A stretch of 59,757 nt of DNA, the filler included. It is 5 parts of 5 records of this genome, joined end to end, with 100 filler letters (N's around TTAATTAATTAA, not from the genome) between each part and the next. Parts side by side here need not be neighbours in the genome. Positions count along the whole stretch, not along the records: positions 19,148 to 38,186 come from DRR723986_4221; 4 more parts are not named here. One strand, 5' to 3'. The notes beneath the pieces were generated by a model. It was given only the letters and a program-made list of their open reading frames with translations, did not search any database and was not told the origin of the DNA. Made by a program: the position numbers and the translations under genes. Below, one piece after another: positions 1 through 59,757 of the stretch. Positions within the stretch are counted from its first letter, which is position 1. Each line of letters opens with the position of its first letter.

Positions 1-231
1 GTCTTCGCCCTCATAAAGGCTGATCGGCTGGCTGGGCATAATGGTCGAAATCGCATGTTTGTAGACAAGCTGCGACTGGCCATCGCGGCGCAGCAGCACG
101 CAGAAATTGTCAAACCATGTGATGACGCCTTGCAGTTTCACACCGTTGATCAGGAAAATGGTAACCGGTACTTTGGTCTTGCGTACGTGGTTCAGGAAAG
201 CATCCTGAAGGTTCTGTCTGTCTGACGCCAT
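1..231 (-). CDS. hfq: RNA chaperone Hfq (3' end runs off window)
   Basis: Manual translation from ATG at 231: [66 protein letters not shown]. Contains the Sm1 and YKHAIST motifs; not in the ORF track. Confidence 0.97.
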
Positions 232-382
232 GGTTTTTCTCGCTTTTTTTCTTGCTGGCGTCCACGCATGGACCCCCCCATTCGGCCCAGTATGAAGCGC
301 CCAAAGCGGAGATTCCAGCCCCATATCAGGGATTTTTGCCTATCACGCAGATTGCCGTGTCACGTGCGCCACAGGTGCGCCG

Positions 383-1921
383 TCAGGTGCGCCACAAATC
401 AGGGGTCAAAAGCGCGATAATCGCAAGGGTTTCCAGCCGCCCCAAAACCATCGCTCCGCAAAGCACGGCCTTGGCCGTCAGGCTCAGTTCAATGAGATGA
501 ATGGGCGTATCGGTGGCATATTGCACCAATGGTCCGGTGGTCGAAAGGCTGGCCACGGAAAGCACAAGCGCGGCCTCGAATTTTGTGCCTGCCAGAGTCA
601 AAAGCAAGGTCACTGCGGCCAGCGACAGGGCAAACAACATGAAAAAGATCCAGGCGATGAACGCGCCGTTGCTTTGCAGCCGCCTGCCCGACAGCCCCGC
701 GCCGCTGACGGATGAGGGATGCACCAGCCGCTCCATCTCGCGGGTGCCATTGCGGTAGAGGGCAAAGACCCGCAGCAGCTTGACACCGCCTGCGGTTGTC
801 GCCACGCCGCCGCCAATCAGGGCCAGCCCCATCAGGATCAACCCCGGCGTGGCCAGCCCCGACCAGCTTTTGGCCTCGCCCCAGTATTCAGAGACAAACC
901 CCGTCGTGGTCAGGAAGGACATCACCGTAAAGACCGCCCCCCAAAGCGCGTAACCGGCTTGGGTCAGGTTCTCCATCGCGGCCACATCAAAGGCGCCCAG
1001 AAAGTGCCGGCCGAACAGCAGCAGCGGCACCGCAATCACCACAAAGATGCCGATGCGAAATTCCGGGTCGGTTCGCAGCCCGCCTTGCGTCGCTGTCACC
1101 GTGTCTTTGGAAAACGTCAGCCGCGACAGGGCGAACAGCATAAAAAGCACCATCACCGCCTCACCCGTGAGCCCGGTATGCGCCTGTTCTACGCCGCCCA
1201 CAGGCGAGATCCCCGATGTCGCCATCACCGACATCGCATGGCACAGCGCGGTCAGCGGCGTGGCACCCCCGACCAGCAGCAGCACCCACAACAGCAAGGT
1301 CAGCCCGGCGTAGATCGGCAACAGCGCCCGCGACACCCTGAGCAGCCGCTCGCGCGGGTCTATGGGGGCCATGCGGCCGCTGGCTTCGGGGTCAATATGG
1401 CCCGGCTCTGCCTGTGCGGTCACCTCAAAACCGCCCAGATGCAGCGGTGCCAAAATGGCCGATGCCGCCACCCACATGAGCAAACCGCCCATCCAGCCCA
1501 CCTGCGCCCGCCACAGGTGCAAGGTCCCGCTCAACCGGCCCGGATCGTCAAACATCGTCGCGCCAGTAGTGGTGATGGCGCTGACCATCTCAAAATAAGC
1601 ATGTAGAAACCGCGTGGTGGGCAAGGCTTCGATAAACGGCACGGCAAGGGCCAGGGGCAGAAAAACAAAAGCCGAGAACAGCGAGATCAGCGGCCCCAAA
1701 GCGGTGGAACGTGATGGCCGCCCGGACAGGGCAACCGCCAGCAACACAAAAACAACCGTGCCCAGCAATCCTGCGTAGAAGAATGCCCGCGACGCCTCGT
1801 GATCATGCACCACAAGCCCATGCAGGGCCGGCACGATCATCGAAACCGAGGCCGCCCCGAACAACAACAGGAACAGCGGCAGTTTCAAGAGCTCAGCGCG
1901 GATGTAGCTTTGACGGCGCAA
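383..1921 (-). CDS. trkH: Trk potassium uptake membrane protein TrkH
   Basis: Multi-TM protein with pore-loop motifs (SAITTTG, SFLTTTGF, TAGGVK, GRLE); directly downstream of trkA. Confidence 0.93.
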   Translation of the reverse strand: MRRQSYIRAELLKLPLFLLLFGAASVSMIVPALHGLVVHDHEASRAFFYAGLLGTVVFVLLAVALSGRPSRSTALGPLISLFSAFVFLPLALAVPFIEALPTTRFLHAYFEMVSAITTTGATMFDDPGRLSGTLHLWRAQVGWMGGLLMWVAASAILAPLHLGGFEVTAQAEPGHIDPEASGRMAPIDPRERLLRVSRALLPIYAGLTLLLWVLLLVGGATPLTALCHAMSVMATSGISPVGGVEQAHTGLTGEAVMVLFMLFALSRLTFSKDTVTATQGGLRTDPEFRIGIFVVIAVPLLLFGRHFLGAFDVAAMENLTQAGYALWGAVFTVMSFLTTTGFVSEYWGEAKSWSGLATPGLILMGLALIGGGVATTAGGVKLLRVFALYRNGTREMERLVHPSSVSGAGLSGRRLQSNGAFIAWIFFMLFALSLAAVTLLLTLAGTKFEAALVLSVASLSTTGPLVQYATDTPIHLIELSLTAKAVLCGAMVLGRLETLAIIALLTPDLWRT

Positions 1922-1942
1922 GGGCGTTCTGTCCTTTTGCGG

Positions 1943-3319
1943 TTAGAAGAAGTCGATGGAGACCTGCATCAGCTGTTCGACCTGCGGCACGTCCTTGGCC
2001 AAGGCAAACAGAACAATCACGTCGCCTTCGTCAATGCGGGTGCTGCCTTTGGGGCGGATCACCTCGTCGCCTTTGCGGACCATGCCCATCAGCACCCCTT
2101 CGGGGAAGTCAATCTCGCTGACCAGCTTGCCCGCCATGGGCGATGTGGACAAGACTTCGGCCTCGATCACCTCCGCTTCGGCATCACCGATGGAATAGAC
2201 CGCCCGCACCCGGCCATGGCGAATATGGCGCAGGATCGAACTGACCGTGGTGGCGCGGGGGTTGATATAGGCGTCAATGCCCAGCGGCGTCATCAAAGGC
2301 ACCAGCGTTGGATCATTGATCAGCGCAATTACGTAATCACAGCCCTCGGCCTTGGCCCGCACACAGGCCAGCATGTTGGTTTTGTCGTCATCGGTGACCG
2401 CCAGCATGGAATCGGCGCGGGCAATCCCTGCCTCGGCCAACAGGGCCGCATCCAGACCGTCACCGTTCAGAACAATGGTGCGCTCCAACGCTTCGGCGGC
2501 TTTTTCGGCGCAGCGGCGGCTTTTCTCGATGATCTTGGTGCGAATGCGGCGTGCATCGGATTCGAGGTGTTGCGCAACGGTCAAGCCGACATTGCCGCCG
2601 CCAACCAACACCACCCGTTCCTGTTTGGAGGTCTTCTTGCCAAAGATTTCCATCGTGCGCGGAATGTCGTCGCGGTGGCAGAAAAGATAACAATCGTCGC
2701 CGACAAACAGCTGATCTTTGGATTCGGGGGCAAACAATGTGCCATCGCGGCGCACACCCACAACCACGGCCCGCAGGGTGGAAAAGAGATCCGTGAGCTG
2801 GCGCAACGGCGTGTTGACCACCGGGCAATCGCCATCCAGCGTGATGCCCAGCAGATGCGCCTTGCCGTCCATGAACACCTCGGTGTCGAAGGCCGCCGGG
2901 GCCGAAAGGCGCAGCAGCGCGGCGTTTGCAACTTCCTTTTCGGGGCTGATCACCACGTCGATGGGCATGTGATCGCGGCGGTAAAGATCGGAATAGATCG
3001 CATCAAGGTAGGATTGGCTGCGCAGGCGGGCAATCTTGCGGTTGATGCCAAAGACCGAATGGGCGACCTGACAGGTCACCATGTTGACCTCGTCCGAATG
3101 GGTTGCAGCGATGATCATCTCGGCATCGCGGGCGCCCGCACGGTCCAGCACATCGGGATAGCTGGCAAAGCCCGCAATCCCCTGCACATCAAGCGTATCG
3201 GTGGCACGGCGGACCAGATCGGCGTTGTTGTCCACAACGGTTACATCATTGCGTTCGCCGCTCAGATGGCGGGCAATTTGCCAGCCCACCTGCCCTGCAC
3301 CACAAATGATCACTTTCAT
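1943..3319 (-). CDS. trkA: Trk potassium uptake NAD-binding subunit TrkA
   Basis: MKVIICGAGQVG plus a second Rossmann motif VGGGNVG; two RCK repeats; 458 aa. Confidence 0.96.
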   Translation of the reverse strand: MKVIICGAGQVGWQIARHLSGERNDVTVVDNNADLVRRATDTLDVQGIAGFASYPDVLDRAGARDAEMIIAATHSDEVNMVTCQVAHSVFGINRKIARLRSQSYLDAIYSDLYRRDHMPIDVVISPEKEVANAALLRLSAPAAFDTEVFMDGKAHLLGITLDGDCPVVNTPLRQLTDLFSTLRAVVVGVRRDGTLFAPESKDQLFVGDDCYLFCHRDDIPRTMEIFGKKTSKQERVVLVGGGNVGLTVAQHLESDARRIRTKIIEKSRRCAEKAAEALERTIVLNGDGLDAALLAEAGIARADSMLAVTDDDKTNMLACVRAKAEGCDYVIALINDPTLVPLMTPLGIDAYINPRATTVSSILRHIRHGRVRAVYSIGDAEAEVIEAEVLSTSPMAGKLVSEIDFPEGVLMGMVRKGDEVIRPKGSTRIDEGDVIVLFALAKDVPQVEQLMQVSIDFF

Positions 3320-3448
3320 GATGGCGTCCTCACGCTGTTTGTGCGGCCCTTGGGCTGCACAGGTCTAGTGTCGGTTAGAGGGCATGACAGCGCCCAAAGC
3401 AAGGGTCAAGCGATTGTCATAGCGCGCGGTCCGGTGCAAACTGGACAG

Positions 3449-3922
3449 ATGCAACGTAAAACCGCCCTTCTTATGATCGCGCTGGCCGCTGCGGCGGGCT
3501 GTGCGCCGCTGAACACCTATTACCGCGCCGGCGTGAGCGTTGAGCGGCTGAACCGGGACACCACGACCTGTGAGGTAAAGGCCCTACGCGATGTGCCCGC
3601 CTCGGTGCAGGTGCGGCGCATTCCGCCGGAGTTTGTGCCTGCTTACAAAAGCTGCGATTCTGCGGGCAATTGCACGATTGTGCCCGGTTATGTGATCCCC
3701 GGTGAGACCATCACCTTTGATCCCAATGACGGGCTGCGCAAACGGGTCGAAGGGCAATGTATGGCCTACAAGGGCTATGCGCCGGTGACGATCCCGCCCT
3801 GCCCGGATCATGTGGCCAATGCCGCGCCGGTGGGCAAAACGCGGACCCTGCCGAAACTGACGCCAAAATCCTGTGTGATCCGCAACCGCGACGGCAGCTT
3901 TCAGATCGTCTCGCGCGGGTGA
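3449..3922 (+). CDS. Putative lipoprotein, unknown function
   Basis: C-terminal part of ORF 1799..3922; MQRKTALLMIALAAAAGC lipobox-type signal; several paired Cys. Confidence 0.75.
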   Translation: MQRKTALLMIALAAAAGCAPLNTYYRAGVSVERLNRDTTTCEVKALRDVPASVQVRRIPPEFVPAYKSCDSAGNCTIVPGYVIPGETITFDPNDGLRKRVEGQCMAYKGYAPVTIPPCPDHVANAAPVGKTRTLPKLTPKSCVIRNRDGSFQIVSRG

Positions 3923-3954
3923 GTTTCTAGAAACGTCAGCGCTTGGGGCAAATC

Positions 3955-4010
3955 GGCGGGGGGCCAGCCCCCCGTGCCCCCCGGAGTATTGAGGGCCAAA
4001 AAGGGAGAAG
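3955..4010. repeat. Rhodobacteraceae-type intergenic GC hairpin repeat
   Basis: GGGGGGCCAGCCCCCC hairpin followed by CCCCCGGAGTATT...CCAAAAAG; its reverse complement resembles the element at 40560-40626. Confidence 0.5.
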
Positions 4011-4011
4011 A

Positions 4012-5424
4012 TCAGTTCTCTGTTTCGCCGTCGTCATCCACATGGGCCACGCGCACCCCGGATTTAGCGGAGGTGACTACCCCGAGCGATTTGAGTTTGC
4101 GGTGCAGCGCCGAGCGTTCCATGCCGACAAAATTGGCCGTCCGCGAAATATTGCCACCAAACCGGTTGATCTGGGTCAGCAGGTATTCGCGCTCAAAGGC
4201 CTCGCGGGCCTCGCGCAGCGGCAGGGTTGCCAGAGCGCCGGACAGGACCACGCGGCCGTCATCCTCGCCCTTGTCCTCTTCGCCGGGCAGTTCGCGGGCC
4301 TCGATCGGGCCGGTGCCATCACCCAGGATCAGCACCCGTTCCACGAGGTTTTTCAACTGGCGCACGTTGCCGGGCCAGATCATGGTCTGCATCAACGCTA
4401 TGGCATCTTCGGACAGACTGCGCAGCGGCAGGCCTTGGGTGGCGTTGCATTCAGCGATGAAATGTTCGGCCAGAAGCGGGATATCCTCGCGGCGTTCTTC
4501 GAGGGATGGCACGGCGATCGGCACCACATTGAGGCGGTGATACAGTTCTTCGCGGAAAGTCTCATTGCGGATGGCGGCGGCCAGATCGCGGTTGGTGCTG
4601 GAGATCACCCGCAGATCCACGCGCAGTTTGTCATTGCCGCCAACGCGGGTGAATTGCTGGTCCACCAACACCCGCAGGATTTTGGATTGGGTGCCCAGCG
4701 GCATGTCCGCGACTTCGTCAAAATAAATCACACCGCCGTGCGCCTGTTCCAGCAGTCCCGGCTCGATCCCGCGATCACCGCCCTCGCGGCCAAACAGCAT
4801 TTCTTCCATGCGGTCAGGTTCGACGCCCGCGCAGTTGACGGTGACAAAAGGTGCCGAGGCGCGGTTGGAATGGGCGTGGATATAGCGTGCTGCGATTTCT
4901 TTCCCTGCCCCCGCCGGACCGGTTAGCATGACCCGGCCATTGGATTTTGTCACCTTATCAAGCTGCCCGATCAATGCGCGGTAGGCTGCTGAATTTCCCA
5001 GCATTTCGGCGCTGGAAACGTCGCGTTTCTTGAGCGTCAGATTCTCGCGGCGCAGGCGGGAGGTTTCCATGGCGCGGCGGATCACCACCAGCAGCTGATC
5101 GATATTGAACGGCTTTTCGATAAAATCGTATGCGCCCTGTTTGATCGCCGCGACCGCGATCTCGATATTGCCATGGCCGGAGATGATCACCACCGGCACA
5201 TCGGGATGATCCCGCTTCACCGCCTTGAGGATATCAATGCCGTCCATCTGGCTGTCCTTCAGCCAGATATCCAGGATCATCAGCGCCGGTGGCTCTGATG
5301 TGATCTCCTTCATCGCATCGTCGGAATTCCCGGCCAGGCGGGTGGCAAACCCTTCGTCAATCAGGATGTCCGAGATCAATTCGCGGATATCGCGTTCGTC
5401 GTCTACAATCAGAATGTCACTCAT
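4012..5424 (-). CDS. ntrX: Response regulator NtrX (REC-AAA+-Fis HTH)
   Basis: MSDILIVDDE receiver, Walker A GPAGAGKE, no GAFTGA, C-terminal GMERSALHRKLK; start overlaps ntrY stop. Confidence 0.95.
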   Translation of the reverse strand: MSDILIVDDERDIRELISDILIDEGFATRLAGNSDDAMKEITSEPPALMILDIWLKDSQMDGIDILKAVKRDHPDVPVVIISGHGNIEIAVAAIKQGAYDFIEKPFNIDQLLVVIRRAMETSRLRRENLTLKKRDVSSAEMLGNSAAYRALIGQLDKVTKSNGRVMLTGPAGAGKEIAARYIHAHSNRASAPFVTVNCAGVEPDRMEEMLFGREGGDRGIEPGLLEQAHGGVIYFDEVADMPLGTQSKILRVLVDQQFTRVGGNDKLRVDLRVISSTNRDLAAAIRNETFREELYHRLNVVPIAVPSLEERREDIPLLAEHFIAECNATQGLPLRSLSEDAIALMQTMIWPGNVRQLKNLVERVLILGDGTGPIEARELPGEEDKGEDDGRVVLSGALATLPLREAREAFEREYLLTQINRFGGNISRTANFVGMERSALHRKLKSLGVVTSAKSGVRVAHVDDDGETEN

Positions 5425-7669
5425 GCGTTGTCTCCATTCTATTCTCATTACTGTCACTTGATGGCGCGATGGGCAGGGAAATGACCGCCATTGCGCCAAA
5501 ATGGGTTTGCCCGTCAAATACTGGCGCGTTTTCGAGGGTTAATGTGCCGCCGTGTTCTTCAATAATTTTTTTAACGATGGGCAGGCCAAGGCCGGTGCCT
5601 TCACTGCGGGTGGTCACATAGGGTTCAAACAGGCGGGCGCGATCTTCGGGCAGGCCGATCCCGTTGTCCGCAATGGTCAGGCGAGCGGTGTTGTCGGTGC
5701 AGGTCAAGGTCACTTCGATCCTTGGGGAAAGATCATCCTGCGTGCCTTTTTTGGATAAGGATTCAATGGCTTCTCCGGCATTCTTAATCAGGTTGGTCAA
5801 GGCTTGTGAGATCATCGTCGCATCGATCTGCGCCACCACCGGCCTATCAGGCAGGTCTGAGACGATCTTGACTTCCGGCTGGCCAGCCTGCTGCAAGAAC
5901 ACCGCGTCGCGCACCAGTTGCGTCAGATCCTGATCGGAGGTTTCCGGCTCGGGCATGCGGGCGAATTTGCTGAACTCATCCACGATCCGGCGCAGATCGC
6001 CGGTCTGGCGGATGATCACCCCTGTCATCTGTTCCAATGTGTCGCTGTCCTCGCCCAGTTTGGGGGCAAACTTGCGTCGGATGCGTTCGGCGCTGAGCTG
6101 GATCGGGGTCAGCGGGTTCTTGATCTCATGGGCAATGCGCCGCGCGACATCGCCCCAGGCGGCCATCCGCTGGGCGCTGACCAGATCGGTCACATCGTCA
6201 AAGGCCACCACATAGCCCTCTAGGCGGCCATCATCAGACCGCCGCGGGGCCATGCGCACCAACAGGTTTTCCTGCGTCCCCTGCCGCGAGACCTTGACCT
6301 CGCCCTGAACGGCGGTCCCGCCGCCAGAGGTAAGGGTCTCGAACAACGGGCCGAATTCAGGGACCGCAACGGCCAACGCCAGCGATTGCTGATCCTCATG
6401 CCAATCCAGAAGCCGCTTGGCGGAACGGTTCACAAAGGCCACGCGCCCTTCGGGATCAAGGCCCACGACACCGGATGTGACAGAACTGAGCACGGAATCA
6501 AACAACCGGCGGCGGCGTTCAATCTGGCGTGTGTTGTCGAGCAGGGTTTCACGCTGACCGCTGAGCTGCCGGGTCATCTGGTTGAAATACCGTCCCAGCA
6601 TCGCGATTTCGTCATCGCCTTCTTCTTCGCGCACCTGAACGGACAGATCGCCAGCGCCGACCTGCTGCGCCGCGCCCGTAAGCCGCCCGACAGGACCAGA
6701 AAGCCGTTCGGCGAACCACAACCCAAGCCAAACAGCGGCCAAGATCAAGATCACCGCAAAGCCTAGATAAACAAGGGCAAATTCAAACAAAAGCCGCCCG
6801 CGATCGGCTTCGAGCTGTTGATAGAGCCGTACCGTTTCTTTGGTTTCATCCAGCAGTGACAGGATCTCTCCATCGACCTCGCGACTGACGTATAGGTAAC
6901 GGTCGACAAAGCTCTCCATCGGGACCAGTGCGCGAAACTCGTTATTGGTCCAGTCTTCGATGATCAGCACGCCATCGGCGCTGGCGATCTCGATCTGCTT
7001 TGCATTGGGCTCTTCATAGTCGAACAGGTAGGACCGGTTTCCGCGGGCGCGAATTTGGGCTGTTCCATCAATAAGATAGGCCTCGCGCAGACCCCGTTGA
7101 ATTTGCCGCTGGCCTTCGCCAAGCAGGGCGCTGTCGCTGAGGTTGATGCCATTCTTGCGGGCGTTGTCGATGCTACGGGCGAGTGTGCGGGCATCCGCAA
7201 TCAGGTCTTCGCGTTGCTCGGTTTCATAGGCCTGCGCGGCGGCCAGCGAATTGCCAACCACGCTGCGCACCCGGTCCGAGAACCAGCCCTCAAGCCCCAC
7301 ATTCACCGTCAGACCGGCAAACACCGCAACGCTGACCGTCGGGATCAGGGCCATCAGGGCAAACACACCGGTGAGGCGCAGGTGCAAGCGCGATCCGGCG
7401 GATTTGGCCCGCCGCGCCGCGATCAGGCGGGCGACTTGCGACAGAACCAATGCAGCGACCAGCAGAACATAGACCAGATCGGTCAGCAGGATGAGGCGCA
7501 GCCCAAAGGTATTGGCGCCCTGCCCCAACGGACCCAGTGCCAGATAGGTGGCCATGGCCAAAACGGGCCCCAGAACCACCAAAGACAAGGTTGCGAGGTT
7601 GCGCACACGGCGCATGCGCCGGAATCGCCCCAGCCTATCCAATGTGAAACTGCGTGACCGGGTTGCCAC
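5417..7669 (-). CDS. ntrY: Sensor histidine kinase NtrY (TM-HAMP-PAS-HisKA-HATPase)
   Basis: [21 protein letters not shown]-box, GTGLGL G2 box; canonical ntrBC-ntrYX-trkA synteny. Confidence 0.95.
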   Translation of the reverse strand: MATRSRSFTLDRLGRFRRMRRVRNLATLSLVVLGPVLAMATYLALGPLGQGANTFGLRLILLTDLVYVLLVAALVLSQVARLIAARRAKSAGSRLHLRLTGVFALMALIPTVSVAVFAGLTVNVGLEGWFSDRVRSVVGNSLAAAQAYETEQREDLIADARTLARSIDNARKNGINLSDSALLGEGQRQIQRGLREAYLIDGTAQIRARGNRSYLFDYEEPNAKQIEIASADGVLIIEDWTNNEFRALVPMESFVDRYLYVSREVDGEILSLLDETKETVRLYQQLEADRGRLLFEFALVYLGFAVILILAAVWLGLWFAERLSGPVGRLTGAAQQVGAGDLSVQVREEEGDDEIAMLGRYFNQMTRQLSGQRETLLDNTRQIERRRRLFDSVLSSVTSGVVGLDPEGRVAFVNRSAKRLLDWHEDQQSLALAVAVPEFGPLFETLTSGGGTAVQGEVKVSRQGTQENLLVRMAPRRSDDGRLEGYVVAFDDVTDLVSAQRMAAWGDVARRIAHEIKNPLTPIQLSAERIRRKFAPKLGEDSDTLEQMTGVIIRQTGDLRRIVDEFSKFARMPEPETSDQDLTQLVRDAVFLQQAGQPEVKIVSDLPDRPVVAQIDATMISQALTNLIKNAGEAIESLSKKGTQDDLSPRIEVTLTCTDNTARLTIADNGIGLPEDRARLFEPYVTTRSEGTGLGLPIVKKIIEEHGGTLTLENAPVFDGQTHFGAMAVISLPIAPSSDSNENRMETTHE

Positions 7670-7770
7670 CCGTTGCCCTCACTCATGATGTGGTGCGCAA
7701 TAGCACCAACCGCCATATTTTGTGGTCCTGATCAGGCATGATACCCGATGGCCACGGTTATGTGGCGGTT

Positions 7771-9144
7771 TTACATCATTTTGCGACCCCGTGTCACCTC
7801 TATATCGAGGTCAGTGATTTTCTTGCGCAATGTATTTCGGTTGATGCCCAGCAAATCTGCGCATTTTGCCTGATTTCCGGCGGTGGCACCGAGGGCAATT
7901 TCGATCAACGGGGCCTCCACTTCGCGCAGAATCCGCGCATAAAGGCCGGGCGGCGGCAGCATATTCCCGTGTTGATCAAAATAGCGCCGCAGATGCCGTT
8001 CCACGCTGGCGCCCAGACGTTCGGTGCTGGCATGGGCGCGTAGCGGCTCGCTTGTGGGCTGGGCGCCCAGCACTTGTTCGGCCTCGGTCTGGCTCACTTC
8101 GCTGGCGCGGCTGGTCAGGGCCAGCTGCCGCATTGCATGCTCCAACTGGCGCACATTCCCCGGCCAAGCATAGTTCGACAACACCTTGGCCGCCGCATCG
8201 GACAATTGGCGCAGGACGCCTAGACCGCTGTCTTCGGCCTGTTGCAGGAAATGGTCCGCCAGAAGCGGGATATCCTCAACCCGGTCGCGCAGGGTTGGCA
8301 CGTGCAAGGTTGCGCCCGACAGACGATAATACAAATCGCGGCGCAATTTGCCCTCTTTCATCGCGGCGGCCAGATCCGATTGGCTGGTGGCGAGAAAACG
8401 CGGGCTGTACTCGCCCGGCGCGTCCATCATCCGTGAGATTCGCGCCTGCACCTCAGGCGGGATATCGGCGATCTCGTCAATCAACAACGTGCCGCCGCGC
8501 ACCTTGGCCAGCAACCGCGCGGGCGCATCAATATCCACCAATTCGGTGCCCGTGACCGTGACAAAGGGCAGATTGCGGCGGTCGGAAAAGTCGTGAATGG
8601 CTTTCCCGATCAATGACTTACCTGTGCCACTTTCGCCCCAGATCAAAACCGGTAGATCGGTGTTCATCACCCGTGCCACTAGCCGGTAAAGCGCCTGCAT
8701 CACCGGCGTGCGCCCGATCAGCGGCAGATCATCACGGTCCTCTTCCGGCGCTTTGGCGGTGGACGCCCGCGTGGCGGTGCCGCCTTTTTCCAATGCCCGT
8801 GCGGTGCGTTTCATCAAATCCGGCAGGTCAAACGGTTTGGGCAGATAGTCAAACGCCTCGGCCTCTGCGGCCTTGATCGCGGTCATGATGGTGTTTTGCG
8901 CCGAGATCACGATCACCGGCAGTCCGGGGCGGTCGGCGGATATTTTCGGAAGCATTTCCAAACCGTTACCGTCCGGCATTGCCACATCCGTGATCACCAC
9001 GTCACCCTTGCCTTCGCCCACCCAGCGCATCAGCGTTGTCAGGCTGGAGGTCGCATGGACCTTGCAGCCCGCACGGGTCAAAGCTTGCGTGAGAACCGTG
9101 CGGATTGTGCGGTCGTCATCGGCGACCAATACCGTGCCATCCAT
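7771..9144 (-). CDS. ntrC: Nitrogen regulator NtrC
   Basis: Receiver domain, GESGTGKS Walker [21 protein letters not shown] loop region absent. Confidence 0.93.
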
Positions 9145-9146
9145 GG

Positions 9147-10220
9147 TTATTCCTCTTCTTTCTGTGCGGCCGCGCGGGGCAATGAGATGCGAAACACGGT
9201 TTGCCCCGGCACCGAGGTGACCGAGATCCAGCCGTCATGTTCGGAAATGATCTTGCTGACCAATGCCAGCCCCAGCCCGGTGCCATTCTCGCGGCCCGAA
9301 ACAAAAGGATCAAAAACATCGCCCTTGATGTGGTCGGGCAGGCCCGGCCCGTCATCGATGATCTCGATTTGCAGCGGCAGTGCCTGACCGGTGCCATCCG
9401 CGCGGCGCAGACGGAATGAATGCTCGTAATAGCTGCGCAACCTTATGGTGCCGCCCCCCTCGCCCGCAGCTTCGGAGGCGTTTTTCAGAAGGTTCAGAAC
9501 CACTTGCAGCAGTTGATCCTTATCCCCCAGCGCCATCGGCAGCGATGGATCGTAATCCTCGATGATCTTCATCTGAGCGCCAAAACCCAGTAAGGCAGAG
9601 CGCCGCGCGCGGTCCAGCACATCATGCAGGTTCACGGCTTGGCGTTGTGGCGGGTTGAGGTTGCCAAACTGCTCCACTTGTTCGAGCAATTTCACGATCC
9701 GGCGGCTTTCTGCGACGATCAGATCGGTCAGCTCCAGCTCATCTGCGGGCAGGTTCATCGACAACAGCTGCGCCGCGCCGGTGATCCCTGCCAGCGGGTT
9801 CTTGATCTCATGCGCCAGCATTTCGGCCATGCCGATCGCCGATTTGGCCGCCGATTTCACTGAGTGGTTCTGGGTCATCCGCCCGGCCAGCTCACGCGGC
9901 GAGATCATCATCAACATATGCCCCTCCGCCCCGCTGAGGGGGGCGATTTGCAGGGCCGATTGCAGCGGCGCACGTTGGCCTGATCCCACATCAACGTCAT
10001 TGACAAACAGCGGCGTGCCACTGGCGCGGGCGCGGTCGAATGCATCCTCTAGCGGGTCATTGACCGCGATGATGTCCCACACCGGCACACCGATTACTGA
10101 TTTGGCCGAAACGTTCAAAAACCCTTCAGCGGCGGGATTGATGTCTTCGATGCCATCGTCCGGGGCGATCAGAATGGCGGGCACAGGCAGCGACACCCAG
10201 ATGTTGCGATCATGGGTCAT
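9147..10220 (-). CDS. ntrB: Nitrogen regulation sensor kinase NtrB
   Basis: PAS domain plus [21 protein letters not shown]-box; ATG at 10220 overlaps the dusB stop (ATGA). Confidence 0.94.
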
Positions 10221-11203
10221 GCGGCTTGCGCCCCTGCGCCGTATTGCATGGCCTGCCGGATCAAGCCTTTGGTTTCGCCGGGGTCTTTGCTGGTTAACAC
10301 ATCGCGGCGCAGGCCGGTTGGCGTGGCGCAACTGTCCATGTACCAGCCCAGATGTTTGCGGGCGACACGGCTGCCCAGATCGGCGCCATAAAACCGCAAC
10401 ATCTCATCGTAGTGCTCTTCAACCATCGCGGCAAAGGCATCGCCTATGGGCACATCCGGCGATGGGGTGCCAAACAGCGCGTGACTGATCTCGGCCAAAA
10501 TCCAGGGTCGCCCTTGCGCCCCGCGCCCGATCATCACCCCATCCGCGCCCGATTGATCCAGGGCTTGCTGCGCCGCACTGGCGCTCACGATGTCGCCATT
10601 GGCCACCACAGGAATATCGACCGCATCACGCACGGCGCGGATCGCCTGCCAATCGGCGGTGCCTTTGTAGAACTGGCAACGGGTGCGCCCGTGTATCGTG
10701 ATCATCTTGATGCCCGCGCTCTCGGCGCGGCGGGCAATATCGGCGGCGTTGAGCATCTGATCATCCCAGCCCAGCCGGGTTTTCAGGGTGACAGGCACAT
10801 TGACCGCTTCGACCACCGCCTCAATCAGGCGCAGCGCGTGATCGGGTGTTTTCATCAGGGCCGAACCGGAGGCGCCCTGGGTCACTTTCTTGGCCGGGCA
10901 TCCCATGTTGATGTCGATCAGCCGTGCGCCCTGTGCTTCGATCATGCGTGCGGCCTCTGCCATCGGGGCGGCTTCGCGGCCCGCGATCTGGACAGAGGTG
11001 CCTTCGATGCCCAGACCCAGCTCGGCCTTTTCGCGGGTGCCGGGACGGCGTGACAGCAATTCCTGACTGGCAACCATTTCAGACACAACCAGCCCCGCAC
11101 CAAAACGGGCGACCAATGTCCGATATGGCAAATCGGTGATTCCAGCCATCGGCGCGAGGAAAACCGGTGTGTTGAGATCGATGGGCCAGACCGGCGGGCG
11201 CAT
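10217..11203 (-). CDS. dusB: tRNA-dihydrouridine synthase DusB (NifR3)
   Basis: LAPMAGITD, IDINMGCPAKKV, HGRT and RKHLGWY motifs; upstream of ntrB. Confidence 0.95.
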   Translation of the reverse strand: MRPPVWPIDLNTPVFLAPMAGITDLPYRTLVARFGAGLVVSEMVASQELLSRRPGTREKAELGLGIEGTSVQIAGREAAPMAEAARMIEAQGARLIDINMGCPAKKVTQGASGSALMKTPDHALRLIEAVVEAVNVPVTLKTRLGWDDQMLNAADIARRAESAGIKMITIHGRTRCQFYKGTADWQAIRAVRDAVDIPVVANGDIVSASAAQQALDQSGADGVMIGRGAQGRPWILAEISHALFGTPSPDVPIGDAFAAMVEEHYDEMLRFYGADLGSRVARKHLGWYMDSCATPTGLRRDVLTSKDPGETKGLIRQAMQYGAGAQAA

Positions 11204-11204
11204 G

Positions 11205-11314
11205 TGCTTAATCCTTGTGCAGTTACGAAGGGTTTAGCGGTAACCCTGGCGTCACTCAATAAAAACAGCCGCATTTCCCCTGCGGCATGACGGTATATGC
11301 CTAATTTTTGTGCA
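11205..11314. promoter_or_regulatory. Two NtrC-box-like sites (TGC-N11-GCA) upstream of dusB-ntrBC
   Basis: TGCTTAATCCTTGTGCA at 11205-11221 and TGCCTAATTTTTGTGCA at 11298-11314. Confidence 0.6.
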
Positions 11315-11381
11315 ACCACCTGAATGATTGCCTGTCTCGCTGCCATTGCCTAGACAGGTGCCAGAAACTGCGGACAAGCCT

Positions 11382-12512
11382 ATGACCAACACTGCCCTTA
11401 TCGTCGCCGCCGGGCGCGGCACCCGTGCTGGCGGGGCGCTGCCAAAGCAATGGCAACCGCTCGGTGCTGCGCGGGTGATCGACCATACGATTGCCGCCTT
11501 TGACCGCCATCCCAAGATTGATCAGATCGCTGTGGTGCTGCACCCGGACGATCTGGATTTGGCGCAGACCTTTGATGTGGCTGGGCTGATTGTGGCCGTG
11601 GGCGGCGCAGATCGCGCCACATCGGTGCGCAATGGGCTGGCGATGTTGCCCGAGGCCGGCCGGGTGCTGATCCATGATGCGGCGCGCCCCTGTGTTCCGG
11701 CGCAGGTGATCGACGATGTGTTGGCGGCATTGAGCGAGACCCGCGCCGCCGCGCCGGGGCTGGCCGTAACCGATGCCTTATGGCGCGGCGCGGAGGGTCA
11801 CGTGACTGGCCCGCAGGACCGAAGCGGCCTTTTTGCCGCGCAGACCCCGCAAGGGTTTGATCTGGCGGTGATCAAACAGGCCCATGCGGCCTATCAAGGC
11901 CCTGCCGCCGACGATGTGGAGGTCGCCCGCGCCTATGGTATTCCGGTGCGGATCACAGCGGGCCACCCTGATAATATCAAGATCACCACCGCCACCGATT
12001 TGGCCCGCGCGGCCCGCATATTGGAGAACAGGATGGATATTCGCACTGGCAACGGCTTTGACGTGCATGCCTTTGGCCCCGGCGATCATGTGATGCTTTG
12101 TGGCGTAAAAATACCGCATGATCATGGGCTTGTGGGGCATTCTGATGCGGATGTTGGCCTGCATACCGTGACCGATGCAATCTATGGGGCGTTGGCGATG
12201 GGCGACATTGGACAGCATTTCCCGCCCTCAGATCCGCAGTGGAAAGGCGCAGAAAGCCATGTTTTTCTGCGCCATGCCGCAGGGCTGGCACGGGAAATGG
12301 GCTTTGATCTGACCCATGTCGATTGTACGCTGATCTGCGAGCATCCAAAGGTTGGCCCTCATGCCACGAAGATGCGCGAAGCCGTGGCGGGTATTCTTGA
12401 GATCGACGTGAGCCGCGTATCGGTAAAAGCCACCACGTCAGAGCGGCTCGGCTTTACCGGGCGCGGCGAAGGGATCGCTTGTATGGCCACAGCAACATTG
12501 GTGAAACCATGA
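11382..12512 (+). CDS. ispDF: Bifunctional IspD/IspF (MEP pathway)
   Basis: [13 protein letters not shown] and IHDAARP (IspD), followed by RTGNGFDVH and GHSDADV (IspF). Confidence 0.96.
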
Positions 12513-13000
12513 CATTTGCAAAACTGATCGGCACGTTTCTGGGCGTTGGTTATATCCGCCCTGCCCCCGGCACATGGGGATCGTTGGCGGCGCTGCCTTA
12601 TGGCTGGCTTTTGCATGTGATTGGCGGCTTGCCTTTGCTGTTGGTCGGCATCGTCGTTGGCTTTCTCAAGGGGTGGTGGGCCACGGCGCAGATGACCAAA
12701 GGCAGCGATGATCATGACCCATCCGAGATTGTGGTGGACGAGGTGATCGGCCAATGGATTGCACTGATCCCGCTCAGCTACGCTGCGGGATCCATGGGCA
12801 TCAGCATTCTGAACATGTGGCCCGGCTGGATCGCGGCCTTTATCCTGTTCCGGTTGTTTGACATCACCAAACCCTGGATCATCGGCTGGGCGGACCGGCG
12901 CGGCGATGCCTTGGGCGTGATGCTCGATGATGTGATTGCAGGCGTTTTTGCAGCCCTAGGCGTGGTGGTTCTGGCAGCGCTGTTTCATGGTGTGATGTAA
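12509..13000 (+). CDS. pgpA: Phosphatidylglycerophosphatase A
   Basis: [29 protein letters not shown] and MLDD motifs. Confidence 0.95.
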
Positions 13001-13480
13001 ATGAACATCGCCGCAGAACTCCTTGCCTTGTCTGTAGAAAAACAGATCATGCTCACCTGCGCAGAAAGCTGTACGGGTGGCATGGTGGCGGCCGCCTTGA
13101 CCGATCTGCCGGGATCTTCGGCGATGTTTGACCGGGGATTGGTCACCTATACCAACCAGGCCAAAATGGATCTACTGGGCGTGCCGGAACAAGCGTTGAT
13201 TGATTTTGGAGCGGTGTCCGAACCTGTGGCCGCCGCCATGGCAGAGGGCGCGTTAGACGGCTCCGAAGCCGCATTGGCGGTGTCCATCACCGGTATTGCC
13301 GGCCCCGGCGGATCAGAGCACAAGCCCGAAGGCCGGGTGTGCTTTGGCGTGGCAAGCCGCCGCCGCACCGCAACACAAACCGTGGAGTTTGGACCGCAGG
13401 GCCGAGACGCGGTGCGCCGTGCAGCGCGGGATCATGCATTGGCCCTGTTGCTCGAAGAACTTCGAAAACTGCCCGAATAA
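13001..13480 (+). CDS. cinA: CinA C-terminal family protein (NMN deamidase PncC-like)
   Basis: AESCTGG, GAVSE and SITGIAGPGG motifs. Confidence 0.92.
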   Translation: MNIAAELLALSVEKQIMLTCAESCTGGMVAAALTDLPGSSAMFDRGLVTYTNQAKMDLLGVPEQALIDFGAVSEPVAAAMAEGALDGSEAALAVSITGIAGPGGSEHKPEGRVCFGVASRRRTATQTVEFGPQGRDAVRRAARDHALALLLEELRKLPE

Positions 13481-13589
13481 TGGGCAAATACCCCGGCGGC
13501 ACGCTCAAATCCTCATCAAAAACCAAAACTGATCGAATTTTCGGCAGCATACGCTGTTCTGGGCGGCGGGGCTGCGCAATCTGCGGGCA
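13470..13589. promoter_or_regulatory. NtrC-box-like sites upstream of amtB
   Basis: TGCCCGAATAATGGGCA (13470-13486), TGATCGAATTTTCGGCA (13530-13546), TGCGCAATCTGCGGGCA (13573-13589). Confidence 0.6.
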
Positions 13590-13616
13590 GAGCTGAAATT
13601 TCTGTTGGAGAGCCCG

Positions 13617-14798
13617 ATGAACGCCGCTGATTCCGCCTGGATCATGACCGCCACCGCCCTTGTATTGTTTATGACCCTGCCGGGGCTGGCCCTGTTTTAT
13701 GGCGGGCTTGTGCGATCGCGCAATGTGCTGAGCGTGTTTATGCATTGTTACGCCATTGCCTGTCTGATGTCGGTGCTGTGGTTCTTTGTCGGCTATTCCA
13801 TTGCCTTTGGCCCCGGTGAAAGTGGTCTCTGGGGCGGGTTGGCAAAGGTCGGTCTGGCCGGTGTCACCGCCGAAAGCCTTTCTGGCACCCTGCCCGAGGT
13901 TCTGTTCTTTGCCTTTCAGATGACCTTTGCGATCATCACACCGGCGCTGATTGTGGGCGCCTATGTCGAACGTATCGGCTTTGGCTTTATGCTTTTGTTT
14001 TCAGCGCTTTGGATGCTGATTTGCTACGCCCCTGTGGTGCATTGGGTCTGGGGTGGCGGGATGCTGGCCGATGGCGGGATCTTTGGCGAGACCGGCGTCA
14101 AAGACTTTGCGGGCGGTATTGTGGTGCATGAAACCGCAGGTCTGGCCGCGCTGATCCTTGCGGTCGTGCTTGGCCCGCGTAAACATCAAACGACACCGCC
14201 GCATAACCCCGGCATGGTGATGATTGGTGCTGCGATGCTGTGGGTTGGCTGGTTCGGATTTAACGGCGGCTCGCAACTGGCGGCAGACGGCGGCGCGGCG
14301 ATGGCAATCACTGTGACCCATATCTCTGCCGCCACGGCATCGCTGTCCTGGGCGCTTTGGGAGCGGATCAAATTTGGCAAAGCCTCACTGGTTGGTATCG
14401 TCACAGGCACCATTGCGGGTCTTGCGTCGATCACGCCCGCGTCCGGCTTTGTTGGTCCTTGGGCGGCGCTGCTGATCGGTGCGGTGGCTGGTATCCTGTG
14501 CCAAGAGGCGGTGGTCCTGATCCGCAACCGCATCAAAATCGACGATACATTGGATGTTTTTGCCGTACACGGCGTTGGCGGGATCTTCGGGACGATCATG
14601 ATCGCGGCTTTGGGCGCGGGGTCTTGGGCCGCACAGCTGGGATCACTGGCGATTGTTGGGGTGTTCACCACCGTGGTGACCGTGGTTCTGATCTACCTGT
14701 GCAAAGCGGTCCTGCCGATCCGTGTCGATCTGGAAACCGAAACCAATGGTCTTGATCTCAGCGTTCATGGCGAACGGGCCTATGACATCACCAGCTGA
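13617..14798 (+). CDS. amtB: Ammonium transporter AmtB
   Basis: PGLALFYGG, FQMTFAIIT, DFAGGIVVH, WFGFNGGS and DDTLDVFAVHG motifs. Confidence 0.96.
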   Translation: MNAADSAWIMTATALVLFMTLPGLALFYGGLVRSRNVLSVFMHCYAIACLMSVLWFFVGYSIAFGPGESGLWGGLAKVGLAGVTAESLSGTLPEVLFFAFQMTFAIITPALIVGAYVERIGFGFMLLFSALWMLICYAPVVHWVWGGGMLADGGIFGETGVKDFAGGIVVHETAGLAALILAVVLGPRKHQTTPPHNPGMVMIGAAMLWVGWFGFNGGSQLAADGGAAMAITVTHISAATASLSWALWERIKFGKASLVGIVTGTIAGLASITPASGFVGPWAALLIGAVAGILCQEAVVLIRNRIKIDDTLDVFAVHGVGGIFGTIMIAALGAGSWAAQLGSLAIVGVFTTVVTVVLIYLCKAVLPIRVDLETETNGLDLSVHGERAYDITS

Positions 14799-16063
14799 TC
14801 ACAAAGCGCGCGCAGGTCATCACCCTGCGCCGCCTTCCACAACATCTCGCCGCGGTCCTGCCCCAGCAGGTCCGCGGTTTTCTTTTGCAATTTGGCGCTG
14901 CGGTCCTCAAAACTCATCGGTGCCATCAGATCATGACGCAGCCGCCGCATGCCGCCACCCGTGAGGCTGACGGAAATTTCTGTCTGGGTTTCGCTCAGCC
15001 GCTCTTCTTCGCTGATCCTTATTTTGGACCGCAGTTCAACCACTTGGGGGTCTTTGGTGATCTCGTCTGTAAAATTTGAAATAGCGCCCGTCGCATGGCC
15101 AAGCAGCGCCATCGCGGCAGTTTGGGCATAGCTGAACTTGGCCGCAAGACCGGTGGTCGGCGCGGCAATGTTGCACACCGACATCCAGCGCGGATGGGTG
15201 CGGATATGCACCGATGCGATTTGATCGGGGTCCAGTTCGGATGTGCCAAACGCCTCAAGCATCGCGTGAAGGCCATGACAGCATGCATGAAACTTGTGAC
15301 TGATGCTCAGCAAATGCCAAGTCCCCTTGCCCGGTTTGATCTCTGCCGCCTCGCCATGATGGGTGGCCCCAAAGCCAAGCGGGCCGGCCAATCCGTCCTG
15401 CGCGGCGGTCATGCCCCCCTGCGCCCAAAGCGCGGCCTCAACCCCGCTGCGGGCGGCCAATCCGGCGTTCAAGGGTTTGCCCATCGTGCCAAATTGCGCC
15501 TTGATACCAGAGGCCATGCTCGCGCACAGGCCAAGCGCATGGCGCAGTTCATCCTTGTCCAGCCCAAGCAGCCGCGCAGCCCCCATTGTGGCGCCAAATG
15601 CCCCCGCCGTGGCGGTTTGGTGATAGCCGACTTGGTAATGGGACCGCCCCAGCCAAATCCCTGATAAGATGGAACTTTCTATACCAATCGCTGCGGCATC
15701 CACGGCGACATCCAGCGGTGCGCCGACATCTTCGGCCAAGGCAATGACCGCCGGCAGAACCGCAACGGAGGGATGGCCGATATGGGCAAAATGCGTATCG
15801 TCATAATCCAGCGCGTGGCTGAGCGTGCCGTTGATCAGCGCAGCCGTCGCCGCAGGGGCAAGACCGCCGCCAAGAACCGAGCTTTGGCCCCTGCCAAGCC
15901 GGATCTGCATCTTCACAAAATCGGCAAATTCCGGTTCGGTCGCCCCCGCGATCCCGCAGGCGGCCCAGTCGAAAAGGGAAAGACGCATCATCGCCAATGC
16001 GTCGTCTGGAACGGTGGCCTTGCGAAACTTCAGCAGTTGATCCGTGATGGTCTTGTCCATCAC
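14780..16063 (-). CDS. MmgE/PrpD family protein
   Basis: NGTLSHALDYDDTH, HPS, KPLNAG and KFHACC motifs. Confidence 0.9.
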   Translation of the reverse strand: MMDKTITDQLLKFRKATVPDDALAMMRLSLFDWAACGIAGATEPEFADFVKMQIRLGRGQSSVLGGGLAPAATAALINGTLSHALDYDDTHFAHIGHPSVAVLPAVIALAEDVGAPLDVAVDAAAIGIESSILSGIWLGRSHYQVGYHQTATAGAFGATMGAARLLGLDKDELRHALGLCASMASGIKAQFGTMGKPLNAGLAARSGVEAALWAQGGMTAAQDGLAGPLGFGATHHGEAAEIKPGKGTWHLLSISHKFHACCHGLHAMLEAFGTSELDPDQIASVHIRTHPRWMSVCNIAAPTTGLAAKFSYAQTAAMALLGHATGAISNFTDEITKDPQVVELRSKIRISEEERLSETQTEISVSLTGGGMRRLRHDLMAPMSFEDRSAKLQKKTADLLGQDRGEMLWKAAQGDDLRALCDQLVMS

Positions 16064-16512
16064 CCCTGCGCCCCATAAAGCGCCTCTGCCCGCTGTTCAA
16101 AAGCCCGCACAACCCGTTGCATGGCCTCGTTAAACACCACGCCAATGATCTTTTGCAGGATCGCATTGCGAAACTCGAAATCGACATGAAACTGGACGGC
16201 ACAACCGCCCTCTATGTCTTCAAACTTCCAGTTGGAATGCATGTATTTGAACGGCCCATCCAGATATTCGGTGTCAATCTTGTGCTGCGCGGGCCAGAGC
16301 ACCACACGACTGGTGAATCGCTCGCGGAACACTTTGAAACTGATCACCAGATCGGCGTCCATCACCCAGTGATCACCGCGATCCTCATTGGACCGGATCC
16401 GCGCGGCAGCGGTCCAGGGCAGAAATTCGGGGTATTTCGCCACATCTGCCACCAGATTATACATCTGCTGGGCGCTATAGGGCAATTGGCGGGTTTCAGA
16501 ATGGGTTGGCAT
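16060..16512 (-). CDS. RatA/Coq10-like START-domain protein
   Basis: LVADVAKYPEFLPW, GPFKYM..W.F and AFEQRA motifs. Confidence 0.9.
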   Translation of the reverse strand: MPTHSETRQLPYSAQQMYNLVADVAKYPEFLPWTAAARIRSNEDRGDHWVMDADLVISFKVFRERFTSRVVLWPAQHKIDTEYLDGPFKYMHSNWKFEDIEGGCAVQFHVDFEFRNAILQKIIGVVFNEAMQRVVRAFEQRAEALYGAQG

Positions 16513-16579
16513 TGCTATCCGGGTCTTGTCACGTTAGCCCTATGTCTCTGCTTGGGGCTGTAAATTCAAGGGCGAAGCC

Positions 16580-17116
16580 ATGACAGATCGTCGCTATGTG
16601 ATTGATGAAATGATCTCTGCCAAATCGATCGCGGCGCGGATCGAGGATTTGTGCAAAGAAATCCAGCAAGAGTTCAAAGGCACCGATAAACTGGTGGTTG
16701 TGGGTCTGCTGCGCGGATCTTTTGTGTTTATTGCTGATCTGGTGCGTGAATTGGACCTGCCGATCGAGGTCGATTTTCTGGAGGCCTCCAGCTATGGCGA
16801 CGGCATGGAAAGCAGCAGAGAAGTGCGTATTCTAAAAGACTTGCGCGGCGCAATTGAAGGGCGCGATGTGCTGGTTGTCGAAGATATTGTTGACACCGGG
16901 CACACGCTTCATCACGTCACCGCATTGCTGAAATCCCGCGAGCCGGGGCGGCTCAAATCCATTGCATTGCTCGACAAACCAAGCCGCCGAGAGGTTGATC
17001 TCAAGGCCGATTGGACCGGCTTTGAAATACCGGATGAATTTGTTGTCGGTTACGGTATTGATTTTGCCCAACGCAACCGGAACCTGCCATTTATCGGCAA
17101 AGTGCGGTTCGTGTGA
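16580..17116 (+). CDS. hpt: Hypoxanthine phosphoribosyltransferase
   Basis: [26 protein letters not shown] motif, FVVGYGID. Confidence 0.96.
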
Positions 17117-17286
17117 ACCCAAATTGGCTGTTTCGCATGTCCAGATGGGCACGCAATCCGCCCTCGGCCAAGCGGGTCAAACTGGTGTTTGGCATCATCG
17201 CATTGGCGTTCGTGATCTGGGGCATTGAATGGCTGGGATACTGGCCGAATTGGGCCACGGCAGAGCGGATACCACGCAAGTTCTGA
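17113..17286 (+). CDS. Small membrane protein (57 aa), unknown function
   Basis: Manual translation from GTG overlapping the hpt stop: [57 protein letters not shown]; one TM segment. Confidence 0.7.
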
Positions 17287-17370
17287 ATGCAGATTTCTGC
17301 CTGTTCACAAAAACTTTAAACACGTTTGACGGGTGCTGTGCTACGCTGTTCGGAAATAAGGGAGGCCACC

Positions 17371-17847
17371 ATGAAATCTTTTCAAAAACAATCACTTGTT
17401 CTGGCTTTGAGCGGCGCTTTGATCGCAACGGCCGGATATGCCGCCAGTCACGCGGCCACATCCAGCAACAAGGCAGTGTCCGCACGGCACGCCCAGATGC
17501 AGATGATCGGCTATCACACGGGCGTTCTGGGTGCGATTGCCAAGGGTGAGGCGGAATTTGATTCCGCCACGGTCAAGGCGGCCGCTGGCAATCTACATGC
17601 GCTGGCCAAGATGGATGGAACCACGCTTTGGCTTGAAGGGACTGCGCAGGGTGAGGTGGACGGCTCTCGCGCCAAGGCAGAAATCTGGACCGATGCGGCG
17701 GGGTTTGCGGCCAAGTTTGCCGCGCTGGAAAAGGCCAGCATGGAGATGATGAATGCGGGTGATGCCGCTGCGGTTGGCGCTGGCATGGGGGCCATTGGCG
17801 GCGCATGCAAAGCCTGCCACGAGACCTATCGCGGCCCGAAAAACTGA
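17371..17847 (+). CDS. Cytochrome c' / c556 (class II)
   Basis: GGAGG RBS, signal peptide, AEIW motif, C-terminal CKACH. Confidence 0.92.
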   Translation: MKSFQKQSLVLALSGALIATAGYAASHAATSSNKAVSARHAQMQMIGYHTGVLGAIAKGEAEFDSATVKAAAGNLHALAKMDGTTLWLEGTAQGEVDGSRAKAEIWTDAAGFAAKFAALEKASMEMMNAGDAAAVGAGMGAIGGACKACHETYRGPKN

Positions 17848-17850
17848 TCC

Positions 17851-18741
17851 TTGGGCGCTTTTGTCAAAATCCTAGGGGCCTGCGCCGTGGTTGGCGCAGG
17901 TCTGGGCTGGTTCCTGACCGCGCCTGATCCGCTTGACCCCGCGTTTGGAGCAGGTTTGACAGCCGACCCCGAAGCGGGCGCATTGGTGTTTGCGGCGGGC
18001 GGCTGTGTCTCTTGTCATGCGGCGCCGGGCGCAGAAGGTGATGAGAAACAAGTGCTTGCCGGCGGTCTGGCCTTTGCCAGCGATTTTGGCACCTTCTATG
18101 CCCCCAATATTTCGCCCGATCCGAATGCCGGTATTGGTGCATGGTCCCTGCCTGGTTTTGCCCGTGCCGTGACCCGCGGCGTATCTCCCGAGGGACAGCA
18201 TTATTATCCTGCGTTTCCTTACGCGGCCTACCAGCACATGCAGGATCAGGACGTTGTGAACCTTTTTGCCTATATGCAAACGCTGCCGGCCGATCCGACG
18301 CCCAGCAAGGCGCATGATGTGGGTTTTCCGTTCAGCATCCGGCGGTCTTTGGGCGGATGGAAGTTGTTGTTTATGAAAGAGGATTTCGTGCTATCTGGGA
18401 ATCACTCACCAGAGGTCATGCGCGGGCGTTACCTGGCAGAAGGCTTGGCCCATTGCGCCGAATGCCACACGCCACGCAACGCCTTGGGCGGTTTGGACCG
18501 GTCGCAATGGCTGGCGGGCGCGCCCAATCCCTCGGGCAAGGGTCGCATTCCCAACATCACACCGGGCAAGCTTGACTGGTCCGAAAGTGATCTGGTCGCC
18601 TATTTCACAACCGGCTTCACCCCCGATTATGACAGCGCAGGCGGCGAGATGGCCGAGGTGGTCAGCAATCTTGCGCAATTGCCGCAAAGCGACCGCGAAG
18701 CCATCGCGGCCTATCTCAAGGCGGTGCCAGCGGTCCCTTAG
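17851..18741 (+). CDS. Diheme c-type cytochrome
   Basis: CVSCH and CAECH motifs, [16 protein letters not shown]. Confidence 0.9.
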
Positions 18742-19047
18742 GCCTTTGCCAGCTTTGCGTTGCGTGCGTCACGCAGCTTCGCAAAATCATCACCCGCGTG
18801 ATAGCTGGAACGGGTCAGCGGCGTGGCCGAAACCATCAGGAACCCCTTGCCATAGGCCGCTTTTTCATAGGCGGCAAATTCATCGGGATGCACAAAACGA
18901 TCCACCCGGTGATGTTTCGGGGTCGGCTGCAAATATTGACCGATGGTCAGAAAATCAATGTCGGCGGCGCGCATGTCTTCCATCACCTGAATGACTGACT
19001 GGCGGTCTTCACCAAGGCCCACCATGATGCCCGATTTGGTGAACATC
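18738..19047 (-). CDS. lipA: Lipoyl synthase (3' part, cut by contig end)
   Basis: [19 protein letters not shown] and RSSYHA motifs. Confidence 0.95.
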
Positions 19048-19147
19048 NNNNNNNNNNNNNNNNNNNNNNNNNNNNNNNNNNNNNNNNNNNNTTAATTAAT
19101 TAANNNNNNNNNNNNNNNNNNNNNNNNNNNNNNNNNNNNNNNNNNNN
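19048..19147. other. Artificial contig linker (44N-TTAATTAATTAA-44N)
   Basis: Same linker also at 38187, 47133 and 54425; stop codons in all six frames. Confidence 0.99.
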
Positions 19148-21091
19148 GCGTTCTTCCCGGGTTTCGCGTTCACTGTTGTGCTCGATCGGTCTGGCCCAGG
19201 GTTGGGTCGGGTTATCCCAGTTGATCCGGTCTGCTCCCAAATGCAGGGCGCCAGCCCAGATCATTGCGCAGAGGTCGATAGATTCGTTGCGCTTGCGGAT
19301 CTGTTTCCACTTGCCGTTCGGCTGCCGTACCTCTGCCCTGAATTCATCCCAGAAGGCCGCACCTAACCAGGTGGGAAAATGGAGCCTGGCCGGCCCGCCA
19401 CTTTGACGCCGGCTTGCGTTGAAAACGGAATCCTTCAATAGGTTGGGGTTGCACAGCAGCTGGGGTATGTTCTTTCGGGTTCCCACTCGACTTTTCCTCA
19501 GAATGGGTGCGGTGAGTGTAGAGCCACCTTTATAGAGCCTGGCTTTGTCTCCGAGCTGCTGCTTCTGGAGCCGGAGCCACCAGGCCTTTGCGTTCTCCGA
19601 TACACCGCCCTCACCACCGGAGTCTGCGACTACCAGTCGGACTCGAAGCTCCTCGCCATCGATCTGAGTTCTGTATGTGGCGCCGAGAGTTCGCTCAGTC
19701 AAAACATCCCAGTCCTCTGGGTAGCTGGCCGGATCGATCGGGGCCTTGCCACCACCAACTCCGGGGCGGTTGCTCTCTCTGATCTCGAAGCGGTCTATCA
19801 GCCACTGCTCCATCTGCGGGCCGAAGGCGTGAACCTGAACCACAAACCGTGCATCTTGACCACCCTGAACGTCGGCGGAGGCAATCAAGAAGCGGGCATT
19901 CTCAGGGACAACAAAGCGCGGGTAGTCCTCTGCCAGATCAGAGACGTTGGTGGAGCGAGACTCTTCAAGCATGGCCTGGCTGAGGTAGGGCCGTCCCCAG
20001 TCAGTATTGATTACGGCTTTGTATGTGTGTTCGCTACCAGTGGATTCGTACGTCTCGCGGGCGCGCTGAAGCTTTTCAGCTAAGCTTGCCCAGGTCTGAA
20101 AGGCCGCGGCCGGGCCCTCCATCCAGAACGATGCGATTCGGCTCTTGCGTGGCTCACCTTCCAGACCCCCGTCCGCATTCAGGTAACCACCCTCCGGAAC
20201 CCAACGGCCATTGAGGTTTAGCCGCTTTTTCAAAGAAGGGTCCACTTCGGTGCCGCAGTGTGGACAGAAAGCCCGGGCGGACTGAAGGTTGAAGTTCTCC
20301 ATGATGGGCTGAAACCATTCCCCACAGTGGCCCTCTGGACACTGCCAATACCAGCGGCAGCGCGTGCCCTGGTTGTAGAGATCAAGGATGCCGGTAGTAG
20401 GCGGGGCCATGTGCGGTGCATCTTCGGGCCGTCGCCAGGTAGGATCGGTGATATCCCGCCCCGGCGAGCTTTCAGCCAGCGTCATACCGGTAGAGCCAAA
20501 CGTCTGGGTACGCTTTGAGGCCAGGGTGAACGGGTCACCCTCACCGCCCATGTCCGCCGCCAGCCGGTCGTAATCTGTGATCAGAACAAACTTGTAGTCG
20601 GAGCTGGCCATGACGTTCTTGGATGGCCACTTGATCCCCAGGTAATTGCCGGCCCGGAATATCCTGTCGTGAACATTGTTATCGTGACCCCGAGGGCTGA
20701 GTCGTTTCACCAGTGCTGGAGAGTGGTTCAGCATCCGGTCTACGCGTTTTTTGCTGTATTCCCGGGCCTTCTCCTCACTTATCTGAATGATCAGCCCATC
20801 GGCTGGGTCGCACTCAATCCGGTATGCGATGTAACCATCCAGCAGCGCCTGCGTTTTGCCTGTCCGGGCTGGCCCGGCAAAGATCACGGCGTCATAGCTG
20901 CGGCCGCCCATGCAGTCCAGCGGCTCCCGAATATATGGGGCACCTTCCGCGCTCCAGTCTTGGACAGTACCATCGCCATTGGCCATCTTCATGTATTGGG
21001 CTGCTGCCTCGCTGGGCTTTATTCTCCGGGGAGGACGAATCAGCTCTGCAACGTCCTGGCGAATCATTCTTGCGCTTCCGTAACTACCCAT
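19148..21091 (-). CDS. Phage terminase large subunit, lambda gpA family (3' end cut)
   Basis: PYIREP, Walker A GPARTGKT, ESSPG, CPxxxC/CPHC zinc motif, NE(S)IDLC nuclease motif. Confidence 0.93.
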
Positions 21092-21599
21092 GGGCCGCCA
21101 GCTCCTCTTCATCATCCATTACGGATTGATACATTTGCTCCCTCAAGCTGTCGGTCACTGCCTCTACCAGGTCGATCGCCTCCGGTGGCAGACCAGCGTC
21201 GCGCTCAAGCAAATCGGGTAGCGCATCCAGTTTGCTCGCAATGGTCTTGGCCAGATTGCTCATCTCTCGGTGCACTTCTTCGACCGGAACCAGAGAGCGC
21301 ATTTCCTTTTCGAGCTTGATGCGCTCGTTTTCTGACTGGTACCAGTCTTTGCGATCCTTGGGATGCATATCGTCCGGGTCCGCTCCGGTACCGGTCACAA
21401 CATCGCCGAAAAGCGCGGGCCCGGCTTCCTTGAGTGCGTACACGCTCACTCCGTTTTTCTGACTAGCCGGAAGTACGCCAGCCTCCCTTAGCCGCCGGCG
21501 AACTGTCCCCCGATCCATTCCGAAGGCGTCCGCCAGCCGGGTGATGTTCCAGTTGTAGGCATCCGCTAACTTGTTGATTTCTGCCGCCACCTTCACCAC
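21084..21599 (-). CDS. Terminase small subunit (DUF1441-like, N-terminal HTH)
   Basis: WNITRLADAFGMDRGTVRRRL wHTH, RKDWYQSENERIKLE; overlaps terL start. Confidence 0.85.
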   Translation of the reverse strand: MVKVAAEINKLADAYNWNITRLADAFGMDRGTVRRRLREAGVLPASQKNGVSVYALKEAGPALFGDVVTGTGADPDDMHPKDRKDWYQSENERIKLEKEMRSLVPVEEVHREMSNLAKTIASKLDALPDLLERDAGLPPEAIDLVEAVTDSLREQMYQSVMDDEEELAAHG

Positions 21600-21670
21600 C
21601 CGTTAATCGCGAAGCCACGCGCCCCAAGGGCTCGCGGTGGTGGAGTCATGGGAACCCGAAAATTTGCCAA

Positions 21671-21718
21671 AACTCGCGGTTCCGCGCCCCCGTACAGCTC
21701 TGATGCCCAGGAGTACCT
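21671..21718 (-). other. Lambda-like cos site (cosQ-like + cosN)
   Basis: Minus strand reads AGGTACT-N16-GTACG GGGGCGCGGAAC CGCGAGTTTT versus lambda GGGTCCT...TTACG GGGCGGCGACCT CGCGGGTTTT; just upstream of terS. Confidence 0.75.
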
Positions 21719-21741
21719 TTCCGAATTTGAAACCGGTCCTG

Positions 21742-21987
21742 TCACTCACCACCCGCCCACTCTCGCAGCGCAGCCTTGTCTGCATTGCAGTCACTGAGAG
21801 CCCTCTGAACCTGTGCGCAATACTCTGGGATATCACCCCAGTCAGTGCCCTCGTATTGAGGCATCTGGCTCTGCTGTATGAGCACCGAGGGTGGATACAC
21901 ATACTCAGTCCTGTACTCGATCACTGGATCCCGCGCGCAGGATGTCAGCAACAGCGGGAGGGTGAGGGCGGCCAGCACATTCATCAT
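21742..21987 (-). CDS. Rz1-like outer-membrane spanin lipoprotein
   Basis: MMNVLAALTLPLLLTSC lipobox, YPP, C-terminal CNADKAALREW; overlaps Rz 3' end in another frame. Confidence 0.8.
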   Translation of the reverse strand: MMNVLAALTLPLLLTSCARDPVIEYRTEYVYPPSVLIQQSQMPQYEGTDWGDIPEYCAQVQRALSDCNADKAALREWAGGE

Positions 21988-22300
21988 CGGCCAGGGCCTT
22001 GCGTAGGGCTTCGATCTGTTCACGGGCTTTCCTCTCTGAATGTTGGCGGGCTTGTTGTGCCCGGGTAATAAGCTGGTCACGCCTCTGCATCTCACTCGCT
22101 AGGGCCTGATAGCTTTCAGACTGGCTGCGCAGGGATTCAGCTAGAATGGTGTTCTCTGCGTCCAGGCTGCCCACCTTCTCGTTCAATGTGCTGTTGCGTA
22201 AGTGCAGGGCGTATACCGCAGCCAGCAGGCCGACGATCAGAATGACGAGACCGCCGGATAACCAGGGCAGCGCTTTGGATGTGAGCAGCTTCCCGATCAT
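21905..22300 (-). CDS. Rz-like inner-membrane spanin
   Basis: Start MIGKLL; single N-terminal TM, coiled coil, C-terminal ECAGRPHPPAV. Confidence 0.8.
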   Translation of the reverse strand: MIGKLLTSKALPWLSGGLVILIVGLLAAVYALHLRNSTLNEKVGSLDAENTILAESLRSQSESYQALASEMQRRDQLITRAQQARQHSERKAREQIEALRKALADDECAGRPHPPAVADILRAGSSDRVQD

Positions 22301-22521
22301 TTGCGCCCCCTGCTGAAAGACTCGATAGCGTTGTTCCCGTAGTAACCAATGACGATCACCCCAAAGACCCACGCCAGCCCTTCCAGCAGAGGGACAGAGG
22401 AGGGGCGCACTGGAGCAAACAATGCCGCAGCCAACGTGAGTAGTAGAGCTCCCATGGCCGTGTAGGCGAGTCGCCGCCTGTGTTTCCAATAGCGCTCTGG
22501 GTCTGGGTGTTGGTCGGTCAT
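22297..22521 (-). CDS. Putative holin (74 aa, 2 TM)
   Basis: Two hydrophobic helices, basic C-terminus, translationally coupled to Rz. Confidence 0.55.
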   Translation of the reverse strand: MTDQHPDPERYWKHRRRLAYTAMGALLLTLAAALFAPVRPSSVPLLEGLAWVFGVIVIGYYGNNAIESFSRGRK

Positions 22522-22787
22522 GCTGCATTCCTCATCTGGTTAAACATCGCCCTGATTTCTTGCTCGTCCTCCTGCTCCGCCAGCCATGCCTCCAACTCGT
22601 CCCTGGTGATTGCCTTGGCTCGATACTCCGTCCACTTGGCCCGGGCTTTCGTTTCTTTCGGTATCGGCCCGAAGCCCTCGAACCTCGCTCCAAACCGATC
22701 CCGGCAGCTGCGCCCGGCTTCTTCGATGCTCTCGCCTGTGAGCATCACCGAGCGCTTACCATCCACTATCGCGGTGAGCTGGATCAC
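22518..22787 (-). CDS. Phage hypothetical protein
   Basis: GTG start overlapping the upstream stop (MIQLTAIVDGKR...); ends in RNAA, as is common for phage genes. Confidence 0.65.
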   Translation of the reverse strand: MIQLTAIVDGKRSVMLTGESIEEAGRSCRDRFGARFEGFGPIPKETKARAKWTEYRAKAITRDELEAWLAEQEDEQEIRAMFNQMRNAA

Positions 22788-23116
22788 GCAGCCCCCTTGA
22801 TCGTGATAACCCCCATACCTAACAACTCCCGCCAGGTGCGCATCTGTGCCCGGCGCAGGTACCAGTCTTTGTGCTCCCGTTCCATGTGTGGCCACTTCAT
22901 CCGGCCATCAATGACCGAGTGACAGGCATCACACGCAAAGCAGGCGCTCAGGTCGTCCGCCTTCCTGGCGATGCCGTGGCTTTCATCCGGAAGGTGAGCC
23001 AGCACGGTTGTCGACCAGTCTCCGTTACACACGCCAACGATCTGCAGGGTGCAGGCTTGCCCCCGAGCAGCGTTTCGAATGTGGTTTGATCGAATAGGTG
23101 TCGGTTTCTTCAGCAT
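22784..23116 (-). CDS. DUF1364/YbcO-like phage nuclease-domain protein
   Basis: AARGQACTLQIVGVCNGDWSTTVLAH...ACFACDACHSVIDGR. Confidence 0.85.
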   Translation of the reverse strand: MLKKPTPIRSNHIRNAARGQACTLQIVGVCNGDWSTTVLAHLPDESHGIARKADDLSACFACDACHSVIDGRMKWPHMEREHKDWYLRRAQMRTWRELLGMGVITIKGAA

Positions 23117-23117
23117 G

Positions 23118-23438
23118 TCAGTCACCGTGGTACCGTGATCCGCCAGCGCCATAACCCCGGCCGCTTTCCCCGCTTCTGAGCTCCGCCAACTGCTTGCGCA
23201 GGGATCTGAGCTGCTGGCTTCGATCGTTAAGACGGATCCGCAGCTGAATCACCAGATCATCAATTGCCAGGCTTTCACCGGTCTCTTTGCACACAACGCC
23301 GGACGCCTCGCAGTTGTCGCATCGCAGCTGGTAGAACATCGATTGAACGAATCCCGCTCCATGACAATGAGGGCAGGGCTTAAGCGGTCGTTTCTCCTGA
23401 TTGAAGGCTGGGCCGGCCTTTTTCGTTACTTCCTTCAA
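23118..23438 (-). CDS. Zinc-finger phage protein (DnaJ-like CxxCxGxG)
   Basis: CPHCHGAG...CDNCEASG followed by a coiled coil. Confidence 0.7.
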   Translation of the reverse strand: MKEVTKKAGPAFNQEKRPLKPCPHCHGAGFVQSMFYQLRCDNCEASGVVCKETGESLAIDDLVIQLRIRLNDRSQQLRSLRKQLAELRSGESGRGYGAGGSRYHGD

Positions 23439-24109
23439 TGCAGGCCTCCGAGTTTCTTAACTCCGCTGTCGATGGCGCTTTCCAGGTACTCCTGGGTACC
23501 TCGCTGGTGGATATGAGTGATGCCGAGGTCGCCGCCGCCCTGGTACACCAGCCGGGCTTTTTCCGCATTGCCAATCATTACCGGTTCATCTTGTGCACGC
23601 CCGCGCCTGAATCCGCTGTGCTGGCTGTTCTCGTGCTCACATGTACCGACCAGCTTTCGAGGGAACGACTCCGGCGGTTGTACCGTGAAGCCCTGGTAGA
23701 GCTTCTGGAAGTTGTTCCGGAGGAACGGGTATTCCTTGTCGTCAGTCATGCTGACCTTCAGCCAGCCGCCCAGGCGTTCGATGGCCGCGTGAATCTTGGG
23801 ATCGTCAAAAACGACTGACCGGTAATTGCCCACGCAGCGGATCGCGTGATCGACCTTGGCCCATGCCTCACCGCTGGCGGATTGGCTGCTGCCCTGGAGC
23901 AGTCGAACGATATCCGCTGGCTTTGGCGGGAACTGGCCAGTGTCCGGGTTGGTAATGTGTCGGGACAGGGCGCGCTCAATGTCCGCCAGCGAGAAAGCGA
24001 TCAGGGATTGGAACACCATGTAAACCACTCTCGGCTCCGGGCTCTTACCGTAGATCTCATGAGCCTGAGCCCACATATCGCCAAAGGCTTCCAGATCGTT
24101 AGTGTTCAT
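23435..24109 (-). CDS. Replication-module protein (DUF6475-like)
   Basis: GQFPPKPADI, AWAKV..AI..VG.Y.SVVFDDP.IH..I..LGGW; follows the initiator gene. Confidence 0.75.
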   Translation of the reverse strand: MNTNDLEAFGDMWAQAHEIYGKSPEPRVVYMVFQSLIAFSLADIERALSRHITNPDTGQFPPKPADIVRLLQGSSQSASGEAWAKVDHAIRCVGNYRSVVFDDPKIHAAIERLGGWLKVSMTDDKEYPFLRNNFQKLYQGFTVQPPESFPRKLVGTCEHENSQHSGFRRGRAQDEPVMIGNAEKARLVYQGGGDLGITHIHQRGTQEYLESAIDSGVKKLGGLH

Positions 24110-25376
24110 AGATCGCCCCCTGTTGGTTGCCAGTGCGCTGTTCGTGGATCCGGCGAAGCTCTGCGGCTCGATCGAGCCCTGCCTGCTCAGGAGATTTCCG
24201 ACGCTCGGATTTCCGTTGCATGGCTAGCTGAGACCACTTCTCGCGGAGTTTGTCCGGGCTTTGGATGTTCGCGGCCCAGAAGCTGTGTTGGCGGCACCAA
24301 CGCCAAAGGGCACGGATGTGCTGAATCTGACGACCCTCCCGCTCACGCATCAGGCGCACGGTGTTGGCCCAACGAGCGAAACTCGGCTGGCGGGGCTTGT
24401 CCTCGCCCATCTGGGCTTCCAGCTCGTCCCACATCGCCACAGCGGCGTTGAGATCTTCACGGGTACCCCAGTGCTTGCCATTCTCGATGGCGGCTTCGGG
24501 ACGGGAAGGCTCCGGGCTGGCTTCTGAGTCGCTTTCGTTCGAATGGGGCGAAGGGATGTCCGGCCGATCAGGCTCGGACGATCTCTCTGCCGTAGTCTCT
24601 GCTGTAGTCTCTGAAGTAATCTCTGTAATAGATTGCTCGCTCAAAGCAGACTTGCCTGCCTTGCCTAGACACTCTTGTTTGTCTTGGGTAGACAAACTGG
24701 TTTGCATTTGGGTAGACGGACTTAGTTTGTCTTGTGTAGACAGACTGGATTGGGAAACGCCACCTTTACGGCTATTGCAGGCGACGTGGGCGGGCTGAAG
24801 GTTTGCCTCGGTATGTTCGCCACCCTCGGCCAGAGGTTTCTTGTGATCGAAGCAGAGCGCTTTTCCATGCTGGCCGGGACCGTAGACGATTGGCTTTTGG
24901 CAACACCCGCAGACCATCCCATCGCGCTTTAGGACGGCACTGTAATCAACGTATTCAGTCTTGGCGCCCAGTTTCTTTGCGCGCATCATCCCGGTCTTTG
25001 AGAGGCCGTTCAGGGTGGACTTGTAGGTTTCCAGAGCGTCTTCGAGATCCAGTGCCTGGGGTGAGCCAAGCAGCGCTTTCTCCAGTGCATCCTCATTGAC
25101 GCGAAAGTACATCCTTGCAGGAACGCCTCGCCGCTTCTCCTCGAGGACGCCAATGGACTTGAGCGCCTTGCGGGCCCGCTCCTGTTCCCGGCGGTTCATT
25201 CCTGTCTCTTCTTCCCAGTCCTGCTGAGATTTGTAGAACCAGCCTTCTTCGTCGGTAACGCGCTTGGTCCAATAGATGCACTGAGACAGCATTAGGGCAC
25301 CCGCAATCCCGACACCGAGATCCACGAACGCGCGCTGAAAGGCGATCGGCCTGGCCATCAATTCAATCATGCTCAT
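24099..25376 (-). CDS. Phage replication initiator (O-like) with internal HNH domain
   Basis: N-terminal RPIAF..GALMLSQ..YW..GWFYKS...EETG wHTH; internal RDGMVCGCC..DH..P...GG.H...NLQPAHVACNSRKG; C-terminal FWAANIQSPDKLREKWSQL. Confidence 0.85.
   Translation of the reverse strand: MSMIELMARPIAFQRAFVDLGVGIAGALMLSQCIYWTKRVTDEEGWFYKSQQDWEEETGMNRREQERARKALKSIGVLEEKRRGVPARMYFRVNEDALEKALLGSPQALDLEDALETYKSTLNGLSKTGMMRAKKLGAKTEYVDYSAVLKRDGMVCGCCQKPIVYGPGQHGKALCFDHKKPLAEGGEHTEANLQPAHVACNSRKGGVSQSSLSTQDKLSPSTQMQTSLSTQDKQECLGKAGKSALSEQSITEITSETTAETTAERSSEPDRPDIPSPHSNESDSEASPEPSRPEAAIENGKHWGTREDLNAAVAMWDELEAQMGEDKPRQPSFARWANTVRLMREREGRQIQHIRALWRWCRQHSFWAANIQSPDKLREKWSQLAMQRKSERRKSPEQAGLDRAAELRRIHEQRTGNQQGAIYEH
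24677..24746. repeat. Three iteron-like repeats (putative phage origin) inside the initiator gene
   Basis: GTTTGTCTTGGGTAGACAAACT, GTTTGCATTTGGGTAGACGGACT, GTTTGTCTTGTGTAGACAGACT. Confidence 0.75.
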
Positions 25377-26113
25377 GCGGCCTTATCCTCGGTATCAAAA
25401 AGCATGTGTGTGTATTTGCCATCCCAGTCCTTACGCATTTCGAGCTGGCCCTGTTCGTACTGGGAATAGAGCCACTTGGCGCCCTTCTGGGTGAGGATTA
25501 CCTTCTCGCAGGGCCGATCCTCTTTGTTGAGGTAGCGGCGCTCGGTGAACAGCTTGTCCCGGTACGCAGCGGCGCTCCGGTAACCGTGCCGGGTCTTCAG
25601 GAGCCGCTTTCGCTCAACCAGGAGGGGCTGGACCCGGTTCAGGTTGACGCCGTTGAGCATCCGACAGAACTCAACCGGTGTGAGCCCGGCCTTCAGGTTG
25701 GCGGCCAGATCGTTGCACACTGCGTTCAGGCGATGGGTTTCGTCTTTGAAGTGCTCCAGCTGGCTGCTGAGATCTTCGAGGGCGATCCGGGCGGCTTGGC
25801 TAAGGTTTTGAGCCCAGGAGGGTAGGGCGGCTTTCGCTTCCAGCTCCTGCCAACGATCCACAAGCCGTGCGGTGAACTCCGGCGATAGCTGGGCAACGAT
25901 CACATAGCTGTCGCGTTTGCTGACGTGGTAGACCACCCCGGGGCGGCCTGTTTCGGACTTTTCCCCCACTGGGGTAAAACTCACAAGGCCGCGCTGGGAC
26001 AGCCTTTCAATCGATTGCTTCACTTTGTCGTGCCGGGACTCCACTACCTGGGCGATTTCCCGGCTGCTCATGGTGAGCGGCTGACCGTTGATTGTCGGTG
26101 TAAGTTGCTGCAT
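25373..26113 (-). CDS. Rha-family phage regulator / antirepressor-like protein
   Basis: TMSSREIA..VESRHDKVKQSIERL, RDSYVIVAQLSPEFTARLVDRWQELE; C-terminal LTQKGAKWL. Confidence 0.85.
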   Translation of the reverse strand: MQQLTPTINGQPLTMSSREIAQVVESRHDKVKQSIERLSQRGLVSFTPVGEKSETGRPGVVYHVSKRDSYVIVAQLSPEFTARLVDRWQELEAKAALPSWAQNLSQAARIALEDLSSQLEHFKDETHRLNAVCNDLAANLKAGLTPVEFCRMLNGVNLNRVQPLLVERKRLLKTRHGYRSAAAYRDKLFTERRYLNKEDRPCEKVILTQKGAKWLYSQYEQGQLEMRKDWDGKYTHMLFDTEDKAA

Positions 26114-26181
26114 ACTTTCTCCTATCTCGTCCACAGAACCCCGGTAGGCCTGCCAGCCCATGACCCGGGGTTTTGTCTTTT

Positions 26182-26592
26182 CTAGGCCTCTGGCCCTTTC
26201 CCCGTAATCACCACCCGCACTTCACCCAACGGCTTCACGATCTCGTCGCGCTTCAGGAATGGGTGTGTCCGAAAGTGGCAATCGTCGATTCCCAGAGCAT
26301 CCGCCAGCCCATCACGACCGGACTTGAACGCGGCAACCACGTTGTCGTCATCGCGTTGCCGGCGATTAGGTGGGCAGAAGTCCAGGAACACATGAATTTC
26401 ACCGCCAGCGGCTACCAGATCCCGAAGGGGTTGCAGATCCCACTTGCCCTGATTGATGGCATTCCGCGCTTCGATCTTGCAGGTGTAGCGGTACACCTCT
26501 GCCGCTCGGGCCTTCTTTGACCAGTGGCCCCGGCTATTCGGGCTAAGCGCCTTTGGTGGCCAGGGCAGGGTGATCTGCAGTTTCTCCGGCAT
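26182..26592 (-). CDS. rusA: RusA-like Holliday junction resolvase
   Basis: LPWPP...SPN, PPNRRQRDDDN...K...D.LADALGIDD. Confidence 0.85.
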   Translation of the reverse strand: MPEKLQITLPWPPKALSPNSRGHWSKKARAAEVYRYTCKIEARNAINQGKWDLQPLRDLVAAGGEIHVFLDFCPPNRRQRDDDNVVAAFKSGRDGLADALGIDDCHFRTHPFLKRDEIVKPLGEVRVVITGKGPEA

Positions 26593-26599
26593 GACTACT

Positions 26600-27113
26600 C
26601 CGCTGTCCGGTTTTATTTTTCGTGACGTGTCACGCTGATATGGCTGGCGGGTTATCCGGTATCACCGCCGTATACCCTTTGATGGGAGGTTGCCCAGACC
26701 CCCTACCGGTGGGAGCCACATGCAGCTTGTCATCGCTGTTTGATGCGGCGGCCGGGACACTCCCAACCCCTTACGCATCCGTGGAGGGCTCTACCTGACG
26801 CAGCAGACTGGGGACCTGCCAGGTCATCCTTGGTTGTGGGAGTAGAGCCCTCCCGGATACGGCCCGTCTTTCCGGGCTGTCAACGTGGTCACCTGGGGCG
26901 GAGGTCGTGACGGTCCTTTGGCCCACGCTGCTGGCGTTCTATCGGTGGTCCCTATCTCCACCTGCAATGTCGGCACCTCGGCTTACGCCTGGCCAGCTTT
27001 ACCGGCTGCTTCTGATAGCGCTGCAGCTCGCGCCTGCTGTGTCAAAGAATGGGGCTCTCGCTTCTGCTAAGCTGTTTCGCGCTACACAATCCAACTTTGA
27101 AAAGGAGAGCCCC
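26600..27113 (-). ncRNA. Candidate structured RNA / leader in the rightward early transcript
   Basis: No convincing ORF; series of stems including 26777-26858, 26861-26878 (GAAA loop), 26881-26930 and 27049-27115. Confidence 0.45.
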
Positions 27114-27293
27114 ATGGCTAACGAAACTGATTCAATTGAACGTATTGCCGCCGATATCCTCATCGCCACGATCCAGGCAGCGCACAATCAAACTGCTCAC
27201 GACCTTCTGAAGAAGCCCGAGGATATCGCCGAGCAGTTCAAGACCGTTCATGCTGCAGTTAAGACAGCGTTTGAGGATCGTCAGAAGTTTTAA
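27114..27293 (+). CDS. Small phage protein (59 aa), antisense to the PR operon
   Basis: AAGGAG RBS, extended -10-like TGCTAAGCT at 27065; MANETDSIERIAADILIATIQAA... Confidence 0.65.
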   Translation: MANETDSIERIAADILIATIQAAHNQTAHDLLKKPEDIAEQFKTVHAAVKTAFEDRQKF

Positions 27294-27468
27294 CCTCTGG
27301 CCCTTCGCCCTGGCGCAGTATTGCCAGGGCTTTGTTTACCGCCTTGGCGGCCTGATCCAAGGTCGCCCCGTTCGAAGCCGAATACTTCAATGCACATTCG
27401 AGGCGCCACTCAACTTCGGATCGAGTGAGCTCTCGCTTCGGCGACTCGCTTCCTGTTACTTCCGTCAT
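27259..27468 (-). CDS. Small phage protein downstream of cro (cII position)
   Basis: GAGGA RBS; 69 aa; no recognised family. Confidence 0.55.
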   Translation of the reverse strand: MTEVTGSESPKRELTRSEVEWRLECALKYSASNGATLDQAAKAVNKALAILRQGEGPEVKTSDDPQTLS

Positions 27469-27553
27469 TTCGCGATCCTCAATTCACTGTACAAATAACC
27501 ACCCATAGTCAGGCGGGTATTCCGCCAGCTCGTGAGTGGTTTAATGGAAACCA

Positions 27554-27802
27554 TCAGGCGGCCTCTCCGGTGCGCTTATCTGCCGGGAGTCCGTCAGTAG
27601 GGTTCGGGTAGATGTCCGGGCGGAGTTCGTGAGGAGTCACTTTCCAGTCCGAACCCTCGCAAATGGATAGGGCCCGCCTTGGCGAAATCGGGCGGATGCC
27701 GTTAACCATTTGATACAGATATGCCGGGGCTATACCGATCTGCTTTGCGAAATCGGTTCGGCCGCCTGGAGGCAATTGATTCAGAAAAGTTGAGAGTTTC
27801 AT
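27554..27802 (-). CDS. cro: Cro-like repressor (YdaS family)
   Basis: FAKQIGIAPAYLYQMVNGIRPISP HTH and VTPHELRPDIY motif; divergent from cI. Confidence 0.9.
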   Translation of the reverse strand: MKLSTFLNQLPPGGRTDFAKQIGIAPAYLYQMVNGIRPISPRRALSICEGSDWKVTPHELRPDIYPNPTDGLPADKRTGEAA

Positions 27803-27809
27803 GGTCAGA

Positions 27810-27869
27810 AATGTAGCTTTTGCTATATCTAACGTCAATAGCCAATGCGATATTAGCGGGCGCTATACT
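27810..27869. promoter_or_regulatory. OR region: three TAGC-N4-GC(T/G)A operators with PR and PRM
   Basis: Operators at 27814-27825, 27839-27850 and 27854-27865; PR TTGACG-N17-TACATT on minus strand; TATACT at 27864 before cI. Confidence 0.8.
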
Positions 27870-27875
27870 CGGGGA

Positions 27876-28676
27876 ATGAGCAGACGAGATGCGCTGAAGC
27901 GCTTAATTGATGAGAGATATGGCGGCAAGCAGGCCGACCTTGCGAGAGCGATCAACAGGTCGCCCTCCTTGGTATGGCAGTGCCTGAACGGCCATCGGAA
28001 CATTGGCGAAAAGCTCGCGAGGGAAATTGAGAGCAAGCTACGCCTCAAAAAGGGGTGGCTTGACGACATGGTGGTTGTTGACGAAGTCCACAAGGCCGAC
28101 GAATCAGCAGCCGATCTCTCGCGCCAAAATGATGGGGCTCTCGAAAACGGTCCGGTCATTGCTTTTACAGCTACACCGAAGAAAGCCAAGGCCGATGAAC
28201 TAGAGTTCTTCGGGCACATGGATGCCTGGGACAGCAACACGCCATTGAATGAGGATGAAGTAGAGTTGCCTCTGTTCAGGGAAGTCGAGCTGGCGGCCGG
28301 ATCCGGCGCCACTCAGGTGATAGAGAACCAGGGTGCCAAATTACGTTTCGCAAAGTCCACATTGAGCCGGGCCGGTGTTCCAGCTGAAGCCGCCGCCTGC
28401 GCCTTTGTTCGTGGTAACTCCATGGAACCGGTCATGCCGGATGGTACTTGTGTTGGCGTGAACACTGCCGATAAGACCATCAAGGATGGCGAGATTTATG
28501 CGATCGACCACGGCGGCATGCTTCGGGTGAAGTATCTGCACCGCCGACCAGGTGGTGGCATCAAGATCGTGAGCCAGAATGCGAGTGAGCATCCAGTTGA
28601 AGAAGTGACTGCTGAAGAAATGGCGGCCAATGTGCGCGTGATCGGCCGTGTGTTCTGGTGGTCTGTGCTACGCTAG
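27876..28676 (+). CDS. cI: CI repressor (HTH + S24 LexA-like peptidase)
   Basis: N-terminal HTH, AAG cleavage-site region, VRGNSMEP catalytic Ser, RVKYL catalytic Lys. Confidence 0.93.
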   Translation: MSRRDALKRLIDERYGGKQADLARAINRSPSLVWQCLNGHRNIGEKLAREIESKLRLKKGWLDDMVVVDEVHKADESAADLSRQNDGALENGPVIAFTATPKKAKADELEFFGHMDAWDSNTPLNEDEVELPLFREVELAAGSGATQVIENQGAKLRFAKSTLSRAGVPAEAAACAFVRGNSMEPVMPDGTCVGVNTADKTIKDGEIYAIDHGGMLRVKYLHRRPGGGIKIVSQNASEHPVEEVTAEEMAANVRVIGRVFWWSVLR

Positions 28677-28966
28677 TGAAAGTATGAAAAGGAGTTCACA
28701 TAAAGCCCCTGCAACTCGTTGCTCAAGCTACTCCTGTTAGCGAAAGCTCAGTGGCTGGAGCTCCAATCTATATGGTCTTGAGGCTGCACTACGCCCTCCC
28801 CGGGAGCGCTGTAAATGGTGGCGGTCTTTTGGGCGAGTCATTTTTATGAAGCCCCGAAGTGGTGTCCGACTATTGTCGGGGTAGTGATTAACCACCTGCC
28901 AGTAAAAGAAAATAACGAAAGTTAACACCGAAATAGTGAAATTTAATACTGGAAAGGTAGAAAAAA

Positions 28967-28986
28967 TTAACCTACAAGTTAATAAT
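28967..28986 (+). promoter_or_regulatory. HigA-type operator TTAAC-N6-GTTAA overlapping the -10 of the TA operon
   Basis: TTAACCTACAAGTTAA at 28967-28982, overlapping TAATAAT, 15 nt before the toxin ATG. Confidence 0.7.
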
Positions 28987-28997
28987 GGGCGCCCGAA

Positions 28998-29426
28998 ATG
29001 GACGTAGTCAGGCTTACGGAAGGAAAGTTTTCCGTAACAGCACAAGCTGAAAAAAGGAATGAGGACTGGGATATTCCCCTGGTCAATTTCCTTGACGAGC
29101 TGGAAGACAAGCAGTACGGCGGCATGGTGGATGGCTTGTATGCTCTGTTCGACCATTTTTCAGAGGAAGGGACGAACATCAGCAAAGATCTTTGCCACGA
29201 GGTCGATAAAGAGGAGGGAATCTATGAGTTTATCAAAGGTGATCTCAGGGCTCTTTGGTTTTACGCAAAGGGTCACAGAGGGATAGTTATTTGCTCGCAT
29301 GCTTTCGTGAAAAAAGGCCAAAAAACCCCAAATAAAGAAAAGAGAAGAGCTATTCGCCTCAAACGACAGTATGAGGAAGGTGGACGCTCGCTAAACATTA
29401 TCGAAGATCAGGATCTGGGGGAGTGA
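28998..29426 (+). CDS. higB: HigB/RelE-family (Gp49-like) mRNase toxin
   Basis: GIYEFIKGDLRALWF...SHAFVKKGQKTP..E...A signature; toxin gene precedes antitoxin. Confidence 0.85.
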   Translation: MDVVRLTEGKFSVTAQAEKRNEDWDIPLVNFLDELEDKQYGGMVDGLYALFDHFSEEGTNISKDLCHEVDKEEGIYEFIKGDLRALWFYAKGHRGIVICSHAFVKKGQKTPNKEKRRAIRLKRQYEEGGRSLNIIEDQDLGE

Positions 29427-29427
29427 T

Positions 29428-29850
29428 ATGTCACTGACTAAACTGCGCAATCTTAAATCAAGGGTCAGATCTCGGGATGGATATTGGGTGGAGAAGCTAA
29501 AGCTTGAATTCACCAAAGCACTATCCGATCAAATGAAAAGGCACAACCTCAAGAAAGGCGAGATCGCGAAAAAACTCGATCTTTCCGCTCCATACATGAC
29601 AAAGGTAATGCGTGGCGATGAGAACTTTACTATTGAAACAATGGTGAAGTTAGCAAGGGCGGCTGGCGGCCAGCTGCACCTCCATATCTCCGACAAAGGT
29701 AGCGACGTTAGCTGGATTGAATGCAACGGAGGTAACTCATACCGAGAGTTCATATCAAATCTTACTGAAGATCGGTATGACTTTGATGGTGATAATTTCT
29801 CCATTCTACGGGCTGGGGGAAAGAGGGAGTGCGGTGATGTGGCAGCTTGA
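29428..29850 (+). CDS. higA: HigA-like XRE antitoxin with C-terminal ChAD-like extension
   Basis: HTH IAKKLDLSAPYMTKVMRGDENFTIETMVKLA followed by an aromatic/acidic ~45-aa tail. Confidence 0.85.
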   Translation: MSLTKLRNLKSRVRSRDGYWVEKLKLEFTKALSDQMKRHNLKKGEIAKKLDLSAPYMTKVMRGDENFTIETMVKLARAAGGQLHLHISDKGSDVSWIECNGGNSYREFISNLTEDRYDFDGDNFSILRAGGKRECGDVAA

Positions 29851-30280
29851 GCTCAAGCGTTATTTTTTTCCTGAAACCACAGTCACAGCAAGAAAAGAGC
29901 ACATCAAGCCGTCAGATAAGGGCTTACGAGAATCTCCGGAAATAGAGGTTTCCCTTGGGTATGGAGTTAATAGCGAAGAAAGACTCCTAGTTTTAAACGT
30001 AACCGTTGAAACTGTCGAGCTCGTCGATGAGAATCCATACGAGTTCAAAATCACGGCCTTTGGGTCTTTCAAAGTGGAGAGCACGGAAGGGAAGCAGGAG
30101 TTTGATGATGATTTTCATGCAAACAAGAAGCAACTAACCAGGAACTGCGCGCAAATACTGATCGGATCAATCCGTGATCACCTGCTGAGCGTTACTGCAA
30201 AATCCGCGTTTGGTCCACTTTATCTGGATACTGTCTATATTGGGCTAGAGAATATACCAGACGAACCTGAGCATGCTTAA
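29837..30280 (+). CDS. SecB-like chaperone (third TAC component)
   Basis: PYEFKITAFGSF...NCAQILIGSIRDHLLSVTAKSAFGPLYLDTV matches the SecB C-terminal helix pattern; overlaps higA. Confidence 0.8.
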   Translation: MWQLELKRYFFPETTVTARKEHIKPSDKGLRESPEIEVSLGYGVNSEERLLVLNVTVETVELVDENPYEFKITAFGSFKVESTEGKQEFDDDFHANKKQLTRNCAQILIGSIRDHLLSVTAKSAFGPLYLDTVYIGLENIPDEPEHA

Positions 30281-30302
30281 AGCCCGCATTCGCGGGCTTT
30301 TC
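30279..30302. terminator. Bidirectional intrinsic terminator
   Basis: AAAGCCCGC-ATTC-GCGGGCTTTT between convergent genes. Confidence 0.8.
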
Positions 30303-30303
30303 C

Positions 30304-31038
30304 TTATCCGCAATAATCCGCCAGCAACTGCTTGTAACGGCTGAGCTTGGTCTGACCCGGATCCAGCCCATACATCTTCACTATCCTCACAAATCGACTG
30401 ACATACTGGCATTTGCCGGAGGGCGGTAACCAGCTTTCCGGGCCCTGGGCACCTTTGCTACGGTTCAGGCTGGCCTCTACTGGTATCAGGTTTATCGGAT
30501 CGTTCGCGAACTTCTCCCGCTTTGCCTTCGTCCAGGAGCTGGCGCCGTGATCCCAGGCCCACTTCAGGGGCACCACATGGTCAATATCAATATCGCCGGC
30601 GTTCTGTATCACGTTGCCGGTAAACATGCTGATCCAGCGCCCGGTAACCACTCTGCAGCGGCGTTCGTCCGCAAACCTCACGGTCGTCGTTGAAGCGGTT
30701 ATCAGCGCTTCAGCGCGGCTATCCCGGCAGTCTCCATCTGCATCATCCCAGCCATGCCCAAACTTGCTTCTCTCATAACCACTGCTGGCCGGCTGCCTGA
30801 CCGGCGCTTCGGCTTTTGCTATGGAGCGAAACTCGCTCATGTTCTTTGGCAGGCGCCCGCCTGACTGGATGCAAGCGTGAACTGAATCGAAAGCCTGGTA
30901 GTTCTTCGTGCGGTCGTAGTGGGAGCTGGCGGGTGGGTGGCAGATTCCTGATTTCGATTTCTTGACGAGCTCTGCCTGTGCCGTAGTGGCGCTGGCTATC
31001 AGCACCAAGGCGAGGAGGGTATTCACTACTGCTTTCAA
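30304..31038 (-). CDS. Exported HNH endonuclease (DUF1524-like) with small N-terminal Cys/His domain
   Basis: TTG start with GGGAGA RBS, signal peptide ending in AQA; YERSKFGHGWDDADGDCRDSR, DIDHVVPL..AW..GA, FANDPINL, NRSKG. Confidence 0.85.
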   Translation of the reverse strand: MKAVVNTLLALVLIASATTAQAELVKKSKSGICHPPASSHYDRTKNYQAFDSVHACIQSGGRLPKNMSEFRSIAKAEAPVRQPASSGYERSKFGHGWDDADGDCRDSRAEALITASTTTVRFADERRCRVVTGRWISMFTGNVIQNAGDIDIDHVVPLKWAWDHGASSWTKAKREKFANDPINLIPVEASLNRSKGAQGPESWLPPSGKCQYVSRFVRIVKMYGLDPGQTKLSRYKQLLADYCG

Positions 31039-31113
31039 TGTGACGGTCTCCCTGTTTTGCGAGGGCGGAACCATAGCCTATTTCGGGATATCACGGAAAT
31101 GCTATACAAAAAG

Positions 31114-31156
31114 ATAGCAAAAGCTATTGACCAAAAAATATAGCCGGTGCTATTGT
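31114..31156 (+). promoter_or_regulatory. OL operators and PL promoter
   Basis: ATAGCAAAAGCTAT (31114-31127), ATAGCCGGTGCTAT (31140-31153); TTGACC-N18-TATTGT. Confidence 0.8.
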
Positions 31157-31189
31157 TTGCCCATAGTCGTTGATCAGGGAGACAACACC

Positions 31190-31579
31190 ATGGGCCGCAG
31201 ACAGAAACCGCAGTACCCCCGAATGATCGTTGAGCTGGCGGACGAGTCACTGCTTCCGCCTCGCCGGGCCGAAGTCGTCATGCTGGCAGCCCGGGGCATG
31301 AGCACAAAAGAGATTGCGCGAGAGCTCAACATTTCACCCGCTACCGTTAGCTGGCACCTCGACGAGGCCAAAGATCAGCTGCATGCCCACAGCAAAGCAG
31401 ATCTGGTTTCCCAGGGCTGGATGCAAGGCCTGTTTCGGGCCCGGATGCTCGCTTGGGCGCTGATGGCCTTCGCTACCGTGCCCGCGATGCGCAGTCGGCC
31501 CACGCCAATCAGTGGCGGTCGCCCTCCCGTTACCCAGAACACCATCGGCCGCACGGCTATTCGCGGCATCTACGCATAA
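31190..31579 (+). CDS. LuxR-type HTH protein, first gene of the PL operon
   Basis: LPPRRAEVVMLAARGMSTKEIARELNISPATVSWHL. Confidence 0.85.
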   Translation: MGRRQKPQYPRMIVELADESLLPPRRAEVVMLAARGMSTKEIARELNISPATVSWHLDEAKDQLHAHSKADLVSQGWMQGLFRARMLAWALMAFATVPAMRSRPTPISGGRPPVTQNTIGRTAIRGIYA

Positions 31580-31589
31580 GGAGCAGAGC

Positions 31590-31793
31590 ATGGCAGCTGT
31601 AACTGTGGAATTTCCGGAACACCTGACCCTGGCAAAACTGGATCCTGCACTCCGCCAGCTTGCAACCGAGCTGGGATGCGAGATTCGCCTGGGCGCTAAT
31701 CGCACCTACAAGGTCGTGCCCAGGGAAAAGAACGTGGTCCGTCTGCCTGTGCGGCTGCGGCAAATCAATCAGCCGGGCCCGGGCGCGGCATAA
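31590..31793 (+). CDS. Phage hypothetical protein
   Basis: TAAGGAG RBS; 67 aa. Confidence 0.65.
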   Translation: MAAVTVEFPEHLTLAKLDPALRQLATELGCEIRLGANRTYKVVPREKNVVRLPVRLRQINQPGPGAA

Positions 31794-31803
31794 GGAGATC
31801 GGC

Positions 31804-31992
31804 ATGCTAGTAGTTACCAGGAAGGACGGCGAAGCGCTGGTGATCACCCCGGAGGGTGGGCCGGAGATCAAGGTGGTGATGATCCATAACAGCGGCAACA
31901 CAGCCCGCATGGGAATCATTGCGCCGAAGTCGGTGACCATCGACCGGGAGGAAGTCCACCTGAAGAAGCGGGAGGGTAAGCGCCGTGGCTGA
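31804..31992 (+). CDS. csrA: Phage-encoded CsrA/RsmA homolog
   Basis: TAAGGAG RBS; MLVVTRKDGEALVI...ARMGIIAPKSVTIDREEV aligns to CsrA MLILTR..GE...I...VRIG..APK.V.VHREEI. Confidence 0.85.
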   Translation: MLVVTRKDGEALVITPEGGPEIKVVMIHNSGNTARMGIIAPKSVTIDREEVHLKKREGKRRG

Positions 31993-32275
31993 TGCATGGG
32001 CATGGATACATGAAGGACGGGTGGCCGGTGCGTTTATCGGTAAAACCCCGGCTGACTTCTGCGCTGATCGGTCAGGTGGGTGCGTTATCCCGTTACGGGC
32101 TGAGACCGCCAAGGTCCGGTATGCAGACGAGCTTTACCAGGTGCTCAAAGACCTGACCGGGCTGGCCATGATGGCGGCGGCACCCCTGAACACTTACCAG
32201 GCAGCCGTTCGGAATTCCAACGAGCTGCTGCAACAGATCGAACGCGAATCCACGGAGGACTCAAACCATGGCTGA
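31985..32275 (+). CDS. Phage hypothetical protein
   Basis: Coupled ORF in the PL operon with GGGAGG RBS. Confidence 0.65.
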   Translation: MADAWAWIHEGRVAGAFIGKTPADFCADRSGGCVIPLRAETAKVRYADELYQVLKDLTGLAMMAAAPLNTYQAAVRNSNELLQQIERESTEDSNHG

Positions 32276-32795
32276 TGTTCTGGACGTGCTCGGCGTGATC
32301 AAGGAAGCCGAGCGCTCAACCAAGGCGTTGATGGAAGCCTTCCCGAATTGGTCGGACAGAGCTTTTGCATCGGGCTTTCTGGGAAACATGCGCAGCGCCG
32401 GGCTGATTCACAAGCGCTCGAATGGGTACTGGGCGCTGACCCAAAAGGGCCGCGAGCGGCTGGAAGGTGTCAGTGACCTGGGCAAGAAAGAGGCGGCACC
32501 TGATCCCGCTGCGACTGAAGATCCAGCCGACGAAAAGGTAACCGTTGTGTCGGACTGGGAACAGACCATTCGTGACACGTCACGGAAAGCAGAAAGTGAC
32601 GCAACAGTCGCCCAGCTCAATTCCTGGGAAATGGCCCGCCGTCTTCAGCATGAGATCCCGAATGGCAGCAGCCTGGTGATCGAGGCAGACGAGGTGTTCC
32701 TGGCATGGCGCGGCGCTCGGTTTGCCATCCAAAAGCCGGAAGACCTGCAGGCCTTCAAGGCCATTCAGGAAGCGTATGTGGGCGAGGTGGCGTGA
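32268..32795 (+). CDS. Phage hypothetical protein (N-terminal wHTH-like)
   Basis: GGAGG RBS; GLI...NGYWALTQKGRERL. Confidence 0.65.
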   Translation: MADVLDVLGVIKEAERSTKALMEAFPNWSDRAFASGFLGNMRSAGLIHKRSNGYWALTQKGRERLEGVSDLGKKEAAPDPAATEDPADEKVTVVSDWEQTIRDTSRKAESDATVAQLNSWEMARRLQHEIPNGSSLVIEADEVFLAWRGARFAIQKPEDLQAFKAIQEAYVGEVA

Positions 32796-33025
32796 TGAGC
32801 AGCTATACCCCCCCCCAGATCAAAGTGTTACAGCACATGCAGGAGACCGGGCAGAGCATCAATGTTGATGCCAGCGGCAGGGCCTTCATGGTCGATGGAA
32901 CCCAAGTGAACCAGTTAACGCTACGGGCCCTGGTTAAGAAAGGCGCCCTTGTCCCGTGCGGCAAAGATCTGTTCGGGGAGGGGGTGACTGCATACAGCAT
33001 TTCGAGCGAGGCATTAGCGGCATGA
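32795..33025 (+). CDS. Phage hypothetical protein
   Basis: TGATG coupling; MSSYTPPQ... Confidence 0.6.
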   Translation: MSSYTPPQIKVLQHMQETGQSINVDASGRAFMVDGTQVNQLTLRALVKKGALVPCGKDLFGEGVTAYSISSEALAA

Positions 33026-33180
33026 AGTCGCCAGAAGAAATCATCGAACTGATTGAGAGGGCAGGGCTGGCCTACATCCACTCCAGCGGGTGCGCAGTGC
33101 TCAAAGACGGCACCTGGTTACAGCCAGAGGAATGGGATGTGTGGTTGGAGCACCTGAAAGAAGCGGAGACAGAATCATGA
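33022..33180 (+). CDS. Phage hypothetical protein
   Basis: ATGA coupling; MKSPEEII... Confidence 0.55.
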   Translation: MKSPEEIIELIERAGLAYIHSSGCAVLKDGTWLQPEEWDVWLEHLKEAETES

Positions 33181-33389
33181 GCAAAGGTCCTCAGTACGTA
33201 ATCGGAAGTTCCGCCAGCGATTGCGAGACATCATTGATGCTCAGCGCTACCACCAGCCCGGTGAGCACGCTGGCAACCGTGGCCGAAACCCTGCACTACA
33301 TGAACGCCAACGCCATCGAAAAGATCAGCCACCGGAAGGCCCTGATGAAGGCGGGCCGAAAGGCGCTGAACGTGTTGGGGGATGCGTGA
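33177..33389 (+). CDS. Phage hypothetical protein
   Basis: ATGA coupling; MSKGPQYV... Confidence 0.55.
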   Translation: MSKGPQYVIGSSASDCETSLMLSATTSPVSTLATVAETLHYMNANAIEKISHRKALMKAGRKALNVLGDA

Positions 33390-33673
33390 TGGCCATGACC
33401 CCAGCCGAACGAAAACGCCGTCAGCGGGAGCGGGAAAAGGAGCTGGACATGCAGACCTACCGCATGGAGCTCACCAGCTCAGAGCGACACAGCATTGCCA
33501 AGGCCGCCAGCAGGCAGGGGTATGACGATCAGACAGAGTATTTGCTTGACCTGGTATACGCAGATCTGAAGAAGCCCGCCAGCCGGGCCTGCAACTACCC
33601 GGAGTGCAACTGCCCATTTGATAAGCCGGCAGACGCCGAGTGTTACCGGGGTTATGAGGAGCAGGCTGCATGA
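33389..33673 (+). CDS. Phage protein, possible ribbon-helix-helix DNA-binding protein
   Basis: MAMTPAERKRRQRER...YRMELTSSERHSIAKAA...TEYLLDLV, plus C-terminal Cys cluster. Confidence 0.6.
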   Translation: MAMTPAERKRRQREREKELDMQTYRMELTSSERHSIAKAASRQGYDDQTEYLLDLVYADLKKPASRACNYPECNCPFDKPADAECYRGYEEQAA

Positions 33674-33870
33674 GCATGACGCAGAAGCAAAAGGAAAGGG
33701 CCGTGAAAAAGGCAGTGAAAAAAATGGATGAGGCGGCCGACTGCATGCTTGACCTGGTGGCAATCGCTCACGAACACGGCGTGAAAGACACTGCTCTGGA
33801 GGGCCGCTTTATCTCGGAACTTCGGGAGCGGGCGGGATATTGGGACCGGTGCACATGGTGGAAGAAATGA
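33670..33870 (+). CDS. Phage hypothetical protein
   Basis: ATGA-coupled 66-aa ORF. Confidence 0.55.
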   Translation: MSMTQKQKERAVKKAVKKMDEAADCMLDLVAIAHEHGVKDTALEGRFISELRERAGYWDRCTWWKK

Positions 33871-34136
33871 TTGAGCCTCAGCTCCAAATGCCCAGGGCCT
33901 GCATCAGCTGCGAACACTACAGCCCGGTAGGGCATGACGATGACAAGCATTGCCCGTTTACCAACCGGTGGGGCGAAACCCATGGGCGAACCAGTTACGG
34001 CCAGTGCGATCTGCACGGCCAGGAAGTCTTCGCCACGGAAATATGCAATAGCCACGAGCCAGAGCCTTTCGTTCACCTAGTGGACGTGACCAATCGGCCA
34101 GAGCCTCGATCTGCAATACAGGAGAGACTGCTGTGA
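33867..34136 (+). CDS. Cys/His-rich phage protein
   Basis: CISCEHY...HCPF...GQCDLH...ICNSH. Confidence 0.6.
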   Translation: MIEPQLQMPRACISCEHYSPVGHDDDKHCPFTNRWGETHGRTSYGQCDLHGQEVFATEICNSHEPEPFVHLVDVTNRPEPRSAIQERLL

Positions 34137-34474
34137 CCAGACCAATGTTTATCAGCGAGCGCAGCGACGAGCAGGCCGAAATGTTTGCCAAGTTGCTCCC
34201 GAAGGACGTTTACACACTCTTACGCCTGTTTGAGAACTACCGCGGGATTGATCTGCCTCAGGGTTGGCAGGATCTGCTGCAGGTATACCACAGCGTTTTC
34301 GAGGATCCCGACAAGCGGCCAAAGACCTCATGGCGTCCCGATCGGCTGCGCAAGGCTCTGGATAAAGCTCAGGAGCTGGGCCTGATTGAACTGCAGCGCA
34401 ATCATCACTGGATGATTACACCCGAAGGGCTAAAGGCTCGGAAGGCAGAGACTGTGCGGAGGATGAAAGGGTGA
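34133..34474 (+). CDS. Phage hypothetical protein (wHTH-like C-terminus)
   Basis: GTGA coupling; LGLIEL....WMITPEG. Confidence 0.6.
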   Translation: MTRPMFISERSDEQAEMFAKLLPKDVYTLLRLFENYRGIDLPQGWQDLLQVYHSVFEDPDKRPKTSWRPDRLRKALDKAQELGLIELQRNHHWMITPEGLKARKAETVRRMKG

Positions 34475-35598
34475 ACATCGAACTAAATCCAATCGCAGAA
34501 TCCAAAGTCCGCCAGCTGGGCGGCGATGTTTGCGGGGTGCTGGTGCGGGATGACAGCGGAGTTATGGCCGTGTCCGAGCATGGCCGCTGCACTCGTCTTG
34601 ATGTGGCGGTCATGGGGCCGGTTGAACCGGCTGGCATGAGTGAGCGTGAACTGTTTGAGAAGTGGATGGCTGACAACGTTGATGACTGCGATGACATCGG
34701 AAGCGAAACCCTGTTTCAGTGCTGGCAAGCCGCGCGCGCTCGAGGTGGTCAGCCCGAGAATCCGGCAGCATGGGTGAGTCGAGACCTTTTAAATGGCGAA
34801 TGCGTAGGATCGATGGCTTACCGCGAGAAAAATGGCAACGATCAGGTGCCTGTATATGCCAGCGCTCAAAGTGGGCAGGGTGTGGAGGCACGAGGCTTCG
34901 ACTTTGACGGCTGGTACGACAAACACGAAAGCCTTTTCCGTGAAGGGGCGGGCAAGTCTGACCTAAGGGCGGCATATAGACAGGGTTATAGAGACTCACA
35001 GCCCCAGCCCGCCGTGCCGGAGGGGTGGAGAGTTATCCGTATGCCGGAATTGCAGAAAGCCCTTATGACAGGCCCGATAATTGGGTTGGATGGGCCGCGA
35101 GGTGAGTCAGTGCCTGTGGTTTCGGATTCTGACGATAGGAGGGAAAGGCATCTGTACCAGTTCCTGGGCGCCCTACTCTCCACCCCAACCACGCCCCAGC
35201 CAGCAAGCCCTTCTGTGCCTGTTTCGGTGATAACACCCGAAATCGTTGATTGGGTGAAGTGCGGGATTGCTGCGAACAACAGACACAAGGAAAAGGAAGC
35301 TGTAGATGCGTTCCACAGATTCAACGATGCAGTACTGAAGGCTTCTGAGGCAATGAACAATGACGCCTCCCCCACGCCCCAGGCTGATGGGTGCAAACAG
35401 GCCGTAATTTTAACCGTCTGCTATCAGGAAGGTTGCAGCGAATGGGAACCGATCTATTTCAGCCCAGACGCTTCGGATGAAGTGATCGAAGCCACTGTTT
35501 ACGAAGATCTCTACCACGAAATCCACTCAAACCCTGGCTTCAGGAGCTATAGCTGGAAGCGGGTTGAGAGCCCACAACCAGCGAAGGAGGGCGAGTGA
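34471..35598 (+). CDS. Modular (Ea/Ead-like) phage early protein
   Basis: RELFEKW..WQAARA, PAAW, PVY and PAVPEGW modules separated by PTPQ-type linkers. Confidence 0.65.
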   Translation: MNIELNPIAESKVRQLGGDVCGVLVRDDSGVMAVSEHGRCTRLDVAVMGPVEPAGMSERELFEKWMADNVDDCDDIGSETLFQCWQAARARGGQPENPAAWVSRDLLNGECVGSMAYREKNGNDQVPVYASAQSGQGVEARGFDFDGWYDKHESLFREGAGKSDLRAAYRQGYRDSQPQPAVPEGWRVIRMPELQKALMTGPIIGLDGPRGESVPVVSDSDDRRERHLYQFLGALLSTPTTPQPASPSVPVSVITPEIVDWVKCGIAANNRHKEKEAVDAFHRFNDAVLKASEAMNNDASPTPQADGCKQAVILTVCYQEGCSEWEPIYFSPDASDEVIEATVYEDLYHEIHSNPGFRSYSWKRVESPQPAKEGE

Positions 35599-35858
35599 TG
35601 GCAAAGGCAATAGCGCGACTCTGTGATATGAGAGAAGGCAAGGCCCTTCAGTTATTCGTTGAAGATGATGGCGATGTGATCGTGTCCGTTATCTCAGAGA
35701 ATGGGATCTATGCAAAAGGCGCCCAATTCTGCGTTTCTGGATCTCAGTCACGCCGCACGGTTCGTGCATTACATGAGCTTTTCGAGGCGATGGCCGAAGA
35801 CGAGAAATCACTGCCTCATGGCGTTGGCATGAAGTTGGAGGGCGAAGGCGATGAGTGA
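35595..35858 (+). CDS. Phage hypothetical protein
   Basis: Coupled ORF with GGAGG RBS. Confidence 0.6.
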   Translation: MMAKAIARLCDMREGKALQLFVEDDGDVIVSVISENGIYAKGAQFCVSGSQSRRTVRALHELFEAMAEDEKSLPHGVGMKLEGEGDE

Positions 35859-36198
35859 TCTTCTTCGGTACAGAGTGACCTCACAAGACGGCGCTCCAGC
35901 AAGATTTGACGAGTCGGAAACCGGCTACTGGACGCCATGGCATATCGCTCAGCGGCGCTGCAATGACCTCCGCGACAAGCTGGAACAGGCAGAGGCGCGG
36001 GTGGCGGAGCTGGAGGGCAGCATCAAGCACGCCATCGGCTGGATTGATGGCGATCTCCGAGAGCTAATCCGGGACATGGGTAACACGGTTTGCACCTACA
36101 ACGATCTTTATGATGCCGCAGACCGCATTGAGGCGATTCTTGTTCAGAGCCTGAGACAACAAGCCGACGAAGCCGAGCGGGCGGGAGGCGGGAAATGA
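35851..36198 (+). CDS. Phage hypothetical protein
   Basis: GYWTPWHIA plus coiled coil AEARVAELE. Confidence 0.6.
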   Translation: MSDLLRYRVTSQDGAPARFDESETGYWTPWHIAQRRCNDLRDKLEQAEARVAELEGSIKHAIGWIDGDLRELIRDMGNTVCTYNDLYDAADRIEAILVQSLRQQADEAERAGGGK

Positions 36199-36512
36199 AG
36201 CAACCACCAGAAACCATCTACCTAATCCATGGCGAGGACGACGACGGCCCCTGCATGGTCTGGTGCGATGATCCAGCGCCATCCTATGCCTGTGATCCTG
36301 CCGAGGCGGTGAAGTATGTCCGGGTGGACGCTATACGGGAGCGGCTTTTCCACCGTTGGCCGGGGTGTACAGATCACAACTGCATTGTGACAGGCAAGAA
36401 AACAGGAATGGGCACGAACGGCGGCTGCCACTGCGTACAGAACGCAAGCCGCACTGAGCTGAATATTCTGGCGGCACGATTGGCCGCGATGATGGGAGGA
36501 TGTAAGGCATGA
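36195..36512 (+). CDS. Phage hypothetical protein
   Basis: PETIYL..VWCDDP..AVKYVR.D and GMGTNGGCHC modules. Confidence 0.6.
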   Translation: MKQPPETIYLIHGEDDDGPCMVWCDDPAPSYACDPAEAVKYVRVDAIRERLFHRWPGCTDHNCIVTGKKTGMGTNGGCHCVQNASRTELNILAARLAAMMGGCKA

Positions 36513-36802
36513 GTCAGTTTGAACAACCAGATTTGGATTTGTTGATGGAGACGCTGCAGGGAATTCGAACAGCAGCGGACACTGCTTGCGATACTGCTGA
36601 GGAAGCCGGGATAACAGGAGGGATTAATCGGTTGGACCTTGGAGTTGTCGAGGTTCGATTCTGCATAAATGAGAACGGCAAGTGCAGCTATGAAGTGGTG
36701 ATTGGAGGGGCTGCGCCTGCCGAACACGGTCTGATTGAGCATATACGTTCAGCACTAGATCACGCGCAGCTTGCCTATCCACTTGTAGTGCGTACGGAGT
36801 AG
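36509..36802 (+). CDS. Phage hypothetical protein
   Basis: ATGA-coupled 97-aa ORF. Confidence 0.55.
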   Translation: MSQFEQPDLDLLMETLQGIRTAADTACDTAEEAGITGGINRLDLGVVEVRFCINENGKCSYEVVIGGAAPAEHGLIEHIRSALDHAQLAYPLVVRTE

Positions 36803-36806
36803 TGAC

Positions 36807-37001
36807 ATGAAGCTCATGAAAGCGACGCAGTTCCGGACTCGGTACTTTGAGAAGGGGAGCGAGCCGGATATGAAAACGCTGAAAAAGTGCATCGACGAAG
36901 GCGAGTTGCCCGGCCAGCGTATCGGAACCATCTACTATGTGGATTTGGACAGGCTTAAGGTATCGAATAACCCGCTGGTGAATAGGGTACTGGCAGCATG
37001 A
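36807..37001 (+). CDS. xis: Excisionase-like protein
   Basis: Small basic wHTH (TLKKCIDEGELPGQRIGTIYYVD) overlapping the int start. Confidence 0.75.
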   Translation: MKLMKATQFRTRYFEKGSEPDMKTLKKCIDEGELPGQRIGTIYYVDLDRLKVSNNPLVNRVLAA

Positions 37002-38074
37002 GTCCAAGGCCTCGCAGACCGAAGAATAGAGCTTTGCCACCGAATCTGTATCCAAACAATGGTGGCAAGTCATACCAGTATCGTCATCCGGTTACCGGAA
37101 AGTTCCACGGTATGGGATCCAATAAGGCTCAGGCCATAGCAGCTGCCAAGGAACTGAACGCGCACTTGATGCCAGAAAATGACCTGGTGGCGAAGGTGCT
37201 GGGCAATGTGACGATCAGCCAGCACATCAAATGGTTCTTCGAGAATGTCGCTCCGGAGCGGGAATACAAGCCGAGCACCCTGGAAATGTACCGAGTCCAG
37301 GCTCGAAAGCTGGAGGCAGCCATGGGCGATGTGGCGGTCGAAGACGTGAGCGTTCAGGATATCGCCGAGCTACTGGAAAAGTATTCGCCGCGGTCCGCGA
37401 ACCAGATTCGGCAGGTGGCTGTCGGCCTGTTCAGAGTGGCAGTGAGCAGGGGACTTCGATCAGATAACCCTGCCGAGGCCACGCTGAAGCGCAGAGAAAA
37501 GAAAGCCCGCGGGCGGCTCACCCAGGCACAGTACGACGCCATCCACGCGCTGTGCCCGGCATGGGCTCAGAACGCCATGGATCTTGCTCTTATTACGCTG
37601 CAGCGCCGGGGTGATGTGTCGCGGATGAAGTTCGACAACATCCGCGACGAAAAGCTGTACGTGGTGCAGGAGAAAACGGAGAAGTACGACACCGGCTATT
37701 TGGCCATCGGCATTGGCCCGAAGCTGAAGAAGGTTATCCGGCGGTGCCGTGACGATCTGGCCAGTCCGTACCTGGTGCATCGCAGGCCTGAGCGTAAAGT
37801 GAAAGACCGGGAGGGAATGGATCACTGGACGCAGGTTCGTCCTCAGATGATTACCAGGGCATTCGCTGAAGCCCGGGACGAATCCGGCTTGTTCGATGGC
37901 GTGCCTGAAAATGAGCTGCCAACGTTCCACGAGATCCGGGCGCTGGGCATCAAGAACTATCGGGACAAGGGAGTAGACCCGCAACAGTTGGCGGGCCATG
38001 CCAGTGCAAAAATGACCAGCAACTATGACTCGGGACACGATGAAATTCGGTGGGTAGAGGTTGCTGCAGAGTAG
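36998..38074 (+). CDS. int: Tyrosine integrase, lambda family
   Basis: N-terminal arm-binding LPPNLY..YQYRHPVTGK; catalytic R (LQRRGD), HEIR, GH and Y. Confidence 0.95.
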   Translation: MSPRPRRPKNRALPPNLYPNNGGKSYQYRHPVTGKFHGMGSNKAQAIAAAKELNAHLMPENDLVAKVLGNVTISQHIKWFFENVAPEREYKPSTLEMYRVQARKLEAAMGDVAVEDVSVQDIAELLEKYSPRSANQIRQVAVGLFRVAVSRGLRSDNPAEATLKRREKKARGRLTQAQYDAIHALCPAWAQNAMDLALITLQRRGDVSRMKFDNIRDEKLYVVQEKTEKYDTGYLAIGIGPKLKKVIRRCRDDLASPYLVHRRPERKVKDREGMDHWTQVRPQMITRAFAEARDESGLFDGVPENELPTFHEIRALGIKNYRDKGVDPQQLAGHASAKMTSNYDSGHDEIRWVEVAAE

Positions 38075-38120
38075 GGGGTTTTGGTTTTCTATTGGTTCTA
38101 TTTTGGTTGGCCAAAAACGA

Positions 38121-38154
38121 AAAAAGGCAGACCTCTTTTAAGTGTCTGCCTTTT
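38121..38154. terminator. Bidirectional terminator between int and the tRNA 3' end
   Basis: AAAAAGGCAGAC...GTCTGCCTTTT. Confidence 0.75.
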
Positions 38155-50258: not shown

Positions 50259-51929
50259 ATGGCCAATGATCATCGTCAGGCGCTTAACGGCGCCGAAGTG
50301 TTTATCCGGGCACTTGAGAATGAAGGCGTAAAATACATTTTCGCCGTGCCCGGCGAAGAGAATCTCGCCTTCCTGGAAGCGTTACGCAATTCCAGTATCC
50401 GCCTGGTGCTGAACCGGCATGAACAGGCTGCCGGCTTTATGGCGGCGACCTATGGGCGACTGACTGGCCAGGTGGGAGTTTGCCTGTCCACGCTTGGGCC
50501 GGGCGCCACCAACCTGGTGACGGCTGCCGCCTACGCCCAGCTGGGCGGCATGCCCATGATGATGATTTCCGGCCAGAAGCCCATCAAGTCCTCCAAGCAG
50601 GGGCTGTTCCAGATTCTGGATGTGGTAGATCTGATGCGGCCGCTTACCAAATACACTCGCCAGATCAGCAACGCCAACACCATTCCCGCCAAGGTTCGTG
50701 AAGCGGTTCGCCTTGCCTCGGAAGAGCGCCCCGGAGCTGTGCACCTGGAGTTGCCCGAGGACATTGCCGAGGAGTCCGCCGAAGCGGGCATTCATATCTT
50801 TAATCCCAGTGATGCCCGTCGGCCAACGGCCAGTGAGAAGAGCCTGGACATGGCCTGCGACATGCTGCGCAGGGCCCATCATCCACTGATCATGATTGGC
50901 GCCGGCGCCAACCGTAAACGGGTGTCCAAAGCCTTGCTGCACCTGGTGGATGTGACGGGCATTCCGTTTTTCACCACTCAGATGGGTAAGGGTGTGATTG
51001 ATGAGCGTCATCCCCGTTACATGGGCAATGCAGCCCTGTCCGCCGGCGATTTCGTTCACTGCGCAATCGACCGGGCGGATCTGGTGATCAACGTCGGCCA
51101 CGATGTAGTGGAGAAGCCGCCGTTCTTTATGACTCCGGGCGGTAAAAAAGTCATCCATGTGAATTTCAGCGGGGCCGATGTCGACCCGGTGTATTTTCCG
51201 CAGCATGAGGTGGTGGGTGACATTGCGAACAGTGTGGAGTACATGGCCGAGCACTGCGGACAATGTGCCAACCACGATTTCACCGGCCTGATGGAAGTGA
51301 AGCAGGCGGTCGACAAACATCTTCAGGAGCGGGCCACTGATGACCGCTTCCCGGTGATTCCCCAGCGCATTGTCCACGATGTCCGATCGGTGATGCCGGA
51401 TGACGGCATCATCGCGCTGGATAACGGCATGTACAAACTCTGGTTTGCCCGCAACTACCCGGCTTACGACAACAACACCGTGCTACTGGACAATTCTCTG
51501 GCCTCCATGGGTGCGGGCCTGCCCAGCGGCATGATGGCGGCTATGCTTTATCCGGAGCTGAAGGTTATGTCGATCTGCGGTGATGGCGGCTTCATGATGA
51601 ACAGCCAGGAGCTGGAGACGGCTGTTCGCCTTGGGCTGAACCTGGTCGTGCTGATCATCAACGACAGCGCGTACGGCATGATCAAATGGAAGCAGGGGCA
51701 GGATGGCTATGAAGATTTCGGCTTGGATTACCGCAACCCGGATTTCGTGAAATACGCGGACTCCTACGGTGCCGTTGGCCACAGGGTTACCCGTACCGAA
51801 GAATTGCGCCCGACCCTCGAGCGTGCACTGGAGGCCGGGGGGGTTCACCTGGTGGATGTGCCGGTGGACTACAGCGAGAACCGGCGAGTTTTTGATGAAG
51901 AGCTGGCGGAGCTCACCTGCCGGCTCTAG
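50259..51929 (+). CDS. Acetolactate synthase large-subunit family ThDP enzyme
   Basis: PGEENL, RHEQ, TLGPGATN, GDGGF..N ThDP motif. Confidence 0.92.
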   Translation: MANDHRQALNGAEVFIRALENEGVKYIFAVPGEENLAFLEALRNSSIRLVLNRHEQAAGFMAATYGRLTGQVGVCLSTLGPGATNLVTAAAYAQLGGMPMMMISGQKPIKSSKQGLFQILDVVDLMRPLTKYTRQISNANTIPAKVREAVRLASEERPGAVHLELPEDIAEESAEAGIHIFNPSDARRPTASEKSLDMACDMLRRAHHPLIMIGAGANRKRVSKALLHLVDVTGIPFFTTQMGKGVIDERHPRYMGNAALSAGDFVHCAIDRADLVINVGHDVVEKPPFFMTPGGKKVIHVNFSGADVDPVYFPQHEVVGDIANSVEYMAEHCGQCANHDFTGLMEVKQAVDKHLQERATDDRFPVIPQRIVHDVRSVMPDDGIIALDNGMYKLWFARNYPAYDNNTVLLDNSLASMGAGLPSGMMAAMLYPELKVMSICGDGGFMMNSQELETAVRLGLNLVVLIINDSAYGMIKWKQGQDGYEDFGLDYRNPDFVKYADSYGAVGHRVTRTEELRPTLERALEAGGVHLVDVPVDYSENRRVFDEELAELTCRL

Positions 51930-52813
51930 CCGGCCTGGGCAGCTCCGCGCAGCATGGCCTGTAACAGTTCCTCTGCGTCAAACTTGGTCAGGGCCTCGTT
52001 GGCCCCGACCTGATTGGCGTAGCTCAGGCTCATCTCACTGTTCAGTGAAGTATGCAGGATGATGTAGGGTTGCTGGAGGCTGGCATTATCCCGGATATCG
52101 AAAGTAAGCTCGTAGCCATCCAGGCCCGGCATCTCAATGTCACTCACCAGGATGTCGATCGGGTGCCCTAACTCATGCTCCCGGAGAAGAACCTGCAGAG
52201 CTTCGTCGCCATTGGCGGTCACGTGATAGCTGATGTCTTTGCTGTCGAGGACGTCAGACAGCTGCTTTCGGGCCACCTGAGAGTCATCCACCAAGAGGAT
52301 GTTCAGGGATTTGAGTGTCTCGCTCTGTACATCCGTAAGAGCCACGGTCTGGGCGTCGAGCGATTCCGGGTAGACCTTGGCGAGGAGTAGCTCGACATCC
52401 AGCAACTGGATAATGTCGCCATCCACATCCAGCAGGCCGGTAATAAAGGCGTTGGCGCCCAGGGCCTTGGGCGGCGGCATCACGCTCTTCCAGTCTGTCT
52501 CGATGATCTGCTGAACACTGCGCACCAGAAAGCCGATTTCCTGGCGCTGAATGTCAGTAACAATGATGGACGCTTTCGCCTGCTCTTCGCGGGTGAGGGC
52601 CGGGTAGCCCACGGCTGCGGACATATCGATGACCGGCACGGCCGAGCCTCGGAAGGTTGCGGTTCCGATCACGGCGTGATGGCTATGGGGTAGCTTGGTT
52701 AGCCGCTGAAACGGGAGAATTTCCCGGATTTTCAGGGTGCCAATGCCAAACAGCCGCGATCCGAACAGGCGGAACAGAAGGAGTTTCTGGGACTGCTTCG
52801 CTTTGCTGGACAT
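51926..52813 (-). CDS. cheV: Chemotaxis protein CheV (CheW + REC)
   Basis: LLLFRL..FGI..LKIREI CheW domain; VDDS.VAR, SDIEMPGLDGY receiver. Confidence 0.92.
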   Translation of the reverse strand: MSSKAKQSQKLLLFRLFGSRLFGIGTLKIREILPFQRLTKLPHSHHAVIGTATFRGSAVPVIDMSAAVGYPALTREEQAKASIIVTDIQRQEIGFLVRSVQQIIETDWKSVMPPPKALGANAFITGLLDVDGDIIQLLDVELLLAKVYPESLDAQTVALTDVQSETLKSLNILLVDDSQVARKQLSDVLDSKDISYHVTANGDEALQVLLREHELGHPIDILVSDIEMPGLDGYELTFDIRDNASLQQPYIILHTSLNSEMSLSYANQVGANEALTKFDAEELLQAMLRGAAQAG

Positions 52814-52993
52814 AAACCGATCCTTGCAAAAAAGATGAAAGCTCCTTGCTGAGCTTGCTGTCACGATTGGTGCTCTGAGAAATGAAACAAGGCGCCAGCG
52901 ATCAAAAGGTTATGTAGCAATAATAGCAGCTTTATGCTCAGCGATTCGTCATCAGCTTTGTATCAAATGGTGACAGGTCTTTTGACAGATCGC

Positions 52994-53590
52994 CTACCAG
53001 GGCAGGTTTGAAATCACCAACCAGCCGGTGCCAACGCTAGTGGCGATGGCAACCAGAGCCAGCAGCCCGTCCCGGGCGACAATGGACAGCCCGAACGCCA
53101 TCAGCGCCAGGCCACCGCCATTGGCACTGAAGGGGATAAGTTCCATCATCGGCATGGCAGCGGCCACCGCCATGCAAATCAGTGCCATCAGATGCTGGCC
53201 AGCCCCGGAAACCAACCAGGGCAAGCGCCGCCGGGTCCAGTGATCGACAAATGCCGCAGGTTTGTCTGCCCATTGCAGGCCCTTAAACAGTGTCTGTTTT
53301 GAAATATGGCGGTTCGATAAACGGGAGGGAACCCAGACTGAGCGGCGCTGGAACAGCAACTGCCCCAAGGTGAGCAGAACCAGCAAGCCCAGTAAGGTGG
53401 GTACGCCGGGAATGTCGCCAATAAGCGGCGCCACCGTTACCAGGCCGGCCAGCAGGACCAGCGGGCCAAAAGAGCGCTCACCCACTGCGGTCATCAGATC
53501 TCCGACTGATACCCGATCCTGATTCCGGGTATGGTCCCGTATTCTGGCGACCAGCTCTGTCAGGCTTTCCGGGTCATTTGGCTGGTTCAT
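52994..53590 (-). CDS. exoD: ExoD-family membrane protein
   Basis: GERSFGPL, IPG, W.P, IPF..., RDG motifs. Confidence 0.88.
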   Translation of the reverse strand: MNQPNDPESLTELVARIRDHTRNQDRVSVGDLMTAVGERSFGPLVLLAGLVTVAPLIGDIPGVPTLLGLLVLLTLGQLLFQRRSVWVPSRLSNRHISKQTLFKGLQWADKPAAFVDHWTRRRLPWLVSGAGQHLMALICMAVAAAMPMMELIPFSANGGGLALMAFGLSIVARDGLLALVAIATSVGTGWLVISNLPW

Positions 53591-53828
53591 GGTTGGCTTC
53601 CTTTTCCAGAGTGCTGCGAAGGTGCTACTGGAATTGAACCCGATGCCGCACCTGTTTATTGGCCCACAGTGAACCACAATAGCCGATAAAACAGCTACTT
53701 ACAAAAATGGCATTCCACATAGAGCCACTCGAAACCGCAGTTGCGTCGACACTCTGTGGACACCTATGGCCAATGAGCGTTAAGTAAGCTACCTTTCTGA
53801 ATCGTCCCTGCTGTCCTAATCAAAGGAG

Positions 53829-54424
53829 TTGGTTTTGAGGTTCCTGGGAATAGTCGCCGCCGTATTCGTTGCCAACCTGATAACGCTCGCTTTCATTGCC
53901 ATAGCATTTGCAATGCTGATCTCAGACCAGGGCCAGGCCTTCATGCGCCACCTGGGCTATGACATATCGCCGTTGGTATCTGCCTACCATCAAACCCAGG
54001 TCAAAGAATGGAACGATCCCAGGGTAAGACGTATGACGTCCATAGACATCACGCCGTCACCGCAAGAACCCGCACCCGTGCAGCCAAAGCCAGCGCCAAA
54101 AACAACAGATAACAAACCGGATCGCCATGCTATCCAGACGACACTGAACACCTGCAGGTTTTGGAACAACGAATACCGGAAAGACGGTACAGACCGCAGT
54201 AAAGGCTTCCGGGATGCGGCCTGCAACAGGTACGAAAGGCTCAGTGGAAGCGATGTAAACCGAGTTATAAGCCTTGCTACCGCTCCCCAGCGTCAGACCA
54301 CAAGCCAGCAGAGCAACACCAGGCAATCGCAACAGGCAAACAATGACAATCGTCAACACGAAGCCTACTGCAAAAGGCTTCAGGAAAAGATCGACTACTA
54401 TGATGCCAAACTCAGGTCTGGCGG
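53829..54424 (+). CDS. Membrane-anchored hypothetical protein (3' truncated)
   Basis: AAGGAG RBS, N-terminal TM segment, CRFW..ACNRY Cys pairs. Confidence 0.65.
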
Positions 54425-54524
54425 NNNNNNNNNNNNNNNNNNNNNNNNNNNNNNNNNNNNNNNNNNNNTTAATTAATTAANNNNNNNNNNNNNNNNNNNN
54501 NNNNNNNNNNNNNNNNNNNNNNNN
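54425..54524. other. Artificial contig linker
   Basis: 44N-TTAATTAATTAA-44N. Confidence 0.99.
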
Positions 54525-54608
54525 GTTGAGCCGCTCAGCCGCCTTGGTGACGGAGCCTTCCTCCATCACCGCATGAAAGACTTCCAGATGGCGCAGTTTC
54601 AGATGCAT
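54525..54608 (-). CDS. LysR-family regulator, N-terminus only (cut by contig edge)
   Basis: Manual translation MHLKLRHLEVFHAVMEEGSVTKAAERLN. Confidence 0.9.
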
Positions 54609-54748
54609 TGGCAGACCATAAGGAAATCATAAAAAGTTTAGTAGGAAATTATCATAAGGTCATATGCGGAGACCTCAATCGCACTCACGCCAGCGGCCCA
54701 ACTGTCGCTTCACGGCCCACGCCAGACCTTCGACCGGTTCTAAGATTT

Positions 54749-54830
54749 CGCGCTGCGGCCCGTCAAACCTGCCATTCGCTGCGTGTGCCCGGTACGCAAC
54801 CGAAACAGAGGGCGGGTGTGCGGGCCAAGC
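54749..54830. repeat. Intergenic repeat, copy 1 (related to 59389-59480)
   Basis: CGCGCTGCGGC..CA.ACCTGCCATTC is shared by both copies. Confidence 0.6.
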
Positions 54831-54950
54831 CAGGCTGTGGGAGGTCTTCAACGTGTGTCCACTGTTGAATTTCCGTAATTGCAGCGAAGACATCCGGGTC
54901 GGATTGCGTTCGTTGGCGACATGTGTTGCGATTGCGCGTAGAGTTTATGG

Positions 54951-55724
54951 ATGGAAATCAACGTAAACGTTCACCTGAATTACCGCTTCAGCGGTCCAAC
55001 GGACTTGCTCCTGCAGATCGAAATTGCCGACACGATCGATCAGAGACTCCAATTCTGCAATCTTGAAACCTCTGACGTGGAATGCTTTGCCCGGGTTACC
55101 GCAGAGGACGGGATTGGCGAGCGCTTGTGGCTTCGGACGGACGGTGAGTTGTGGTGTGACTATTCGGCTCGTGTCATCATCGATCGAACGGCGCCTGATA
55201 TCTCTGCTTTGCCAGCAGTGGCCCCTCATCTTTTACCGGGCGACGCGGTTCGCTACCTTATGCCTTCCAGATATTGCCCGTCAGACGAATTTCAGTCCTA
55301 CGTGGCAGCAGAGTTCGCAGATATCCAAGGCGGCGCCCGCATTGCCGCAATTCGTGACTGGATCAACGAAGCCTTCAGCTATGTGCCCGGTTCAAGCAAC
55401 GCTCAGACGACGGCTCTGGACAGCTTTGTTCAACGCCAAGGCATATGCCGTGACTATGCACATGTCATGATCGCGATGGCGCGCGCTTCGACCATTCCTG
55501 CCAGATTTGCGAGCGTTTACGCCCCGGGGGTGTCGCCACCAGACTTTCACGCCGTGGCTGAGGTCTATCTCGACGGGACATGGCATCTCGTTGATCCGAC
55601 CGGAATGGCGTCGGCCGACTCGATCGCCCGGATCGGCGTAGGGCCAGACGCTGCGGGTGTTGCGTTCCTAAGCGTCTTCGGGCAAGCCACCTTTCTGAAT
55701 CAGACGGTGTCTGTCACTGTGTAA
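54951..55724 (+). CDS. Transglutaminase-like family protein
   Basis: YLMPSRYCPSD, GICRDYAH, DFHAVAEVYL..W..VDPT catalytic triad. Confidence 0.92.
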   Translation: MEINVNVHLNYRFSGPTDLLLQIEIADTIDQRLQFCNLETSDVECFARVTAEDGIGERLWLRTDGELWCDYSARVIIDRTAPDISALPAVAPHLLPGDAVRYLMPSRYCPSDEFQSYVAAEFADIQGGARIAAIRDWINEAFSYVPGSSNAQTTALDSFVQRQGICRDYAHVMIAMARASTIPARFASVYAPGVSPPDFHAVAEVYLDGTWHLVDPTGMASADSIARIGVGPDAAGVAFLSVFGQATFLNQTVSVTV

Positions 55725-55902
55725 TGTGACCGCGGACTTAGCCTGCTGATCTGGTCTTTCACTCCCGAAGCGGCCTTCTGAACCATCAGCGAAAGCCTGT
55801 ATGGGGCTTGTAGTCGCCTTGCGATGCGGTGCAGCATCATTTTGCAGCGCCCACGATTTGGTGCACGCTGTGTCAAAGGGCTCTGGGAAGTGGCGGGTGC
55901 TT

Positions 55903-57327
55903 ATGCACTTCGAGGCAGACATTGTTATTCACGATGGTCAGGTGGTTACGCCTGACGGCGTCGTCTACGGCGACCTGGCGATTGCCGATGGCAAGATCGT
56001 GTCGGTTGGATCATCCGGTGTCAGCGCGAAAGCACATATCTCGGCCAAAGGGAAACTGGTCATGCCGGGCGGTGTCGATCCGCACGCACATATCGAGCAG
56101 ATGTCGGGCATGGGACAATGGAATGCTGACACGTTCGAAACCGCAACGAGGTCAGCCGCCATGGGCGGCACAACCACCGTGATATCCTTTGCCGCACAGA
56201 CCGCTGGTCAAACAATCCTTGATACGGTTGCAGACTACGCGGCACGCGCCGCGCGGGGCGCAATGATCGACTATGCCTTTCATATTACGCTGACGGACCT
56301 CTCGGTGCGAGGATTCGAGCGAGATCTGGCCGACATGATCAAAAGGGGGCACCGATCCCTCAAGGTATTCACCACCTACAATATCCAGCTGCATGACGCT
56401 GAACTGCTGCGGATCTTTCGGCAGGCGCGAGAGGCGGGGGCGCTGGTCTGTGTCCATGCGGAAAACGACGCGATCATTGCACAGGCGAGAGAGGCATTGA
56501 TCTCGACCGCTCAAACGGCGCCGCGTGACCATGCCAGGTCTCGGCCCAGAATGGCCGAAATCGAAGCGGTGGAGCGGATCTGTCGTTTTGCCGAATACCT
56601 CGATCAGCCGGTCATGCTGTTTCACATCTCGACACTTGAGGGCGCACAGGCAGTGCGGGCCGCGCAAGATAGGGGTGCCCCGGTCTGGGCCGAAACCTGC
56701 CCGCATTACCTGTTCATGACAGAGGACGTGTTGGACCGGCCCGGCTTGGAGGGGGCCAAGTGGATGTGCTCGCCGCCGCAGAGAAGCGCCGCGGATCAAG
56801 ACGCGCTATGGCAGGCCCTTGGGGATGGCACGCTGTCCCTGGTGTCTTCCGATCACGCCCCCTACCGCTATGATGAAACCGGCAAGCTGGCCGCCGGTTT
56901 GGATGCCGGATTCCATCAGATTGCCAACGGGTTGCCAGGACTTGAAACGCGCTTGCCGCTGTTGTTCGACGCGATGGTATCGAAGGGCCGCGGTGGTCCC
57001 GAAGGCTTCGCCGAACTGACCGCCCATGCGCCTGCGCGGCTCTACGGGCTCGCGGGCAAGGGGGGCATTGCCGAAGGAAAGGATGCGGACATCGTGATCT
57101 GGGACCCGGACAAGACTGTCACCTATGGTGCCAATGACCTGCACGACAATGTGGGCTACAACCCGTGGGAGGGCCACAGCGTAACCGGATGGCCTGAACA
57201 GGTTCTTCTGCGCGGAAAGACAATCGTGAAAGACGGAAGGCTTTGCACAACCCCTGGCAGCGGGAATTGGGTAGACCGCCCGGTTCTGGCCACTCAACCG
57301 ACCGGAAAGGGCGGCCTGACAACATGA
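55903..57327 (+). CDS. hydA: Dihydropyrimidinase / D-hydantoinase
   Basis: PGGVDPHAH, GGTTT, HAEN, ETCPHYL, SPP.R, SSDHAP, DADIVIWDP. Confidence 0.92.
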   Translation: MHFEADIVIHDGQVVTPDGVVYGDLAIADGKIVSVGSSGVSAKAHISAKGKLVMPGGVDPHAHIEQMSGMGQWNADTFETATRSAAMGGTTTVISFAAQTAGQTILDTVADYAARAARGAMIDYAFHITLTDLSVRGFERDLADMIKRGHRSLKVFTTYNIQLHDAELLRIFRQAREAGALVCVHAENDAIIAQAREALISTAQTAPRDHARSRPRMAEIEAVERICRFAEYLDQPVMLFHISTLEGAQAVRAAQDRGAPVWAETCPHYLFMTEDVLDRPGLEGAKWMCSPPQRSAADQDALWQALGDGTLSLVSSDHAPYRYDETGKLAAGLDAGFHQIANGLPGLETRLPLLFDAMVSKGRGGPEGFAELTAHAPARLYGLAGKGGIAEGKDADIVIWDPDKTVTYGANDLHDNVGYNPWEGHSVTGWPEQVLLRGKTIVKDGRLCTTPGSGNWVDRPVLATQPTGKGGLTT

Positions 57328-57710
57328 GACCGGACGCACCCAACCAACTGGCCATCACGTTCCTTTATTATCGCGATCTGGCAACCGCCATGCGGTTTTA
57401 CGAGGACGTCCTTGGCCTGACACTGGCGATTGATCAGGGGTGGAGCAAGATTTACGAGATCTGTCCCGGTGCCCATGTCGGGTTGGTGGACGAGACCCGT
57501 GGGATGAACAAATGGGCCGCAACCAAGCCGGTACAGCTTTGCATTCGGGTGTCGGATGTCGATGGCTGGTACGACTATGCCCGTTCCAAGCAACTGGCGA
57601 ACCTGTCTGACCTCTTCGTCAACGACGAGATCGGCATCCGCGCCTTCGTTTTCAACGACCCCGAAGGCTATCAGATCGAGATCCAGTCAGCCACGCGGTC
57701 TGGCGCATGA
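57324..57710 (+). CDS. VOC/glyoxalase family protein
   Basis: FYEDVLGL and F.DPEGY.IEI motifs; ATGA-coupled. Confidence 0.88.
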   Translation: MRPDAPNQLAITFLYYRDLATAMRFYEDVLGLTLAIDQGWSKIYEICPGAHVGLVDETRGMNKWAATKPVQLCIRVSDVDGWYDYARSKQLANLSDLFVNDEIGIRAFVFNDPEGYQIEIQSATRSGA

Positions 57711-58387
57711 CCACGCTGATCGTCATCAATCCGAACTCGTCTCAGACGGTCACCGATGGGATCGACGCAGCCATTGCGCCTTTGCGGAGTTTCGGCATCC
57801 CGATCCGCTGTCTGAGCCTGGCCGAGGGCCCGCCCGGCATCGAAACTCAGCGCCAGGCGGACCTGACCATCGCCCCGATGCTGCGGCTTGCTGCGGCACA
57901 GAAGGACGCCGCGGGTTACGTGATTGCCTGTTTCGGTGATCCGGGACTTCATGCCCTGCGCGACCAGACCGAGCTGCCCGTGGTCGGCATTCAGGAAGCG
58001 GCTGTCATGAGCGCACTGACCCTTGGTCAACGGTTTGGCGTTATCGCCATCCTGCCTGCCTCGATACCGCGTCATCTAAGAGCTTTTGGCGCAATAGGGG
58101 TGCTTGACCGGCTGGCGGGCGATCGCGCCCTCGGCTTGGGCGTGGCGGACCTTGCCGACCGGGGCAAAAGCCTCGACGCGATGATCGCCACCGGCAAGCG
58201 CCTGCGCGACGAGGACGGGGCGAACGTGCTGATCATGGGTTGCGCCGGAATGGCCATGTATCGCGACCTGCTGCAAGAGGCGACCGGCCTGCCGGTCGTC
58301 GAGCCTACCCAAGTTGCCGTGAGCATGGCACTGGGGCAGATCCAACTGGGCCTTTCACATAGACCGCAAAGAACTGATCATGCTTGA
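57707..58387 (+). CDS. Asp/Glu/hydantoin racemase family protein
   Basis: INPNSS, IACFGDPG and MGCAGM catalytic Cys pair. Confidence 0.92.
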   Translation: MTTLIVINPNSSQTVTDGIDAAIAPLRSFGIPIRCLSLAEGPPGIETQRQADLTIAPMLRLAAAQKDAAGYVIACFGDPGLHALRDQTELPVVGIQEAAVMSALTLGQRFGVIAILPASIPRHLRAFGAIGVLDRLAGDRALGLGVADLADRGKSLDAMIATGKRLRDEDGANVLIMGCAGMAMYRDLLQEATGLPVVEPTQVAVSMALGQIQLGLSHRPQRTDHA

Positions 58388-59297
58388 TGAAACCACCAAT
58401 GGCGTCTTCACCATCGCCGCCACTCCGTTCCTGCCAGATGGCGCACTGGACTTTGACAGCATCGACCGGATGGTCGATGCCTACGTGGAAAAGGGAGCCA
58501 ATGGCCTGACAATCCTCGGCATGATGGGCGAGGCAGGCAAGCTGTCGGCCGCGGAATCCGTGGCCGTGGTTCGGCGCGTGACCTCGCGCTGTCGGGTGCC
58601 GGTGGTCGTCGGGGTCTCGGCGTCCGGCTTTGCGGCGATGACAGCGCTGAGCAACGAGGCCATGGCAGCAGGCGCAAGCGGTGTGATGGTCGCCCCGCCC
58701 ATGGGCCTGCAGACAGACGCACAGATCACCAGCTATTTTCACAACACTGCGGATGCTCTTGGGGACATTCCGTTTGTTTTGCAGGATTTTCCACTGGCGA
58801 CCGGCGTGCAGATCTCGCCCTCGGTGATCCTGAAAATCGTTGAGGACTGTCCAACTTGCGTCATGCTCAAACACGAGGACTGGCCCGGTCTGGAAAAGAT
58901 ATCCGCGCTACGCAAGGCCTCGGGCGCCGGCAGCCGACGCATTTCCATCCTCTGCGGGAACGGCGGGATGTTCCTGTTGGAAGAAATGATGCGAGGCGCG
59001 GACGGTGCGATGACTGGGTTCGGATATCCCGAGATGATGCGCCAGGTCCTTGATGCCTTTCAAACGGGCGACATCGACCGTGCACGTGACATCTTTGACG
59101 CCTATTTGCCCATGATCCGCTATGAATCCCAGCCCGGCATGGGCCTCGCCATCCGGAAATACTCGCTGGCACGCCAAGGGATTATTGCCCATCCGACGCT
59201 GCGCAAACCGGGTGCCGGTCTGACCTCCGCCACGAAAGCCGAGATTGACGCTCTTGCCACTCGTCAGCAAGATCGTCTGTCCGAACTTGGGCTGTAG
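58380..59297 (+). CDS. Dihydrodipicolinate synthase-family aldolase
   Basis: TPF..DG.LD, LGMMGEA, Schiff-base lysine in LKHED. Confidence 0.9.
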   Translation: MLDETTNGVFTIAATPFLPDGALDFDSIDRMVDAYVEKGANGLTILGMMGEAGKLSAAESVAVVRRVTSRCRVPVVVGVSASGFAAMTALSNEAMAAGASGVMVAPPMGLQTDAQITSYFHNTADALGDIPFVLQDFPLATGVQISPSVILKIVEDCPTCVMLKHEDWPGLEKISALRKASGAGSRRISILCGNGGMFLLEEMMRGADGAMTGFGYPEMMRQVLDAFQTGDIDRARDIFDAYLPMIRYESQPGMGLAIRKYSLARQGIIAHPTLRKPGAGLTSATKAEIDALATRQQDRLSELGL

Positions 59298-59388
59298 AGT
59301 GGAACTCAACCAACCCAAGGCACGGTTACTGGTGGTCAACCGATCTCGGTTTCGGCCCGCAGCCGCCGTCCATCAGTAGCGCCGGAGC

Positions 59389-59480
59389 CGCGCTGCGGCT
59401 TTCCCAGACCTGCCATTCACGCACCGTGCAGCATTTCCGAAGGGGGAAGGTCCGCAGCGCGGGACGCAGCGGACCTTCGG
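59389..59480. repeat. Intergenic repeat, copy 2, with inverted ends CGCGCTGCGG...CCGCAGCGCG
   Basis: Inverted repeat at 59389-59398 / 59452-59461, plus hairpin AAGGTCCGC..GCGGACCTT. Confidence 0.6.
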
Positions 59481-59555
59481 GCCAAATACCAAAATAGTAG
59501 CTACTTGTTTTGTAGCTGCACTGACGGTGCTGTTCTCGGGATAGCGGGGAGAAAA

Positions 59556-59754
59556 ATCGGCATTTACTCAGAGTGATTTGGACGCACTTGCGCAGCGCTA
59601 TGCTGACGCCTGGAACTCGAAGACCGCAGAGAACGTCGTTTCATTTCAGACACAAAGTAGCAGCATTGTTATCAATCGAGGTGAGCCATCGGTCGGTCAT
59701 GCTGGTCTCACGGGGATGGCTGCTGGTCTATCCGCGCGGGCTGAATGCCGCTGA
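59556..59754 (+). pseudogene. Degenerate SnoaL/NTF2-like gene fragment
   Basis: AFTQSDLDALAQRYADAWNSKTAENVVSF...INRGEP..G..GL..MAAG then a stop; GGGAG RBS followed by ATCGGCA instead of ATGGCA. Confidence 0.55.
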
Positions 59755-59757
59755 ACA

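What the first reader, a model, noticed from the sequence alone, without database searches (positions are those of the whole stretch)
28998..30280. Prophage toxin-antitoxin-chaperone (HigB-HigA-SecB) module in the rexAB slot of the immunity region
Seen: three coupled genes that are visibly AT-richer than their neighbours. They encode a RelE/Gp49-type toxin, an XRE antitoxin with an aromatic/acidic C-terminal tail (SWIECNGGNSYREFISNLTEDRYDFDGDNFSIL...), and a SecB-like protein. They lie directly after cI, between OR and OL. Established: TAC systems use a ChAD tail that makes the antitoxin dependent on the chaperone, and prophage HigBAC systems in E. coli restrict phage when a phage protein titrates the chaperone. 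Inference: this is a divergent TAC anti-phage system from a marine gammaproteobacterial prophage, expressed in the lysogen, with an unknown trigger.
Basis: partly seen in the sequence, partly recalled or inferred. Interest (0 to 1): 0.8.

Follow-up and report, generated by a model that had tools for sequence, protein, structure and literature searches.

The report
Prophage toxin-antitoxin-chaperone cassette beside cI
A prophage of a Marinobacter-like bacterium carries, just after its repressor gene, a three-gene toxin, antitoxin and SecB-like chaperone cassette of a kind already shown in E. coli to abort phage infection, so it is a sound new example and not a new kind of system.

Summary
Three translationally coupled genes (28998-29426, 29428-29850, 29837-30280, + strand) encode:
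- a gp49/HigB-type RelE-fold toxin;
- an XRE-HTH antitoxin with a 49-residue aromatic, acidic tail ending Ala-Ala;
- a protein with a SecB fold, shown by a family profile against solved structures and by an AlphaFold model.

The cassette has 45% G+C against 57% for the rest of its contig. It carries its own conserved promoter region and a terminator. It lies after cI, between three OR operators and two OL operators, which is the rexAB position of lambda.

The same toxin-antitoxin-chaperone order recurs in 72 of 80 genomes that hold a relative of the antitoxin. Seven further loci also have it downstream of a cI-type repressor. Close relatives sit in non-prophage sites, so it is a mobile cassette.

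This matches the published E. coli NT1F31 HigBAC, which is also downstream of cI. It is therefore a new member of a known kind.

Chaperone addiction, anti-phage activity, the trigger and expression in the lysogen remain inferred. The co-fold test gave no verdict.

One caution: the window is five contigs joined by artificial N linkers, so the "host flanks" are not adjacent to the prophage.

The parts
27554..27838 (-). cro-like repressor gene (likely start is the ATG at 27802)
   Evidence: Pfam YdaS_toxin/HTH_3 and PHROG 35 transcriptional repressor, E 5e-23. It is divergent from cI.
27813..27866 (.). OR: three 14-bp operators ATAGC-N4-GCTAT (27813-26, 27838-51, 27853-66; one mismatch each)
   Evidence: 5 of 6 window matches cluster here and at OL; chance expectation 0.67; 0 of 100 shuffles reach 6.
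27876..28676 (+). cI-type repressor (ORF opens at 27801; probable ATG at 27876)
   Evidence: Peptidase_S24 E 2e-21; PHROG 4 / CI-like repressor; 66% identical to the cI of the related prophage L001.
28911..28997 (+). Cassette's own upstream region: promoter-like sites 28922-28950 and 28958-28986, and an inverted repeat TTAAC-N6-GTTAA at 28967-28982 (candidate HigA operator)
   Evidence: DNA homology to L001, L003 and L005 starts at 28908-28911 whatever lies upstream. The region is nearly invariant in 4 of 4 contexts. Promoter scan. The operator role is inferred.
28998..29426 (+). higB: gp49-family RelE-fold toxin, 142 aa
   Evidence: Pfam Gp49 E 6e-11. A 72-sequence family profile hits S. pneumoniae HigB 6af3 at E 1.1e-8. 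The model (pLDDT 70) matches 6af4 best, TM 0.64/0.75, and also M. tuberculosis HigB1. It keeps the family-invariant R84 and K105.
29428..29850 (+). higA: XRE-HTH antitoxin, 140 aa
   Evidence: HTH_37 E 1.6e-7, HTH_3. 25 homologues align over the HTH domain.
29701..29847 (+). Putative chaperone-addiction (ChAD) tail of HigA, residues 92-140, ending Ala-Ala
   Evidence: It is an extension beyond the HTH domain, conserved only among close relatives. W96, F/Y105 and Y117 are kept in 11 of 11. A C-terminal AA is linked to the presence of a chaperone gene across loci. Function is inferred.
29837..30280 (+). higC: SecB-like chaperone, 147 aa
   Evidence: 23 of 50 family members hit Pfam SecB. The family profile hits only SecB in the PDB, E 6.5e-8. 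AF2 pLDDT is 91. The Foldseek top hits are SecB, and 5mtw_B (M. tuberculosis SecB-like TAC chaperone) scores E 1.6e-5.
30279..30299 (.). Terminator hairpin shared with the convergent gene
   Evidence: AAAGCCCGC-loop-GCGGGCTTT followed by TCCTT, dG -15.6 kcal/mol, z -3.6. It is conserved in L001 and L005.
30304..31074 (-). Convergent gene for a GmrSD_C/HNH-type nuclease with a signal-peptide-like N-terminus; it also lies inside the immunity region. It is a neighbour and is not shown to be part of the TAC.
   Evidence: Pfam GmrSD_C E 2.6e-12. L001 keeps only its last 51 codons, 78% identical.
31114..31153 (.). OL: two perfect operators ATAGC-N4-GCTAT overlapping a promoter-like site (31127-31156, +)
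31190..31579 (+). First gene of the early 'leftward' operon, a GerE/LuxR-type HTH protein (ORF lister start 31127; likely ATG at 31190)
   Evidence: Pfam GerE E 1e-12; sequence.
19148..38186 (.). The prophage contig. It is bounded by artificial linkers (N44-TTAATTAATTAA-N44) at 19048-19147 and 38187-38286. It runs from inside the large-terminase gene to just past the integrase gene (36998-38074).
   Evidence: N runs; terminase gpA, DUF1441, DUF2570, YbcO, Rha, integrase.

Best explanation
This is a HigBAC-type tripartite toxin-antitoxin-chaperone (TAC) cassette carried as an accessory gene set ('moron') in the immunity region of a lambdoid prophage. HigB is a gp49-family, ribosome-dependent mRNA endonuclease. 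HigA binds and neutralises it, and probably represses the cassette's own promoter at the TTAAC-N6-GTTAA repeat. HigA carries a 49-residue aromatic tail ending in Ala-Ala. That tail makes it unstable (aggregation and/or ClpXP degradation) unless the SecB-like HigC holds it. In a lysogen the three proteins are in balance. When an infecting phage makes a protein that competes for HigC, HigA is lost, HigB cuts mRNA, translation stops and the infection aborts. Shown here: the gene identities, the folds of toxin and chaperone, the coupling of the genes, the slot between OR and OL, the cassette's autonomy and mobility, and the conserved architecture. Inferred: chaperone addiction, the degron, autoregulation, anti-phage function and the trigger. 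The confidence given is for the whole statement including the anti-phage role; identity as a TAC alone I put at about 0.9.
For: Identity of the parts:
- Toxin.
- Antitoxin.
- Chaperone.

Conserved toxin-antitoxin-chaperone order:
- It is present in 5 of 5 metagenome loci found with the chaperone.
- A SecB-like ORF lies directly downstream of the antitoxin in 72 of 80 genome loci found with the antitoxin. Two of the 8 misses are cut by the end of the locus.

Tail and degron are linked to the chaperone:
- 41 of 77 chaperone-linked antitoxins end in Ala-Ala, and 61 of 77 end in x-Ala.
- None of the 6 assessable antitoxins without a chaperone gene ends in Ala-Ala, and these have shorter tails.

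Autonomy: DNA homology to three different contexts starts 87-90 nt upstream of higB and includes promoter-like sites and an invariant inverted repeat. A terminator follows.

Slot: OR and OL operators flank cI, the TAC and one further gene.

Precedent in print:
- E. coli NT1F31 HigBAC lies on a lambdoid prophage 'downstream of the cI repressor', where lambda has RexAB. [quoted passage not shown]
- A C-terminal Ala-Ala or Val-Ala acts as a ClpXP degron in CmdA and M. tuberculosis HigA1.
- TAC antitoxins are defined by a variable C-terminal extension (Bordes 2016, passages).

Accessory character: TAC-type chaperone paralogues were found in only 3 of 151 genomes of the genus of Marinobacter piscensis, whereas 137 of 151 gave a match, most of them only one weak hit that I read as housekeeping SecB.
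Against: - No functional result exists for this locus.
- The window chaperone on its own misses the Pfam and NCBIfam SecB cut-offs (E 0.015 and 0.019) and has no PDB hit by single sequence.
- The match to the PADLOC TAC-chaperone model PD-T4-9_C is only E 0.03.
- The tail is net acidic (10 D/E against 5 K/R). Bordes et al. describe SecB-binding motifs as aromatic and basic, with acidic residues disfavoured.
- The toxin model is only moderately confident (pLDDT 70).
- No relative of the chaperone was found in 50,697 phage records by tblastn or in IMG/VR contigs. A phage-borne life style is therefore documented only by prophage contexts.
- Most loci of the wider family are not next to cI: 77 of 84 modules. 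TACs were first described as stress-responsive modules.
Confidence: 0.6

Rival explanations
1. The cassette is a genuine TAC, but its role is to stabilise the prophage or itself (post-segregational killing, addiction) or to slow growth under stress, as first proposed for M. tuberculosis TAC. It would have no role in phage defence.
For: The same cassette sits in plain chromosomal sites. Examples are L003, between cinA-recA and mutS, and L004/L005, beside a different convergent gene. Most of the wider family is not prophage-borne: 77 of 84 modules have no cI-type gene upstream. Bordes 2016 frames TACs as stress-responsive (abstract and passages).
Against: Both experimentally tested E. coli TACs protect against phages. 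The neighbours in the survey often are defence or mobile genes: MmeI-type and type I restriction-modification genes, a DNA methylase, Fic proteins, other TA pairs, transposases. The cI-to-OL slot is a known position for exclusion genes. Addiction and defence do not exclude each other.
Confidence: 0.22
2. The SecB-like protein is a general or phage-serving chaperone, for example for export of the neighbouring signal-peptide nuclease or for virion proteins. HigBA would then be an ordinary two-gene TA that happens to lie next to it.
For: A convergent gene for a probably secreted GmrSD_C/HNH nuclease lies 24 nt downstream, and a remnant of it follows the TAC in L001. SecB's classical role is in export.
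Against: The chaperone gene overlaps the antitoxin gene by 14 nt and follows it in 72 of 80 genome loci. None of the 85 loci fetched by then (L001-L085), apart from the L001 remnant, holds a relative of the nuclease gene. Most genomes of the genus searched gave a separate weak SecB-type hit, read as the housekeeping SecB. Tail length and the Ala-Ala end of the antitoxin go with the chaperone gene.
Confidence: 0.05
3. The module is an inactive relic with no present function.
For: The prophage is seen only as a 19-kb contig. The relative L001 has lost the neighbouring nuclease gene. In Marinobacter piscensis (L006) the antitoxin and chaperone genes lack the toxin gene.
Against: All three frames are intact and full length. 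The toxin keeps the two invariant and all near-invariant residues of 72 relatives. The upstream control region is nearly invariant in four contexts. Fragments 100% identical to all three genes occur in contigs of RNA libraries, which is only a weak hint.
Confidence: 0.05

Closest known systems
E. coli NT1F31 HigBAC (Mets et al. 2024; preprint 10.1101/2024.02.24.581848 read: abstract, sections 5 and 7)
   Same: Toxin-antitoxin-chaperone gene order. HigB-type translation-targeting toxin. HTH antitoxin with an aromatic C-terminal ChAD. SecB-like chaperone. Location on a lambdoid prophage downstream of cI, in the RexAB slot.
   Different: The tail here is 49 residues, against 96 there (residues 122-218). 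It ends in Ala-Ala, whereas NT1F31 HigA inactivation is reported not to rely on ClpXP. The host is a Marinobacter-like marine bacterium. I could not align the sequences because the E. coli proteins were not in hand. No relative was found by tblastn in the phage collection. The trigger here is unknown.
Mycobacterium tuberculosis HigB1-HigA1-SecB(TA), Rv1955-1957 (Bordes 2016, PMC5105189, passages; PDB 5mtw, 7awk, 7nbu)
   Same: gp49-family toxin. The mBio 2025 review table lists HigB1 under PF05973. The toxin model here matches 7nbu and 7awk. The antitoxin extension is of similar length, 45 aa against 49 aa. There is an aliphatic-Ala C-terminus. The chaperone model matches 5mtw_B at E 1.6e-5.
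   Different: That system is chromosomal and not on a prophage. Its ChAD motifs are aromatic and basic, whereas the tail here is net acidic. Chaperone identity to the solved chain is only 12%. Its role is described as stress response.
CmdTAC / PD-T4-9 of E. coli (PMC11618068 and PMC9519451, search listing only; Mets et al. sections read)
   Same: A prophage-borne TAC with a SecB-like chaperone as phage sensor. The antitoxin ends in Ala-Ala, which acts as a ClpXP degron.
   Different: Its toxin is an mRNA ADP-ribosyltransferase, not a RelE-fold RNase. The match of the chaperone here to the PADLOC PD-T4-9_C model is only E 0.03.
Lambda RexAB
   Same: The same genomic position: downstream of cI, inside the immunity region. 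By analogy it would be expressed in the lysogen as an exclusion function.
   Different: The proteins and the mechanism are unrelated. The comparison with lambda's gene map is from my own knowledge, plus the sentence in Mets et al..

Membership tests
Toxin-antitoxin-chaperone (TAC) system | Three adjacent co-oriented genes in the order toxin, antitoxin, SecB-like chaperone | tested here: met
   (1-nt gap, 14-nt overlap). The same order is seen in 5 of 5 metagenome loci and 72 of 80 genome loci.
Toxin-antitoxin-chaperone (TAC) system | The chaperone has the SecB fold and is a paralogue of housekeeping SecB | tested here: met
   Family profile against the PDB: only SecB, E 6.5e-8. 23 of 50 relatives hit Pfam SecB. 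AF2 pLDDT 91 and Foldseek top hits SecB, with 5mtw_B at E 1.6e-5. Weak separate SecB-type hits in the genus, read as housekeeping SecB. The single sequence alone is below the Pfam cut-off.
Toxin-antitoxin-chaperone (TAC) system | The antitoxin carries a C-terminal extension absent from two-component homologues | tested here: met
   A 49-aa tail lies beyond the HTH domain. The six assessable relatives without a chaperone gene have estimated tails of 10-40 aa where one could be estimated (5 of 6), and none ends in Ala-Ala.
Toxin-antitoxin-chaperone (TAC) system | The antitoxin needs the chaperone to neutralise the toxin; the chaperone binds the extension | not testable with these tools
   This needs toxicity-rescue and binding assays. 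The one co-fold job gave no verdict (see Tried and rejected).
HigB / gp49 (PF05973) RelE-fold toxins | Match to the family profile and a RelE/BECR fold | tested here: met
   Pfam E 6e-11, above the cut-off. The profile of 72 relatives hits HigB 6af3 at E 1.1e-8. Foldseek 6af4 TM 0.64/0.75. Catalytic residues are not mapped. R84 and K105 are invariant in the family.
Lambdoid immunity region, cI-to-OL accessory ('rexAB') slot | HTH+S24 repressor divergent from cro, with repeated operators at both ends of the region | tested here: met
   three operators at 27813-27866 and two at 31114-31153.
Anti-phage defence system (abortive infection) | Reduces phage plating or yield; is triggered by a phage product | not testable with these tools
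   Only analogy and context. PADLOC models gave only weak or partial hits: NsnC 4.5e-7 over 44 residues of the toxin, and PD-T4-9_C at E 0.03.

The most novel reading that the evidence does not exclude
This clade of HigBAC may be a portable sensor-killer cassette that lambdoid prophages of several gammaproteobacterial genera (Marinobacter-like, Oleiphilaceae, Pseudomonas, Bowmanella, Competibacter) have captured repeatedly into the cI-to-OL slot. Its short, net-acidic ChAD ending in Ala-Ala may be read by the chaperone in a way that differs from the aromatic-basic mode of M. tuberculosis. It may be released by a structural protein of marine phages that is unrelated to lambda gpV. If so, it would give a second, independent trigger-chaperone pair and a handle on phage exclusion in marine heterotrophs.
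Probability: 0.15. Interest if true: 0.55.

Novelty: new member of a known kind. Interest (0 to 1): 0.33.

Why it matters
TAC systems are among the few toxin-antitoxin modules with a worked-out way of sensing phage: the chaperone is titrated by a phage protein. So far only two E. coli examples have been tested against phages.

This locus shows that the same architecture occupies the same prophage slot in a distant, marine host. The survey adds seven more cI-linked loci and about seventy chromosomal ones. That supports the view that the cI-to-OL slot is a general landing place for exclusion cassettes. It also supports the view that HigBAC modules move as self-contained units with their own promoter.

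The locus offers a compact antitoxin tail (49 residues) for studying chaperone addiction and ClpXP degrons. It does not open a new question.

Tried and rejected
- **Co-fold of the chaperone with HigA residues 88-140** (complex prediction). No verdict: score 0.01 against a mark of 0.34, my alignments were not used, and the controls were not run. It counts neither for nor against binding.
- **Single-sequence searches of the chaperone.** No PDB hit at E up to 10. Only 4 close relatives by the word-indexed search.
- **The search for related loci with the 15-row alignment A3** failed because the alignment had no conserved stretch. With the 7-row alignment A4 it found no relative in genome contigs or viral contigs, and 5 loci in metagenome contigs.
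- **tblastn of the chaperone against 50,697 phage records:** no match.
- **No whole genome is held for the window**. Copy number and the presence of a housekeeping secB in this organism could not be checked.
- **A truncated prophage next to host genes.** I first read it that way. I rejected this when the N44-TTAATTAATTAA-N44 linkers were seen: the contig simply ends.
- **Search for att repeats across the contig ends**. It returned only the linkers.
- **Earlier notes of this scan:** none for this place.
- **Sequencing runs**. None holds half of the stretch's sampled words. Parts without cover say nothing. The habitat labels of small-share runs were not used.
- **Flanking genes.** The second batch (loci L050-L085) was not sent to Pfam. 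Their cI-type neighbours were instead found with a home-made HTH+S24 profile, and the four hits were confirmed in Pfam. Other neighbour types in that half are unclassified.
Full report
**What is there**

Between 28998 and 30280 the + strand carries three tightly packed ORFs of 142, 140 and 147 codons. The first two are 1 nt apart. The third starts at an ATG (29837) that lies 14 nt inside the second. GGAG and GAGGGAG precede the second and third start codons. The first has no evident Shine-Dalgarno sequence. This suits a toxin-first operon in which the toxin is made sparingly. The cassette has 45.1% G+C against 57.4% for the rest of its contig. Each of its three genes has 45-46%, while cI has 56% and the downstream gene 57%.

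**The three proteins**

Gene 1, the toxin:
- It passes the Pfam cut-off for Gp49 (PF05973, E 6e-11).
- A profile of 72 relatives collected here hits one PDB sequence at E up to 0.1, the HigB toxin of Streptococcus pneumoniae (6af3, E 1.1e-8 over 107 residues).
- An AlphaFold model built on ten close relatives is only moderately confident (pLDDT 70). Its best Foldseek matches are that HigB (TM 0.64/0.75), followed by RelE, by M. tuberculosis HigB1, which is the toxin of the founding TAC, and by YoeB/ParE-type toxins.
- R84 and K105 are invariant in the 72 sequences. H67, G81, F88 and C99 are nearly so, and the window protein keeps them all.
- A 2025 review table files gp49/PF05973 toxins, HigB1 among them, as ribosome-dependent mRNA-degrading toxins with toxin-antitoxin gene order (PMC11980606, passages).

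Gene 2, the antitoxin:
- It is an XRE-type HTH protein (HTH_37 1.6e-7, HTH_3 2e-4).
- Its HTH domain aligns with 24 homologues. The last ~49 residues are conserved only among the nine or ten close relatives.

Gene 3, the chaperone:
- On its own it is only a sub-threshold SecB (Pfam E 0.015, NCBIfam 0.019), with no PDB hit.
- An exhaustive HMMER search found 46 cluster representatives at E up to 1e-3: four at 1e-10 or better, none at 1e-30.
- I aligned 45 of them (leaving out one 1,852-residue repeat protein) with four closer homologues and the window protein. Of these 50 sequences, 23 hit Pfam SecB at E up to 0.01.
- Their profile hits exactly three PDB sequences at E up to 1. All three are SecB of Haemophilus or E. 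coli, at 6.5e-8 to 1.1e-7 over nearly the full length.
- The AlphaFold model is confident (pLDDT 91, pTM 0.85). It shows a four-stranded sheet followed by a long helix.
- Foldseek gave 23 matches at E up to 0.001. Those listed are SecB chains, two streptococcal proteins of unknown function, and 5mtw_B, the M. tuberculosis SecB-like TAC chaperone bound to a ChAD peptide (E 1.6e-5, TM 0.57/0.61).
It has the fold.

**The tail**

Residues 92-140 of the antitoxin hold six aromatic residues, ten acidic and five basic, and end in Ala-Ala. W96, F/Y105 and Y117 are aromatic in 11 of 11 close relatives.

I collected 85 loci that encode a relative of the antitoxin. Five came from a metagenome scan with the chaperone and 80 from a scan of species-representative genomes with the antitoxin. 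I then searched their ORFs with profiles of the three proteins.

- A SecB-like ORF starts within a few tens of nucleotides of the antitoxin's end in 5 of 5 and in 72 of 80 loci.
- Of the eight misses, two loci end before a chaperone gene could appear (L037, L080).
- A same-strand toxin ORF of 125-152 residues was found in 68 of the 80 and 3 of the 5 loci. In L002 and L004 the contig end cuts it off.
- Among the 77 antitoxins followed by a chaperone gene, 41 end in Ala-Ala and 61 end in x-Ala.
- The six assessable antitoxins without a chaperone gene end in LG, HD, HD, KS, QR and AP. Where a tail could be estimated (5 of 6) it is shorter, 10-40 residues.

This is comparative support that the extension and its alanine end belong with the chaperone. 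It fits three published points:
- TAC antitoxins are marked by a variable C-terminal extension that confers chaperone addiction (Bordes et al. 2016, passages).
- The Ala-Ala end of CmdA and the Val-Ala end of M. tuberculosis HigA1 are ClpXP degrons (Mets et al., section 7).
- Aromatic residues of the ChAD slot into pockets of the chaperone (same section).

One feature does not fit neatly. The tail is net acidic, whereas classical SecB-binding motifs disfavour acidic residues.

**Where it sits**

- Upstream is a repressor with an N-terminal HTH region and a Peptidase_S24 domain (E 2e-21). It is divergent from a cro-like gene.
- The 73-bp space between their likely start codons holds three copies of the operator ATAGC-N4-GCTAT, each with one mismatch.
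- Two perfect copies lie at 31114-31153. They overlap a promoter-like site that faces a GerE/LuxR-type gene, the first of a rightward operon that ends with the integrase gene.
- These five are all but one of the six matches in the whole window. Chance expectation is 0.67, and none of 100 shuffles reaches six.
- The region between OR and OL thus contains cI, the TAC and one convergent gene for a GmrSD_C/HNH-type nuclease with a signal-peptide-like start. In lambda's map, which I recall from knowledge, this is where rexA and rexB lie.

**A self-contained, mobile cassette**

- By blastn the window matches L001, L003 and L005 from 28908-28911 onwards, whatever lies upstream in each.
- The shared 87-90 nt before the toxin's ATG are nearly invariant. 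They include two promoter-like sites and a perfect inverted repeat TTAAC-N6-GTTAA over the second -10 element. I take this repeat to be the HigA operator, by analogy with autoregulated higBA operons (review passage).
- A stable hairpin follows the chaperone's stop codon (dG -15.6 kcal/mol, z -3.6). It is shared with L001 and L005.

The contexts differ:
- L001 is a related prophage: cI 66% identical, Rha 56%, YbcO 82%, and another protein 83%. There the cassette follows cI and one zinc-ribbon gene. Only the last 51 codons of the nuclease gene survive.
- L003 has the cassette between cinA-recA and mutS.
- L004 and L005 have it beside a different convergent gene.

In the wider family, a same-strand HTH+S24 repressor lies 79-1358 nt upstream in 7 of 84 modules: L001, L007, L044, L060, L071, L079 and L082. 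L071 also has a divergent cro, and L079 a Rha gene. These come from an Oleiphilaceae genome, three Pseudomonas, Bowmanella and Candidatus Competibacter.

The neighbours of L006-L050 that I classified in Pfam are otherwise a mix of housekeeping genes and defence or mobile genes. They include MmeI-type and type I restriction-modification genes, a DNA methylase, Fic proteins, other toxin-antitoxin pairs, IS transposases and KilA-N. The neighbours of L051-L085 were not classified apart from the repressor search.

I built a tree of concatenated toxin and antitoxin with 70 rows. Sixteen loci were left out because they lack a full-length toxin or antitoxin ORF. The search was quick, with SH-aLRT support only.
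- Six of the eight cI-linked rows fall in one nine-row group.
- The label still needs five changes, of which at least three are forced by well-supported branches.
- The shuffled mean is 7.7, and 1 of 500 shuffles is as low.
- The window's own four-row clade (support 100) holds two prophage copies and two non-prophage copies.

So the cassette has moved between prophage and chromosomal sites more than once.

**Host and rarity**

The window is not one stretch of genome. Four 100-nt linkers (N44-TTAATTAATTAA-N44) lie at 19048, 38187, 47133 and 54425, so five contigs have been strung together. The prophage piece is one contig, 19148-38186. It starts inside the large-terminase gene. It ends about 110 nt after the integrase gene, in what looks like the 3' end of a tRNA gene (my reading of the sequence; ARAGORN calls none). 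Whether the prophage is complete cannot be told, and the 'host genes' on either side are not its neighbours.

A malate:quinone oxidoreductase on another contig of the window is 87% identical to that of the genome holding L006 (Marinobacter piscensis) and 71% to that of an Oleiphilaceae genome. This supports a Marinobacter-like host if the contigs come from one organism.

In 151 genomes of that genus, the chaperone profile found a match in 137. Most of these are only a weak hit (E 1e-5 to 1e-8, profile positions about 30-140), which I take to be housekeeping SecB. Strong TAC-type hits (E below 1e-10) occur in just three genomes. The TAC chaperone is thus a rare accessory paralogue.

**Expression**

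This is not shown. Contigs from two metatranscriptome libraries of one study hold pieces 100% identical to all three genes: 29150-29435, 29402-29614, 29470-29622 and 30084-30257. Their cI piece differs at 12 of 149 positions. This is no more than a hint.

**Verdict**

The locus is a HigBAC-type toxin-antitoxin-chaperone cassette in the cI-to-OL slot of a lambdoid prophage. Its identity is well supported, at about 0.9. Its most likely role, by precedent and context, is exclusion of other phages through abortive infection when a phage protein competes with the antitoxin tail for the chaperone, at about 0.6. A pure addiction or stress role is the main rival.

Architecture, mechanism and even the slot are already published for E. 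coli, so this is a new member of a known kind. The additions are these:
- a marine host;
- a short acidic Ala-Ala-ended tail;
- the cassette boundaries with its own control region;
- a survey showing the same module in some seventy species;
- seven more cI-linked loci.

For papers I saw the following:
- Mets et al. preprint: outline with abstract, and sections 5 and 7 part 1.
- Bordes 2016: passages.
- mBio 2025 (PMC11980606): passages.
- The iLund4u preprint: one passage.
- All others: the search listing only.

I searched the literature for 'toxin-antitoxin-chaperone'+'SecB'+'phage' (24 papers) and for 'HigBAC' (11 papers). I ran no search specific to Marinobacter, so I do not claim that this locus is unreported.

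Noticed in passing
window 19048-19147, 38187-38286, 47133-47232, 54425-54524: Four artificial 100-nt linkers (44 N, TTAATTAATTAA, 44 N) are present. The window is five contigs strung together, so gene adjacency across these points is not real. ORFs called across them, such as the terminase 'start' at 21115 running to 19100, are cut by the linker.
   Followed up: yes
window 30304-31074 (-): A gene for a GmrSD_C/HNH-type nuclease (Pfam E 2.6e-12) with a signal-peptide-like N-terminus and a weak 'sunset' domain hit lies inside the immunity region, convergent with the TAC. The related prophage L001 keeps only its last 51 codons (L001 8472-8624). It may be a second accessory gene, possibly a secreted nuclease.
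   Followed up: partly
window 31660-31992 (+); L082 7114-7536: A CsrA-family gene (Pfam E 5.5e-14) lies in the early operon downstream of OL. A CsrA-like gene also follows the TAC in the Pseudomonas paraversuta prophage locus L082 (35% identity over 54 residues).
   Followed up: no
L006 2796-4874 (Marinobacter piscensis): This is the closest isolate genome. It has the antitoxin and chaperone genes but no toxin gene by the family profile. Upstream is a 358-residue ORF with no Pfam hit at 1e-8 whose sequence reminds me of a Y1/REP-type transposase (recalled, not tested). It may be a decayed TAC.
   Followed up: partly
L039 242-2905 (Lysobacterales genome): Two chaperone-linked modules lie tail to tail: the HigBAC-type one on the + strand, and on the - strand a MqsA-type antitoxin gene (Pfam E 1.5e-13) followed by a second SecB-like ORF (profile E 3e-16).
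   Followed up: no
L003 4992-11341: The same cassette is inserted between cinA-recA and mutS in a metagenome contig with no phage genes nearby.
   Followed up: partly
protein P0008: A 1,852-residue protein matches the first ~50 residues of the chaperone in 11 separate stretches (E 1.5e-12). It is a repeat protein built of SecB-N-terminus-like units, or possibly a mis-assembly.
   Followed up: no
window 28406-28579 versus 29150-30257 in runs X1 and X2: In two metatranscriptome libraries the contig pieces over the TAC are identical to the window. The piece over cI differs at 12 of 149 positions and another runs on into unlike sequence. This would fit the same cassette sitting behind a different repressor allele.
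   Followed up: no
window 38165-38186: The prophage contig ends, about 110 nt after the integrase gene, in a sequence whose reverse complement looks like the T-arm and acceptor 3' end of a tRNA. This suggests integration at a tRNA gene and an assembly break at that repeat.
   Followed up: no
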